Below are positions 1 through 64,000 of a stretch of 64,000 nt of DNA, piece after piece. The DNA is from Octopus sinensis (Eukaryota). The stretch covers positions 15,128,001 to 15,192,000 of the forward strand of contig NC_043015.1 in assembly GCF_006345805.1 (NCBI RefSeq), read 5' to 3'. Under the pieces are notes generated by a model. It worked only from the letters and a program-made list of their open reading frames with translations. It made no database searches and was not told the DNA's origin. Made by a program: the position numbers and the translations under genes. The stretch's first letter is position 1. Each line of letters opens with the position of its first letter.

Positions 1-559
1 TATTATTCTCAGAAACATGGAAGAAGTAAATACCTAGACATAGACTTCAGAGACACGACAATACAAATAATAAATAATAGCCTGAGGGTGATGTTGTGGA
101 TTTGATCCTGTGTTTTGCTACATAGAAATCCCAATTCAATCATGTGTACAACCAAGATTTTAACTGATGAATGGCCATTTTATCCAATGAATGGTCTAAT
201 TAGAACTTTCTATCAGCAAGGCCTACAAATACAGCCAAATGGAGGGCCAAAGATTCAAGGTGTCTCAGATTGAGTTGGCATACACTCTCCTAATGCCTGG
301 AATGATTGTCAAAGGAGACATACCATGGCACCTGAATATGTATTTGATATGTAAAAATTAGCACAAATGTTGACTTTGTAACAAAGACTTTCTATATGTA
401 TCATATTGAGTTGTTTCATATGAATGTTTCCATTGATTTATTGCATGGACATCTTTACTATTAAACAAATAAATTATTTTTCCAGTACATGAAGAAGCGT
501 TCCTTTGTTACAGAGTCATGAAAATGAAGAGAGAGGCTTAAAAGGATTTGGAAGGAAGG

Positions 560-1660
560 AGGCAGCAGATAACTTTTTCAGGTAACTAGAAGAAAAGCGA
601 AGGAAAAGTGTTTTATTTAACAAGATAAGATGCAAAAAATAAGAGGTTTGCCAATATTCTTTGGCATAAGCATTAGAAGTGTGAGATGTTCTGGATTGAA
701 AGGAAGTGTACAAGAGTGAGTTGAAATGTGAGTGAGAAGTGTGTACACATAGATGATGGTGCACATGCACTTAACGGTTCTGCAAAGAGGCATGGAAGAG
801 CTAGTATGAAAGGCTATGAAATATTGAGAACACATAAGGAGAAAAGGGGTCCCCCAGTGTAGAGCCAACAGAGAGGGATTAACCCTTTTGTTACCGCATT
901 TATTTTGAGATGCTCTGTGTTTCTTTCAATAACTTTAAATATAACAAAGAATTTAGTAAAATAACTTAGCTATTATTCAGCTAATGTTAGGAACATAAAT
1001 TGTGACTAATGTTTGGTGGAAGATTTTAATTCAAAACTTAGGAAAACAAGACATTTGTACTCAGAGCCAGAGCCGGTTTCAGCCGGGTTGGTAATGAAAG
1101 GGTTAAAGCAATTAAGGATATGAAACCTCTTGTCTATCAAGAGTTACATCTGAGATGCTTAAAATATCTGGGCTGGTCACTCAAACAGTCAGTCAGGTTG
1201 TATAGGAAAGTGTCATACGTGATTACTGGCTAACCAACATCATGGCCAACTATTATAAGAGTAAAACTTAGAGAAGGATAATTACAGAAGTATCAAATGG
1301 GCCATTTCATGAAAATTATAGAATGGGTTATATCTCAGTTGATTAGGAAGTGAGACAGTTCAGTTGAGCTGCAATTCAGCTATGTGCCAGGAATAAATGC
1401 AACTAATGCCATTTTCCTACTGAGACATCTGTGGAAGTACTAAGCAAGAAGCAAACCAATGTACCTTGTGTTTTTTGGCCTGGAGAAAACCTTCAATACG
1501 GTCCTTTGCTCTGTGATCTGGTGGTTGTTGAGGAAGCTAGGTGTAGACAAACGGCTTGTGAGAATCATATAAGCTGTGTATAGAGGTGGTGTCTGCAAGG
1601 TGAGAGCTAACACTGAACATAATGATGAAGTTTGACCAAGAGGGTGGATTCGAAGTAGTT
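560..1660 (+). mobile_element. Degenerate RTE-clade LINE ORF remnant, interrupted by a piggyBac MITE
   Basis: Broken translations (EKCVHIDDGAHALN, QFSYVPG..AIFLLR, WWLLRKLGVDKRLVR) align by eye to the better-preserved RTE ORF at 26654-29347. Many stops and indels; boundaries approximate. Confidence 0.65.
883..1102. mobile_element. piggyBac-type MITE (220 bp)
   Basis: TTAA at 879-882 and 1103-1106. Termini CCCTTTTGTTACC ... GGTAATGAAAGGG are inverted repeats with the CCC/GGG ends typical of piggyBac. Confidence 0.85.
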
Positions 1661-1877
1661 GACATAGCTTCTGTTACCTAGGTGACATAAGTAGCAGTAG
1701 AAGAAGATACTTTTGAAAGTGTAGATGAATGACAGAGCACAAATGTATCGAGAAAAAAAGGGAAAATAAAAAGAAGACAACAATGTGCACGTATATACAC
1801 ACATATATGTGTGTGTGTATGTATACATACACACACACACACACATATATCCTGAAATCAGTTTTCACTACATGTGT

Positions 1878-1960
1878 ACCTCTGATGAGTGCAGGGTTAC
1901 ATAATTGTGCTGTTACCTAACACTCCATGGAATCCCTAGTGCGAAACCAATTGGTAAGGT
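1878..1960 (+). ncRNA. Type I hammerhead ribozyme (Penelope/retrozyme type)
   Basis: Stem I ACCT(1878-81)/AGGT(1957-60); core CTGATGA(1882-88); stem II GTGCAGGG(1889-96)/CCCTAGTGC(1934-42); GAAA(1943-46); palindromic stem III ACC-AATT-GGT; cleavage triplet GTA(1954-56). Confidence 0.75.
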
Positions 1961-2009
1961 TGGTTGTAATGGATATATAATACTGTACATTTTGATTAAT
2001 ATATATATA

Positions 2010-2060
<51 letters not shown>

Positions 2061-3647
2061 ACACACACATAAATACATATACATACAAAACTCATTTATG
2101 ATATTTGATTAAATGTACGTAGAGAATAGATTGAATTGACTTTATTTTCCTAATTTATGAATATTGTACTAATATTTAATGTTTGTTCATGCAAAACACA
2201 GAATTACAGAATATGGGACTTGACTACACAAGTGTAAAGGAATATACAGTTGCAAAGGACTTTGAACTTTGAACTCTTTTTTTATTTTTCAGTGATGACC
2301 ACACACTCCCCTCTTTTGATTTTTTTCTATTCCTACTTCCTAAAACTGACATTTTTGAAAGGTCACCAGCCCTTGTGAGAAGCCATTCTTTAGGATATAA
2401 ATTATGTAATAAAGCAGGGCCTTGCTAGTGTCTTGTGTTGCTACTTCTGTGCGATTATTGCCTGGCTTCTATTAGTCACTGTTGTTTTTCTAACCTTCTT
2501 GTCTCTGCAAATTTTTTGCAGGCAAAGATCTCAGCACTGTTAATTTCTGTGGCAGTCAACAGTGCATCTCTTTGCCCCTGCACTTGCAGTTAGTCTTGGC
2601 TATTGTCACAGCAGCCAACATTCTTCTCTCGTGTACCTTGATTTTACCACCCCATGATTTCCAGTTTGCTGGACATGTGTTATCACACTTGCACATCAAG
2701 TTTTGCTGGCTACGCAACTTTGTTCATCTCTCTTTGAGCTTTAGACTTTCGTAAGACCTATTCAGAGGTCAGGCAGCATTATGAAAGTTCTTTTGCACTC
2801 TTGTGTATTATTCACTCAAAGCACGGTGCTCTCATGCCTATTTCTTTATCCTTCCTTCCATGTCACATTTCTTTCATTTGTATCATTCATTTCACCTCCT
2901 GTTTTATTCTCTGGGGTTGGCTCTGTAGCATGTCTGTACTAAAATTAGTCAACACATACATTTCTAATCTCAAGTAGACTCAGATGATACTGTAAGTTTA
3001 CAGCTCTGGTCTGTGATAGGCCGAATAAACTGGCTCCCTCGACTACGTCCGATTGTCATTTATATAATGTGGCTGCAGTCATGTTTAGTCAAGTTTCTTT
3101 CACTTTGTTTCTCTAAGGACTCCTGGCTTGTAGTTTGGTTCTATCACATTGCGCTGGTATCTCCCCCACTAGAATAACTCTTTGTCCACATGCGCTAGCA
3201 GTATCGACTAAACTCGATGTCTTCATCTCCCATGTTTTTCTAGAAACATTTCTATCAAGTCTCTTTCTATATACACAAAGTACATCTAATGTCTTCCTGT
3301 ATCCATTCACCAGTATCACACTATAGACGTCTCTATAAAACACAACTTACTTTCTTACAGAAATCTTATGCAAGACATTTACTTTGTATGTGATCCACTG
3401 ATGTGAATAAACTTTGCTATTGAGCAAGTGAGTTTTGTCTGTCTGTCTCTGTATACCAATTACTATTGAACAAACACACAGACACAGTATTGACAAGCTA
3501 CCACCTCCGACGTTGTCGCTCACTTCAACCAGACTGTGAACACTCCATTGGGCTATAGTTACACATTAGCTACAAAGATAGTGAAATTGCCATACTAGTG
3601 ACCAACTCACTATAATACAATATCTGTACACCACTTCAAACAATCTA

Positions 3648-3804
3648 TACATACATACACACACACATACATACATACATACATACACACACATACATAC
3701 TTACATACATACTTCATACATACATACATACATACATACATACATACATACATACACACCCATACATACTTACATCACACATACATACATACATACATAC
3801 ATAC
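3648..3804. repeat. (TACA)n compound microsatellite
   Basis: Direct reading; the repeat resumes after the SINE at 4188. Confidence 0.9.
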
Positions 3805-3806
3805 GT

Positions 3807-4187
3807 GGAGGCGCAATGGCCCAGTGGTTAGGGCAGCGGACTCGCGGTCATAGGATCGCGGTTTCGATTCCCAGACCGGGCGTTGTGAGTGTTTATTGAG
3901 CGAAAACACCTAAAGCTCCACCAGGCTCCGGCAGGGGATGGTGGTGATCCCTGCTGTACTCTTTCACCACAACTTTCTCTCACTCTTACTTCCTGTTTCT
4001 GTTGTACCTGTATTTCAAAGGGCCGACCTTGTCACTCTCTGTCACGCTGAATATCCCCGAGAACTACGTTAAGGGTACACGTGTCTGTGGAGTGCTCAGC
4101 CACTTACACGTTAATTTCACGAGCAGGCTGTTCCGTTGATTCGGATCAACCGGAACCCTCGTCGTCGTAACCGACGGAGTGCTTCCC
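3807..4187 (+). mobile_element. tRNA-derived SINE (family C), near full length
   Basis: Head GGAGGCGCAATGGCCCAGTGGTTAGGGCAGCGGACTCGCGG...GTTTCGATTCCC has A/B-box-like motifs. Related copies at 51110-51415 (+), 45554-45610 (+, truncated) and ~41173-41254 (-). Confidence 0.85.
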
Positions 4188-4257
4188 ATACATACATATA
4201 TTGTAAAACTCAAGACAACTTAACAAAACCATTCACACCAAAAGCATATAAAGTTTG

Positions 4258-5081
4258 GGATCTTTTCCTTTTGAACGGCTCTTTGTAACGTAATTTCTAG
4301 GTAACTAAAAAGTTTTAAACTTCGTATACTGGTAGAATGTGTTTATAAAACATCATTTTCTCTTGGCTTTATTGAGAAAATTCTATATTTGTAAGATATT
4401 TTTTTCTGAAATTACTTGCATTTCGGCAATTTTAACCAATCAATTACCTCCATTGACGTAAATAACATTCTGTGCATAATGAATATGTCTCTCATTTAAG
4501 AAACAGATTGGGTTTATTTACATTTGTGAAGAAAAAAGATATCCTTCCCCCAGCCCTAACTCTAACCCTAACTAGCCCTAACTAACCCTAAATCTAAAAT
4601 AGATTGAAATGTAATAAATCGATACTAGGGTTATAATTATGGGTGACAATTTCAAACGACACTGCTACGGAAAATGGGATTTTTTTCTAGCAGTGTCAAA
4701 TGAAAATGTCACCCATAATTATGGCCTTAGAATCGATCTATTGCATTTCAATCTATTTTAGATTTAGGGTTAGTTAGGGTTAGGAGTTGGGGAAGGGTAT
4801 CTTTTTTCTTCACAATTGTAAATAAACCCAATCTGTTTCTCAAAGGAGGGACATATTCATTATGCACAGAATGTTATTTACGTCAATGGAGGTAATTGAT
4901 TGGTTAAAATTGCCGAAATGCAAGAAATTTTAGACGAAATATGTTACAACCTATAGAATTTTCTCAATAAAGCCAAGAGAAAATGATGTTTTATAAACAC
5001 ATTCTACCAGTATACGAAGTTTAAAACTTTTTAGTTACCTAGAAATTATGTTACAAAGTGCCGTTCAAAAGGAAAACATCC
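4258..5081. mobile_element. Foldback non-autonomous DNA transposon, Merlin-like (GG termini, 8-bp TSD)
   Basis: Starts GGATCTTTTCCTTTTGAACGG and ends CCGTTCAAAAGGAAAACATCC. Perfect TSD AAAGTTTG at 4250-4257 and 5082-5089. The two ~400-bp halves are imperfect reverse complements. Confidence 0.8.
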
Positions 5082-5107
5082 AAAGTTTGTTTACAAAAAC
5101 AATTACA

Positions 5108-5514
5108 GGATCTTTTCGGTTTGAACGGCAGTTTTTAACATAATTTCTAGGTAACTAAAAAATTTTAAACTTCGTATACTGGTAGAATGTGTTTATAAAA
5201 CATCTTTTTCTCTTAGTTTAATTTTCTTAAAAATTCTATAGTTTGTAAGATATTTGTGTTTTTTCTTCAATTTCTGCAATTTCAACCAATCACTGACGTC
5301 TATTGAGTTAAAAAACATTCTGCGCCGTATGAATATGTCCCTCGTTTAAGAAACAGATTGGGCTTATTTACATTTCTGAAGAAAAAAAGATACCCTCCCC
5401 CACTAGCCCTAAAACAGATTGAAATGCAATAGATCGATACTTGGGTCATAATTGTGGGTGACAATTTCATATGACACCGCTAGAAAAAAACTGCCGTTCA
5501 AACCGAAAAGATCC
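5108..5514. mobile_element. Merlin-like MITE, short form
   Basis: TIRs GGATCTTTTCGGTTTGAACGG / CCGTTCAAACCGAAAAGATCC; body matches one arm of 4258-5081; degenerate TSD CAATTACA / CAATTGAC. Confidence 0.75.
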
Positions 5515-6739
5515 CAATTGACAGAAAGGAGCTGGCTAGTTTGCTGGTGTAATCGGTAACACACTTAGTTGTGTCAACAAAGGGATGGGGTTCGAGTCCC
5601 ATGTGTACGGGAAAGTCTATATATATATATATATATATATACAGAGACACGTAATGAAAACTTATCTCAGGATGCTGAACCTCACATAAGAGAGTATGTG
5701 ACCGCAAATATTGGTTCCAAATTGTGATATAAGGCAAGTAATTTCGGTGAAGGAAAAAGTCGATTACGTTGACACCAGTACTCAAATGGTATTTATTTCT
5801 TCGATCCTGAAAGGCGAAGTCAACCTTGACAGAATTTGAATTTATAACATAAAGACGGACGAAATGCCACTAAGCGTTTTGCCTGGCTTGTTAACGATTC
5901 TGCCAATGCACTGCTTTAGTGATCATAAATATTGGGGACATGTTGTACACGAGAAACCCTGCTCTCAGGTTTTCTCCACTGTAGGGAGAATGCTCGCAAT
6001 AGAAGTGCTGATGGTTAGGATGCTCTCGCTGCCATTAACTCTTCGGTTTAAATAAGAAAAAATACATGAAATAACATAATCTTAAAAACGACTGGAATTC
6101 CAATCATCATAGATCTCCTGGATCGGGTTTGACCTGGTGTTAAACAACATAAAATATACTAAAAACGTTGGTGGCATTTAGAGAGATAAAAGTTTACATT
6201 TCCTGAGAAAACAAAACAACCACTGATCATAAAGAAGTGGATCTTTATCAAGAAAATTTGAGAAAACCGGTCACTATAGTAACTGTTACTATGGCACGAG
6301 TAATAGTGTCAAGAAGATACGTAGCATCATTTCAAGTTAAATTTAAAGCAGCAGCTGGTGGAAATTGCAGCAGTAAAAATGATTTAATTTTTTTCTGTAA
6401 ATAGCAACTTTATATTTGAAAATAAAAAAAATTCTAAAAATTAATCTTCTATATATTTTTAGTAATACTCAACACAGCCATAGTTTCGTATTACGAAACC
6501 CGCGTGTTCTTGTATTCTAATAACAAAACCCGACGTGAGTATTTTTGTTATCTGTCAATTGCTGATAATTTAATTTCTCTGATCAATTTACTGTTCTCTG
6601 TTATTTTCATCGATTAAGAAATTATCTTAGCTTTATTTCAAAATACTCCATAAGTTGAATAAAACAAACTTATTCAGCAAAACATAAACAATCTTGTCCA
6701 AGTCGAGAACAAACTGTTATATAAACCGTGTTATATAAC

Positions 6740-6780
6740 ATGTTTCGTTGTAAACCTTTGGGAAGCGCAACTTCGTTATG
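6740..6780 (+). CDS. phr: Putative first coding exon of the photolyase (MFRCKPLGSATSL+TG)
   Basis: ATG at 6740 with A at -3; donor TG|GTAAAA at 6781. Phase 2 matches the pyrimidine-rich acceptor at 8706-8707 and keeps the frame open into exon 2. No homology support. Confidence 0.45.
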
Positions 6781-6942
6781 GTAAAAAAATAAAGAAAACA
6801 CTAAGTGAAGAGATGGAGATACGCTGAAGCACGGCGTTTCTTTATATTTATTATTATATTATTATTATTTATGTCTCTTAGAGGGGTGGTTTATAATGTT
6901 TCGTGCCACATTCCCAAACTCAACCACTTCGTTACTCTTGGT

Positions 6943-7344
6943 GGATCTTTTCGGTTTAAACGGCATTTTTAAAAATAATTTCCACGTAACCAAACACTTT
7001 TAAACTTCGTATACTGGTAGAATGTGTTTTTTAAAACATCTTTTTCTCTTGGCTTTATTGAGAAAATTATATAGTTTTTAAGATATTTGTTGTTTTTCTT
7101 CAATTTCTACAATTTCAACCAATCAATGACGTCTATTGAGGTGAAAACATTCTGTGTCGTAATGTCCCTCGTTTAAGAAACAGATTGGGTTTATTTACAT
7201 TTCTGAAGAAAAAAAGATACCCTTCCCCCCACCCCTAACCCTAAAACAGATTGAAATGCAATAGATCGATACTAGGGTCATAATTATGGGTGACAATTTC
7301 ATATGACCCCGCTAGAAAAAATGCCGTTCAAACCGAAAAGATCC
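6943..7344. mobile_element. Merlin-like MITE, short form
   Basis: Same TIRs as 5108-5514; TSD CTCTTGGT (6935-42) / CTCTTGAT (7345-52), 7/8 match. Confidence 0.8.
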
Positions 7345-8707
7345 CTCTTGATTCCTTCATCTATTTCCATAAATGGTTAAGTGTCAAGTAAACATTTTCT
7401 GTAAGTTTTGTGCCTTCCTCGACTTTGTTTCCTCGTACCTATCTTTAGAATCGTTTATTTTTCACTTCAATCATTGGACTGAGAACATGCTTGAAGAATT
7501 TCTTACTACTTAAATACTGGGGTCCCGCCGCATCTGCGTAACCCTAACGCTAAAACTAATCCTAACGAGTGTACTCTGTAAAAACATATCGTTACGTAGA
7601 TGCAGACGTTAAATGATGGTGATAATGTTTATGAAGTTCTACAACACAACACAGGAAATATAGGAAGAATTTCATGAAATGATCGTTGATTTTGAGAACT
7701 TAGTCATCCTTTGTTGTTATTTAAAACAGAATATGTGACTGATACTCGAACACAAGGACACTTCCTTCACCTTGTGCAGTGTACATGGAGAAAAATGTAG
7801 AATTTGGGACTGAGTAAGAAATACAAAGATGGCAGTAATTTTAGATGGTTTCATGAAGAAGTAGATGCAATTGTTTTCTTACCAATGAAGACATGCCATT
7901 AGGAGTGCAGTATTTTTTAATAAACATGTCTAAAAGTTAAGTATTTATTTGTTAGACTATTTTGATAGTACATATGTCACTGGAGCTTTTATGAGTCAGT
8001 GCAATACAAAATCAAGTACTCTTGTCAGTTTGAGATGTATTCCACATTGATTCTCACCCAAGCTGTGGAATGTTAATTTAGTGACACTAAGAACCCAGCA
8101 TCCAATGTGAAGATTGGAATAAAGAGGAAAAGTTTTTCCATTGTGTTGGTTCCATTCACTCTCCCATTTTCAAATAGAATTAGAGTACAAGGAAAGAAGG
8201 GGCTGTTAATGCAGTCATTGCTCAAGGTGCAACTGTTTAGCCCTTGCCACCCATACAGGCAGGAAGAAAATGGATGTACATAGATTGTTTGAAGAATCTG
8301 TGATAAAAGGTTATGAGGAAGGTTGCAAGAACAACCATGATTTAATACAAGGCATCTGGAACATTTGTCTCTAATTTTATAATCAGAAATAAACAAATTT
8401 GATTTTTTTTGAAATTTTGATTAACATTTTGAATTGTGAGAATTATTATAGTTAAATGTGCTGCTTATTCTCAGTTTTCCATTTTTATCTGGGTTATTTT
8501 AATCTGTATCATTTTTACTTGTGCTATTTATAACTTGTGTCACTTTTACTGTGTACCTTAAAATGTGACAGCTTATGGAATTTAGCAAATTCATATTATC
8601 ATAAAGTAAAGGGAAAACTTTTCCTCCCACTTGATGACCATTATTGGATTGTTTGGATTCTAGAAATCTTTTTTATTTTTCAGCATTTCTTCCTTTTTCT
8701 TGCTCAG

Positions 8708-9006
8708 TTGCAAAATTTGGCAGACTCATTCCCGATTTCTGTTTAGTTGGAGGTATTTACTAATCAATAGAAATATGGCAAAACGTACAGCAAATTCCAA
8801 AATTGAAGATGAACCAGCTGACTTAAAAAAATCAAAGAATGAAAGTCTGGTAGAGAAAATTCAAGAATCTCGCATAAAATGTGCAAAATCTGTTCAGGAT
8901 TTTAAATTCAACAAAAAGCGAGTTCGTTTATTGAATGAAGTGGAAGAATTCCTTGAAGGATCTCAGGGTGTTCTTTATTGGATGGTCCGTGATCAAAGGG
9001 TGCAAG
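8708..9006 (+). CDS. phr: Photolyase exon 2 (internal ATG at 8775; ends [11 protein letters not shown])
   Basis: ORF 8700-9038; donor AAG|GTATGG at 9007. The 5' boundary is inferred from the acceptor TTTCTTCCTTTTTCTTGCTCAG; 8747 is an in-frame alternative. Confidence 0.88.
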
Positions 9007-10471
9007 GTATGGTGATGCTTTATTGTGACTTCTATTAAATGCAACAACTGCATCATTTACTTTTGTAATTTCTTTGCAATATTAATATTCATTTTAGGGC
9101 AGCAAGCTAGCAGAATCATTAGCACGTCAGGCAAAATGCTTAGCAGCATTTTGTCTGTCTTTATGTTCTAAATTCAAATTCTGCTGAGGTCGACTTTGTC
9201 TTGCATCTTTTCGAGGTCAATAAAATAAAGTACCAGTTGATCACTGAAATAGCTAGCATTGTGCCAAAATTTAAAACCAATACTAATATTCATTTATGTT
9301 AGAAATTGATAAAAATGTTAAAACAAAATTTGAAAAACAAGAGAAAAGTGCAGAAGTCTCTCTTCATGCAACACTCAGGCTCTCCCAGATAGTGTATGAG
9401 GTAGTTGTTTCCCTTCCAATAAGCTAAGTGAAATATTTATATTGGAGAGAAGCTCCCAGGAGCAGCCTCTCTCAATTTCTGTCATTATCATTTCATTACT
9501 TCTGGACTTCATCTTTATTTATAGGTAAATGACAAAAAGTCAATATATTTTTGTGTATCATCAGTTTAGTTGGTATCGGGTATAATCCACTCTATCTTCA
9601 GAATTTGTAATTATTCTGGTGCAAATGGCCAATTAATACAGCAAACAATACATAACCTTAGAAACAGAATAAGAAACGATTGGAGTTGAACCATGTAAGT
9701 GAAATATTATATTAATTTATTTAAAGTTTGTTTGAAAAACAGCTGAATATAGTTTATGCTTGCGGCTAGTTGAATAAATGTTTTGAGTGGCCATTATAAG
9801 AATACTTGTGTTAAAAGTTGATCAATCTAAACTGGAAAGAAATGGTGAGATCAAATCAATGAATGTTGGTCTTCTCAAATGAGATTACACAGGATTGGAA
9901 CTAATAGTGATTAACAGAAAACAAGACCTTTTTGACAGGTTAGCACACAAAAGCAATAACATTGGTGAATCTCTTTGTTTTATACTAGGAGCTGAAGTAT
10001 TCTCATTTCATACCATTATCAAAGGTACTTAACTATTTTTTCATTGTAAACCTGACTGGAATAAAAAAATTCTTCAGTTTCATAGATAAATTGTTGGTAA
10101 GTAATTCAGACGAAGGTCTAAATTTAAAACAGTTATCTCATCTGCATCAAAGAATGTTAATAATAAAAGCTTTGAAAGATTCAAATTACTTTTCCCTTAA
10201 ATGAAGACACAAAACTATATGTGATAAAAATTTTTAAAAAGCAACGATTAGTCTTAAAATATAGTGCTATAAGGATGTTTTTACACTTTGATATTTCTAT
10301 TCATAATGGAATTGTTTTGGATTTTATAAGAATTGAGAGAAATGTTATAGTTGCCTCCCTTGTAAGTTAGCCGGTTTTTTCAGGCAAGATAAAATTGCTG
10401 GATTATTTCAGAACAAATTTGTCATAAAATGTATATTTGATGGCAATTATATATATATATATATATATATA

Positions 10472-10506
<35 letters not shown>

Positions 10507-13500
10507 CTTTTACTTGTTTCAGTCATTTGACTGCAGCCATGCTGGAGCACCGCCTTTAATAGAACAAATCGACCGCAGGACTTACTCTTTGTAAGCCTAG
10601 TACTTATTCTATCGCTAAGTTACAGGGACGTAAACACACCAGCATCGGTTGTCAAGCGAAGTGGGGGTACAAACAGAGATACAAACAAACACACACACAC
10701 ACATATCTCTTTTTACTCTCTTTTACTTGTTTCAGTCATTTGACTGCGGCCATGCTGGAGCACTGCCTTTAGTCGAGCAAATCGACCCCAGGACTTATTC
10801 TTCGTAAACCTAGTACTTATTCTATCTCTTTTCCTGAACCGCTAAGTTACAGTAAACAAACCAACATCAGTTGTCAAGTGATGTTGGGGGGGACAAACAC
10901 AGACACACAAACATATATGCACACATACATATATATACATATGTACGACAGGCTTCTTTCAGTTTCTGTCTATCAAATCCACTCACAAGGCTTTGGTTGG
11001 CCTGAGGCTATAGTAGAAGACACTTGCCCAAGGTGCCATGCAGTGGGACAGAACCCGGAACCATGTTGTTGGTAAGCAAGCTACTTACCACACAACCACC
11101 CCTGCACCTATATATATATATACGACGAGCTTCTTTCAGTTTCCATCTACCAAGTCCGCTCACAAGGCTTTGGTTGGCCCGAGGCTATAGTAGAAGGCAC
11201 TTATCCAAGGTGCCACGCAGTGGGAGTGAACCTGGAAACATGTGGTTGGTAAGCAAGCTACTTACCACACAGCCAATCCTGCGCATATATATATATGTTC
11301 ATAAACGGGCTGGTTACACCCACTGGCATAGGCTATGGGCCATGGTCTCACTTGGCTTGTCGGGTTTTCTCAAGTACAGCATATCTCCAAAGGTCTCAGT
11401 CACAAGTCATTGCCTCGGCAAGGACAATATGTGTGTGTGTGTATGTATATATGTACATATACATGCATATATATTCATGTATATGCATGTATATATATAT
11501 ATATATATATATTTATGTATATCCACACATCCACACGAAAATGTACATATACAAAGTCAAGAGTTAATTGTATTAAGTTACAAAAGGCTATTAATATTAT
11601 TATTATTATTATTATTAATAATAATACCAGTAAAAGAATATGTGCATTCCGCCATTCACAATACATATTAGATGGAAAATATCCCATAGAATACATCAAC
11701 AGCATAATATAGTAATATAATAACATAATAATATAATACAATACAATACATTATAGCTCAACAAACATATATAATGAAAAATATTCATTTACATCATAGA
11801 AAAAACCAGAAGTGTGCATGCGTATACATACATACAAATCAGAGTTCTGACGGTGATAGATATTTATCACCGTCAGAACTCTGATTTGTATACACACACA
11901 TGTTTATGCATGTATATTTATGCATATATATATATATATATACATATATGTTTATATATGTATGTATATTTGTATGTGTGTGTGTATATATAGGGAGGGT
12001 TTACGAAAAAAACAAAAGACGAAGACAGGTGGTGTACAAAACAAACAGATGTATTAGTATAACGCTGAGGAATAGAAAAAGCCTTTTACGTTTCAAGCCT
12101 ACGCTCTTCTACAGAAAGGGACACAGAAAAAACAAGGAGAGAAAAAAATGTGTGTAGTGGCTAACGATCTATCATGGCGACTAGTGCCGGAGAGAAGGGT
12201 CAAACACGAGTAGGAAAGTAGGGGAGATAACAAGGTAAAGATGACCCCCAACACAAAAGTGCCCCCAGCACAAAGTTGCGTGTGTGTATAAGAGAGTATG
12301 TATGTGCATGTGAAAGAGGGCTGGTGGTCTGGACGTGTGCGTGTAGGTGTGAAGATGTGAGGATGGGTGTGTGGGTGGTGTGATGTGTAATGTTATATGG
12401 TGTAGTGTGGTGTGGTGTGATGTTGTTGGGGGGTGGGGGAGGTGAGAGTGGGAAAGCACGGGTGTGGTGTGGGTTCGGTTGGGGTAGAGTTGGGGTTTGT
12501 GGGTAGGCAGAGGGTGGGGGTAGATGTGGATAGGATGGAGGGATGGGAAGGATAGGGAAGGTGGAGTAGGGGTGGGTGGGTATGTGAGGAGAAAGAGGAG
12601 GAGAGAAGAGACGGACTTCTTTCAGTTTCTGTCTACCAGATCCACTCACTAGGCTTTGGTTGGCCTGAGGCTATAGTGGAAAACACATGTCCAAAGTGCC
12701 ATGCAGTGGGACTGAATCTGGAATCATGTTCTATAATAATAAAGTTTAATAAATTTAAACATTATCTAAGAATGATCTAGTTTGTTTCATTATAAATCAA
12801 TCAGTTAATATGAGACATACTGTTTTTGCAATATTTATTTATTTTAGATAACTGGGCTATGCTGTTTGCCCAAAGACTTGCTCTTAAAGAAAAGACATCC
12901 CTTCATGTATGCTTTTGTGTGGTGGTTCCATTTCTCGAAGCAACCAAACGACATTATGATTTTTTGTTGAATGGACTGAAGGAAGTTGAAAAGGTTTGTC
13001 CCAATTTTGACTTTTCTGAATTTTGTTTTCAATTATGTTAGAAGTTATTAGTATGAATTTCAATTAAAAACAAGTGTTCAGTTAAATTGTTGCATTGGAA
13101 AGAAGAAAATATAGCAGTTAGATTCAACTTTGTTTGGTCACATGTTTGGTCACATGGAAATCATAAGTTGATCATGTGCATAAATACAATTTCTCTCCAA
13201 TCAACAACTTTTGTTCATATGATAGTCTGGCAGCATGACTAAGACTTTCTGTAAGCAAATCCTACAAATACGGTTCATTTTAGTGCAAAAAGGACAGAGT
13301 GATTCAGTCCTTGGTGGAGTTTGCTCTTGATTTTAGCTGTTCTCACAGCTAGGCGCAATAGGTGAAGAAACATACTACAGCAACATTTGCCTAAATGTTT
13401 TATATGCATTTTGAACGCAGTCAATGAGGGGTCTTATTTTAAATAAGGGATCAAAGTTTGGTTCTTCACGTACAGGGGTACTGCTAGTGTCTCTCACATG

Positions 13501-15713
13501 TAAATATTGGTTCAGTTTCATAAACTGTATTTGGGTCATAATACTGGAAATATACTGATTGCCAAAAGGTTCCTGATTGCTCCAGTAATTTGTAATTATG
13601 GGTAACTGTCTTATACCCATAATAATATCTATGGCAAAAAATGCCCATATTTCGTCTACGGTTGTAGGAAACCACAAGCTATCTTTTTTTCCAGCTTGTT
13701 TACATTCTGTGTAATGATTTGTTTCCGCAGTGATTACTTCAAACAAGCATGCTGGAAAAAATGAAAAGAAAACGTCTAATGGTTTTGCTTCCTGAGAAAG
13801 ACTATGAGTAGACCGTGTCTCCTCAGAAAAATTGTTAATAAAAACATTTTTTAACTTTTTACTCCATTCTGGTGTAAAATCATCCTCGCTGTCTATGCCA
13901 CTGCTTTCAGTTTCTTCAGAATTGCTTTTGGATACAGAAATATCCGATTCATTTTCGTCCACCATGTGCTTTTGCACTTCATTCATTCTTTTCCTCGATA
14001 TCTCGATATCTTCTGTTGAAAAGCCTTCAAATTTGGAATCACTGCTTGATAGCATGAAACTCCTCTCCATTTTCAAAGTTGAAAAAAATTAATGCCGATA
14101 AAAATGTAGAAAAAAATCTTCCAAAATTCACTGAGTTCAAATATCATGCCAAACAATGTCGGACACAATAACTCAACTGTTAGCAAAGTGAAATCACGTG
14201 TTTTAACAAATGTACCAATGACATTTGGGTTCAAATTTACATTTAAATAACAATGGGTTCTCTCGGCCGGGTTGGTCTTATGAACCAAAAAATTTTTGGG
14301 CCAGCTACAGCTGGGTTAGTAATGAAAGAGTTAATCAATGCTACATGTGTTTCTGCACTGGTGGGGAGTTTATAAAGGCTATACCTAATACATAAATCCA
14401 CCAGTGTGTCTTGAGGCTATTTATCTTATTGTCATTATTATTAACGGATCACAGTTAAAAATACATATTATAAGTCATATTAAATAAGAATATGAATACA
14501 AATATAATAAAATAAAAATATATAAATTACAAATTTCTTTTTTAAAAAATTTAAAAATTAAACAAATAAAATGTAAGGCTGTTTCTTTTTGTTCTTTCCT
14601 TAGGAATGCTGCAATTTGGATATTCAGTTCCATCTCTTGAAAGGAGACCCATCTTCTGAAGTATCCAGTTTGGTAAAAGAGTTGAATATCGGTGCTGTTG
14701 TCACAGATTTCAGCCCATTGAGACTTCCTAGAAAATGGTTGACTGATTTAACAGAGAATCTCCCTAAAAATGTTGGCTTGTGTCAGGTTAGACCTATTGT
14801 CCTCAAAATATTTGTAACGAATGTTTAATTAAATTAAAATAGAAATCATTTCTCTCATTACTGAACACTCATTTTACTATATTTCTTTTGTCTTTCAGGT
14901 GGACACACACAATATTGTACCATGTTGGATAACTTCTGAAAAGCAAGAATATGGTGCTAGAACTATCAGGAACAAAATCCACAGTCAAATGTGTAACTTT
15001 CTCACTGAATTCCCTCCTGTCATCAAGCATCCCCACGAAGCCAAAACTGAAGCCAAGGTAATCTTATATATTACTTTATTCTCTTTTCTATTACCTTTGC
15101 ATAGTTTATAATTATATCAGGATTGTTTAAATAATAAATTTGCTCTAATAAAGAGGTTTATAGTAAGAAGGTAGAAGAAAAAAAATGAAAAATGGTATTT
15201 TGTGCTAATTTTTTCCTTATTTTCATGTAGAATCTAAAAATACACAAACTTTGGATATATTTTGGGAAAGTTAATGATGGCTCTTGGCATACACATTTGT
15301 ATTGGAGTTCTTGATTAATTTAAATATGAAATTCTTACAGGAGCTGATTAGAGAAGAGCAGAGTGGATTGAAATGATTTTAGTAAACTATTAGAATTTAT
15401 TTTATGTATACTCAATGCATAGAGGACAAACTTGGGTCATCACATTTTAAAGATATTATTAAGGTGTAATTTATTTTAAACCAAAATTATCATCATGCCT
15501 ACAAAGTCAGAAAACAATACAGCTCCCATGACTTTCGGAAACATTTTTTCACGCTCAGAGTTGCTGAAGCATGGAATAAACTGCCTGCGTCAGTTGTTGA
15601 CTGCCATGACACTGCATCTTTTAAGGCCCTCATGCTTTCCGAAATCCGCCGAAACTTCACCTGATTATATATACACTTTAGATGAGTTGTAGTGCACCTG
15701 AGCACTGTACACA

Positions 15714-15748
<35 letters not shown>

Positions 15749-17347
15749 CATCATTTAATGTCCACTTTCCCATGATAGCATGGCTTAGATGGAATTTGTC
15801 GAAGTAGGTTTTTCTATGGCCATATGTCCTTCCTGTCGCTAATCCTCACCTGTTTCTAAGCAAGGTGATATTTCCCATGGTCAGACATGTTTTCTACAGA
15901 AGACTGGAAGCAAACACCATCAATGTATGAGAGTGATGCTTGTCTACAATCATCATATGATGTCAAGACAAGGACATACGCACACAAATATATATATATC
16001 TCAAAAGGATGTGTTTTAATACTATTCCACAGCCATACCAACAATCCAACTTACCTCCATTGTCAGCCGCCCCATGGATATCATTATGGTTTTGACATAT
16101 CTTAATAATACAAAAACTCTAGGGATGTTTGTGTGTACCCGAAACATCTCAGAAATATTTGTTTTCATACTTACCTAGGCAATGTAGTACAAATTTTTGT
16201 GACACCTGGACCTCTATTTATTAATGAAAATGATAAAACACAATTTTTGCTTGTTATTTCTTGATGTAAAAGAAAACATAGCTTTCATGACGTCAACACA
16301 CATACATGCTTACAGAACACACACACATATAATGAATGTCATGGCATGTCAATCAACACAAACACACGTCCGCTATCTGTGACATATACACCACATAGCC
16401 TTCGTGATCTCTAATAAAAAAAAACATTGACTTCTTGACGTACACAATATTGTAACTTAGAAATATTTTTAACTGAATATGATTTGAAAAATGTAAGTAG
16501 TTTGTACAGTAGGTATTTATATTTTAGCTTTCTTTAAACAGACAATATTTTAAAAAATTATTTTCAAGTTGTTAATTTCTGTAAAATTTTTTTAGTTATT
16601 TATTTTTGTTTTAAAGTAAAAGAGGAGTAAGTGAAAGATGTATATACATACGTGTATATGAAATGGACATGTGTGTGTGTGAAAGAGAGAGAGAGAGAGA
16701 GTGAGTGAAGGGACGTGTTATCATGTATACATACATACATCAATACATATGTGTGCATCTTTTTTTGTTTGTACATGTGTGTGTGTGAGAGAGAGAGAGT
16801 GAATGAATGTGTTCTCATGTATGTGTAAGTGGTACGCTCTCTCTCTCTCTCTCACACACACATCCATTTCATATACACGTTCACACATCTTTCACTTTCT
16901 CCTCCTTTTCACTTTAAAACAGAAGTAAATAAATAGAATTTTTTATGGAAATTAATGAACAAAACCAGCTGATCTGGACGACAGTTCTCAGAGTCAAAGT
17001 GAAAGATTGCCCCAAAGAAATACCATTACAAAAATTTTTTCGAGTGCATTCAACATGTCACAGCTCCAAAGATTTGACTGTTATTTCTTGCATGCCCTGC
17101 TACCATGTAACAGCTATTTGCAATAGAGGACCCGAAATACTTGTTACATGGTAGCAGGGCATGCAAGAAATAAGCACCAAATCTTTTCTTTTTTGGGGAA
17201 AGGAGCCATTTACGTGTGATTTCGATGTCACATTCATTGAAAACATGTGAATTAACCTGGAAAAGAAAAAGAAAAGCTATGAAACAAAACTCTGTTGCTG
17301 GGAAACTCAGACTTTCCAGGTGACCCAACGGGTCATAGGCAGTCGAG

Positions 17348-17400
<53 letters not shown>

Positions 17401-18404
17401 CATATAGTAGAACAGTGTAGTTAAGTAAGTCAGTATGAGAAGTGTACATGTAAGCCTGTACTATCCAAATAAATAATATTACAAAAGCCTTAGAGTGCCT
17501 CACCAAGGGAAGAGGAATAAACCTAAATCAGCTTATGAAAGGCATCTTTTAATTTCTGTCTATCAAATCCACTCACAAGGCTTTGGTGAGCTCAAGGTGA
17601 TAATAGAAGACACTTGCCTGTGATACCATGCAGTAGGACTGAACCTGAGACCTCTTGGTTGGGAAGCAAGCTTCTTAAACACACAACCATGCCTGCAACT
17701 ATGACTACATGGCTGCCTACAGCTGTTGCGTATATTTTACCTACAATGATTATTTACACATTATTAAAGTTTTTGGTTTCTAAATGGACTACTCAACCTA
17801 TTTAAGGTTAGATTATCCACTAGTTGGTCACTCCTATCAATATTGATTTCAAATTTTGGCATGCAAAGCCAGCAATGTTAGGTAGTTGGTAAGTCAATTA
17901 CATTAACCCTAGTGCTCAACAGGTACCTATTTTACCAACCCTGAAAGGATGAAAGGCAAAGTCTATCTCAGCAGAATTTGAAATTCAAAATGTAAAGACA
18001 GATGAAATACTACTAAACATTTTGCCCAGTGTGCTAACAATTCTGCCAGTTTGCTGCCTGTTTGTATTAAAGAAATGCTGTCAAGCATTTTGTCCTGCAT
18101 GCTAATGGTTACCTTGACCAGTCCTGTCAATATTAGCATTATTGACGTTGACTTTATTGTTTTTACACCCATTTTTTATCCAAGCAAGCACAGGCTGCAC
18201 AAAACTTATTGAGAGGCAGTATTCTAAAGTTGGGTTTGCAACCCTAACCAATCCCATGTTCCACTAGTAAGATACATATTTTTTTTATTTATTTCACTAG
18301 TTGGTCTTCACTGAACTGCAAAATACATTGTTTATAGGTGATGCAAACAATTATACTATTGCTCCAAGGGTATCAATGTGAAAACAAAGTAACATTTATT
18401 GTCT

Positions 18405-18455
<51 letters not shown>

Positions 18456-21400
18456 CACGTGTGCATACACCCAAACAACCAAACCCACACACACACACAC
18501 CTTCTGTATTTGTGTATATACAAGGGAGTGCTGAAAAGTTCCTGGCTTTGAGTAAAAGAAAATTTAAGAGAATCAATTATTATTTTATTCAGATTCACAC
18601 ACTTATTGCAGCGGTCCTTCAGTTATACTAATCCCTGTAAAAAGAACTTGGAAAGTTGGGTCTCGAATCAGGCCATTTGGGATACTCTTAAAGCCAGGAA
18701 CTTATCAGCATCCCCTCGTATATTTTCCATTTTTGTTTCAGACACCTGCTACTTCTCATTTCTCTCTAATTCAGAATTCTTCTCACAATCACTTCATTTT
18801 GCAATCAGTATTGTCTTTGGTGTAATTAGTTTTTCTGTACAGTTAGGGCTGGAACCAATGTTACACATCATATTCAGTTTGTCTTCTTTATCTTGAACAG
18901 GCAAACTTGTTTTTTCAAACTGTCTCCTCTCTCTTTAGCCTACAGATTGGAATACAATTATTGGGAAATCTGATACAGACGAGGCTGTCAAACCAGTGGA
19001 CTGGGCTAAACCAGGTACAGCTGCAGGTTATGCGACTCTGGAGAGTTTCTGCAATGAACGTCTGAAACATTTTGCCACAGAACGTAATGATCCTACCAAG
19101 AACAGTTTAAGTAATCTGTCTCCTTGGCTCCGATTTGGTAAGATTTATATTTAGTTATATTTGTAGAAATTTAACTGCAAATTTGGTTTTTCTTTTTTTG
19201 CTGTATCATCATCATCACCATCACCACCATCCTCTTCCTCCAGGGTTGCAGTTGATCTGTCAATCAATGGAACAGCCATGCAAGTGGCTGAGCACTCTAC
19301 AGACACAAGTAGCCTTAATGTAATTTATTTGGGAGATTCAGTGTGACAAAGCTGGCCCTTTGAAATACAGGTGCTTCTCATTTTTGCCAGCTGACTGGAC
19401 TGGAGCAATGTGAAATAAAGTGTCTTTCTCAAAGACACAATGTACTGCCAGGTATTGAACTCATGACCTTATTATCATGAGTTGAATACTCTAACTACTA
19501 AGCCACACACCTTCACACCAAGTATATATACAAACACAAACATAGACGCATACACACAATATATATATTACATATATATATATATATATATTACACACAA
19601 TATATATTATAAAGTATAATTATTTAGCTTCTTTCTAGTTGTTAGAAATTATTCATCCATTGCCATCATAATCATTGGGTAGACCATTTTTTCATGATGA
19701 CATGATGTTGATCTAAACCCTATAGAACCTGTCTGTGAGATTAATATCAGCACTTCATCGATTCTTCCTATGTCTTCCTTGGTCTCCTTTTTTTTACCAT
19801 GTGTTCCATTCACCATCAATTCACCACACCTTATCACCCTCACCCAGCACATATGTATATGCGTTATGGATCTGCTGTCAGTTTATGATAATAAGTATTC
19901 AGTTGTTTGAGTAACCAAATGACCTGATCCTTAAATTAGTATGTGAAGTGGCTGAGTATTCCACAAAAGCATGTACCATTCTTGTAATTTTCAAGGAGAG
20001 TCAAGTAGCCTGACATAGTGTGTGATGAAAGTGGACTTGTGAATCACAGGTACAGTGGGCTTGTCCACAGTTTCTGTTTACCTATTTTTCACTCACGAGG
20101 CTTGGATTGAGTTAAAGCTGTGGTAAAAGACACTTGCCTAAGATGTCATGTGGTGAGATGGAACATTGGGGCCTGGTGATCATGAAATGAATTTTTTAGT
20201 ATTTGACCTTGTTGCATTCATTCTGCCATGCATAATGTAGGTCAAGTGTGTTCTGCTATAGCTCTGGGCCAACTAGAACCTTGTGAGAGAATTTGGTAGA
20301 CTGAAGCTGAAAGAAATTTATTGTACATATGTATTTGTGTATCGTTGTCTAGACATCACATGATGATTGTAAATGAGTTTGTATATGTGTGTGTATATCT
20401 TCATATATATGTGTGTGTGTGTTCTTGACTTGACACCATATGCAAGTTGTGAACAACAGTCACCAGTCTTTTCTGAAAACATGTCCATTTTCAAAGGACA
20501 AAGGGAAATATTTTGTTACTTGGAAACAGGGGAGGGCTGGTGAGATTTTCAGAGAAAATCTGTTTCAGTGAATTTCATCTGACTCATGTAAACATGAAAA
20601 AGTGGATGTTAAAATGATGACAGTGATGATAATGACTTGTTGTGGTTGCTGCTGCTGTTGATGTTGTTTTTAAGGTGGTGAGCAAAAGGCTTAGCAGCAT
20701 TTCATTCGTCTTTATGTTCTGAGTTCAAGTACTGCTGAGGTTGACTTTACCTTTCATTTGTTTGGTGTTGATAAAATAAGTGCCAGTTGAGCACTGGGTC
20801 GATGTAATCGACTTACCCAACCCCTCAATCTTGCTGGCCTTGTGCCAAACTTTGAAATCATTATTATTATTGGGTGGTGAGCTGACAGAATCATTAGTAC
20901 ACTGGGCAAAATATTCAGCAGTATTTTGTCCGTCTTCACTTTCTAACTTCAAATTCTGCTGAGGCCAACTTTGCCTTTCATCCTTTTGGGCTCGATAAAA
21001 TAATTACCAGCTATGTACCTGGTCAATGTAATTGGCTATCCCTCTCCCCTAAATTTCAGTCCTTGTGCCTATAGTAGAAAGGATTATTATTATTATTATT
21101 ATAATGCAATGAGCTGACAGAATTGTTAGCATGCTGGACGAAATGCTTAGCGGAATTTTGTCCTTATGTTCTGAGCTTAAATTCCACTGGGGGTGACTTT
21201 GCCTTTCATCCTTTTGGGGTTGATGAAACCCCCTTTGTGTCTGTGTTTGACAACCAGTGTTGGCTTGTTTACATCCTTGTAACTTAGTGATTCGGCAAAG
21301 GGACCAATAGAATAAGTACTAGGCTTAAACAAAAAAAATATGTGTTGGTGTTGATTTGTTCAACTAAATCCTTCAAGGCACTGTCCCAGCATGGCCACAG

Positions 21401-22285
21401 TCAAATGACTGAAACAAGTAAAATATAAGTGTATAAATTAGTGTGTTGACCTAAAGTACTTTATTGAGTCTCTTTATTTTAAATTCAGTGGGAGCCATTC
21501 AGTAAAGAGAAATTGATAAAATATGTATCTGGCATAAGTACAGATATTTAGTGATCAAAATAATCAATAAAAACACCTAAAGGTGTGCTCCAGCATGACC
21601 ACATTTCAAAAAGTGGAACCAGTTAAATAATATTAAAATTCTGTTCAAATATCAATGAAATACATTCCAATTACTTTTGGTTATTCATCATTCTGTAAAC
21701 ACGTTTCATACCTCTCCTTTATTGTTTGTCCTCCTTAAATGTTCTCGTTTCTTTATATAATAGGTCACATATCTCCACAAAGATGTATACTGGTTGTTAA
21801 GAAATTCCAGAAATCTCACAAAAATAGTGTTGATGCATTTGTTGAAGAGGCTGTTATACGCAGTGAGCTGGCAGATAATTACTGCTATTACCAGAAGGAC
21901 TACGACAATATAAATGGTAGGATTTGAGTTTTTTTTTATCATTGATTCTGATTGAGTTCACATAATGATCTTAAATCTATAAAACCTATCTCTTTGTATC
22001 TCAGGAGCTTATGAATGGGCTCGGAATAGCTTGAAGCAGCATGCTAAGGACAAACGAGAATACATCTACTCAAGGAAAGAGTTTGAAGAAGGCAAGACTC
22101 ATGATCAACTCTGGAATGCTGCCCAAGTAAGAATATGTTTATGTTTAATATTTTTTAGTAAAATATTAGGCTGTGAGCTGGCAGAATCATCAGTACGCTG
22201 GGCAAAATGCTTAGCAGCATTTTGTCCGTTTCTACATTCTGAGCTCAAATGAGCAACAATAGAAAGGAAAAAGAGAAAGAGGTTG

Positions 22286-22333
<48 letters not shown>

Positions 22334-25300
22334 AAATGGTGAAGGAGAGAAAAAAGGAATTAGAGAAGGATGGGGTAGAAAACAGTATAGAGTAGAGTTG
22401 TATCAAAAAGGTTAAGAGAAACTTACTTAGAAATGGATGCATGGCGTTCAGTTTAATAATATATATATATGTATAGACACACACACAACAGCTTCTTTCA
22501 GTTTCTTTGTACCAAAACTACTCAAGGCTTTGGTTGGCCTGAGACTATAGTTAGAAGATGCTTGCCCAAGATGCAACACAGTGGGACTGAACCTGTTCTT
22601 ACCACACAACCATGCCAGCACCTATGTATATTTATTAATTTTGTCCAATTTCAAGAGAAATTGCTACTAGTTTCCTTTGAAGTCTTCTCTGAACAGTCAG
22701 ATGTCAGTTTACCTGGAAAGAAACAATGCAGTTATTAATATGATGAGTTGCAAATAATGCATGAAACGATCTCACAGCACTAGCATCACTCCTTCGTAGT
22801 CAATCTGTGACCTGTTCAGCCCACACTCATAAGTATCTTTTGGCCTAGTATTTCTTCTCATATGTTATTAATGATCGTCTAATTTCTTTGTTGAAGGTTA
22901 TCCTGATTATCAACCCAGTTTAGCTAATTTAAACATAGAAACTCTGTTATCTTTAGTCTGAGTGGAAGTTTGCTGTATCAAAGATTCACTTGTAGACATT
23001 TCAAGAAAATCATTGATGACTCTTTTACTCTTTTTACTTGTTTCGGTCATTTGACTGCGGCCATGCTGGAGCACCGCCTTTATTCGAGCTAATCGACCCC
23101 AGGACTTATTCTTTGTAAGCCTAGTACTTATTCTATCGGTCTCTTTTGCCGAACCGCTAAGTTACAGGGACTTAAACACCAGCATCAGTTGTTAAGTGAT
23201 GTTGGGGGGACAAACACAGACACACAAACAACATATACACACATTCATATATTTTTTTTTTTACTTGCTTCAGTCATTTTGACTGCGGCCATGCTGGAGC
23301 ACCACCTTTAATTGAGCAATCGACCCCAGGACTTATTCTTTGTAAGCCCAGTACTTATTCTATCGGTCTCTTTTGTCAAACCGCTAAGTGATGGGGACAT
23401 AAACACACCAGCATCAGTTGTCAAGCAATGCTAGGGGGACAAACACAGACACAAACATACATGCACATACATATATACAACGGGCATCTTTCAGTTTCTG
23501 CCTACCAAATCCACTCACAAGGCTTTGGTCGGCCCGAGGCTATAGTAGAAGACACTTGCCCAAGGTGCCATGCAGTGGGACTGAACCCAGAAGCAAGCTA
23601 CTTACCACACAGCCACTCCTATGCCTACATTTTATAAAGTTCAGTTATATTGGTATGGATAGGATACTGCACACTTGTCCACCTCTGTCAGTTATATTTG
23701 TTTATACTGATATTTCTTCAATGCTAGAATTGGTTGTGTATATAATATTGACCCCAGGTCAGAGGTGCTATTTTGCAGATTGTTTTGAGAAGTTAATCTG
23801 TGAATGTTTTATGTTATTTAAAACTATTTCTTTATTTTCAGATACAACTTGTCAAAGAAGGTAAAATGCATGGCTTTCTAAGGATGTATTGGGCGAAAAA
23901 AATTCTAGAATGGTCAACTACTCCTTCTGAAGCACTGGAAATTGCCATATTCTTAAATGACCGATATTCTTTGGATGGAATGGATTCCAATGGATATGTT
24001 GGTATGTATTTATCTTTGATAATATCTTCAGCTTTACAAAAGAGAAAAATGGTGAAATGTAATACACCTGTCATATCAGGAATACAAGAATTTCTTACTG
24101 ATAATATGTTTGGAACTTAAACACATATTGAACTTGAATCCTGAAAACCTATTTTATGTATCAGTTTTTATTGGCTGGTTTATAACATAAGGTGGCAATA
24201 TAGTAAAAGCACAAAATAGAGGAAATAGTCAAAATAGCTCATTTATTAAGGCAGTGGGTTGATAGAATTGTTAGATTGCCAAATAAAATGCCTTGGGGCA
24301 TTTGTTCTGGCTCTTTGTATTCTGGGTTCAAATAGCACTGATGTCAGCTTTGCTTTCCACACCTTCAGAGTTTCATAAAATAAAGTAACAATCAAGTATT
24401 TTAGTTGATTTTAATCAACTGTTGATTTCTACCATTGTGCAATAGTCTAGCACATCACAATACGTTTTCGTTGCTGTTGCTGCTTCTTCCTCTTTCTCTT
24501 AGTGTTCACTATTCCATCCATGCATGCTCTGACATAATTTGTGGGGGATGATTTTGTACAACCAGATGCCCTTCCTGTTGCTATCCCATGGCCAGACATA
24601 TTTTACATGGAAGACTAGAAACAAGCGATATGCTTGTTTACAACCATCACGATGTCAAAAGACTGATACATACGCACACACAGACACACATATACATGTG
24701 ACAAGCTTCTTCCAGTTTTCGACTATCAAGTTTACACAAAGCTTTGATCAGCCCATTTCTATAGTAGAAGACACTTGCTCAAGGTGCTGTATAGTGGATC
24801 ACCACATGGTGAGGAAGCAAGCTTCTTAACCGCACAGCCTTGCCTGCACTTCCCACATTGTAGGACCAAAATCCCTACACAACCATAGGGCCCCCAGGAC
24901 AGTTGAAGTCTCACACTGGTTGATGTTATCTGATATTACTGGAACTGTAACACACAGAGTCACACAATAGACACACCCACATGCTGATTCATTCAGGTCA
25001 GATCAAATGGTTGATAATAATGGTTTCAAATTTTGGCACAAGACCAGCAATTTTAGGGAGAGTGGGTAAGTTGATAACATTAACCCCAGTGTTCAACTGG
25101 TACTTATTTTATCGATCCCAAAAGGATGAAAAGGCAGAGTCAACCTCAGCAGAATTTGATCTCAGAATGTAAAGACAGACAAAATGCTGCTAAGTATTTT
25201 ACCTGGCATGCTAACAACTCTGCCAGCTAAACTTGTATTGTTTCATAATGACTAAATCAGAAACTGCAACTCTAGGGTCTGACTCTGGTTACAGCACAAA

Positions 25301-26040
25301 AAAATGTTATACTTATCTACAAGGGTAGATAAACTCAACAAAGAGTCAACAGCAAGCTATCAAACCAGGGGCCCCATTAGGGCTTTTGAGTCTAGTACTA
25401 CTGACTCTCTTTGGACACACTGGTGTGAGAAGTCCCTTGATAAGTGTGAGGGCTATGCATGGTAGCTTGAATCAGTTGTGGGTTTTCCTTTTGTGGCATT
25501 GTTGAAAATGACAAATACATGAAATTCCTAATTAAATACTGTTGATTGATTTTAGACTCATTATTCACAATTGCTGTCTCTTTGTAGGGTGTATGTGGTC
25601 TGTTTGTGCCATTCATGATCGGGCCTGGGGGGAAAGAAACGTCATTGGCAAAATTCGGATCATGACATATCAAGGCTGCAAGCGGAAGTTCGATGTCGAT
25701 TCCTACATTACCAAATATTGTTCCAAGAATTCTAAAAAAATATAAAGCCCAGCTCCCTTTCACTTCCATTTTTGTTCAGAACGTTTTTCAGGAATAAATT
25801 TTTCTTAGTTGCTGCTTTTTGGTTTTATGTTTGTCAGTCAGCTTTTAAAAGAGTCCTTTTGAAATGCATAATGGCTAGTCCTGTATATTCATTTGAAGTT
25901 GATTGTTATTAAAACTTCTTTTCATGCAAGATAAATTACATCCTTTCTTTTGGTCTTTTTTTTTCTGTAATATTCTATTACAATAGCTTAAAGCTGTAAA
26001 TAATTTTAGTATCATCATCATCATCATCATCATCATCATC

Positions 26041-26087
<47 letters not shown>

Positions 26088-29000
26088 TTAGCATCCGTTT
26101 TCCATGCTAGCATGGGTTGGACGGTTCAACTGGGGTCTGTGAAGCCAGAAGGCTGCATCAGGCCCAGTCTGATCTGGCAGTGTTTCTACGGCTGGATGCC
26201 CTTCCTAACGCCAACCACTCCATGAGTGTAGTGGGTGCTTTTTACGTGCCACCCGCACAGGAGCCAGATGGAGCTGGCAAACGGCCACGAACGGATGGTG
26301 CTTTTACGTGTCACCAGCACGGGGGCCAGGCGAGGCTGGCAACGGCCACGAACGGATGGTGCTTTTTACGTGTCACCGGCACGGAGGTCAGTCAGGGCGG
26401 TGCTGGCAACGGCCATGATCGGATGGTTCGCTTACTTGTTTCCGGCACTGGCATCACAGCCGCAATTTCCATTGATGTTGATCGACTTCGATTTTGGTTC
26501 TGCTTTCTGATATCTGATTTGATTTGATTTTTTTTTTTTGATTTTCACTTGCCTCAACGGTTCTTCACAAGTGGAGTTTTGTGTCCCAAGAAGGAAAGGT
26601 ATGTATAAGTCGACTGGCTACATACCAGGTAGAGGCCACGAGTTATGGTCTCACTAGTCTTGCCGGGTCTTCTCACGCACAGCATACTTCCATAGGTCTC
26701 GGTCTCTAGTCATTTCCTTGGTGAGACCTAAGGTGCAAAGGTCATGCTTCACCACCTCGTCCCAGGTTTTCCTGGGTCTACCTCTTCCACGGGTTCCCTC
26801 AACTGCTAGGGTGTGGCACTTTTGCACACAACTATCTTCAGCCATTCTTGTCACATGACCATACCAGCGCAAACGTCTCTCTTGCACACCACAACTGATG
26901 CTTCTTAGGTCCAACTTTTCTCTCAAGGTACTTACACTCTGTCGATTATGAACACTGACATTACACATCCATCGGAGCATACTGGCTTCATTTCTTGCGA
27001 GCTTACACATATCCTCAGCAGTCACGGCCCATGTTTCACTACCATGTAGCATGGCTGTACGTACACATGCATCATACAGTCTGCCTTTTACTCTGAGTGA
27101 GTGGCCTTTTGTCACCAGCAGGGGTAAGAGCTCTCTAAACTTTGCCCAGGCTATACTTACTCTAGCAGTTACACTTTCAGCACACCCACCCCCGCTACTG
27201 ACTTGGTCACCTAGGTAGCAGAAGCTATCAACTACTTCTAGTGTGTCTCCCTGGAACGTGGTAGAAGTTGGTCTCTGCACATTTCCAGTGTTTATTGCTC
27301 CTGAGTATCTGCCACAGACAAAAACTATTTTCCTAGTTAGCCTTCCTTTGACATTGCTGCAACTCTTATGTGTCCATAGCTTACACTTGGTGCACCTTAT
27401 AGAGTTTCTACCTACACCTTTTTTACATATTGAGCAGGGCCATCTACCTGAAGTCGTTTGTGATTGGTCTACCTTCCTACTTATTAGGACTTTGGTTTTG
27501 GCTAGGTTGATTCTAAGGCCCCTCGATTCTAATCCTTGCTTCCACACCTGAAACTTCTCCTCCAGTTCTGATAGTGACTCAGCAATTAGAGCAAGGTCAT
27601 CAGCATAGAGGAGCTCCCAGGGGCATCCTGTCTTGAATTCCTCTGTTATTGCCTGGAGGACTATGATAAATAGGAGGGGACTGAGGACTGAACCTTGGTG
27701 GACCCCAACCTCTACCCAGAATTCTTCACTGTACTCGTTGCCAACCCTCACCTTACTAGCAGCGTCTCTGTACATGGCTCGCACAGCTCTCACTAACCAT
27801 TCATCTATCCCTAGTTTCCTCATTGACCACCAGATAAGGGATCGGGGAACCCTGTCGAAGGCTTTTATCTTTGGCTAGGTATTTCTCCTGCAGCTGTTTT
27901 ACCAGGAATATAGCATCAGTAGTACTTTTCCCTGGCACGAACCCAAACTGCATCTGATCTAAGCTAACTCTCTCTCTCTAATTAGTTGGGCTATAACCCT
28001 CTCCGTAACCTTCATTACCTGATCCAGCAGCTTGATACTCCTGTAGTTATTTGTATCTAGAGCGTCACCTTTACCTTTGTAGCAGTTGACTATTATGCTG
28101 CTACACCAGTCATTGGGTATGACTCCTTCGTGTATCACCTGGTTAACTATACGGGTGACTAGGCTATAGCTGACACTACCAGATATTTTGAGCATCTCTG
28201 CAGTAATTCCTGATGAGCCTGGGGCTTTCCCTGTTTTCATGCTTGTAATTGCCTTAACTACTAAGGAACTGTCAACTCGGATTGCTGTTCCCTCTGTTGG
28301 GTCGACATTCGGCAGACTCTCTTTATCCCATTCATTTTCCTCATTCAGCAACCTTTCATAGTGGCGTCTCCAAACCTCTCTCTTTGCATCCTCATTTAGC
28401 GCAAGTGAACCGTCATCCTTGCAAACACATTTCTCTCCTACCACGTCACGATTCTCTCTCATACAATGTCTTGCAACATGAAATACTTCAAGTCTTTCAT
28501 CTTCACAGCGCAGAACATTGGCAAATTTTTTCTTATCTGCTTCCCCTCTGGCTAAATACACCTGCCTCCTAGCTTCCCTTCTGGCAGTCTGATACACTTC
28601 CCTGCTACCACCGTTCTTCCAGTCCTTCCAAGCCTCAATATTATTCCACCACCACGTTATTTTGGGTCTTGAGGGGACTTTGCACCAGCCACAGATCTGG
28701 TCAGTGGCTTTCAGCAGGTTGTCCCTCAGAAGCGTCCAGTTGTCTTCTACCCTATGTGTAGCTATACCCCCTTCTATTTTGTCAAAGGCTTCAAGTAACA
28801 TGTCTCTAAATCTCTGTCCATTCGCAGGGTCTTTAAGCTTCCAGACCCTTCTTCTCCATGTTGGTCGTCTTCTAGTCGTCCTCTTAGTCTTGATCCTAAA
28901 GTCACTAACTACCAGTCTATGTTGTGGGGTGCATTCTTCGCCTGGGAAGGTTTTGGCATTTATAAGCAGCCATCTTTCCCTTTTTCTGGCAAGGATGTAG

Positions 29001-30321
29001 TCGATTTGGCTAGTATGCCGGCCCGATCGGTAGGTGACCAGGTGGCTTGTCGGTTTCCTGAAGTTAGTGTTGCAAACCATAAAACTATTCGCATCGCAGA
29101 ACTCCGGCAGCCTGCTTCCCTCCTCGTTGCGGGAACCATAACCGTAGCCTCCATGTACGCCATGGAAGCCCCCAGCATGTCGTCCAACATGCCCATTGAA
29201 GTCACCAGCTACAAAGAGAAGGTCCCTGTCGTTCGTCAATGAGGTGGTCTGCAGTAGGGTGTCATAGAAACTGTCTTTCTGTCCATCGGGTAGCCCTGGC
29301 TGAGGGGCATAGGCTGATATAATGGTTGCTAATCTATGATGAAGCACTATTCTAATCTTAAGTATTCTGTCACTTACTCTGATTACCTCAAGTACCTTAT
29401 CTACTTACTCTGATTACCTCAAGTACCTTGAAGAAAAGTGTTTTAGATATTCAGGAAAACTGCGATTTTAAGCTGAGTGAGATTGGAAGGTGTGAGGTTT
29501 TTTTTTTTTTTAATTCTCTAAGTGATTGCTAATAAGTTAAGTGAAATAACTTTAACAATCAAAACATTGTTTTGCTAGAAGATTTATAACAACATTGATG
29601 AAAGAAATGATACAAACCAGCTACATTCATTTTGTGTCAGTATCAACACCATGGACTTGGTATGCAAAACGGTAGTTCTTCATTTTATGTTTTTGCATCT
29701 TAAAATCTTAAAAACATAGATGAAAACATCATCATCATCATCACCATCCTCCCCCTCCTCCATCCATTTTCCATACAGGCATGGGTTGGACTGTTTAACA
29801 GGAGCTGGTAAGGCCAGGAGTTGCACCAGGCTCCATTGTCTGTTCTGGAATGATTTCTATGGCTGGATGCCCTTCCGAATGCCAACCACTCCACAAAGTG
29901 TACTGGGTGCCTTTTATGTGGCACCAGCACCAAGACATAAATAATATCTTGTGATAGCTGCTCTCAATACCTTATATTTGTTTTTTTTTTAATTCTTGAA
30001 GTTGTATGACTGCTGCCAGATCTTCAAACTGCTCTGTAACAATTTAAACTATATATGTATATAATGTTAGAGGAGAGAATTGCAATACGGATTCTTCAAG
30101 CCAAGCCAAGTGGTAGGAGACCTGAGGGTAAACCAAGGACAAGATAGATAATATCCATAGGCATAGTAGTGGCTGTGTGGTAAGTAGCTTGCTTACAAAC
30201 CACATGGTTCCGGGTTCAGTCCCACTGCATGGCACCTTGGGCAAGTGTCTTCTACTATAGCCTCGGACCGACTAAAGCCTTGTGAGTGGATTTGGTAGAC
30301 AGAAACTGAAAGAAGCCTGTC

Positions 30322-30364
<43 letters not shown>

Positions 30365-33300
30365 GCACCATCCGTTCGTGGCCGTTTGCCAGCTCCGTCT
30401 GGCACCTGTGCGGGTGGCACGTAAAAAGCACCCACTACACTCACGGAGTGGTTGGCGTTAGGAAGGGCATCCAGCCGTAGAAACACTGCCAGATCTGACT
30501 GGGCCTGATGCGGCCTTCCGGCTTCACAGACCCCAGTTGAACCATCCAAGCCATGCTAGCATGGAAAACGGATGCTAAATGATGATGATGATGATGATGA
30601 TGATGATATATGTATGTGTGTGTATATGTTTGTGTCTGTTTGTCCCCCCAACATGGCTTGACAACTGATGGTGGTGTGTTTATGTCCCTATAACTTAGTG
30701 GTTCAGCAAAAGAGACCAATAGAATAAGTACTAGGCTTACAAAGAATAAGTCCTGGGGTTGATTTGCTCGACTAAAGGCAGTGCTCCAGCATGGCCACAG
30801 TGAAATGACTGAAACAAGTAAAAGAGTAAAAGAGTCTGAGTTGGTCAGCCAGAAAGTTTAATAACAGTTGCTTCTGATAGGACCCTATGGAGGAGGTGTC
30901 TGAGGACTCTATCCCCACAATCATCTTGGGACTTGTGGATGGAGTAGATGAATGGATGAATGTGTGTGTGTGTGGATGGATAACTTGACAGATTTAGAAT
31001 ACAAGTATGACTGTGGTTAGGAATTTCACTGTGCAGCTTCGTGGTTCTAGATTTGTTTCTATTATTCTTTGAGCAAATGTCTTCCAGCTTAACCTCTGAA
31101 TGACTAATACTTTAGAAGTGAAATTTAGTTGATTTGGTAGGGGGAGGTAGTAGAACTTGTCTTTTCTATATGTGCATACTTACATAGACAGGCAGGCAGG
31201 TTTAATAACATCATAATTAACAGCTAAAAGGGCAAAGAGAGAGGAAACAGCAGAGATATTAAACTATTGGTTTAGTTTATGAGAGTTTGTGAAAGAGTTA
31301 TAGTGTAACGAACTGGGATGAGAATAACAGTTGCAATGCAGTTTGGTTTTGTTCCATGAAGATACATTGCCAATGAGATCTTCCTTTTTGAAAAGGCTGC
31401 CGGGTAAGTATCTAGCTAGGGGCAAGCATCTAGGTTTGTTGATCTAGAAAAGACTGTCAACAGGGTTCCATCCTCTGTGATCTGGTACTCAGTGAAGAAG
31501 CTTGGGGTAGATGAATAGTTTATGAGAGCTGTATAGGCCATGTGAGAGTAATGTGAGAGTGTGTAATGGGTATAACAATGAATTCTGTGTAAAGTAGGGA
31601 TACATGAAGGCTTAGTCTTCAGCCTGCTCCTGTTCATTTTTATTCTTTTAGCCATAACAAAGGAGTTTAAGGTTGGCTGCCCATGGAAACTTCTTTGTGT
31701 AGATAACCTTTGTCTTATAGTCAGATCAGTTATAGAATTAGAAAAGAAATTCCAGGTGTAGAAACAAAAGCTAAATTATTAGTAACTAGGAGAGAAAATA
31801 GGACCCCTGTACCATCAGAGAAATGACCATCTGTTTTAAGCAGAAAAGGATAGATAAGAATTCCATAAGGTATATGCTGTGTGAATTATGGACACATGAG
31901 GTGTAGTGAGAATAATAAAAGCATGAAGACAGGGAAGGAAGACTTTTTATGCACAGAAGCTATAAGTACTTAGGCACATGTGAAATAAACACTTTCCTTT
32001 GACTCTGTCAAAGTATTGATAGGTTCTGTTATCTTGGGGACCTAATTAACTGTTGGGGTGGGCTTTCAGAAAGCATGGTAGCCAGAGTAAGAGCTGGTTG
32101 AAAATAGTTCTGAGAACTATTATCTCTGCTTGTAAGAAAGGATGAAAGGCAGATTGTATATGAAGTGCATTTCTGCATGGTAGTGAGGCATGGGCTCTGA
32201 ATGAAAATTTGATAAGACTAGAAAGAGATGAAGCAAACATGGCCCATAAGATGTTTAACATTAGTGTACATTAATAATGGAGTCCAAATAAGCTGATAGA
32301 AAAAACTGGGCATGAGAGGAATCATGTAGCATACAAGAGAGAAGACTGGTTGGTTTGGGTGTGTGCTTTGTATGGGGGAGGACAGCTCTATGAAGAAGTG
32401 ATGCATGTTCAAAGTATTTCATTTGAACATGCAAAGTATGCTGCAGAAGAAGAAGACTTGGCACAAATATGTATATCATTCTGCTGTGAAATCAGGGTTT
32501 AGGATCAAATTAATCAGTTGCATTGTTATCTAACAATTCATCAGAGATTGCCATACAGTAGGGATTCTCAGAGGTCCATGTACCCCTAAAGGTACTTATA
32601 AATTTTAGGGGTATGTGAGGTTTGTAAAATCACTGGAATTTTGAAGTAATTACAACCAACAAGATGCAACTTGTGTGTCTAGAAAATATGTGGAGAGCCT
32701 TTTGCTGTTTCCATCCGAATGAGAGTTTACAGCTTCTCTGAAACTGCATCATTAAATCAAATGAAATTAATTTCTTACATAAGTACAAGGCCAGAAATTC
32801 TAGAGGAGCAAACAATTGATTATATTGCCTCTGGTACTTTGACTGGTCCTTATTGACCTTGGAAGGCAAAGTTGACTATGGTGGGATTTGAACTTTTCAA
32901 ATTAAATTAATAAATTATACCTGTCTTATCTGTTGTATGGTATCCAATCATTTTCTCTATATACTTTATACAGGGTCTGCCAGTTGTACTGGACATGACA
33001 AAGGGGTACGTAAGCAGGAAATGTTTGATATTCCTGCATTAGTGCCACCTAACTGGAAGCTGTTGCTATCCACCATGACAAGAAGGGATCCTAAGGTCCT
33101 CAAATTCATGTTTCATGATTGCATTCCTGCTTCAGTGGAACTGTTAGCAGACAACCCAGTTTAGTATGTATGTACTTGCAACTATATTTAAGTACTTCTA
33201 CAAACATAAAAATGAGCTTGGTACATAATCTGCCATGCTTTTAGAAAACTTCAGTATCAACTATGAGGACAAAACAACAGGCATTGTGTCCATCACTCCT

Positions 33301-35251
33301 AAAAGTAACCGATTGCTTTGAGTTAGAGTAAAGCAATAAGAGGAGAATTTTCTTGCTGTTATTCTGATCGATTTAGGGTTAGGGTAGCTGCTACAAGTCT
33401 CGTACATGTGAGTAGGACTGGTAAAACTGAATGTTCCAATGCACATATTTGGTCCTACAAAAGAGCAAACGCTTAGTTTGTGTAACTTAAATGAAGAGGC
33501 AAACATTTGGGTGACAGCAACTCTATGCAAAGTAATCATTCCAAGCAAAGTCATCAATGCCAAAAGAAAAAAAAAACAGCCAATAAAATTTGATTTGGTG
33601 ACAGATGCAGCAGAGCTTTCAGAAAGGAGTATAATTTCTTCTGTCAATTTAAGATGAGTAAGAATAATAGTGTAGAGAATTAATGAAAAGCACAGTTACT
33701 GATTTTAGAGGGGGAGGGGAAGCACTGACATAAGTGTCAGCATGGTTGTGTGGCAAGAACTTTGCTTCCCAACCACATGGTTCTGGGTTCAGCCCCACTA
33801 TGTGGCACCTTGGGCAAGTGACTTTTTATTATAACCTCAGGCTGACCAAAGGTTTGTGAGTGGAAGTGGTAGATGGAAACTGAAAGAAATCTGTCATTGT
33901 AAATATACATATGTGTGTGTGTGTCTTTGTGTATGTGTTTGTCCCCCTACCAGCACTTGACAACCAGTGTTGGAGTGTTTCTCCCTGTAACTTAGCAGTT
34001 CGGCAAAGGAGATTGATAGAATAAGTACCAGACTTTGCAAAAAATAAGTACTAGGGTCAATAAGTTCAACTAAAATTCTTCAAGGTGATGCCCCAGCATG
34101 GCTGTAGTCTAATGATTGAAGAAAGACCAAAACAATGGTGGAGTATGATAAACTGTCTGGGTGAACAACCACCTATGGCTATTATCAAATGCAGTGCATC
34201 TGCCTGCTCAACAACAGTAGAAGACAAAGTCAACATTTTCTACAAGAGTTTTGCTGCGAGCATTCTTAGTGAGGCAGCTACAAGAGTTTTTAGGTAAGAG
34301 CAAACCCACTACATGTTTTATTTGTTGACTGGAGAAGAACTTTTGACAGAAAATTCTTCTCTAGCTTGGTGGTCACTAAGAAAACTATGTGTAGATGGAT
34401 AGCATGTGGGAGTCATGTACAGTGGGGCTCTCAGTAAAATGAAAATTAGCAATGTATTTGGTGATAAATTTTGCAGGTAGATATGTATCCATAAGGGTTC
34501 TGTTCTCAGCCTCCTGTTATGGCTTGGAAATGATAGCTACCACAGGTGACTTTCTCCTATATTCTGAGCAGAATTACTTGGACCTTTGCTTAAGGACTTT
34601 TAAAGCCCCTTGTTATTTCTTCCAAGTCCTGGTGGGCCTATTAAAAAATTTTTTTTTTTTATTACTTTTTATTATTTTTTGTGATAGGAGGTGGAATTTG
34701 AACTCAAAACATACAGAACTATAGTAGAGGCTATAGTAGAAGACACTTAAGGTGCCACACAGTGGGATTGAACTCGGAACCATGTGGTTGGTAAGCAAGC
34801 TACTTACCACACAGCCACTCCTGCGCCTACATTCTCTACATTCTTAGTTCAAATTTCACCTGGGTCAACTTTGTCTTCCATCCTTTTGGGGTCAATAAAA
34901 TAAGGAATCAGTTGAGCATCTAGGATTGATATAATCGACTTACCCACTCCCCTGGAGTTGCTGGCCTTGTGCTAAAGTGTGAAATCAATATTTGTTTAGT
35001 AACAATAAAAGTTGCTAAAAAATTGACATGTTTGGTTTTGTTTGTTGTTCAACATTTTACATTTCAACACTGATCTTTACTTTGGCAACATCTTTTCTCT
35101 ATTTCTAGGTTGTATGTGGTCAGTTTGTGGAATCCATGACATGGGTTGGGCTGAACGACAGATTTTCGGCAAAATTCGTTACATGAACTTCAATGGATGT
35201 AAACGTAAATTTGATGTCAACCGATTTATAATGCGTTATAAGAGCAAGTAA
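8775..35251 (+). CDS. phr: Class II CPD photolyase (deoxyribodipyrimidine photo-lyase), spliced gene with two alternative last exons
   Basis: From ATG 8775, the exons sum to 1512 nt (503 aa) with exon 10A or 1497 nt (498 aa) with exon 10B; with putative exon 1, 539 or 534 aa. Class II motifs present: [81 protein letters not shown]. All introns are GT-AG. Confidence 0.95.
10502..11284 (-). mobile_element. Cluster of family A SINE modules (two tail modules, two head modules)
   Basis: Reverse complements of the tail (...GACTGAAACAAGTAAAAGA) at ~10502-10920 and of the head (GTGTGGTAAGTAGCTTGC...CCTTGGGCAAGT...GAAAGAAGCC) at 10946-11108 and 11123-11284. Confidence 0.8.
12848..12993 (+). CDS. phr: Photolyase exon 3 (DNWAMLFAQ...GLKEVEK)
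   Basis: Acceptor TTTTAG at 12847, donor AAG|GTTTGT at 12994; phase consistent with neighbouring exons. Confidence 0.95.
13375..14330 (-). mobile_element. piggyBac transposon 5' fragment with truncated transposase (PGBD4-like N-terminus) in photolyase intron 3
   Basis: 233-aa ORF 13375-14076: acidic N-terminus, then F.SFFP..I..ETN.Y, W.PTT.DEI.AF...[25 protein letters not shown]. Element end AGTAATGAAAGAG|TTAA at 14330/14331-34. The DDD core is absent. Confidence 0.85.
14604..14786 (+). CDS. phr: Photolyase exon 4 ([12 protein letters not shown]...VGLCQ)
   Basis: Acceptor CCTTAG at 14603, donor CAG|GTTAGA; contains VVTDFSPLR. Confidence 0.95.
14899..15057 (+). CDS. phr: Photolyase exon 5 ([10 protein letters not shown]...KTEAK)
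   Basis: Follows the 112-nt intron 14787-14898; donor AAG|GTAATC; contains [10 protein letters not shown]. Confidence 0.95.
15494..15745 (+). mobile_element. CR1/L2-type LINE 3' fragment with (ATT)n tail
   Basis: [35 protein letters not shown]...* (15494-15664), followed by a 3' UTR and ATT repeats. Confidence 0.75.
18939..19137 (+). CDS. phr: Photolyase exon 6 (PTDWNTII...[19 protein letters not shown])
   Basis: Hand translation is open (absent from the ORF track because it has no start codon); acceptor CTTTAG at 18938, donor TTG|GTAAGA at 19138. Confidence 0.95.
21764..21916 (+). CDS. phr: Photolyase exon 7 (GHISPQRC...[17 protein letters not shown])
   Basis: Acceptor TAG at 21763, donor ATG|GTAGGA; contains [14 protein letters not shown]. 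Confidence 0.95.
22005..22126 (+). CDS. phr: Photolyase exon 8 (GAYEWAR...[10 protein letters not shown])
   Basis: Follows the 88-nt intron 21917-22004; donor CAA|GTAAGA. Confidence 0.95.
23842..24001 (+). CDS. phr: Photolyase exon 9 ([24 protein letters not shown]...[10 protein letters not shown])
   Basis: Acceptor TTTCAG at 23841, donor TTG|GTATGT at 24002 (phase 1); FAD-binding region. Confidence 0.96.
25588..25745 (+). CDS. phr: Photolyase terminal exon 10A ([52 protein letters not shown])
   Basis: Acceptor TTTGTAG at 25587, phase 1, open to TAA 25743-45; AATAAA 48 nt downstream. Confidence 0.85.
25793..25798 (+). terminator. Candidate polyadenylation signal for exon 10A
   Basis: AATAAA followed by U/GU-rich sequence (TTTTCTTAGTTGCTGCTTTTTGGTTTTATGTTTG). 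Confidence 0.55.
26011..29347 (-). mobile_element. 5'-truncated, recently disabled RTE-clade LINE between exons 10A and 10B
   Basis: APE endonuclease ([21 protein letters not shown]) in 27959-29347 and RT ([17 protein letters not shown]) in 26654-27823. The frame is broken by a 2-nt slip in an AG run (~27970) and a deletion removing the usual LYLAFVDMEK before KAFDRVPR (~27865). The 3' UTR has ~62-bp tandem units and a (TGA)n tail at 26011-26086. Confidence 0.92.
30160..30834 (+). mobile_element. Composite SINE: family A head + (TA)n + RTE 3'-end module + (GAT)n + family A tail
   Basis: Head 30160-30323; (TA)n 30324-30359; RTE module 30361-30579; (TGA)n 30580-30606; tail ~30625-30834. Confidence 0.8.
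31240..32410 (+). mobile_element. Old RTE LINE RT remnant
   Basis: Broken MQFGFVP, FVDLEK..NRVP..VIW..KKLGVDE, GGLSES..ARVRAG, LHGSEAW motifs. Confidence 0.65.
34260..34560 (+). mobile_element. Old RTE LINE RT remnant
   Basis: Broken [29 protein letters not shown] motifs. Confidence 0.55.
35109..35251 (+). CDS. phr: Photolyase terminal exon 10B ([47 protein letters not shown])
   Basis: Acceptor CTTTTCTCTATTTCTAG at 35108, phase 1, open to TAA 35249-51; matches the animal class II C-terminal consensus as I know it. Confidence 0.9.
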
Positions 35252-35414
35252 TGATCAAGTACTGACATTACTGTAGTTTAGTGTCAGTTGACATCATTCA
35301 TTTTAGACAACCATAGTCATTCTTACATTTGAATCTCATGTTTGCTCTTTATTTCACATTTAAAATTTTATCTTGCATGTATTTTTTTTTCTTTTCTTTT
35401 CTTTTTAAGTTTAA

Positions 35415-35637
35415 CCCTTTTGCTACCAACCTACCTGAAACTACCCTTGGTTCTCTCACACAAACTGTGTCAAAGTAACCTAAATGCAAATCTTCCATCA
35501 AAATTTCATGTTAATTTGTTAATCGTAATTCATGTTAATCATAATAATGACAAAGTTATTTTTCTACATTCTTCATTATTTTCAAAATTAATAGAAACAA
35601 GGAAGTTTATTTCAGCAGAAATATGGTAATGAAAGAG
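35415..35637. mobile_element. piggyBac-type MITE downstream of the exon 10B stop
   Basis: TTAA at 35411-14 and 35638-41; termini CCCTTTTGCTACC ... GGTAATGAAAGAG. Confidence 0.8.
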
Positions 35638-35754
35638 TTAAGAGCTCTCTTCATGCTTCACATTTTATTTGTTGTAAAACATTTAAAACAATGAACCTTT
35701 CAAACTCAGGGATTTATCAGAATAACTTAACATTTGGTTTTATATGTGGATTAC

Positions 35755-35980
35755 ACTCTTTTACTTGTTTCAGTCATTTGACTGTGGCCATGCTGGAGCA
35801 CTGCCTTTAGTTGAGCAAATCGACCCCAGGACTTATTCTTTGTAAGTCTAGTACTTATTCAATTGGTCTCTTTTGCTGAACCGCTAAGTTACGGGGATGT
35901 AAACACACCAGCATCAGTTGTCAAGCGATGTGGGGGGGGGGGGCAAACACAGACACACAAGCGTATACACACACCTACAT

Positions 35981-36032
<52 letters not shown>

Positions 36033-36165
36033 TCGCGACAGGCTTCTTTCAGTTTCTGTCTATCAAATCCACTCACAAAGCTTTGGTCGGCCCGAGGCGA
36101 TAGTAGAAGACACTTGCCCAAGGCGCCACGCAATGGGACTACTTACCACACAGCCACTCCCCCAG
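35755..36165 (-). mobile_element. Family A tRNA-derived SINE (head + microsatellite + tail)
   Basis: Reverse complement of the consensus seen at 37573-37985. Confidence 0.8.
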
Positions 36166-37139
36166 TAAGAAAATTTTAATTTTTTTATGTTTTTGGTAGG
36201 TAAGTGTTATTTTGTATTTGCTCCTATCTAGAAATCAAAGGAAATGACTACTTTTCCCTTCAAACTTTGCTTTTGTGACCTAGACATCAATGTTTTGAAA
36301 CTCACCTATTTTCCATTACATTTCAGACAGATTCAGCACTGAGCTGCTGAAGCAGAAATATCATTATAGCAAATATTCTGCTCAATACCACAAATTTGCT
36401 CATCAGTTGCTTGAGCATGTCCCTTAGTGGCTGACAGTATGTGCATCTCTGATCATGAGCAGGAGTAGTGGAGGAGTATTATAACCATGTGTTGCAAGGG
36501 ATTCTTTTGGGGTTTGAATAAATGTAACAAAAGCAAAGTTTGAAGGAAATATTAACAGTTTTTCATACTTTCTTGGGATAAGCAAATAGGAAATAACAGT
36601 TGCTACCAAAGGACAAAAATCACGTTACACAGTGTTATCAGTGATACTTATGTAACTGGCTACTGGTGATTTAGCAGCTGAAACAACAGGTATTTATGTG
36701 TGAGAAGTTGACATGATGTTTATATTTTTCTACCTGGATTATTGAAACACCACATTTATAAGTTAATAACGACATGTATTCTTTTAAGTAGAAACTTCAT
36801 TATATTTCATTTGTAACTGCATGCTGGGAAGATGTTTGTCTCTGATGTTACTGTTTTGCATTATGAGCTTTGCTTTTATTTTGATTCTACAGTCATTAAT
36901 TACTTTTGTTTATCATATCATTACTTTTTAAAAACAATTAAAATTCTTTTGAATGTAATTCATAATTACATGTTTGCTCAGGGAAATGGAACTCCATATT
37001 AAACTTTTAATTTACTGTTGACAACCACATCTGAAGGTGTCGGTTCCAGATAGTGAGCCGAGTATTTTTTTTATAACACAATAAAAGCTTGAAATAAACT
37101 TCATATAAATTTTAGCTTGTCTTGTCTTTGCAAAGAAGT

Positions 37140-37540
37140 TTCCATCTGTTTTACCTTTTTATCTTTTATTTATTCCAGTCATTACACCACGACCATGCTG
37201 GGGCACATCCTTAAAGAATTTTGGTTGAATGAATAGAGCCCATTACATTTTTTAAAGCCTGTTACTTATTCTAACGGTCTCTTTTGTTGAACAGCTAAAT
37301 TACAAGGATGTAAATACACCAACACCAGTTGTCAAGCGGTAGTGAGGGACAAACACAGACACAAAGACACTCACACATACACATGCATACATATACGATG
37401 AACTTTTTTCAGTTTCCATCTACCAAATCCACTCACAAGGTTATAGTAGAAGACACTTGCTCAAGATGCTACGCAGTGGAACTGAACTCAGATCCATGTG
37501 GTTGAGAAGTAATCTTCTTGCCACACTGCCACACCTGTGC
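37140..37540 (-). mobile_element. Family A SINE, diverged copy, head-to-head with the next copy
   Basis: Reverse-complement match to 37573-37985 with many substitutions. Confidence 0.7.
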
Positions 37541-37572
37541 CTATGCGTAAATATTAAGAATATTTACGCATA

Positions 37573-37985
37573 GGCGTAGGAGTGGCTGTGTGGTAAGTAG
37601 CTTGCTTATAAACCACATGGTTCTGGGTTCAGTCCCACTGCATGGCATCTTGGGCAAGTGTCTTCTACTATAGTCTTGGGCCGAACAAAGCCTTGTGAGT
37701 GGATTTGGTAGACGGAAACTGAAAGAAGCCCGTCGCATATATATATATATATATGTATGTATGTGTGTGTATATGTTTGTGTGTCTGTGTTTGTCCCCCA
37801 AACATCGCTTGACAACCGATGCTGGTGTGTTTACGTCCCTGCAACTTAGCGGTTCGGCAAAAAGGACCGATAGAATAAGTACTAGGCTTACAAAAAATAA
37901 GTCCTGGGGTCGATTTGCTCGGCTAAAGGCGGTGCTTCAGCATGGCCACAGTCAAATGACTGAAACAAGTAAAAGAGTGAAAGAG
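37573..37985 (+). mobile_element. Family A tRNA-derived SINE, well-preserved copy
   Basis: GGCGTAGGAGTGGCTGTGTGGTAAGTAGCTTGC head, GGTTCTGGGTTCAGTCCC B-box-like motif, CTTGGGCAAGT CORE-like block, internal (TA/TG)n, GTAAAAGA tail. Many further copies or modules occur across the window (e.g. ~17545, 22490, 23020-23625, 24700, 33740, 34730, 41505, 48335, 49515, 50115, 57660, 59480, 60677, 62460). Confidence 0.85.
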
Positions 37986-38446
37986 TTTGTTTATCCAGAT
38001 CTCTATCCAATGAAAGCCGCTTTATAAAGTATAAGATTGTAAGTAGATAATGTAATTTTGTAGTTTATTCATCTTTAAAAGTTTTTCTTGTAATTTGAAG
38101 GCAGCAAGCTGGCGGGATGGTTAGGACGCTGGGCAAAATGCTTACCGGCGTTTCGTCCATCTTTACGTTGTGAGTTTAAATTCCGCTGAGGTCGACATTA
38201 CTTTTCAACCTTTTGGAATTGATAAAATAAGTACCATTTGAGTACTGGGATCGATGTAATCGACTTACCCCCTCCCTCAAAGTTGGTGGCCTTATGCCAA
38301 AATTTGAAACCAATATTTTGATGTAATTTAGCTCATAAAGGTATATTAATTAGGAGTAATTAAGCAGCTAATGGCTTTCACTCATCAGTAAATTGAACAA
38401 CCGTGGAGGTCTATATGATTATATACATATATATATATATATATAC

Positions 38447-38483
<37 letters not shown>

Positions 38484-38601
38484 CATACATACATACATAT
38501 ACATATATATTATATATATACATACATACATACATATACATATATATATATATATATATACATACATACATACATATACATATATATATTATATATATAT
38601 A

Positions 38602-38672
<71 letters not shown>

Positions 38673-39534
38673 ATATATACACAGAAAGAGATGACTGATT
38701 GTTGTTAGATTCCTTGGTTTTGAGATGAGTAAAATCTACAGTAAAAACTGGTAGATCATTTCTACATGACTACAACAAAAGTCTAAAAATGGCACCCAGT
38801 ACACTCGTAAAAGGCACTCAGCACACTCTGTAAAGTGGTTGGCTTTTGGAAGTTGCATCCAGCCGTAGAAACCAAGCCAAATCAGACTGGAATCTAGTGT
38901 AGTTCTGCTTGCCAGCTCTAGTTAAACCGTGCAATCCATGCCAGCATGGGAAACGGATGTTAAATGATGATGATGAAGAAGAAGAAAAGTATACAGTACT
39001 TGGATTACAAACGAAAACAATGAAGATGTCTTGTTCAGTATAGTCAGTCATTGTTTAATTGTATTTTATTTCCGTAAACCAGAAGCAACGTACATTTATA
39101 TAACTAGCAAAGGTAGTCATTGGCGGTGAGAGACACAGTTGTCAGAGGAGAAACTGATACAAGCCAGAGAATGACGAGGACAAAGCAGTTGGGGGTGTGG
39201 CTATTGATAAATCATTGTAACGCTGTGACAGAGTATTTAGTCACCTGCAACGGTAATTTTAAGTTTATGATTTAATTTGGTGTTTGTGATTGATGTTGCT
39301 TAGCCCCAGGTCAGCTTTCATTGAGCAAACCTACGATCAAAGGCATTCCAAGCATAACCATCCTGTCTTCTTTATACTATCAAGAACTACATTGTTCTGT
39401 GTTTGAATTGCAAGGTGTGATTTGAGGGGGATTTATCTCAGTATTTCTTTCAGTTGAACGACTTCGTAAGGGTTCCTCGTTGTGCTTCTGTTAGCGTTAA
39501 CATCGTTGGTTGCCGGTGTGGTGAAAATATTGGA

Positions 39535-39707
39535 CAATGCTCTGCAACCGGTATGCCGCGGCACACTGGTGTGACACGAGACGATGCTAGGCGTGCCGCA
39601 GTGTAACCTGAATATAATTTTCCCCATATACTTTTAGTTCAGGTGTGCTGCCGAATTTTGAAAAGAATATAAGTGTACAACAAGTGAAAAAAGGTTACGG
39701 AGCGCTG
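39535..39707. mobile_element. hAT-type MITE
   Basis: Imperfect TIRs CAATGCTCTGCAACC / GGTTACGGAGCGCTG (11/15); 8-bp TSD ATATTGGA (39527-34) / ATATAGGA (39708-15). Confidence 0.7.
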
Positions 39708-40499
39708 ATATAGGAGACTGTAACAGCGGCGATGTTACGAATGTGGATTTTGGTGGTGAAGTGAGATACTGGTTTTAGTGAAATAGCAGTTAATTACATT
39801 CCCCTCAAAAATATCCAATGACGTAATCTATTATACCTTTTTAATCATACTGCGAAGATAATTTTGATTTTAAACTAAACTATCAGGATTTCATAACGTC
39901 TAGCGTCTCATCAGATTTGCATGTCTTCTAAAATAGATGTGTGCGGATACATACGCATACACATATATAAGTATACACATACCAATTTAGTGCCCCTCCT
40001 CCCCACTTATTTTATCATTAGAATCCACAACTATATTTTATGGATAACCCCCGCCACCCTAATTTTAAGACTTTAAATGAAATAAATGAGCGTATAACAT
40101 CTTGAAATATTTTTATATGCCATGTTTTTATGAAGTAAATAATTAAATTTTATGTAAAAAAAAACCCCTTTATCTTACGGAATTTTTTCACAGAACTCTG
40201 GGTTTCCTCGGAACCTATATTGGGAAACAATGCCTTATGGTATACATCCTTTATATTCGGGTTAGTTGGTCACTTGTTTGTGGGTGTTTGCATATAATGG
40301 ATTTAACATGGAATTAGCCGTTACACACAAGACACCAGACTCAGTCCCTAATTCAAATCAGAGTCAATATTCCAACAGCGAAGCTAATGTACAGTTGGAA
40401 GAATGTGACCAGATATTGTTTTCTAAATTGGCCCTTCTCCAGACTCGTAAGGGGAGTGATTGTTTGTTTGTTTGCATGTATGTGTGTGTTTTCTGTTTT

Positions 40500-41100
40500 T
40501 AATTATTTAAATTGTTTCTTGTGAAGAAGGAACTGGTTTCTAACAAAGATACAGAACTCCATTGCTGGAATGTAGATAACAAAAACAATGTCACAATTTA
40601 AACCCGAGAAAAGTCTTGCATAGTTTTACTGTTCTTACGGATTGTATTTATATTGTGCGAATCGGTTGGTTGAGTTCTTTTTCTGAAAATTCAAACTTAA
40701 ACAGACTGACAGGCATTTACTTACAAAACCAAGTGCTCCACTTATTGTTGGGACAAATGTGTGTATGTGTGTGTGTGTGTGTCTTCTGTACTTAATCATT
40801 TAAATTCTTCCTCTAAAGAGGGAGCTGGTTTCTAACCAAGATACAAAGCTCCGATGTTGGAATGTAGATAACAAAAACAATGTCACATTTTAAACCTGAG
40901 AAAAGTCTTGCATAGTTTTACTGTTCCTCTTTTGCAGATTGTATTTGTAATGTGCGAATCAGTTTGTTGATTTTTTTTGTCTCTGAAAGTCCAAGCTTAT
41001 CCAGACTGATAGTTAGGCATTTACTTACAAAACCAAGGGCTCCAATTATTACTGGTAGAAATGTAAATTTGTAATCCGGATATAAAAACTGGAGGTTTTG
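40500..41100 (-). mobile_element. Two tandem 3' fragments of an RLE-type (R2/R4-like) LINE
   Basis: ~295-bp diverged direct duplication. The second copy translates LLQNLQFLYPDYKFTFLPVIIGALGFVSKCL, a typical restriction-like-endonuclease C-terminus. Confidence 0.6.
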
Positions 41101-43018
41101 AAGCAGTTTTTTGTTTTTTTTTGTTTTTCCAGTTTCAGCTCTTGAGCTGTGGCCATGCTGGGGCACCGCCATTGTGGTGAAAGAGTACAGCAGGGATCAC
41201 CACCCCCTGCCAGAGCCTCGTAGAGCTTTTAGGTGTTTTCGCTCAATAAACACAGTTGTCCATAATTATCTTCTTTCTCCTTGATTTTCAAAGAGATATT
41301 CACATCAGCCGGACAGCTGACCTCTATGACGGTCCATACTGTTTCTTGTCTGTCCCAAATACCGATATCCGAGCGGTTATGCTTACACTTGACGGATGTT
41401 TTGATGGGAACGTTCCACCAGTATTTCTTGCGCTGGTATTTGTATGAATACTCAATAACTATTAATTATACAGCTAACCATAACGTAACATAGTTTATCA
41501 AATTGATCTTTTACTTGTAGTCATTAGACTCCGGCCATGCTGGGGCACAGCATTGAAGAGGTTTTGGTCGAACGAATCCACTCCAGTACTTTTTTAAAAT
41601 CTGGCATTTATTCTATCGGTCTCTTTTAACGAACCGCTAAGCTACGGAGTTGTAAACAAACCAATGCCAGTTGTTTGTTTACACAAGATTCAAACACATA
41701 GATATATAGATATCTATATACGACAGGCTTCTTTCAGTTTCCGTCTAACAAATCCACTCACAACGCTTTGGTCGGTTCGAGGTTATAATAGAAGACACTT
41801 TCCCAAGGTGTTACGCTGTGGGACTGAACCCAGAAACAAATAGGCGGGAAGCAAACTTCTTACCACACAGCCAAGCCTATGTCTACGTGATTATTTAATT
41901 ACAACAATCATTGATTTTCTGTTCATTAACTTGGATTTTTTTAATTAATTAAAAAAATGAACATAATTGTAAGACAAATATATTTACATAAACATAGCAA
42001 AAGTGTTGTTTTTGGTGGTGGTGGTGGTGGTGATGGATTTATTTTATTATTAATAGTAATGCCTGATGTGGAGCCTCAAGTCGGCAGTCTAAGTGCCGGG
42101 GCTTATGATCCAAAACATTACAACCATGACCATTCCATCTTATTTTCAGAAATAATATATCGCAGACTAGATTATCCAATGCAGCTGTTATCGCTCAAGG
42201 GAAATTTGGTTGCTATTTCTTACAGGTCGAATGTTATGAAAATAGCATTCTCTCCACCTTTGGCCCATGATTGTGGAATGGCAGCGTTTAGAAAATTCCT
42301 GATCGTGTGATATGATGGTGGTAATAAAGATCGACACGATAATGCTGCTGCTGCTGCTGATGATGATGATGAGGAGGAGGAGGAGGGGAATGAAATGGCT
42401 TATTGTTAAATCTGACGCAGCTCAACCGCGGTGATAGACATGATATCGATCCCTGATAATATAATTATCATATAGCAATTACCATAATGACGATGATACA
42501 TCATTGACATATAAAATGGTGATAGCTGTCTGTAATACAGATACTGTTATTTTGATGGAGGTTTTTTTTTTAATGTTATTTCATGATAAAAGTCTACCAA
42601 GCACTATCGAATATTTATTGTTTGGAGGATTGGCTGTTGTAGACTGGCAAAACGTATTTTTGATGTTATAAAATAAATTAATTCCAAGATATTGCCCAGC
42701 AAAATGTATGTCTAAATAATTAGAGGAATTTCATGCTTTCTCATTGAAACGGGTTTCTCTAACTTGTCTTACATTTAACACGTCACTACAGTACTGCAGT
42801 ATTGAAATTGTCCTCCAAACTTTTAATTGTTCCACATTTCTTTTTTATCATTTACAGTTAAATTTCTTATCGTTTTTTAGTTGGCGTCTAATATACTTGT
42901 CCAGATTTTCACAGACGATATATATTCTTTGATTTAAGACTAAATGATGTATCCAAATGCTAAAGCTGACCAGAATAGTTCTAAGCCAGAAGAGGGAAAT
43001 CCAACGCTAACTTCAATA

Positions 43019-44141
43019 TCAATCTACATCACAAGAAATCGTTTCCGAAAACTTTGATTTTTCGTCAATGCAAGAACTTTTTCTATTAGTTAACAGAGGA
43101 ATGGGATTATTTTCCGGCGGCATTATGGTTGTATCAAGGAGTTTATTATAGTTATCTGTATCACAATTAGTCGTAGTGCAGTCTACATCACTGTCGGAGG
43201 AATTAAAGCCATTGTTAATATTGGTATTGGTAATTCTGCTGTGGGCAAGCAGTGGCACTGGTTCATTTATTTTCAGTCTATCATGAATTCGTTTATGTCT
43301 CTCTAGATTACTCTTGTGGCTAGTTGCATAATCACAATGTGGACAGTTATAGTCCTTTTGTCCATTATGGACAGACAGGTGACGTCTTAGCAAAGCTTTC
43401 CGACAGAATCGTCGCCCACAAAACGGACAGGAATAACCGTTGTGATGAAATATTGTGATGTGTTCCCTCAGAGACGCTTTCGTTGCGAAAGTGACACCAC
43501 AGCATTCCAGGACTTTATCGCAGGCTTGGTGCATTGTAGAAATGTGTCTTTTTAGATTGTTGCGTCTGTCTGTGACATAACGACAGTGTGAACAAGGAAA
43601 TAACTTACCACGAAATGTGTTACACACGAGCATAGCAAGTTCTAAATAGTTTCTGTTCATTAAAGGAGCTTTGTATTTGAAATAAGATAAGTCAGTTGGC
43701 ATACTGGCCTGCTTGAATTGTTGGTGATACTCCACTAGGCTAAGTGGCCGTGTATTGCTTGCAAGAGAAGTTGGTGGAGGATACAGTGAATATTGCAACC
43801 AAGCAGCAGGTAAGCCGAGAGCAGTGGGCAAAGATGCTGCCGGAGATATTATTGGAATGCTGCTGTGAAGGTAGTGACGGCTGCTGGAACCACCAAACGG
43901 AGTAAAAGAACTGCTTGGGCTTTTTGTGTTACCCTTATCTGAGTTTGAGCTGGGAGATTGTAAATAGAATCGATCTGTTCGATCTATCGATGCGGGTGAG
44001 TGAAGAGAAAGGCGATCTGTTCGCTCCATTGAACCAGGAGAGTATAGAGACAGGCGTTCTTTTTGGTCTGTTGATCCAGGCGAGGAGTTACTTCTTTCTT
44101 GAGACAAACGAGGAAGAATATTTTCTGCCCGAGAAGAACCA
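43019..44141 (-). CDS. C2H2 zinc-finger protein (4 fingers), main/terminal coding exon
   Basis: Fingers CSHC..HISTMH, CC..HITIFH, CPFC..HLSVH, CPHC..HKRIH. The ORF-track start at 44107 is TTG. Upstream are a branch point (CTAAT), a pyrimidine tract and a TAG acceptor at 44143-42, with the frame open from 44141. First in-frame ATG at 44029. Confidence 0.88.
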
Positions 44142-45490
44142 CTACAGAAAGAAAGAACGAAAAGAAGATTAGATTACAAACAATTAACAAGATTAAAAGA
44201 TTAACACGGGGTATAATTTGGATGTGTTTCAGATATTTTTTTCAACAAGGATTATCCATTCTATCTAAAATAGAGATAAAATCTATTATTTCTTATTATC
44301 TGTATTATTAAGAGCATCACCCCTAAAAATCTTTTGTGCCTCCTCTAATCAATTCGATGCAAAGTAACCTGGTATGACTCATACCAACGAAGCCGAATAC
44401 ATATTCTGATGTCTGGTCAAGTCAGTGTTCACTAATGTTGTCCTATGTTTCATGATAGTGTTAGCAAATATCAACTGACTGAAGATAATTACGAAGTCTT
44501 GTTTTATGTTAACATCTATATTCTAATTTACCTTGTATTTCTGGAAATATGGAAGAACAAGCATTAATTTGATTTTTTTTTGTATTTCACAAACACACGC
44601 AAATTAAATGAATTTGTATTTGTATTTAAAATAGCATAATGTGAAAAGCAACGATCAAAATCGGCAAGAAAGAACGAGAATAAATGAGAATAAGTTGATA
44701 AAATTTACGATAAACATAAATCAAAGAAAATAGATTGAATTTTGACAAATTTGTCTAATTTTCAGATTAATATCTGTAATCGTGTCTGAAGAGAGCAATA
44801 TATCTCTAATACAGAATCTTCAGTCGGTTCCTCACTAATGCTCGAAACTTTACCAACAGAGAAAATAAAATTTGTGTGAAAATAAAATCTGCAAATCAAT
44901 ACGATTTAAATTTAGTAGCGGATTATTTCCCTCGTTAGATGGTACTTAACAATCGAAAGTTGGATAGGCATATTTTTTTTAATTTGATAACTAAACGGAA
45001 ACCTTTCACTGCCTGATACTTATCACCAAGTCTTCGCTGCGATATGCTGATGTGAAACAATGGAAGAACGGCGCATACAACCAGATGCCTAGAGAAGCTA
45101 TTGCAAATGATGTTATATCAAGTGCTATCACTGTAATTGGAAGTGAAAGGAACAGATTACATACAACCACAATTAAGTTAATTCTAAATATGGACGAGTC
45201 TCCGTCAATGCCATAAAATGGTTCTGGAGCCAGCTGAGGACGCTATCTAAAACGAATAATAAAATCAGTCGCGACATCAAATGTATTTAATTATATTCTT
45301 TAAAAAAAAAAAAAATTAAGAAAGGAGAAATAATTCGATAAACGTTTCCTGTCATATTTTCCATTATTTATGTGACTTTAGATATATTTTGGAAACCACA
45401 TTGATATCAGGGACAACTTAATAGTAGACTGTAAAAATCTTATGATAAATGAAAGACATCATCATCATAAATAAAATATATGTGAGTGTA

Positions 45491-45554
<64 letters not shown>

Positions 45555-45726
45555 GAGGCGCAGTGGTTAGAGCAGCGGACTCGCGGTTTCGATTCCCACA
45601 CCGGGCGTTGAATGAAATTTAATAGTATTTTAGAATGTCTAATGGAATTAGAAATTATTTTTATGCATTTGTGTACATTTAAATTAATTAAATATTGTTT
45701 TACAAAATAATAGAATTAAAATTTCT

Positions 45727-45933
45727 TTGATTAAAACCATTTCTAATATGGAAGTATCCAAAGAGCATTTGAGGCACAAGATGCTTTATGGGTGCAAAAA
45801 AGGAAACTCTGCAGCCGAAGCAACTCGAAACATACACTCAATTTATGGGAAAGAATGCTTGAATGAAAGAACTTGCAGAAGATGGTTTTCAAAGTTCACA
45901 AGTGGAGATTTCAGCCTTGAAGATGAAGATTGA
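45727..45933 (+). pseudogene. Mariner transposase N-terminal HTH fragment
   Basis: From ATG 45748: MEVSKEHLRHKMLY..KKGNSAAEATRNI..IYG..CLNERTCRRWFSKF.SGDFSLED, a Mos1-like HTH; truncated. Confidence 0.85.
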
Positions 45934-46124
45934 ATAGAGACTGATTCTTTATTATGATCACGTGGATCGAACATAGAGGGGACAGCACAGGACGTTACAA
46001 AACAAAGATTGTGAGTTTGTTTGCAATAAGCGAATGAAGTATTTACAATAAATGTATTTGCAATTTTAATGAAAAATTTTTTTAACATTTTGGCCGGGGA
46101 GTCCACCGGCTACACCGTACGGAT

Positions 46125-46647
46125 TTACTGTGCATTTAAGCAGGGTCTCTCACACCCAACTTCCTCACCACATCTTTTCTCGTATATGCTTCGCGACAGG
46201 CGTCCTCTCTCCAGCCCTATCTTGCTTTTCAGATGATGTCTGAAATAGTAGAGCAAACCAGGCCTGGAGATAAAGGCTCCTGTCGCGACTCCCTTCATCC
46301 TTGTTTTCCATATACACTCTTTCAGAACGGCAACTGTGCATAACAAACTGGCCTCCCCTTCCTTTGACAGTCCGGGTGGCGGTACAATCTTAATCATACA
46401 TCCAGCTGATAGCTGTATTCTTCCTAAATGCGACAGCACGTGTTCCACGTAAACTATCAAGCCTGAAATTTCCGGACAGTGAACAAGGGCGTGCGGGACA
46501 GTTTGTTCATCCCGCCCACACCTTGGGCAAGCCGGTGGTACAGACATGCCGTGTCTGGACAGTTTATCACGAACAGGTAAAGCGTTCTTATAGGACTGCC
46601 AGGTCAGTGACTTCTGGTAGTTATCCAGGTAACCCGACCCGAAAGTT
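46125..46647 (-). mobile_element. Tx1/L1-clade LINE ORF2 C-terminal fragment (zf-RVT)
   Basis: Open frame ..TWQSYKNALPVRDKLSRHG..CPRCG..EQTVPHALVHCP..AVLKECIWKTR. Confidence 0.8.
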
Positions 46648-46741
46648 CAGCTAAGGATTAGAACTCATTCCAAACGCATAATACTATATGCTTTTTCTAG
46701 TGACAAACCGTCACTGATCTCGAAAAAGGAGAAACGATCAA

Positions 46742-46950
46742 TAATAAATCTCTGAGCGAGATGTAAACAGTAGCAGCACGACATCGTGAAGTGTATTTGC
46801 CACCTAAATGTGGCTCAGCCAGGAGGAGATGTCTTCCTGGGGCTATAAACAAACGTAGCATCGTCCTCTATGGGTCAGCCACATTTAGGTGACAAATATA
46901 CTTCACGATGTCGTGCTACTACTGTTTACATCTCACTCAGAGATTCATTA
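46742..46950. repeat. ~75-bp-arm inverted repeat with ~60-nt spacer (probable MITE)
   Basis: Arms 46742-46815 and 46877-46950 are near-perfect reverse complements. Confidence 0.85.
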
Positions 46951-47505
46951 CTGCTATATATATATATATATATATTATAAATCTGAAATGCGAAAAGTTT
47001 GTTTGTTTGTTTATCTGGTTTTGGCATTGAGAACGGGTTAAAGGCCACTAGATCCCGTCGGATTGACTCCAAAATTTACAAGGACATGTAAAATGAGGTG
47101 AGGATGTTAGTGGGCTACGTTAGAAATCCCCATCTTAAAAGGTGTCGTTGCTAGGGCTAAAAACTCACTTTGACAAGTCTACTCTCATTCTTTTATGTAT
47201 CTGTCTTCCTCCGTCACTCACTCTCTTTCCTCCCTTCCCATCACTTTCTATATATAACATCGTTTCACGGCGTCTAACTCCCTTACCTTCACTTTCTCTT
47301 TATAACGTCGTGTCACGGTGTTCTATATCTCCCCCTCCCCGCCTTCGACAGCGCTTTCACACACTCCCTCTCTCTTTGTTGTTTATAAATGGGAGAGAGA
47401 TAGATAAAGATAGAGAGTAAGAGAAAGCGAGGGAGAGTCCGAGAGAAAAGAAAAGTAAGAGAGTGGGAAAGTGAGAGAGAAAGGAGAGAGAAACAAAGAG
47501 GGAGA

Positions 47506-47825
47506 ATCATCATCATCATCATCATCATCATCATTTAACGTCCGTTTTCCGTGCTAGCACGGGTTGGACAGTTTGACCGGGGTCTGGGAAGCCAGGAGGC
47601 TGCACCAGGCTCCAGTCTGATCTGGCAGTGTTTCTACAGGTGGATGCCCTTCCTAACGCCAACCACTCTGTGAGTGTAGTGGGTGCTTTTTTCGTGCCGC
47701 CGGCACAGGTGCCAGGGGAGTTGGCAGCGGCCACGATCGGTTGGTGCTTTTTACGTGCCACCGGCACAGAATCTAGTCAAGGCGGTGCTGCAATCGGCCA
47801 CGTTCGGATGGTGCTTTTTACGTGC
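47506..47825 (-). mobile_element. RTE 3'-end-derived non-autonomous element
   Basis: Matches 26011-26420, including the (TGA)n tail and tandem units. Other partial copies at ~29740-29935 and ~38815-38975. Confidence 0.8.
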
Positions 47826-47892
47826 TGAAAGGAAGCAACAGAAAGTAACAACCACACTCTTACCCGCGCGTAGAGCGGGTCACCTTAAGCTA

Positions 47893-47973
<81 letters not shown>

Positions 47974-48211
47974 AAATAAGAAAATGGAGAAATACATCTA
48001 AATCATTTATCAACTACCAGATAATACCCAATCACATACTTTATTAAACCACTACATAAGAACATTAAGGTTAAACATAAAAATATATAACAAAACTGCG
48101 TACATGAATGAGTAATACAATACAATAAGTACAATCATTATAAGAGGATATAAATAAATAAATATAAATAGATGTATCCCATGGAGGGTTGAATTTGAAA
48201 CCCCTATCTCA

Positions 48212-48295
<84 letters not shown>

Positions 48296-48994
48296 ATGTA
48301 TGTACGTGTGTGTGTGTGTGTGTGTGTGTGTAAGAATTTTGGTCGAACGAATCGACCTCAGTACTTTTGTTGTTTTTTTAGGCCTGTTACCTGTTCTGTC
48401 GGTATCATTTGCCGAACCGCCAGGTTACGAGGACATAAACACACCAATACATACAAACATACATTAATACATGCATACATACATACATACATACATACAT
48501 ACATACATACATACATGTACTTATTAGTCCTATCAGTATCTTTTGCCGAACCGTCAAGTTATGGGGACAAACACACCAAGACCACACACACATGTAATCA
48601 ACGGGCTTCTTTCAGTTTCCATCCACTAAATCCACTCACAAGGTTTAAGTCAGGCCGAGGTTATTGTAGAAGGAACCGAGGTTATTGTAGAAGGAAACTT
48701 CCTATCGCACAGCCACGTAAGCGCTCTATAAAATAACCCCCCCTCCCCCCAGTTCAAATCTTTTCTTTGGCGGTGGCCATGGCAGCACCAGAAAAATACT
48801 TCTCAATCTAACAACTTAATCTACTTTCCATATTCTTGTTTCGACAAGGATTTTGTTTGAAATATTGATATGTCAATGGCAAATTGAGAAAAACAATTTG
48901 AGATTTCGGATCCATTTGATGGAGTGAAACACTTCAAATGTTGAGGTATGTGTGTATGGAGGAATCTGTTAAAAACACGTTTTATATTTTCCAA

Positions 48995-49225
48995 GGCGGC
49001 GAGCTGGCAGAAACGTTAGCACGCCGGGCGAAATGCGTAGCCGTATTTTGTCTGCCATTACGTTCTGAGTTCAAATTCCGTCGAGGTCGACTTTGCCTTT
49101 CATCCTTTCGGGGTCGATAAATTAAGTACCAGTTACGCACTGGGGTCGATGTAATCGACTTAATCCGTTTGTCTGTCCTTGTTTGTCCTCTCTGTGTTTA
49201 GCCCCTTGTGGGTAGTAAAGAAATA
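48995..49225 (+). mobile_element. tRNA-derived SINE (family B), well-preserved copy
   Basis: GGCGGCGAGCTGGCAGAAACGTTAGC head, GAGTTCAAATTCC B box, GTCGACTTTGCCTTTCATCCTTTCGGGGTCGATAAA core. Degenerate copies at ~5760, 9096, 17850, 20676, 20875, 21107, 22170, 24270, 25020, 34840, 38099. Confidence 0.8.
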
Positions 49226-50285
49226 TATATTTTCCAATAGATTTATCTTTTGGTGGCAACATTATGGTGTTTCTTGGCGATTTTTGACCTTCATCTTACA
49301 GAAAGCCGGCAGAGCTGTTATTATCAATATAGGACATAATCTTTCAGTCTGGAACCGAGTGACAAAACTTATCATAAATATGCGACTGCAGAATTGAAGG
49401 GGTTTGACTGGAGTATTTTTAAACATCTGCATCTTCATGGCGAGACTGAAGCTGTAATTGGTGCTGAGGTTGTATAAAAAACAAAAACAAGATATGCTAA
49501 ATAATCTTTTATTTTCTATCTTTTACTTGTTTCAGTCATTAGACTGCGGCCATGCTGGGGTCATGCTGAATTTTTAGTCGAATCAATCGACCCCAATACT
49601 TATTTTTTTAAAAGCCTGGTAGTTATTCTATCAGTCTCTTTTGCTGAACAGCTAAGTTACGGGGATGCAAGCACAAGCACACCAACACCGGTTGTCAAGC
49701 GGTGGTGGTGGGACAAACACACACACACGACGGGCTTCTTTCAGTTTCCGTCCACTAAATCCACTCACAAGGCTTTGATCAGCCTCAGGAAGACATTTGC
49801 TCAAGATTCCATGCAGTGGGACTGAACCCAGAACCATGTAGTTAGGAAGCAAGCTTCTTGCTCCACACCCACTCTTTGAATATGCATTGGGCCCTCAAAA
49901 ATCCACCGGGTAATCATTACTAATTTCTTACTAATTCTGTTGTTGATTCTATTAAAATTCGGTCATGCGTGGCTATATTCTCAGAAGGCTTCCAAGTGAT
50001 AACAACGCTGACAGCCAGAGCAGACTATCCTGGATTAACGACCAGGATATAAAAGGTAGGAAATACTCCCGAAACACTGGATGCACAAAACAGATAAACT
50101 GCTTAGATGCGATAACCGATGTTGGTGCGCTTACTTCCCCGTAACTTAGTTGTTCGACAAAAGAGACCGATAGAATAAGTACTAGACTTATAAAAGAATA
50201 GGTCTTGGGGTCGATTCGTTCTCCTAAAAGCGGTGCTCCAGCATGGCCGCAGTCAAATGACTGAAACAGGTAAAAGAATTAAAAA

Positions 50286-50316
<31 letters not shown>

Positions 50317-50514
50317 CAAAATTTAGAGGACTGACCACTAAAAGTGGGCGGTCTATATGCTAAACATAGACGTCAAATCGCCATTACCACGAAGAATGTG
50401 TTCTCAAGAAGAATCTCAGCAAAAAATCAAAATGTAAAAATAAGCAAGACAAATGAAAAGCCACTGGTTTTAATTGATTAATATAAATTTCTACCCTTAT
50501 TTAATTATATATAT

Positions 50515-51070
50515 ACTAGCAGTATCGCCCGGCGTTGCTCGGGTTTGTAAGGGAAATAACTATATAAGCATTTTTAGAGAGTTATAGCCAAAAAATAGCA
50601 AAAAAAATGGAAAAAAAATTATGGTAAATTTTTTTTTAGATCGTTGACTCATCGTAGACATTTTCTGTTTTGGTGTCTTCAAGCCATGAAGTCGTTGTTC
50701 TAAAAGAACGCTGGTCTCCTTGACAACGCTTTACGACGTTGATTTCCTTACACTCCCTTCCTCACAGCTTCACGCGGGAGGGAAGAAGGGGGAGAAGCAA
50801 CACAGATGCAGGTGTGAGCGTGGACGCCAACTCCGCCGCCATCGACACACGAAAAATTATGCATTAAAATGGAATAAAAAATGATGTTAAATTATTTTTA
50901 AAATCGTAGACTCATCGTAGACGCGCGCTAATACCCAGACGGGCTCGATATGAATCACGACTATAAGATACCCGAATTTGGTTAAACTGCACCGCAAAAT
51001 GTGGGAGTAGTTAGGAATCTAAATCGAAGGGGACAGACACTCACACAACTACAGTTTTATATATATAGAT
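50515..51070. mobile_element. Non-autonomous Helitron/Helentron-like element
   Basis: ACTAG end followed by the subterminal hairpin CCCGGCGTTGCTCGGG; other end ACAGACACTCACAC...TTTTATATATATAGAT. This organisation resembles Lep1/HINE-type elements (from memory). Confidence 0.55.
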
Positions 51071-51416
51071 ATATATATTCTTTTTTTTTTATTCTTTTAC
51101 AATATAAGTGGAGGCGCAATGGCCCAGTGGTTAGGGCAGCGGACTTGCGGTTTTGATTCCCAGTCCGAACACGTAAAGCTCCACGAAGCCCCAGCTGGGG
51201 GTGGTAGCGAACCCTGCTGTACTCTTTCACCACAACCTATACTCTTTCTTCCTGTTTCTGTTGTACTTGTATTTCAAAGGGGCCAGCCTTGTCACACTCT
51301 GTTAAGTGTACACGTGTCTGTGGAGCGCTCAACCACTTACACGTTAATTTCACGAGCAGGCTGTCCCGTTGATCGGATCAGCTGGAATCCTCGTCGTCGC
51401 AACCGACGGAGTGCCA

Positions 51417-51473
<57 letters not shown>

Positions 51474-51513
51474 CTATATCGGAAGACATGATTACCTTTT
51501 ATCACAGGTGTTT

Positions 51514-51574
51514 ACCTACCTACCTACCTACCTACCTACCTACCTACCTACCTACCTACCTACCTGTCTGTTTG

Positions 51575-51645
<71 letters not shown>

Positions 51646-51726
51646 GTCAAACTACCTACCTGCCTACTACCTACCTACCTACCTACCTACCTACCTACCT
51701 ACCTACATACATACATACATACATAC
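51514..51726. repeat. Compound (CCTA)n-(TCTA)n-(CCTA)n-(CATA)n microsatellite
   Basis: Direct reading. Confidence 0.9.
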
Positions 51727-51929
51727 CTGTCAGCCCGTCCGTCCGTCTGCCTCTCTACTTGGACTGATAAATAAATAAGAGAACATTTATGTTTCTATTT
51801 GCGTATATTTTATACAGATATATGTGCATGCATATATTATCTTTTGCACATACATGTGCATGTGTGCATGTCTACTATTTGTGTATTTGTGTAAATAAGC
51901 GGCACCAGCACTCAGCACACTCTCAGCGT

Positions 51930-52170
51930 CACACACTGAACATAATTATGTTGGAATGATTAAGCGGCTCAAATAAACAAAAGTGAAAATCTGATTCATT
52001 GGTTGACACTCAGTATTCGCTCCCCCCGCTTCTTCACCTTTAAACCAATCCTTTGCTCCATTGCAAGCTTAAGTTCCACCTTGATTATGCTAGCTCCGCC
52101 CAATTTTTCATTGCCTTATCTGAATCGTTAGTGACTGTAATAACTCCGCCTACTTTTCATCAGTATAAAA
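51930..52170. promoter_or_regulatory. Candidate core promoter (CCAAT boxes, GC boxes, TATA-like, Inr-like)
   Basis: ATTGG ~51996, CCAAT ~52045 and ~52100, CTCCGCC twice (~52094, ~52144), TATAAAA ~52164, and TCAGTG on the - strand ~51938, all in non-repetitive sequence. Confidence 0.4.
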
Positions 52171-53893
52171 GCATCGCTCTGCCTTTAATACATGTCGACA
52201 TGCTACGCCTAGCATAGAGATGTCCCTTTTACTACATACTACTGTCTTGAAAAACGTACAGAAGAGTTTCAAAAGGAAAGGGTGGTCATGGTTGGGACGC
52301 TGTTAATCATATGATGCTCGGTCATGGTTAACCTGTGGTTAAATAACAACGAAACAAACTTTCAAACACATTACAGTTTTCGCGATACCTTTTATCCTTT
52401 ACTTGTTTCGTTCATTAATTACGGTCATGCTGGGGCTCTGTTTTGACAGGTTTAGCCGAACGAATGGGCCCCAGAACCTTTTTTTAAATAATCGTGTAAT
52501 GTATTTTCTTGTTCTCTTTTGCTAAAACCGTTAAGTCATGGGAGTGTAAACAAAGCAGCACCGGTTGTCATGTAGTGTGTGTGTGTGTGTGTGTGTGTGA
52601 CATAAACATAAAGGTACACACACACACATGTATGTCTGTATGTATGTAAATATACATACATACGTATATCATATATATTATCACGGTATCACGATATCGA
52701 CCAGACTACCGGATGTTATACATCGCTGGTCACAATGCGCTTGGCATCGTTTTAGCTTTCGAATGATTATACCTCACTGGCTAGGCGAGCAGGCCAACGT
52801 CCTCTCAGATCCGTCGTAGGGTTATCCATTTACAATTACATATATATATATGATATAATATAATCATTCAACTACTACCATAGTTGAATAATATTCTTAT
52901 GGCCACAATTTACTCACACACAGCATCTTTCAGAGTTTGTCACTAATTCAGTTCTCAATCGAATTGAAAACTGTTAACATTTTTGAAGAGGACTGTTCCT
53001 TAGCTACATTTTGGCATTAAAAAATCGAGATTTGATTCTGTAGAAAAAAGTTTACATCAAAATTTGTAGCAATGTTATAGGAGAGTAAGTAACACCACCA
53101 ATCAAGTTTACATCAAAATAGCTTTTTTTTTTTTTAATTTTAAAGTAAGATATATTTACCTTAGCTTCAATGATAGAAGAAAGCATGAAGAATTTCATAG
53201 TTTTGATAACATGCAACAGAACTTTGCATCAAAAAAGTTGTGAGGTAAAATATCACGAAAAAAAAAAATATATATATAAGGCAAAAAAATTGGATTTAAG
53301 TATAATTAACTTTTATCTTAAATAAGCTTAAATGATAGAGCTCGATTCGAGAAATTTCATGGTATCAATCTCATGAAAGGAAGTTTTAAAAGAAAAAAGT
53401 TATGAGTGTTTCTCAAATTTAAGGGTGATAATATAGTTCTATACTTTTTTAATGAATATAAGGGGACTTGTCCTATAATTTTCCAGGTTTATAATCTAAA
53501 GTATATCATTTCTCTTGCTTGCATTTCCATTTTCCATGTAGTATTATATTATATTATATTATATTATATACATGTGTGTGTGTATGTATGAATGCATGTG
53601 CGTATATTTTGTGTGTGTGTGTGTGTGTACACATGCATATATACATACACACATATATACATGAGGTATTCCTTTCTCGTTCTCTCTTTAAGATGGGCCC
53701 ATCATATCTGACATTTTCCTCTTGTCCAAGATACCTAAAATTATCACCTGAATGTAGGGGTTGTATTGTCAAGCTGTTCACTTTTAGGTTTTCAGAGGAG
53801 GGAACAATCTTTTCTTGTATATATGCATGTATGTATGTATGTATGTATGTATGTATGTATGTATGTATGTATGTATGTATGTATGTATGTATG

Positions 53894-53925
<32 letters not shown>

Positions 53926-54129
53926 CATGCGTGTATAATTTCTCTGAATTTAAGTTCTTCTCGAGCGGATCCGAGTCGTTTGCTAACAAGGCAACAAGAT
54001 CTTTTGAGTTTCTAACCTAGATCCACGTCTCCTTCATTGGAATTTCAACATCAACAGACCATTTTTGCCTGTATGTGCAGAATGGTAAGTTTTGTTTTAT
54101 GTATGTATCCTTATGCATATAATTGCAAG

Positions 54130-54440
54130 TCTGGACATGTGAATATATATACATAAATGATAACCTTCTGGAAAGTTTTATACATTTTTACATTGGCTTG
54201 TATCTTGTAGTCTTCGAATCAACTTTCATCTTTCTGATTTTGAGAAACCTAATTTCTCGGGATTGGTATTTAGGCAGTGTGTTACATATCCCAGTGTTCC
54301 AATAATTACAGATATATACCCAAACTTGTAATCTGGTAGAGTAACTTTAGATTTCTCAATAGTTCAGCGTAGATATTTTTCTCTTTCGTTGATCTTTAGC
54401 CTTATGTAACCTCCTGTATGTATTTGGCATACGAGATGAA
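54130..54440 (-). mobile_element. RLE-type LINE 3' fragment, same family as 40500-41100
   Basis: Broken ENIYAELLRNL..PDYKFGYISVIIGTLGYVTHC translation. Confidence 0.6.
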
Positions 54441-54668
54441 ATATATTGTGATATATATTGGAGGCCAATTTGATAATATCAAAGTTTTAAAATACCAGGC
54501 GTCCCCCAATATTCCTTCTCATCTTTATTTTAAATCAGTGATTGTTGATAAAATCCTTTATGTCTCTCTAGTCATCTTAGATCTATAGGAACAATAAAGA
54601 TTTTGATTCGCTGATAAGGTCTAATAAGACTGGAGTTATCAACGTACTACAAAACATCAATCACAATA

Positions 54669-55020
54669 CACACATATCCTCGAGTATAATCCGCATTTTC
54701 CCCCCAAGATTTAATGGTCAAAATCCCTAGTGCGTACTATATACAAGGTTAAAAATGAAAATTATTTTCTAAGAAATGTCCGAGTCTCTATTTGCTGTCC
54801 AGCAATGTTTATTCAGACGCATTTTGTGATGTCGGGTGCGAAAATACCTTAAGCTAAGCCAGAAAGCAATGAAGTCATAAAAGTATCATCCATAACTTGC
54901 AGTAAGCAACATTTATTAAACGTTATTACTGTTATTTCTTTATTTTCTGCGGACAAAATGCAAAAAAAAAAGCTACACGTTTGCATTATGTTATATACAC
55001 CTGAGCACTGTATACAATAA

Positions 55021-55053
<33 letters not shown>

Positions 55054-56347
55054 TTTTTTTTTTCTTCTTTCAAATTTTCTTCCATTTCTTGCCGAGTGTC
55101 TTCCCGACTCCTAGGGCAAAGAAACTCATAGTGTATATTGGTAGGCCATTAAACCAAACTCAGTAGTTCGTTCATTTTTTTTTTTTTTTTTTTTAAGTTA
55201 AATTAAAATACATGAGCAGCAACAGTTCTTACATCGACAATGTTCTTCTCAATACGTGTGATGTACCAGTTAAGACAATCTTTTGCTCTTCTTGCAGGGA
55301 TGGTAAGCCAGGGATCATTCTCATATAATTTTCGGTTCCCTTCTTGATCATTCCTAGTACTCCTCCTATGATCACTGGTATTGTAACCGCCTTGAGATGC
55401 CACATTTTCTCAATTTCAATGAGTAGGTCTTTATATTTTCTGAGCTTGTCAAACTCTTTCGCTGAGATATTATGATCACAGGGGATGCTCATGTCGATCA
55501 ATAAGCAAACTTTATTGTTTTGGTCTTTCACAACAATATCTGGTTTATTGGCCTTGATGGTTCGGTCTGTATGTACTGGAAAGTCCCACAGAATGGTTAC
55601 ATTTTCTCGTTCAGTTACAGCCTCAGGTGGTGATTATACCACTTGTCGGCAGTTTTGATATTGTAATGCCGACTTATTAGCCAGTGGAGATATTGGCCAA
55701 CTCTGTCATGTCTTAATTTATACTCCACTGGTGCTAAGACTTTACATCCAGAGATTAGGTGGTCCACTGTTTCAATCATGTCGTTGCAGAATCGGCATTT
55801 TGGGTCTGCTCCATTTTTCATCACATTGGCCTGGTAGTTCCGGGTTAATAGGCTTTGTCTTGAGCAGCCAGGATGAAACCTTCGCTCTCGCTTTAGCCCT
55901 GAGCTCCGCAGCCACTGATGGGTTTGCTTCTGGTCAACATCAGCTTGTTTGCTGCGGGTCACATATTTGCCGTGCAGAGGTTTCTCCTCCCACCTATCAG
56001 CCAATTGCTCGTGCGCTTTTTTCATTGCCATCATTTTCACCTTCTTTGCAACAATAGTTGCCGTACTTCCCTCGGTTGTTCAGTTTGGGTATCCTGCACG
56101 AGATCAATAGCAAATTTTTTGCTTTCCTTGATGATAGAATGAAGCTTCTTTCGTCTCTCGTGATTTTCCACGAGCTTTAGCATCCAGTCATTCGATATTT
56201 CGAGATATTTGGCCAGTCCAATTGTGGTTGTTTTGTAAGCTAGTTCAAATTGGATCAGGCCTCGACCTCCTTGGGCTCTGGGAAGGTAAAGGCGATCTAC
56301 GTCTGCCTTTAGGTGGTGCATCCTATTACAACTCAGCAGCTTGCGTA

Positions 56348-56424
<77 letters not shown>

Positions 56425-56628
56425 GAAACTATTGAACATATACAATAATAATAAAGGACGATACCGTATACAGTTTTACAAACCAAGGACATTATATAGA
56501 CCTCCTTGACTCAAGTTAGAGAAGGGGTACGTATTATACACAAGGTTTAGGTTTTTCAGAGTTACAGCCCCCTAAAAATCCCCTGCGTATTATACGTTGG
56601 GGAGGGGACTATACTCGAAGATTTACGG
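54669..56628. mobile_element. Tc2/pogo-like MITE hosting nested retroelements
   Basis: Right end GACTATACTCGAAGATTTACGG|TA (TA + CCGTA-type TIR); degenerate left end TA|CACACATATCCTCGAGTATAATCCGC. Confidence 0.6.
55053..56350 (-). mobile_element. 5'-truncated R4/Dong-clade LINE embedded in (TAA)n
   Basis: ADVDRLYLPRAQGGRGL, LHGKY, CRFC..ETVDHLISGC zinc knuckle, RHD, KPDIVV..LIDMSIP..KLRKY endonuclease; two or more frameshifts. TAA/TTA repeats lie on both sides (55023-52, 56351-424). Confidence 0.88.
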
Positions 56629-57811
56629 TATGTGTGTGAGTGTGTGTGCGCGCGCGTATACATACATTCATTGATACATACCTACAAATACACGCACATT
56701 AAAAATATATGCTTAAGATTAAGTACATTTATAAACACAAAAAAAAAAAAAGAAAAACCCCACAAATCATCTCTGGGATGTGAAAAATATATCAGCGAAA
56801 TAACGTTCGATTGCAATAGCCATTGCACCACAGCGACCCAGGGCTCACTGTTACTGAATTTAGCCAAAGGAGTGGCTACCATTGTTTACCTCCGTCTGTA
56901 TCACACAAACGTCGTAGGAATTTATGATAGCCTCTTAACCACCAGCAGAGAGGCTGTTCTCGCGTTGTCAACATGGGCTAGTCACACAGCGGGGACTGAA
57001 ATGATCCCAGGTTATAAATGCGTAATATAATATATAAATGTTTAAGATTTAAGTGCATTCACAAGCACAGCAGAAACTGTTAAAAAAGTGGACAAGATCG
57101 CTTATCCATGAGCACTACACACACACACACACACGTGTAGGAGACAGGGGTGCATGTAGTGATCATAGATTGAAAAGTCAAAAATAAGTCAATACATAAA
57201 TAAATTATCATTAATTTACTATAGTACTCCGGGCATAACGAATGCTGCCAATTTCAAAAACAGCAGACTACCTGTGTATAAGGTAGTTTTAACTGTTAGA
57301 ATACGTATTTTTTGTGCACAAGTCAGGCGCTGGGACCCTCTACCCTAATATTTTTGCTGGGTATGCTTTAAATCTTTCTTGATTTAGTGGGAATTTATCC
57401 ATCTACATCTGTTGTTATAGCACGCATTTTTATCAGAAAAATACTGAGAAAATATATTTCGACAAATGGAGTAATATATATTTAGTCTTGTTCTAAAACG
57501 ATTTTGAAGTGAACTCACAAGAAAGAACACGAGTCCGATAACTAAAGTTTCGGTTTCACATAGCATCAAGAATCCAGGTAAAACATGTGCAATCTCTTTG
57601 TCAACCAACAAGTAGCATTCTTTTTCTTAGTACAATACTAAACCTTTTTTTATTGCGTATTTGCATGGTATGAGGTAAGAAGTTTGCTTCCCCTCCATAT
57701 GGTTCCCACTTCAGTCCCACCGTATGTAACCTTGGGCTAGTATCTTCTGCTATAACTTTAGGCCGACCAAAGCCTTGTGAGTGGATTTGGTAATCGGAAA
57801 TACACACACAA

Positions 57812-57847
<36 letters not shown>

Positions 57848-58234
57848 CACACACACACACACACATACAGCGTAATGTTTGATGGCTGTTCTATGAAGTA
57901 ACAGTAAGTGGTATCAAACATTACTATTTAGTAGTTATTATGTGAATATCTTTCAGAAATTTTAAAATCAGCTATTTTAGCTTGTTATACACACACACAC
58001 ACACATATATTTCGGAGATGTACTTGCATAGCAAGTGACCTGATCTGGAACGAAAACAATTGCAGCGTGGTAAGTGTTTATAAGCCATTTAAACAAACGT
58101 ACAAAATCCGTTAGATTCACTTCAACATTTAAATTTAATTTGTCAAAATATTTTCGTCGCTTTGAAACCGCGACCTGTTAAATGGCTTATAAACACCTTC
58201 CACGGTGCAATTCTATACACATACACACACACGC

Positions 58235-58442
58235 ACACACGCGCGCACGCACACACGCGCGCACGCACACACGCGCGCACGCACACACGCGCGCACGCAC
58301 ACACGCGCGCACGCACACACGCGCGCACGCACACACGCGCGCACGCACACACGCGCGCACGCACACACGCGCGCACGCACACACGCGCGCACGCACACAC
58401 GCGCGCACGCACACACGCACGCACGCACACACGCGCGCACGC
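58235..58442. repeat. 16-bp minisatellite (ACACACGCGCGCACGC) x13
   Basis: 12 identical units plus one single-substitution variant (58411-26). Confidence 0.92.
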
Positions 58443-58972
58443 ACACACACACACACACACACACCACACACACACACACAATGGAGTTAAACGCAGGTGT
58501 TATTTAAATTCTTTTACTTCCGACACATGTTTCGAAGATGTCACTGGTATTATTCCAAAGGAATAAAATGGTGTAAAACAATGTAATCTTCTTTTCAGGG
58601 AAATGAAGAAATGAAACTCGTCAATAAGACATTTTAACAGAAAATGATGGATATATATAGTGATTAACTGAACGCTATTAAGTTTGTTTAAAAAAAAAAC
58701 GTTTGCAGATATAACGTCAAAGGTAGTCTATAGAAAGAGAAGGGGTAAAGGAAAGAAAAATATCAAATAAATGAGAAGTATATAATTATATGTATATTAA
58801 ATAAAACCATATAGACTTGGAAAAAATATATATAGTAAATGTGAAATGTTAGAAGAAAATTTATGTTTAAATTATATATAATGATAAATATCATTTATAT
58901 GAACTGAAGGTGTGTTTCTGCCAATGTTTACATCGGTATGCACGCTCTATAACCGTGTTTACAAAGGGATGT

Positions 58973-59281
58973 TTAGAAAAAAAAAAAAAAAAACAATTCA
59001 GAATTACAGAGAAGACAGAATTCCTTGCCTTTATCATAAGGTATCGAGATTGAGAGAATCAACCAATCTAAATTAAATTGTTTATTGTGGTCTTTTAGAT
59101 AACAAATTAATTTACTAAGCCCTGTACTGTTACATTTATTCCTATCCCTAAATGTAGAGTAATGATTAGAAATTCTATTAGATAACTGAGAAGATGAGCT
59201 GCCTATATAAAAAAATATTTCATTACCAGAAGTAATTTTACACTGGTATATAGAATTTTTAATTTTAGAGTTACTTGACAT
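58973..59281 (-). mobile_element. Penelope-like element GIY-YIG endonuclease fragment
   Basis: SIYQCKI..FYIGSS..RISNHYSTF..STGLSK..LDW.IL..YDKG..CLLCNSE. Confidence 0.85.
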
Positions 59282-59390
59282 AAACTTGATTCTGTTGCAA
59301 TTGACTTCAGATACAATAACAGGAGTTTCTACCCTGGAAACTATTTATCTATTTTTTCCGTGTTAATTGTTAACAAGGGGAAAATACACA

Positions 59391-59460
<70 letters not shown>

Positions 59461-60264
59461 CCTATCTATGAGTGTTTTTTCTCTTGTCTGTGTTTGTCTC
59501 TCAACCGGCGGTGGTGTGTTTACGTCCCCGTAACTTGGCGCTTCGGCAAAAGAGACCGATAGAATAAGTACTAGGCTTTAAAAAAAATAAGTCCTAGTGT
59601 CGATTTGTTCGACTAAAACCGTTGAAGGCTGTGTTCCAGCATGGCCGCTGTCAAACAACTGAAACAAGTAAAAGGTAAAAGATTTAAAAAACGCATGGGT
59701 ACATTAGACGCGCCCCCAATTTCAGCAACTCATATTCAGTATAGATGTTTTAGCGCAAGGCCTAAATTCGCATGTTGGAGACGGGGATGTTTTCTTTTTC
59801 TCTGAGACATTTTTCTATATGCCATCGAGTACGGTATGTCGATATATTGACATGATCTCAGAAACGCGATAAATTTGAATTAAATGCTGGTGATTTAATT
59901 TCTTTTGGTTGTGTCAGAAAATAATAAAAGTAATCTACATGATGCCTAATTAGAAGTACTTATTTTGAAATCGAGGATCTTGTTAAATTTCTTCCAACCA
60001 CTTGAGGAATTTCAATTTTCTCTGATTGTTTTCAAATTTTCTAAACTGATGTACTTTTGCATGCTGGTAACAAGAAATTAATGAAAAATAAGTTACAAAC
60101 ATTTAAAGTTAGGTAAATATAGCCATTCGGACAACTCCATTCACCAACACGGTTATCAAACGGTTACAGGGGACAAACACAGACAGAAAGACACACAAGA
60201 TATATATATATATATATATATAATATATATATATATATATGAGAACAGGGTGTACGTACGCCGC

Positions 60265-60367
<103 letters not shown>

Positions 60368-60541
60368 AATACAAAATGGGACAAGAATGCAAAACATCCG
60401 GACAACCAGGTGATACAAAAAGGGACAACAAAACATCCAGACAGACGATACAAAGAAAACAAGGACGGGTCATTCGAAGTCCTCTATTCTCAGTCAAGCA
60501 CCAGATTATCCTCGCAATTTCAGCTGATTATATATATATAT

Positions 60542-60574
<33 letters not shown>

Positions 60575-62338
60575 TATATACACACATACATACATACATA
60601 CACATATATATATATATATATGTATATATATATTAATATATACATACACAAATTCACATAGATATATAGATAGCTATGACGGGCTTCTTTCAGTTTCCGT
60701 CTACCAAATCCACTCACAAAGCTTTGATTGGCCTATAGTAAAAAACACTGGCCCAAGGTACCAAGCAGTGGGATTGAACTCGGAACCATGTGGTTGGTTT
60801 CTCAAAAATAAAAGAAAATGAACACGATTTTCGTCATCAAAAAGTAAATCTACATCAAAAGGACATCTTTAGGTGAAAATTTAGCTAACATTTAGGTGAA
60901 AATTTGAGAAAATTTTAGTGGTTGTAAGAATTTTAACATGATCCAAAATCTATATAAAGAAATGGTCTTCGAAAATACGAGACAAGAAACTTATCTTGTA
61001 TTTTCAATGAGTACACGTGGTGCAATGTGCTATCCTTCAGAAGGGTCGAGCTGTTTATACTTCACATATTCCTTATACCTGCGACTTTCCACTAAATCAA
61101 TTAATATTCTTTGATGATGACTTAACATTATATTTAAGTGTAGCTGGACATTTGTAGGTCATGGCACTTTAAGTTTCCTTACTAGAAATTATTCATTTGA
61201 AAGTTGGTGAATATCGGAAGAAGTTTTCTATGTAAATATCTTAGAGTGAGAGGAAGTATGTCTATTCTACCCCTGATTGTGAAAGGTAGTAAAAAATAAA
61301 AAAAACAAAAAAGCAAAAAGAACAACAATTAATGAATAGATGAAATTGTTGATAGTTCAAACTTTAGTACTCGAGATGGTAGGATCAGTTCAACTTTTGA
61401 CCTTAGTAAATTGCATACATAAACACATCTGAACATATTCAGGTCTTCTGCCCTACCAGTGTTTACAACAGCTCTCAGCTAACCTGCTCATACCGACCCC
61501 TCTCAGCTGCTTCTAAACTCGAGCATATCAGACGTTGATCAATGTTTGTTTCTGGTAGCTAGCACTCTTTATCACTTGTCTACTTTAGTAAATGGCAAAT
61601 CAAAACAAAAAGAGAAAGAACTGAAGAATGAAGAAAAGAAGGAAGGAAAATTATCAACAAAGGCAAATGACTTTCTTTCTTTAACTTGTTGCACTCTTTT
61701 TTTCTGTCGTCTTCACATTTAAGAGCTGATAACTGTCAAGTGCAGAATGGTGAGTGATTACCTCAACAAACAGAAAACATTGGCCAATCAACATGACACC
61801 TTGCCAAGGAAACTAACACGAAACGAAGACGTCAGTCTCGGTAGAGCTACAGGCTAGAAGCTATTATGGTGTTGTCAACATGGTTCTAAAGATATGCAAA
61901 GCAAGTGTGACAACCATCGACATACATCTAAACGTAAAACGTCTGTGATGGACATTCAGTCATTTTACCTTCTCTGAACATTAACAATGAAACGTTCACT
62001 CCCTTAACTCTAGATCTGCGCTTTCCTACCACTTGAGTTTGTTTAAATTTAGGTTGTTTGTACATGTTGTCGTCAGGTGGGGTGTAACTACGTGTGTGAG
62101 GGCCGAGTAGAAAGGTATGTAATTGTATGATAGCACACATTTTGGTAAGTACAGGCTACCATACTTGAGGTGATGAGTCGAAAATAATTCTTTAATTAAT
62201 CGAAACTGTAACTCTAATGAGGTAAAAAGTTATTAAGGTTAAGGAAAATTTATTCTCAGACGGAGTTAGATGGAGAATTCCCGAAATTCAATCAGCTAAA
62301 AATTAATTTCAGTGGAAATATGCAGAGAGGTAAGGGAG

Positions 62339-62459
<121 letters not shown>

Positions 62460-63711
62460 AACTTGTGACACACCGGCGCGTACGTGTGTGTAGGGTGTGG
62501 GTGTTTGACCCCCACCACTGCTTGACAACCGATTTTTGAGTGTTTACATCCTCGTTATTTAGCGGTGCAGCAAAAGAGACCGATAAAATAAGTACCCAGC
62601 TTAAAAAGAAAATAGGTGCTGGGGTCGATTAGTTCGACTACAATTCCTCAAGGTGGTGCCCCAGCAATGCCGCAATCTAATGACCAAAACAAGTAAAAGA
62701 ATAAAAGAAAGAAGTTAAATTTCTGTCTAACCGCCGAATTCCCGAAGAGTGAACAACCGATTGTGGAAGGTAAAAGATCACTCAAGGGAAGAGTATATTG
62801 TGAGAAACTTTCATGCTTTTGTAACTTGTCACCGATATTATATCTAGTTTCTAAGGTGAGCCACTGCAACTCTCTTGACTGATTATGGTAGTTTATTAGA
62901 AGGCTCCCCCACTTTCATATACGCCAACTTCCTAAAATGGCTCATAAATCTACTCTAGGCCATTGTTTAACTGTTCAATCCTTGACTATCGTATTACAAA
63001 GATAAGAAAACAATTTACGTTTGCATATTAAACATGATACAGAAAACTTTATCCGTTCAGAGTGTCATGTACGTATATGATCATTGAGTTGACCTGCTGA
63101 GCGAATGACTCAACTACAAATAACTATGAGAAGAAAGAACAAGTTTCCAAAACATATAAAGTTATCTCTCAGTAATTGAGATTGTTTTCTTCTGTGCGAG
63201 TAACCGACTATACAAAACACTGCATATCTAAATAATACTAAAATTGAAATTCTTGTTTGTTTGATGTTAGATACGCATTATGGTGATAAAATGTTTCAAC
63301 TCATAAGCATAAAATCATGTACCTGAAAAAAATTGAAAAGAATTTGACTCTTAGAAGCCTAAAAATAAAAGAATTTTGTTTATTATCATAGCAACATTCA
63401 GCAAAAAATTGTCGCCATCCCTGACAACTAAGAAAGCTAAAAGAACGTGCGGAATCTCACAGATACTAACACAGGCATACTTATATGCAACTTGTAGACA
63501 AAGAGAAAATGCACATTGGATATAAAGATAAAGGCTTTTTTTTATATACAAAGTAACGATAAATAGATGATAATTCGATGAACTGAGGTAGAATTAAAAG
63601 GTATAGAAGTCATTATTTTGAATTGTTAAAGAGATTCAAAGTCATACCGGTACCATCAAACACTGTTCATCTAATTGTATATATCTATTGTTACTTTTCA
63701 TAAAAGTGGTC

Positions 63712-64000
63712 TCAGAAATTGTCTGACAGCCATGCCTGGGTTCTCCTGTTTGTGTGGCATGGCGCAGAGTCCTGTTGCCAGGCATAGGGTCTTCCAGCAA
63801 CCACCCTCTCGATCCAGGGCAGCACTACCTCCTCCAGGCACTTGATGTAGGCCTCCGTGTTGAGTTTGAGGCTATGTGGGAAAATGATTGGAAGCATAAC
63901 GTTACCATCTCCAGTGATAACCCCAAGCACCATGATGTTGAGTGAATGTTTGATTTTTATCACTTTCGGTACATGTTTTGAGGGCACGGCAAGCCAGCGG
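63712..64000 (-). pseudogene. Tc1/mariner-superfamily transposase fragment (cut by window end)
   Basis: IMVLGVIT.DGNVMLPIIFP..LKLNTEAYIKCLEEVVLPWI..WQQDSAPCHT..TQAWLSDNF*; premature stop before the final catalytic residue. Confidence 0.85.

Follow-up and report, generated by a model that had tools for sequence, protein, structure and literature searches.

Among the closest described systems is the class II CPD photolyase of Methanosarcina mazei (MmCPDII; PDB entries 2xry, 2xrz, and 5zcw). In this enzyme, Trp421 stacks on the flipped-out dimer, and the loop between helices alpha17 and alpha18 forms the bubble-intruding region (BIR), with a conserved bolt made of Asp428, Trp431, and Arg441 (PMC6126647). 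The gap is plugged by Arg429, which touches the orphaned purines and for which Gln, Met, or His can stand in (PMC6126647). All residue numbers below follow MmCPDII, which corresponds to the 2xry chain index minus 18; the M. mazei sequence from which the initial annotation had worked is exact according to 2xry.

We analyzed a stretch of 64,000 nucleotides from Octopus sinensis (contig NC_043015.1, positions 15,128,001 to 15,192,000 of the forward strand), referred to as the window. The window is AT-rich (~36% GC), full of repeats, and consists of animal DNA. Its plus strand carries a complete class II CPD photolyase gene, which comprises eight constitutive coding exons, all with GT-AG borders, and two alternative terminal exons. 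The features of this gene are as follows:

8775..9006, + strand: coding exon 1, starting with ATG at 8775 (gene model with GT-AG introns; translation identical to RefSeq XP_029648244.1 / XP_029648245.1)
12848..12993, + strand: coding exon 2 (gene model, RefSeq match)
14604..14786, + strand: coding exon 3 (gene model, RefSeq match)
14899..15057, + strand: coding exon 4 (gene model, RefSeq match)
18939..19137, + strand: coding exon 5 (gene model, RefSeq match)
21764..21916, + strand: coding exon 6 (gene model, RefSeq match)
22005..22126, + strand: coding exon 7 (gene model, RefSeq match)
23842..24001, + strand: coding exon 8, whose 3' end encodes ...DSNGYV plus the G of the next codon; the donor at 24002 is common to both last exons (gene model)
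25588..25745, + strand: alternative last exon A (10A), encoding Trp421, the entire BIR, helix alpha18, and the tail, giving isoform X1 of 503 aa (gene model, RefSeq match, orthologues in Sepia mRNAs and decapod contig L090)
25617..25658, + strand: BIR of exon A, Asp428-Arg429-Ala430-Trp431 ... Arg441 (alignment to 2xry)
25620..25622 and 25623..25625, + strand: exon A codons for Arg429 (CGG) and Ala430 (GCC)
25793..25798, + strand: poly(A) signal AATAAA, 48 nt past the stop codon of exon A
35109..35251, + strand: alternative last exon B (10B), near the standard animal type save for Met429, giving isoform X2 of 498 aa (gene model, RefSeq match)
35138..35179, + strand: BIR of exon B, Asp428-Met429-Gly430-Trp431 ... 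Arg441 (alignment)

The reconstructed proteins equal XP_029648244.1 (isoform X1) and XP_029648245.1 (isoform X2) in every letter, and this isoform pair of O. sinensis was thus previously annotated in RefSeq. An equivalent X1/X2 pair is found there for O. bimaculoides and O. vulgaris, together with a B-type form in Argonauta hians, and it is on the RefSeq models of the three octopods that the use of both exons in Octopus is based. The two peptides that the initial annotation had given for its exons 10A and 10B are correct to the letter (frame 3 of 25588–25745, and 35109–35251); its “exon 10” is the ninth coding exon of our model, and RefSeq may count a 5' UTR exon. Both last exons have canonical AG acceptors and are joined to the exon 8 donor (24001) in phase 1, within one Gly codon. 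Exactly two copies of the last exon are present in the window. The first AATAAA past exon B lies 1.27 kb downstream.

By profile, predicted fold, and conserved residues, both isoforms can be classified as class II CPD photolyases. They match the TIGR00591 (phr2) profile over positions 2–453 of 453 with 704.9 bits (isoform A) and 715.6 bits (isoform B) against a cut-off of 550.05, and Pfam PF00875 is matched with 98.9 bits. Alignment to 2xry showed conservation of the residues that serve class II electron transfer and the active site (Tyr345, Trp360, Met379, Trp381, Trp388, Asn403, Glu301, and Arg256/Asn257), while position 305, which is Trp in MmCPDII, is Arg in octopus, rice, and other eukaryotes. 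The CPD-stacking Trp421 and the Asp428-Trp431-Arg441 bolt are encoded by exon A and exon B alike. AlphaFold2 models of the two isoforms (pLDDT 89.2 for A and 88.3 for B) have one and the same fold, and a Foldseek search with the isoform A model retrieved as top matches the rice enzyme 3umv (TMt 0.93, rmsd 1.7 Å) and MmCPDII (TMt 0.90–0.92, 46% identity), with class I enzymes reaching only ~0.7 TM. A comparison of the two models did not discriminate between isoforms A and B, as confidence in the BIR loop is low (<50) in both.

The feature that had drawn attention to this locus is the contrast between a prokaryote-like HDRAWGER signature in exon A and an animal-like one in exon B, and this contrast proved to be genuine rather than random. 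HDR(A/P)W was found in 80/80 bacterial and archaeal class II photolyases sampled from genome contigs, whereas non-cephalopod eukaryotes (n=127) have Gln429 in 99% and Gly430 in 100% of cases, with HDQGW in ~120 other animals and plants. The further claim that 10A is archaeal at several diagnostic positions stands for Arg429 and Ala430 only. Residue frequencies at each position, computed for 83 prokaryotic and 127 eukaryotic segments, revealed that exon A is strongly prokaryote-like solely at these two sites and strongly eukaryote-like at 420 (Met) and 424 (Cys). The other proposed positions do not discriminate: Gly432 is also found in 11% of eukaryotes; at 437, Thr is particular to M. mazei and Phe occurs in most prokaryotes, with the Ile of 10A typical of neither group; Thr444 is present in ~1% of prokaryotes and eukaryotes alike; and Tyr457 is not kept in the Sepia A exon. 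Ile437, Ile442, and Thr444, which are invariant in and specific to A exons, each occur in 0–1% of prokaryotic and of eukaryotic segments.

A similar picture emerged from log-odds scores (eukaryote versus prokaryote), which were summed over 43 positions and then again without 429 and 430:

O. sinensis exon A: +11.7 over all positions, +33.6 without 429/430
O. bimaculoides exon A: +7.3 over all positions, +29.3 without 429/430
Sepia exon A: +2.5 over all positions, +24.5 without 429/430
O. sinensis exon B: +42.0 over all positions, +36.1 without 429/430
Argonauta exon B: +32.8 over all positions, +26.9 without 429/430
range of eukaryotes: 18 to 87 over all positions, 12 to 70 without 429/430
range of prokaryotes: −108 to −37 over all positions, −86 to −15 without 429/430

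The A exons are intermediate when all positions are counted; without 429 and 430, they fall inside the eukaryote range and are not distinguishable from the B exons. Consistently, 10A shares on average 28.3/44 residues with eukaryotes and 25.7/44 with prokaryotes, and its best matches by identity are a horseshoe crab and an arthropod-like exon, with 32/44 each. A scan of viral contigs with the exon peptide detected no relative. At the level of residues, the prokaryote likeness of exon A is thus seen to be limited to Arg429 and Ala430.

The same pair recurs in other sequences of eukaryotic type. An A-type profile search of short predicted proteins retrieved two informative contigs, which we refer to as L090 (a 189-kb genomic contig from a Sepia-like decapod) and L091 (a metagenomic contig of 526 bp). 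In L091, a canonical acceptor is found at the equivalent codon, followed by an arthropod-type terminal exon that carries Arg-Ala but is otherwise ordinary, and the intron position before GCMWS is common to the octopus gene and this arthropod-like gene. Apart from this one arthropod-like fragment, HDRAW-type C-termini were absent from the ~120 sequences that are named or near full length. In a search of 1.84 billion representative proteins, the best 150 of 596 matches have QG, MG, RA, RG, HG, TA, NA, and others at positions 429/430, in varied sequence frames, and RA appears in several Met420 frames with Lys-rich tails. HDMGW is likewise present in a number of these 150 sequences, while among the named or near-full-length sequences sampled it is confined to octopods. 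The A-type hallmark IGKIRIMT was seen in no other sequence among the same best 150 of 596 matches. Two nucleotide substitutions suffice to turn Gln-Gly into Arg-Ala (CAG GGC becoming CGG GCC, as seen in Octopus), and the best explanation of the residue patterns is that Arg-Ala in exon A represents a convergent return to the prokaryotic state rather than foreign DNA.

Comparison of cephalopod loci showed that the two-exon arrangement is old. In locus L009 of O. bimaculoides, exon A is located at ~24885 and exon B at ~31406; in the decapod contig L090, exon 8 starts at 586 and is followed by exon A at 3705–3862 and exon B at 4906–5057, with the acceptor phase of the last exons as in Octopus. Each of the three loci (window, L009, and L090) therefore has exactly two last-exon copies in the same order and phase, and since the exon 8–A–B layout is shared by Octopus and the decapod, it must be older than the octopod/decapod split. 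The lineages of octopods and decapods separated hundreds of millions of years ago. Exons A and B have 62% nucleotide identity with saturated synonymous sites, which also indicates that their split is ancient; an exon-level alignment of 25577–25697 with 35098–35218 is 72% identical. No homology of the flanks extends past 11 nt upstream of the exons, and the remaining matches around A and B are dispersed SINE-like repeats. Exon B of L090 encodes HDQGWAER, with Gln429-Gly430, which is the retained ancestral state. Some states common to A and B are rare in other eukaryotes (Val423, 5%; Phe445, 3%; Ile458, 11%), which may weakly suggest a common cephalopod ancestor of the two exons. The argument that the same splice phase proves duplication was down-weighted: the end of exon 8 is fixed and a functional alternative exon must begin at the homologous codon, so a shared phase is weaker evidence. 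In a tree of the core (exons 1–8), Octopus groups with Sepia in a single clade inside the animals.

Evidence that exon A is used comes from a second cephalopod protein cluster, consisting of P0002 and its relatives from Sepia, which is 68% identical. Its proteins derive from transcript contigs of ~2 kb from several RNA-seq runs, and every full-length Sepia transcript protein has an A-type end. One of the source runs, SRR25114244, is named in an RNA-seq study of Sepia esculenta larvae (PMC10442824). In Sepia, the 3' UTR of the transcripts is collinear with genomic sequence, and AATAAA is located ~50–110 nt past the A stop codon in Octopus, L090, and the Sepia transcripts. In decapods, exon A is under strong purifying selection, with dN 0.019 and dS 0.77 between Sepia and L090, compared to dN 0.024 and dS 0.546 for exon 8. 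Between Octopus and Sepia, amino-acid identity is 75.6% in exon A and 69.3% in the core (rest of the protein).

As had been suggested in the initial annotation, we also reconstructed the phylogeny of the 44-residue segment, using two models (LG+C20 PMSF and LG+G4); runs differed in whether columns 429/430 were kept, and additional exons from cephalopods and of arthropod-like type were included. The free tree placed the A clade at the base of eukaryotes, as sister to all others, with support that was not significant, and none of the constraints (A with B, A with prokaryotes, or all eukaryotes together) was rejected (AU p 0.15–0.57, and 0.15–0.64 over all runs). Enforcing A+B lowered the likelihood by 7–10 lnL units relative to the free tree with LG+G4 (AU p 0.15–0.23), and with the C20 mixture it raised the likelihood by 11 lnL units over the quick free tree. 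10A and 10B are thus neither strongly grouped nor significantly separated, and a recent duplication is at odds with the age of the layout, which predates the octopod/decapod split. Placement of A with prokaryotes was not rejected (AU p 0.51), and neither was the arthropod-like L091 when forced among prokaryotes (p 0.51), which indicates that the segment tree simply tracks two residues. Because no topology was rejected, a phylogeny of 44 residues has no power to settle the origin of exon A.

Taken together, these results are best explained by tandem duplication of the terminal exon prior to the divergence of octopods and decapods, which generated two isoforms with alternative BIRs and was followed by convergence of exon A on Arg-Ala; we assign this reading a probability of roughly 75%. 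Among the three origins that the initial annotation had offered for 10A, this favors the convergent, neofunctionalized copy and speaks against a captured foreign exon and a retained ancestral exon, both of which are unparsimonious and unlikely. Under capture, part of a class II photolyase gene from a bacterium or archaeon would have been integrated 3' of exon 8 and exonized as an alternative terminal exon. HDRAWGER is indeed the state of all sampled prokaryotes, and a bacterial protein, P0231, encoded in a dense bacterial gene neighborhood, carries GVMWSICGVHDRAW, in which Met420 and Cys424 occur together with Arg-Ala. With such GxMWSICGVHDRAW-type bacterial sequences in existence, a donor fitting the 5' half of 10A is conceivable and residue states alone cannot exclude one, and Met420 and Cys424 were dropped as strict eukaryote markers. 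Outside 429/430, however, 10A is as eukaryote-like as 10B and on average nearer to eukaryotes, its Ile437, Ile442, and Thr444 are almost absent from prokaryotes, and the two mutations that lead to Arg-Ala have recurred in other eukaryote-type sequences. The segment tree allows A among prokaryotes, but it allows L091 there equally. GC3 was considered as a sign of foreign origin and found to be uninformative: it is raised in Octopus 10A (0.53 versus 0.34 in the core, at the upper extreme of core windows), but ordinary in Sepia (0.37 in exon A versus 0.33 in the core). That foreign homologous DNA should insert precisely where the host's own photolyase gene terminates would, moreover, have a very low prior compared with tandem exon duplication, and we regard capture as extremely improbable. 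Retention, in which a pre-bilaterian or older duplication left A with the original Arg-Ala and all other animal lineages lost A, accords with the sister position of the A clade in the free segment tree. This position, however, lacks significant support and is what would be expected of a rapidly evolving copy carrying two convergent residues. Retention would also require many parallel losses, given ~120 other animal and plant proteins with a single Gln-Gly C-terminus, and is countered by the rare states common to A and B and by the restriction of IGKIRIMT to A exons within the representative matches inspected; it appears very improbable.

A separate question is whether exon A might be a decaying or rarely used relic in Octopus, with X1 an annotation product and B the working exon. 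In the comparison of O. sinensis with O. bimaculoides, 4 nonsynonymous and 1 synonymous changes fall in 10A and 0 and 3 in 10B, the polypyrimidine tract is weaker at exon A than at exon B, and no octopus transcript with either exact isoform was found in the assemblies searched. The pattern of substitutions in 10A is compatible with relaxed constraint within Octopus, but the differences are not significant (4:1 versus 12:17, p 0.16; versus 0:3, p 0.14). Against decay, the open frame, stop position, and poly(A) signal of exon A are intact in both species, and nucleotide identity is 96.8% for 10A and 97.9% for 10B, in both cases with no indels, compared to 90–95% with indels in the flanking introns. 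Moreover, a 503-aa isoform of identical length is annotated in O. vulgaris, and Sepia expresses the A form, with exon A strongly constrained in decapods. On balance, a relic is quite unlikely.

Under the preferred reading of tandem duplication and convergence, the ancestral last exon would have been duplicated in the cephalopod lineage prior to the separation of octopods and decapods. Splicing of exon 8 to A, with polyadenylation just downstream, would produce isoform X1, whereas skipping of A and splicing of exon 8 to B would produce isoform X2, a choice that may be regulated in Octopus. The isoforms have in common their antenna domain, FAD domain, and electron-transfer chain, and each last exon brings its own Trp421 and whole BIR. 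Exon A has Arg429-Ala430, which it would have gained by convergence, in addition to its own Ile437, Ile442, and Thr444, and exon B presents Met429-Gly430 in octopods or Gln429-Gly430 in the decapod, together with Phe437, Tyr442, and Asn444. By analogy with M. mazei, the charged Arg429 of isoform A would plug the gap left by the flipped-out dimer and contact the orphaned purines, and isoform B would probably use a neutral plug residue. The two isoforms may therefore differ in lesion binding or repair, through their preference for particular lesions or DNA contexts or through their affinity.

Why both isoforms were kept is a matter for speculation. Coleoids may have maintained them over hundreds of millions of years because BIRs with Arg429-Ala430 and with Met/Gln429-Gly430 confer different substrate spectra, for which non-TT dimers, single-stranded or unusual DNA contexts, or another lesion class would be candidates; we consider this idea doubtful. 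If true, two substrate spectra could partly compensate for the (6-4) photolyase, which cephalopods have been reported to lack (PMC9498864, PMC7553075). The role of plug residue 429 has so far been deduced just from sequence conservation and a single archaeal structure, and the cephalopod pair offers natural, long-kept enzymes that are identical save for the DNA-contacting loop and the tail, which makes the question of Arg versus Gln/Met directly testable. The locus represents neither a new enzyme family nor a new mechanism of gene evolution; its main value is that of a natural experiment on the photolyase BIR. It also calls for caution, as a short “prokaryote-like” motif is not proof of horizontal transfer: two adjacent residues make up the whole signal here, and the same Arg-Ala pair arose in other eukaryote-type photolyases. 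The literature searched contained nothing relevant on cephalopod photolyase isoforms or on alternative splicing of photolyases, and a swap of the substrate-contacting loop by alternative last exons was not described there for any photolyase.

Compared with the systems described to date, the octopus enzyme resembles MmCPDII in family, fold, Trp421, and the Asp428-Trp431-Arg441 bolt, and exon A equals it throughout Arg429-Ala430-Trp431-Gly432-Glu433-Arg434. It differs in its core, which is that of the usual animal enzymes, is extended at the N-terminus, and has Arg for Trp305, and, within exon A, in Met420 and Cys424 (Ala and Gly in MmCPDII) and in Ile437, Ile442, and Thr444 (Thr, Tyr, and Ser). 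Unlike the octopus gene, the M. mazei gene lacks introns and an alternative C-terminus. With the class II photolyases of animals and plants, such as those of rice (3umv), Gallus, bivalves, and gastropods, the core is 58–63% identical, and exon B represents their ordinary orthologous last exon, which in the decapod still reads HDQGWAER and in octopods has Met429 in place of the near-universal Gln429. Neither HDRAW nor a second alternative last exon is found in any other named animal sampled. Finally, the arrangement conforms to a general animal mechanism, the formation of alternative last exons by tandem duplication, with homologous tandem exons that have the same acceptor phase and their own stop codons; what sets the cephalopod gene apart is that the swapped module is the loop with which a DNA-repair enzyme contacts its substrate.

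The two alternative last exons of the photolyase gene, A (10A) and B (10B), open with nearly the same 18 nucleotides (encoding CMWSVC; 17/18 identical), and their identity over the whole exon is 62%. They also differ in composition: GC3 is 0.53 in Octopus 10A (25590-25718), compared with 0.37 in 10B (35111-35239) and 0.34 in the core formed by exons 1-8. This unusual abundance of G/C-ending codons is not shared by the A exon of Sepia. The exons lie in a repeat-bearing neighborhood, in which the following features were identified.

13375-14076, minus strand: 233-aa ORF, a transposase fragment in photolyase intron 2, matching DDE_Tnp_1_7 (PF13843; E 1.5e-22)
~26010-26090: long (ATC)n microsatellite ahead of the non-LTR retrotransposon
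26013-29746: non-LTR retrotransposon between exons A and B, with minus-strand ORFs at 26654-27823 and 27959-29347
43019-44107, minus strand: single-exon C2H2 zinc-finger ORF of 362 aa, with several fingers

The non-LTR retrotransposon matches the reverse transcriptase family PF00078 and, under the Pfam cut-off, the endonuclease-reverse transcriptase domain PF14529. The corresponding site in O. bimaculoides lacks this block, and most of the difference in spacing between exons A and B (9.5 kb in O. sinensis compared with 6.5 kb in O. bimaculoides) is explained by that. The 233-aa ORF within intron 2 is, judged by its sequence, a fragment of a piggyBac-type transposase. A SINE-like repeat occurs in many copies and both orientations across the window (e.g., 10531-11700, 23055-23640, and 35726-36176); its copies are bordered by (CA)n/(TATG)n-type microsatellites and give rise to spurious long ORFs with recurring peptides. 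In O. bimaculoides, the photolyase gene is likewise followed downstream by a zf-C2H2 gene, similar to the one listed and located at 38148-39176 of the orthologous locus, and the neighborhood is therefore syntenic in the two octopuses.

In a quick maximum-likelihood tree of the core (alignment A3, columns 238-709, covering exons 1-8), the cephalopod sequences cluster with those of crustaceans and insects (SH-aLRT 96), and bivalves, gastropods, and the chiton do not group with them. This clustering may be a long-branch artefact. A photolyase of Armadillidium nasatum (P0017, 696 aa) matches the octopus protein with 887 bits at an identity of only 56%, whereas the Sepia protein reaches 68% identity with a lower score of 823 bits. 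Part of the photolyase sequence may be tandemly duplicated in P0017.

The residue states of exon A recur, in various combinations, in other class II photolyases. A 526-bp metagenomic contig (ENA ERZ27245609, k141_1120924; positions 1-526) carries an arthropod-like terminal exon with HDRAWGER, which is otherwise standard animal sequence and shares intron position and phase with the cephalopod genes. The bacterial enzyme P0231 (positions 6001-7365 of its contig), encoded in a typically bacterial gene neighborhood, ends in GVMWSICGVHDRAW and thus combines Arg-Ala with the "eukaryotic" Met420 and Cys424. P0162 and its cluster members (ENA contigs of up to 1.4 Mb) represent a vertebrate-like terminal-exon fragment (…QFERKYNK) with HDRGW, in which Arg429 stands next to the ancestral Gly430; this Arg-Gly pair may mark, in a separate lineage, an intermediate stage on the way from Gln-Gly to Arg-Ala. 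Finally, the plant enzyme P0004 from Cichorium intybus has Ile442-Met-Thr444, as in cephalopod exon A and rare elsewhere, yet retains HDHGW, which suggests that residues 442 and 444 vary together and changed in parallel.

Follow-up and report, generated by a model that had tools for sequence, protein, structure and literature searches.

The results of this analysis indicate that Octopus sinensis probably makes two full-length photolyases from one single-copy gene, through a choice between alternative last exons that arose by tandem duplication of the 3' coding exon. The gene lies within the window (the whole stretch of 64,000 nucleotides that was analysed) and consists of eight common coding exons (8775-24001) followed by two homologous terminal exons, 10A and 10B, which are 9.4 kb apart. 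Coding exons 2 to 7 were each matched by the TIGR00591 (phr2) profile and are part of the spliced model, and each forms a DNA island conserved with Argonauta. The features are as follows.

8775 to 9006, + strand: coding exon 1, with the ATG at 8775, a match to TIGR00591 positions 2-62 and a GT donor after the exon end
12848 to 12993, + strand: coding exon 2
14604 to 14786, + strand: coding exon 3
14899 to 15057, + strand: coding exon 4
18939 to 19137, + strand: coding exon 5
21764 to 21916, + strand: coding exon 6
22005 to 22126, + strand: coding exon 7
23842 to 24001, + strand: last shared exon (the eighth coding exon), ending in NGYV plus a G
25588 to 25745, + strand: coding part of the proximal terminal exon 10A, with the acceptor ctctttgtAG and a stop ending at 25745
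25793 to 25798, + strand: poly(A) signal AATAAA of 10A, 48 nt past the 10A stop
35109 to 35251, + strand: coding part of the distal terminal exon 10B, with the acceptor ctatttctAG and a stop ending at 35251
36517 to 36522, + strand: first canonical AATAAA downstream of 10B, 1266 nt past the 10B stop

The last shared exon, called exon 9 in the original prediction, is followed by a phase-1 donor (GTATGT) at 24002, which leaves one base (G) for the next exon, and both 10A and 10B start by completing the same split Gly codon after the AG. Exon 10A encodes this Gly and 51 aa, is of a derived type and has Arg at bubble-loop position 429; 10B encodes the Gly and 46 aa, is near the animal consensus and has Met at position 429. 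When the eight common exons were joined to either end, the frames were open over 503 aa with 10A and 498 aa with 10B. The two products, both of which contain exon 1, exactly matched the RefSeq isoforms X1 (XP_029648244.1) and X2 (XP_029648245.1), respectively.

A six-frame TIGR00591 profile search of the whole 2.7-Gb O. sinensis assembly identified the gene in the window as the sole class II CPD photolyase gene. Each photolyase exon was matched once genome-wide, apart from the last exon, which gave two matches, one at 10B with 78.7 bits and one at 10A with 72.9 bits. Within the window, tblastn of one terminal exon retrieved the other with E = 2e-20, a resemblance well above any chance level, and the protein identity between them was 60-64%. 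From the Cys onward, 27 of 44 residues were identical and 12 of 23 degenerate codons were synonymously different; including the split Gly (GGG vs GGT), the counts were 28 of 45 and 13 of 24. The motifs HD..W.ER, GKIR.M and GCKRKFDV are kept in 10A and 10B alike. Between the two exons lie repeats and a young retrotransposon.

On re-reading the sequence, the coordinates, donor, acceptors and stops of the original prediction all held, as did the AATAAA near 10A and the presence of the three motifs in both exons. Its hand counts of 28 identical residues and 13 of 24 synonymous differences are right once the split Gly is included. The genome-wide search bears out the claims that no further photolyase exons lie between the copies and that an exon was duplicated rather than a second gene acquired, since no photolyase exon other than the last has a second copy in the 2.7-Gb genome.

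The order of 10A followed by 10B, with intact acceptors and stops, was found in O. vulgaris, O. bimaculoides and Argonauta hians besides O. sinensis. The colinear DNA islands conserved between O. sinensis and Argonauta were the coding exons, 10A and 10B, the remaining matches being dispersed repeats only. Oyster, clam and chiton have a single terminal exon, with the intron at a position identical to that in octopus; decayed exon copies were seen in the chiton last intron. Since the octopods including Argonauta carry both types, Sepia mRNAs have the 10A type and the other molluscs have a single exon, the duplication is older than the octopus-cuttlefish split. In a tree of terminal-exon peptides, 10A and the Sepia sequences formed a clade (support 100/99) on a long stem of about 1 change per site, and 10B was placed among the remaining animals. 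At positions that hardly vary elsewhere, the sequences of the 10A type have derived residues in common (F to I, Y to I, N to T). A search restricted to the 10A end retrieved 10A-type proteins only from Octopus and the Sepia cluster; a well-scoring sequence in that search, P0134, has a canonical C-terminus. When a profile of six cephalopod exon peptides was searched against genomic contigs, the 10A-type signature occurred in 0 of the 120 matches listed, which were fragments either with the source name missing or from taxa other than squid, cuttlefish or Nautilus.

Selection on each exon was evaluated between O. sinensis and Argonauta. In 10A, 10.5 of 103.8 nonsynonymous sites differed vs 23.5 of 25.2 synonymous sites (Fisher p = 5e-16; pN 0.10 vs pS 0.93), and in 10B the values were 8.3 of 106.2 vs 13.7 of 22.8 (p = 7e-8; dN/dS about 0.07). 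These values indicate strong purifying selection on 10A and on 10B. The 10B protein is identical in the three Octopus species and shows 85% identity to that of Argonauta. Octopus-Argonauta identity was 83-85% for the terminal exons and 85% for the core, and the terminal exons and the rest of the protein thus evolve at an equal rate. In the comparison of O. sinensis with O. bimaculoides, 4 nonsynonymous differences and 1 synonymous difference were counted in 10A, against 0 and 3 in 10B, which hints at a weaker recent constraint on 10A, the counts being too small for a test. The claims of an old duplication and of purifying selection on both copies are upheld by the occurrence of 10A followed by 10B in Argonauta as well as in three Octopus species, by the 10A type in Sepia mRNAs and by a pN far below pS for each copy; tblastn of the exons across genomes, combined with the selection test, gave intact pairs in four octopods with both members constrained.

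The HDRAWGER of 10A equals the archaeal motif, and a foreign photolyase was therefore considered as the source of this exon. This explanation was rejected as unnecessary: the phase and start of 10A match those of 10B and of the single exon of other molluscs, and each 10A substitution is also found scattered among other eukaryotic class II enzymes. DNA-level proof on this question is blocked by the saturation of synonymous sites.

The same comparisons bear on whether 10A is a pseudo-exon or annotation artefact, or whether a paralogous or haplotype segment was misassembled into a second copy. Apart from the retrotransposon and repeats between the exons, nothing in the assemblies and gene models speaks for such an error. 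The same layout is present in independent assemblies of four species, which also counts against the misassembled paralogous locus that the original prediction had itself raised; the two copies are mutually saturated at synonymous sites and are thus not haplotypes; other photolyase exons are absent elsewhere in the genome; and 10A bears the marks of strong purifying selection and its type is used in Sepia mRNAs. This explanation is largely refuted and is considered highly improbable.

Separate isoforms for each terminal exon were seen as gene models in O. sinensis, O. bimaculoides and O. vulgaris, where equivalent pairs are annotated and the 10A form was modelled independently in the three annotations, and 10A-type mRNA was seen in Sepia. 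In the O. vulgaris annotation, alternative forms were added with PASA from Iso-Seq and RNA-seq assemblies (PMC10700109). From the annotations, we infer that both junctions (24001>25588 and 24001>35109) are used in octopus; no Logan transcript contig on record encodes the exact full-length form of either octopus isoform. Intron-less RNA-seq contigs of Sepia encode a 500-aa photolyase with a 10A-type C-terminus, and one run behind them is S. esculenta RNA-seq. The 10A-type end was present in all five full-length members of the Sepia cluster, and among the 41 assembled Sepia contigs the 10A type alone was found, with no 10B type. A second transcript set (P0233) is sepiid-like. Since the Sepia contigs are 10A only and the Argonauta annotation has the 10B form only, individual lineages may make little or no use of one copy.

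These two observations would fit a sorting of the copies by lineage, in which cuttlefish settled on 10A and octopods mainly on 10B, the other copy giving a trace or no protein and being on its way out; the four amino-acid changes in 10A between two close Octopus species, with none in 10B, point the same way. However, 10A is intact in acceptor and stop in all four octopod genomes, and its synonymous sites are saturated between Octopus and Argonauta with only ca. 10% of nonsynonymous sites changed. An unused exon would have decayed over this time, and the retention of 10A therefore counts against such sorting. The decayed copies in the chiton last intron show what decay looks like, and the independent modelling of the 10A isoform in three Octopus annotations is a further argument against it. 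We regard this explanation as improbable.

The preferred reading is alternative last exon choice in a single-copy gene with a duplicated last exon. The 3'-terminal coding exon was duplicated in tandem before octopus and cuttlefish diverged. The donor at 24001/24002 would join the proximal 10A, with its own stop and nearby AATAAA, or, alternatively, splicing would skip 10A and join the distal 10B, so that splicing and proximal 3'-end formation (cleavage and polyadenylation) would be in competition. The outcome would be photolyases of 503 and 498 aa with a common antenna domain, FAD pocket, Trp chain and most active-site residues. The original prediction had called the two exons mutually exclusive. 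Two homologous terminal exons were confirmed, but this label was not: strict mutually exclusive splicing concerns internal exons with common flanks on both sides and excludes 3' exons (PMC9741552), and 10A and 10B are both 3'-terminal with their own stops. The correct term for the pair is alternative last exons or tandem duplicated exon substitution.

Both products were evaluated as members of the family. Against TIGR00591 (cut-off 550.05), the whole 10A form scored 704.9 bits and the 10B form 715.6 bits over profile positions 2-453 of 453, and the N-terminal domain matched PF00875 with 98.9 bits. The AlphaFold model of the 10A form had a pLDDT of 90.0 and a pTM of 0.89; that of the 10B form had a pLDDT of 89.7 and the same helices and secondary-structure elements. 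The models showed no difference between the isoforms, the bubble loop (462-474) being of low confidence in both. The 10A model matched rice 3umv (TMq 0.87, rmsd 1.6-1.8) and the Methanosarcina mazei entries (TMq 0.80-0.84, E about 1e-48) better than class I structures (TMq 0.63-0.69, E about 1e-17). Both isoforms thus score, and in their models fold, as class II photolyases.

The last exon aligns without gaps to residues 418-462 of the M. mazei class II photolyase and covers Trp421 and the bubble-intruding region Asp428/Arg429/Trp431/Arg441 (M. mazei numbering). Roles for lesion-pocket and bubble-intruding residues were taken from PMC6126647, according to which Trp421 stacks on the lesion and the bubble-intruding loop lies between helices alpha17 and alpha18. 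The last segment supplies Trp421, this loop and the final two helices, in agreement with the claim that it encodes the DNA-contacting part. R289, E335, M413, W455, D462, W465 and R475 of the lesion pocket or bubble region are present in both isoforms, and the strictly conserved loop residues Asp428, Trp431 and Arg441 are kept in both exons. The last shared exon encodes the equivalent of M. mazei Asn403 and two conserved Trp (W415 and W422). M. mazei Trp381, Trp360, Trp388 and Tyr345, which we take to be the class II electron-transfer residues, correspond to octopus W415, W394, W422 and Y379; all are conserved, and because they are encoded in shared exons they occur in both isoforms. M. mazei Trp305 is replaced by Arg339 in octopus, as in rice.

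The isoforms differ at 18 of the 45 aligned positions of the last segment. The clearest difference is at octopus position 463 (M. mazei 429, listed as a bulky position), where 10A has Arg and 10B has Met, each a permitted variant; most animals have Gln there. Substitutions of 10A are found in functioning enzymes: its HDRAWGER is identical to that of the M. mazei photolyase, and IRIMTY is found in a plant homologue. Position 429 contacts unpaired bases opposite the lesion and tolerates Gln, Met or His, and this position and its neighbours are tolerant yet important for stabilising the unpaired bubble (PMC6126647). The two forms may hold the DNA bubble differently or act in different substrate contexts, and their basic tails, which are not alike, may direct them to different locations. 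The contact residues known as essential are identical in both and position 429 is tolerant, so that a biochemical difference is conjectural. A more specific version is put forward tentatively, as a possibility: one gene would give two photolyases with different lesion-site recognition, the Arg429 loop of 10A contacting unpaired purines directly, as in the archaeal enzyme, and the Met429 loop of 10B not doing so, with different preferences for CPD context (TT vs C-containing), DNA form (duplex, single strand or chromatin) or compartment (through the basic tails), and with deployment by tissue or light.

The identity of the essential DNA-contact residues, and the class II scores and folds of both forms, would also be expected if the proteins are equivalent and selection keeps the choice of 3' end, that is, a very short 3' UTR after 10A and one of more than 1.2 kb after 10B. 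The two mRNAs would then differ in stability, translation, localisation or microRNA control, and, the C-terminus being essential, duplication of the 3' end would have had to include the coding part. The AATAAA of 10A has an equal offset in O. vulgaris and O. bimaculoides, and the position of the first canonical signal after 10B implies a much longer 10B 3' UTR, predicted from the signal rather than from the cleavage site. The Sepia 10A-type mRNAs likewise have close poly(A) signals, 62 and ~106 nt past the stop. However, the short-UTR signal is not conserved in Argonauta, where the 648 nt past the 10A stop contain no canonical poly(A) signal. Besides, the 10A type has a long stem followed by conservation across coleoids with the derived changes named above, which looks like a fixed protein-level shift and not like neutral drift of a redundant copy. 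A pure 3'-end choice is conceivable but seems rather doubtful.

Tandem duplicated exon substitution events were reportedly first described by Kondrashov and Koonin in 2001. Those with homologous alternative C-termini have been treated by Martinez-Gomez et al. (Genome Biol Evol 2022; PMC9741552), and C-terminal swaps, a frequent form, account for 77 of 236 human events (PMC9741552). The octopus pair resembles them in having adjacent homologous exons in one gene, with the same phase and boundaries and probable alternative use, in that the isoforms differ in one homologous stretch, and in being of ancient origin with both copies constrained. It differs in that the gene is a DNA-repair photolyase of cephalopods and that the swap includes an enzyme substrate-contact loop, not a tail, coiled coil or membrane helix. 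As in other alternative last exon or intronic polyadenylation switches, a proximal exon with acceptor, stop and poly(A) signal is set against distal splicing. Unlike most proximal exons, which encode an unrelated or truncated tail, octopus 10A is a full homologous replacement, and neither octopus product is therefore truncated.

The octopus protein is similar to the class II enzymes MmCPDII (2xry, 2xrz, 5zcw) and OsCPDII (3umv), with 46-47% identity (E 1e-133 to 1e-143) and superposition of the 10A model at TM 0.83-0.87. It retains Arg256, Glu301, Met379, Asn403, Trp421, Asp428, Trp431 and Arg441 of MmCPDII as well as Trp360/Trp381/Trp388 and Tyr345. In contrast, MmCPDII and OsCPDII have a single C-terminal sequence, with no alternative form in the PDB entries searched, and octopus differs from MmCPDII in the Arg shared with rice at Trp305 and in the Met of 10B at 429. 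Both isoforms are already in RefSeq and the event class is well known, yet our literature search found no paper joining a class II photolyase with exon duplication or with alternative last exons or splicing, or describing the cephalopod pair. A Sepia officinalis study reported a CRY45/photolyase-clade sequence as absent from cephalopod transcriptomes; this is a different clade, and class II photolyase was outside that study.

These findings have implications for both the enzyme family and cephalopods. Photolyases, which use light to repair DNA, are textbook single-product enzymes. Here, two DNA-gripping surfaces on an identical catalytic core offer a natural comparison, in which an Arg version and a Met version have been kept side by side since before the octopus-cuttlefish split. 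Cuttlefish express the derived 10A version, which matters for cephalopod photolyase phylogenies and expression work. With two cDNAs and ~50 differing codons, the system is small, clean and testable. If the isoforms do differ in lesion-site recognition, nature would have been running a 'loop swap' experiment on the bubble-intruding region for 270 million years, and the gene would be the first photolyase with a regulated switch of its substrate surface.

The exon coordinates predicted from the sequence were correct when the sequence was re-read at each border of the class II CPD photolyase gene of O. sinensis (the window is C19:15128001-15192000 in the 2.7-Gb assembly). The remaining exon borders were set by the GT/AG sites flanking six-frame profile matches. 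The coding exons are as follows.

8775-9006, shared coding exon 1
12848-12993, shared coding exon 2
14604-14786, shared coding exon 3
14899-15057, shared coding exon 4
18939-19137, shared coding exon 5
21764-21916, shared coding exon 6
22005-22126, shared coding exon 7
23842-24001, shared coding exon 8 (the last shared), ending in ...AATGGATATGTTG, then GTATGT
25588-25745, coding part of the proximal terminal exon (10A) including the stop, with a pyrimidine-rich tract and AG as acceptor
35109-35251, coding part of the distal terminal exon (10B) including the stop, with the acceptor ...ctatttctAG

Translation of the exon at 23842-24001 ends in DSNGYV with one base left over, and the reading continues with a split Gly codon and 51 residues before the stop in 10A, or a split Gly codon and 46 residues before the stop in 10B. 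When spliced in silico, the eight shared coding exons yielded a protein of 503 aa with 10A and of 498 aa with 10B. These proteins were identical letter-for-letter to the O. sinensis isoforms X1 (XP_029648244.1) and X2 (XP_029648245.1), respectively. The hand counts of 28 identical residues between 10A and 10B and of 13 differing codons among 24 degenerate ones were reproduced when the split Gly codon was included.

A six-frame search of the whole O. sinensis genome with TIGR00591 matched every exon of the photolyase gene once except the last, which was matched twice (10B, 78.7 bits; 10A, 72.9 bits). The only further matches in the whole genome were a weak one in an unrelated cryptochrome/photolyase gene and one no better than chance (E = 4). 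Since only the last exon was matched twice genome-wide, the locus contains an exon duplication, as had been proposed, and not a second gene. Two other loci of the cryptochrome/photolyase family are present in the genome (C4:23825643-23826092 and C16:34222918-34240727), one of which is an uninterrupted open frame of 563 aa (PF00875, 151 bits) while the other is multi-exon.

Intact 10A-type exons followed by intact 10B-type exons, with AG acceptors and stop codons, were found in the loci of Argonauta hians (L015), O. bimaculoides (L016), and O. vulgaris (L017), at spacings of 3.5 kb, 6.4 kb, and ca. 9.3 kb, respectively. The 10A-type exon of Argonauta (L015 16220-16372) encodes 50 residues and a stop. 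Within a few kb past 10B, all three also carry a C2H2 zinc-finger gene on the minus strand (L015 24788-26591, L016 38148-39176, and L017 61448-62900), which supports the orthology of the loci. When the O. sinensis gene was compared with its Argonauta counterpart, colinear DNA conservation was confined to islands at the shared coding exons, at 10A (75% identity), and at 10B (82%), and all other DNA matches at the locus were dispersed repeats. The alternative that one of the two terminal exons is a pseudo-exon or a product of misassembly is effectively excluded. The third-position GC content of the terminal exons was far higher in Argonauta (0.74 and 0.60) than in Octopus (0.53 and 0.37).

The stretch between 10A and 10B contains a non-LTR retrotransposon with the following parts.

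26012-29747, minus strand, non-LTR retrotransposon of ca. 3.7 kb
26654-27874, minus strand, its reverse-transcriptase ORF (RVT_1, 67 bits)
27959-29404, minus strand, its ORF matching an endonuclease weakly, under the Pfam cut-off

A copy with 99% identity is present in the O. vulgaris locus and missing from that of O. bimaculoides; this element is, therefore, a young insertion in the intron that precedes 10B in the 498-aa isoform. It is flanked by two inverted copies of a SINE-like repeat of ca. 258 nt (26049-26306 and 30360-30616), relatives of which are scattered across the Argonauta locus.

In cuttlefish, intron-less transcriptome contigs from many RNA-seq runs, including Sepia esculenta larval RNA-seq (SRR25114244), encode a photolyase of 500 aa that shares 68-69% identity with the octopus protein and has a C-terminus of the 10A type. 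All five full-length members of the Sepia 90% cluster (41 contigs) were of this type, and the records contain no cuttlefish form ending in 10B. The recorded Argonauta protein ends in 10B and leaves the Argonauta 10A exon unused. It may be that each lineage uses mainly one copy, which is a weaker alternative than the one on the 3' UTRs given below.

Substitutions were counted by the Nei-Gojobori method over 43 codons and evaluated by Fisher tests. Between Octopus and Argonauta, 10A showed 10.5 nonsynonymous changes per 103.8 sites and 23.5 synonymous changes per 25.2 sites, which is saturated (p = 5e-16), and 10B showed 8.3 per 106.2 and 13.7 per 22.8 (p = 7e-8), giving a dN/dS of ca. 0.07 for 10B. 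Between Octopus and Sepia, the values for 10A were 16 per 104.5 and 21 per 24.5 (p = 1e-10). Nonsynonymous change was thus far below synonymous change in 10A and 10B, and both copies are under purifying selection, as originally predicted. The terminal exons (83% and 85% protein identity between Octopus and Argonauta) were as conserved as the shared core (85.4%). Between O. sinensis and O. bimaculoides, 10A showed four nonsynonymous and one synonymous change and 10B none and three, numbers too few to test; the nonsynonymous excess in 10A is a weak counter-signal to constraint.

In the chiton Liolophura sinensis, the exon before the last photolyase intron recurs inside that intron (L019 21465-22082) as three partial copies of its 3' half, which lie in tandem and are decayed, one of them with a stop codon. 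A broken piece of the terminal exon is found there as well. Exon-scale tandem duplication, therefore, also happened at the equivalent spot in another mollusc and was not kept. These decayed copies illustrate the fate of unselected exon duplicates, in contrast to 10A and 10B.

Among the 228 class II photolyases collected, the segment is near-invariant (GIHDQGW[AK]ER.[VI]FGKIR[YF]MNY). Essentially the sole departure of 10B from this consensus is Met for Gln, whereas 10A carries derived residues common to Sepia (Arg-Ala for Gln-Gly, Gly for Ala, Ile for Tyr, and Thr for Asn), with a further change of Ile for Phe in Octopus and Sepia. In a maximum-likelihood tree of the 46-residue segment, the 10A types of Octopus, Argonauta, and Sepia formed one clade (support 100/99) on a stem of ca. 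1 change per site, while the 10B types of Octopus and Argonauta grouped with ordinary animal sequences. The intron position NGYV-G | GCMWS is common to the oyster, clam, and chiton genes, each of which has a single intact terminal exon (gene and 10 kb downstream). The simplest reading is that the exon was duplicated in tandem within the cephalopods, ahead of the octopod-decapodiform split, which molecular clocks put at ca. 270 million years ago, and that the proximal copy then changed rapidly before both copies were conserved for long. The duplication is thus old, as anticipated from the sequence.

The octopus protein matched the class II photolyases of M. mazei (2xry) and rice (3umv) with E = 1e-133 to 1e-143, and the terminal-exon region aligned gap-free to both, covering M. 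mazei residues 418-462 after an 18-residue tag offset. This agrees with the proposal that the segment is the DNA-contacting C-terminal part with the bubble-intruding loop; the segment also includes Trp421. In the M. mazei enzyme, as described in PMC6126647, Trp421 stacks on the flipped-out dimer, and the bubble-intruding region is the loop joining helices alpha17 and alpha18. A conserved 'bolt' is made up of Asp428, Trp431, and Arg441, the last of which bridges to the intra-lesion phosphate. Arg429, for which Gln, Met, or His can substitute, makes direct and water-mediated contacts with the unpaired adenines. Trp421, Asp428, Trp431, and Arg441 are retained in both octopus exons, while at position 429 10A has Arg and 10B has Met. 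The exons differ at 17 more positions, including 430, 432, 435-437, 442-446 adjoining Arg441, and the basic tail. Since HDRAWGER of 10A is identical to the archaeal M. mazei enzyme and IRIMTY is also found in a plant homologue, nothing in 10A looks disabling.

Both products have the character of class II photolyases, scoring 704.9 (10A) and 715.6 bits (10B) with TIGR00591 (cut-off, 550). Their AlphaFold models were equivalent (pLDDT 90.0 and 89.7), each with a helix at 447-458, a loop at 459-478 (low-confidence at 462-474), and two helices at 479-496; the 10A model superposed on the rice and M. mazei structures with TM of 0.83-0.87. An Armadillidium nasatum protein annotated as 'photolyase' (P0015, 696 aa) owes its inflated scores to the fusion of a C-terminal half-copy to a full copy; this suggests either that the gene was duplicated in tandem in this isopod or that its assembly or gene model is faulty.

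O. bimaculoides has an equivalent annotated X1/X2 pair, and O. vulgaris has 503-aa, 498-aa, and 542-aa forms; public annotation, therefore, already includes both photolyase forms. In the O. vulgaris genome paper, PASA added alternative forms from Iso-Seq and RNA-seq assemblies (PMC10700109). The 542-aa form (P0009) joins a different N-terminus to the 10B end, and the gene span in that annotation is ca. 44 kb, so there may be an alternative first exon further upstream. Literature searches found no paper discussing the two octopus forms.

The annotation suggests that both junctions are used in octopus, as an alternative-last-exon choice. The common donor at 24001 would be spliced to the proximal acceptor at 25588, followed by cleavage past the AATAAA at 25793, or 10A would be skipped and the acceptor at 35109 used. 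The AATAAA is kept at the same offset in three Octopus species, and the first canonical poly(A) signal beyond the 10B stop is 1266 nt away, implying a long 3' UTR. A serious alternative is that the two distinct 3' UTRs are the main target of selection. The term 'mutually exclusive splicing', strictly defined, does not apply to such a choice (PMC9741552). The pair fits the class called tandem duplicated exon substitutions, among which C-terminal swaps are common (77/236 human events) (PMC9741552).

The original observation is real and its reading largely right; the isoforms might differ in DNA handling or localisation. Both products are in RefSeq, and the pair is a fresh example, in a photolyase, of an already known gene architecture and no new mechanism. 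The 10A/10B pair offers a natural experiment on the bubble-intruding loop.
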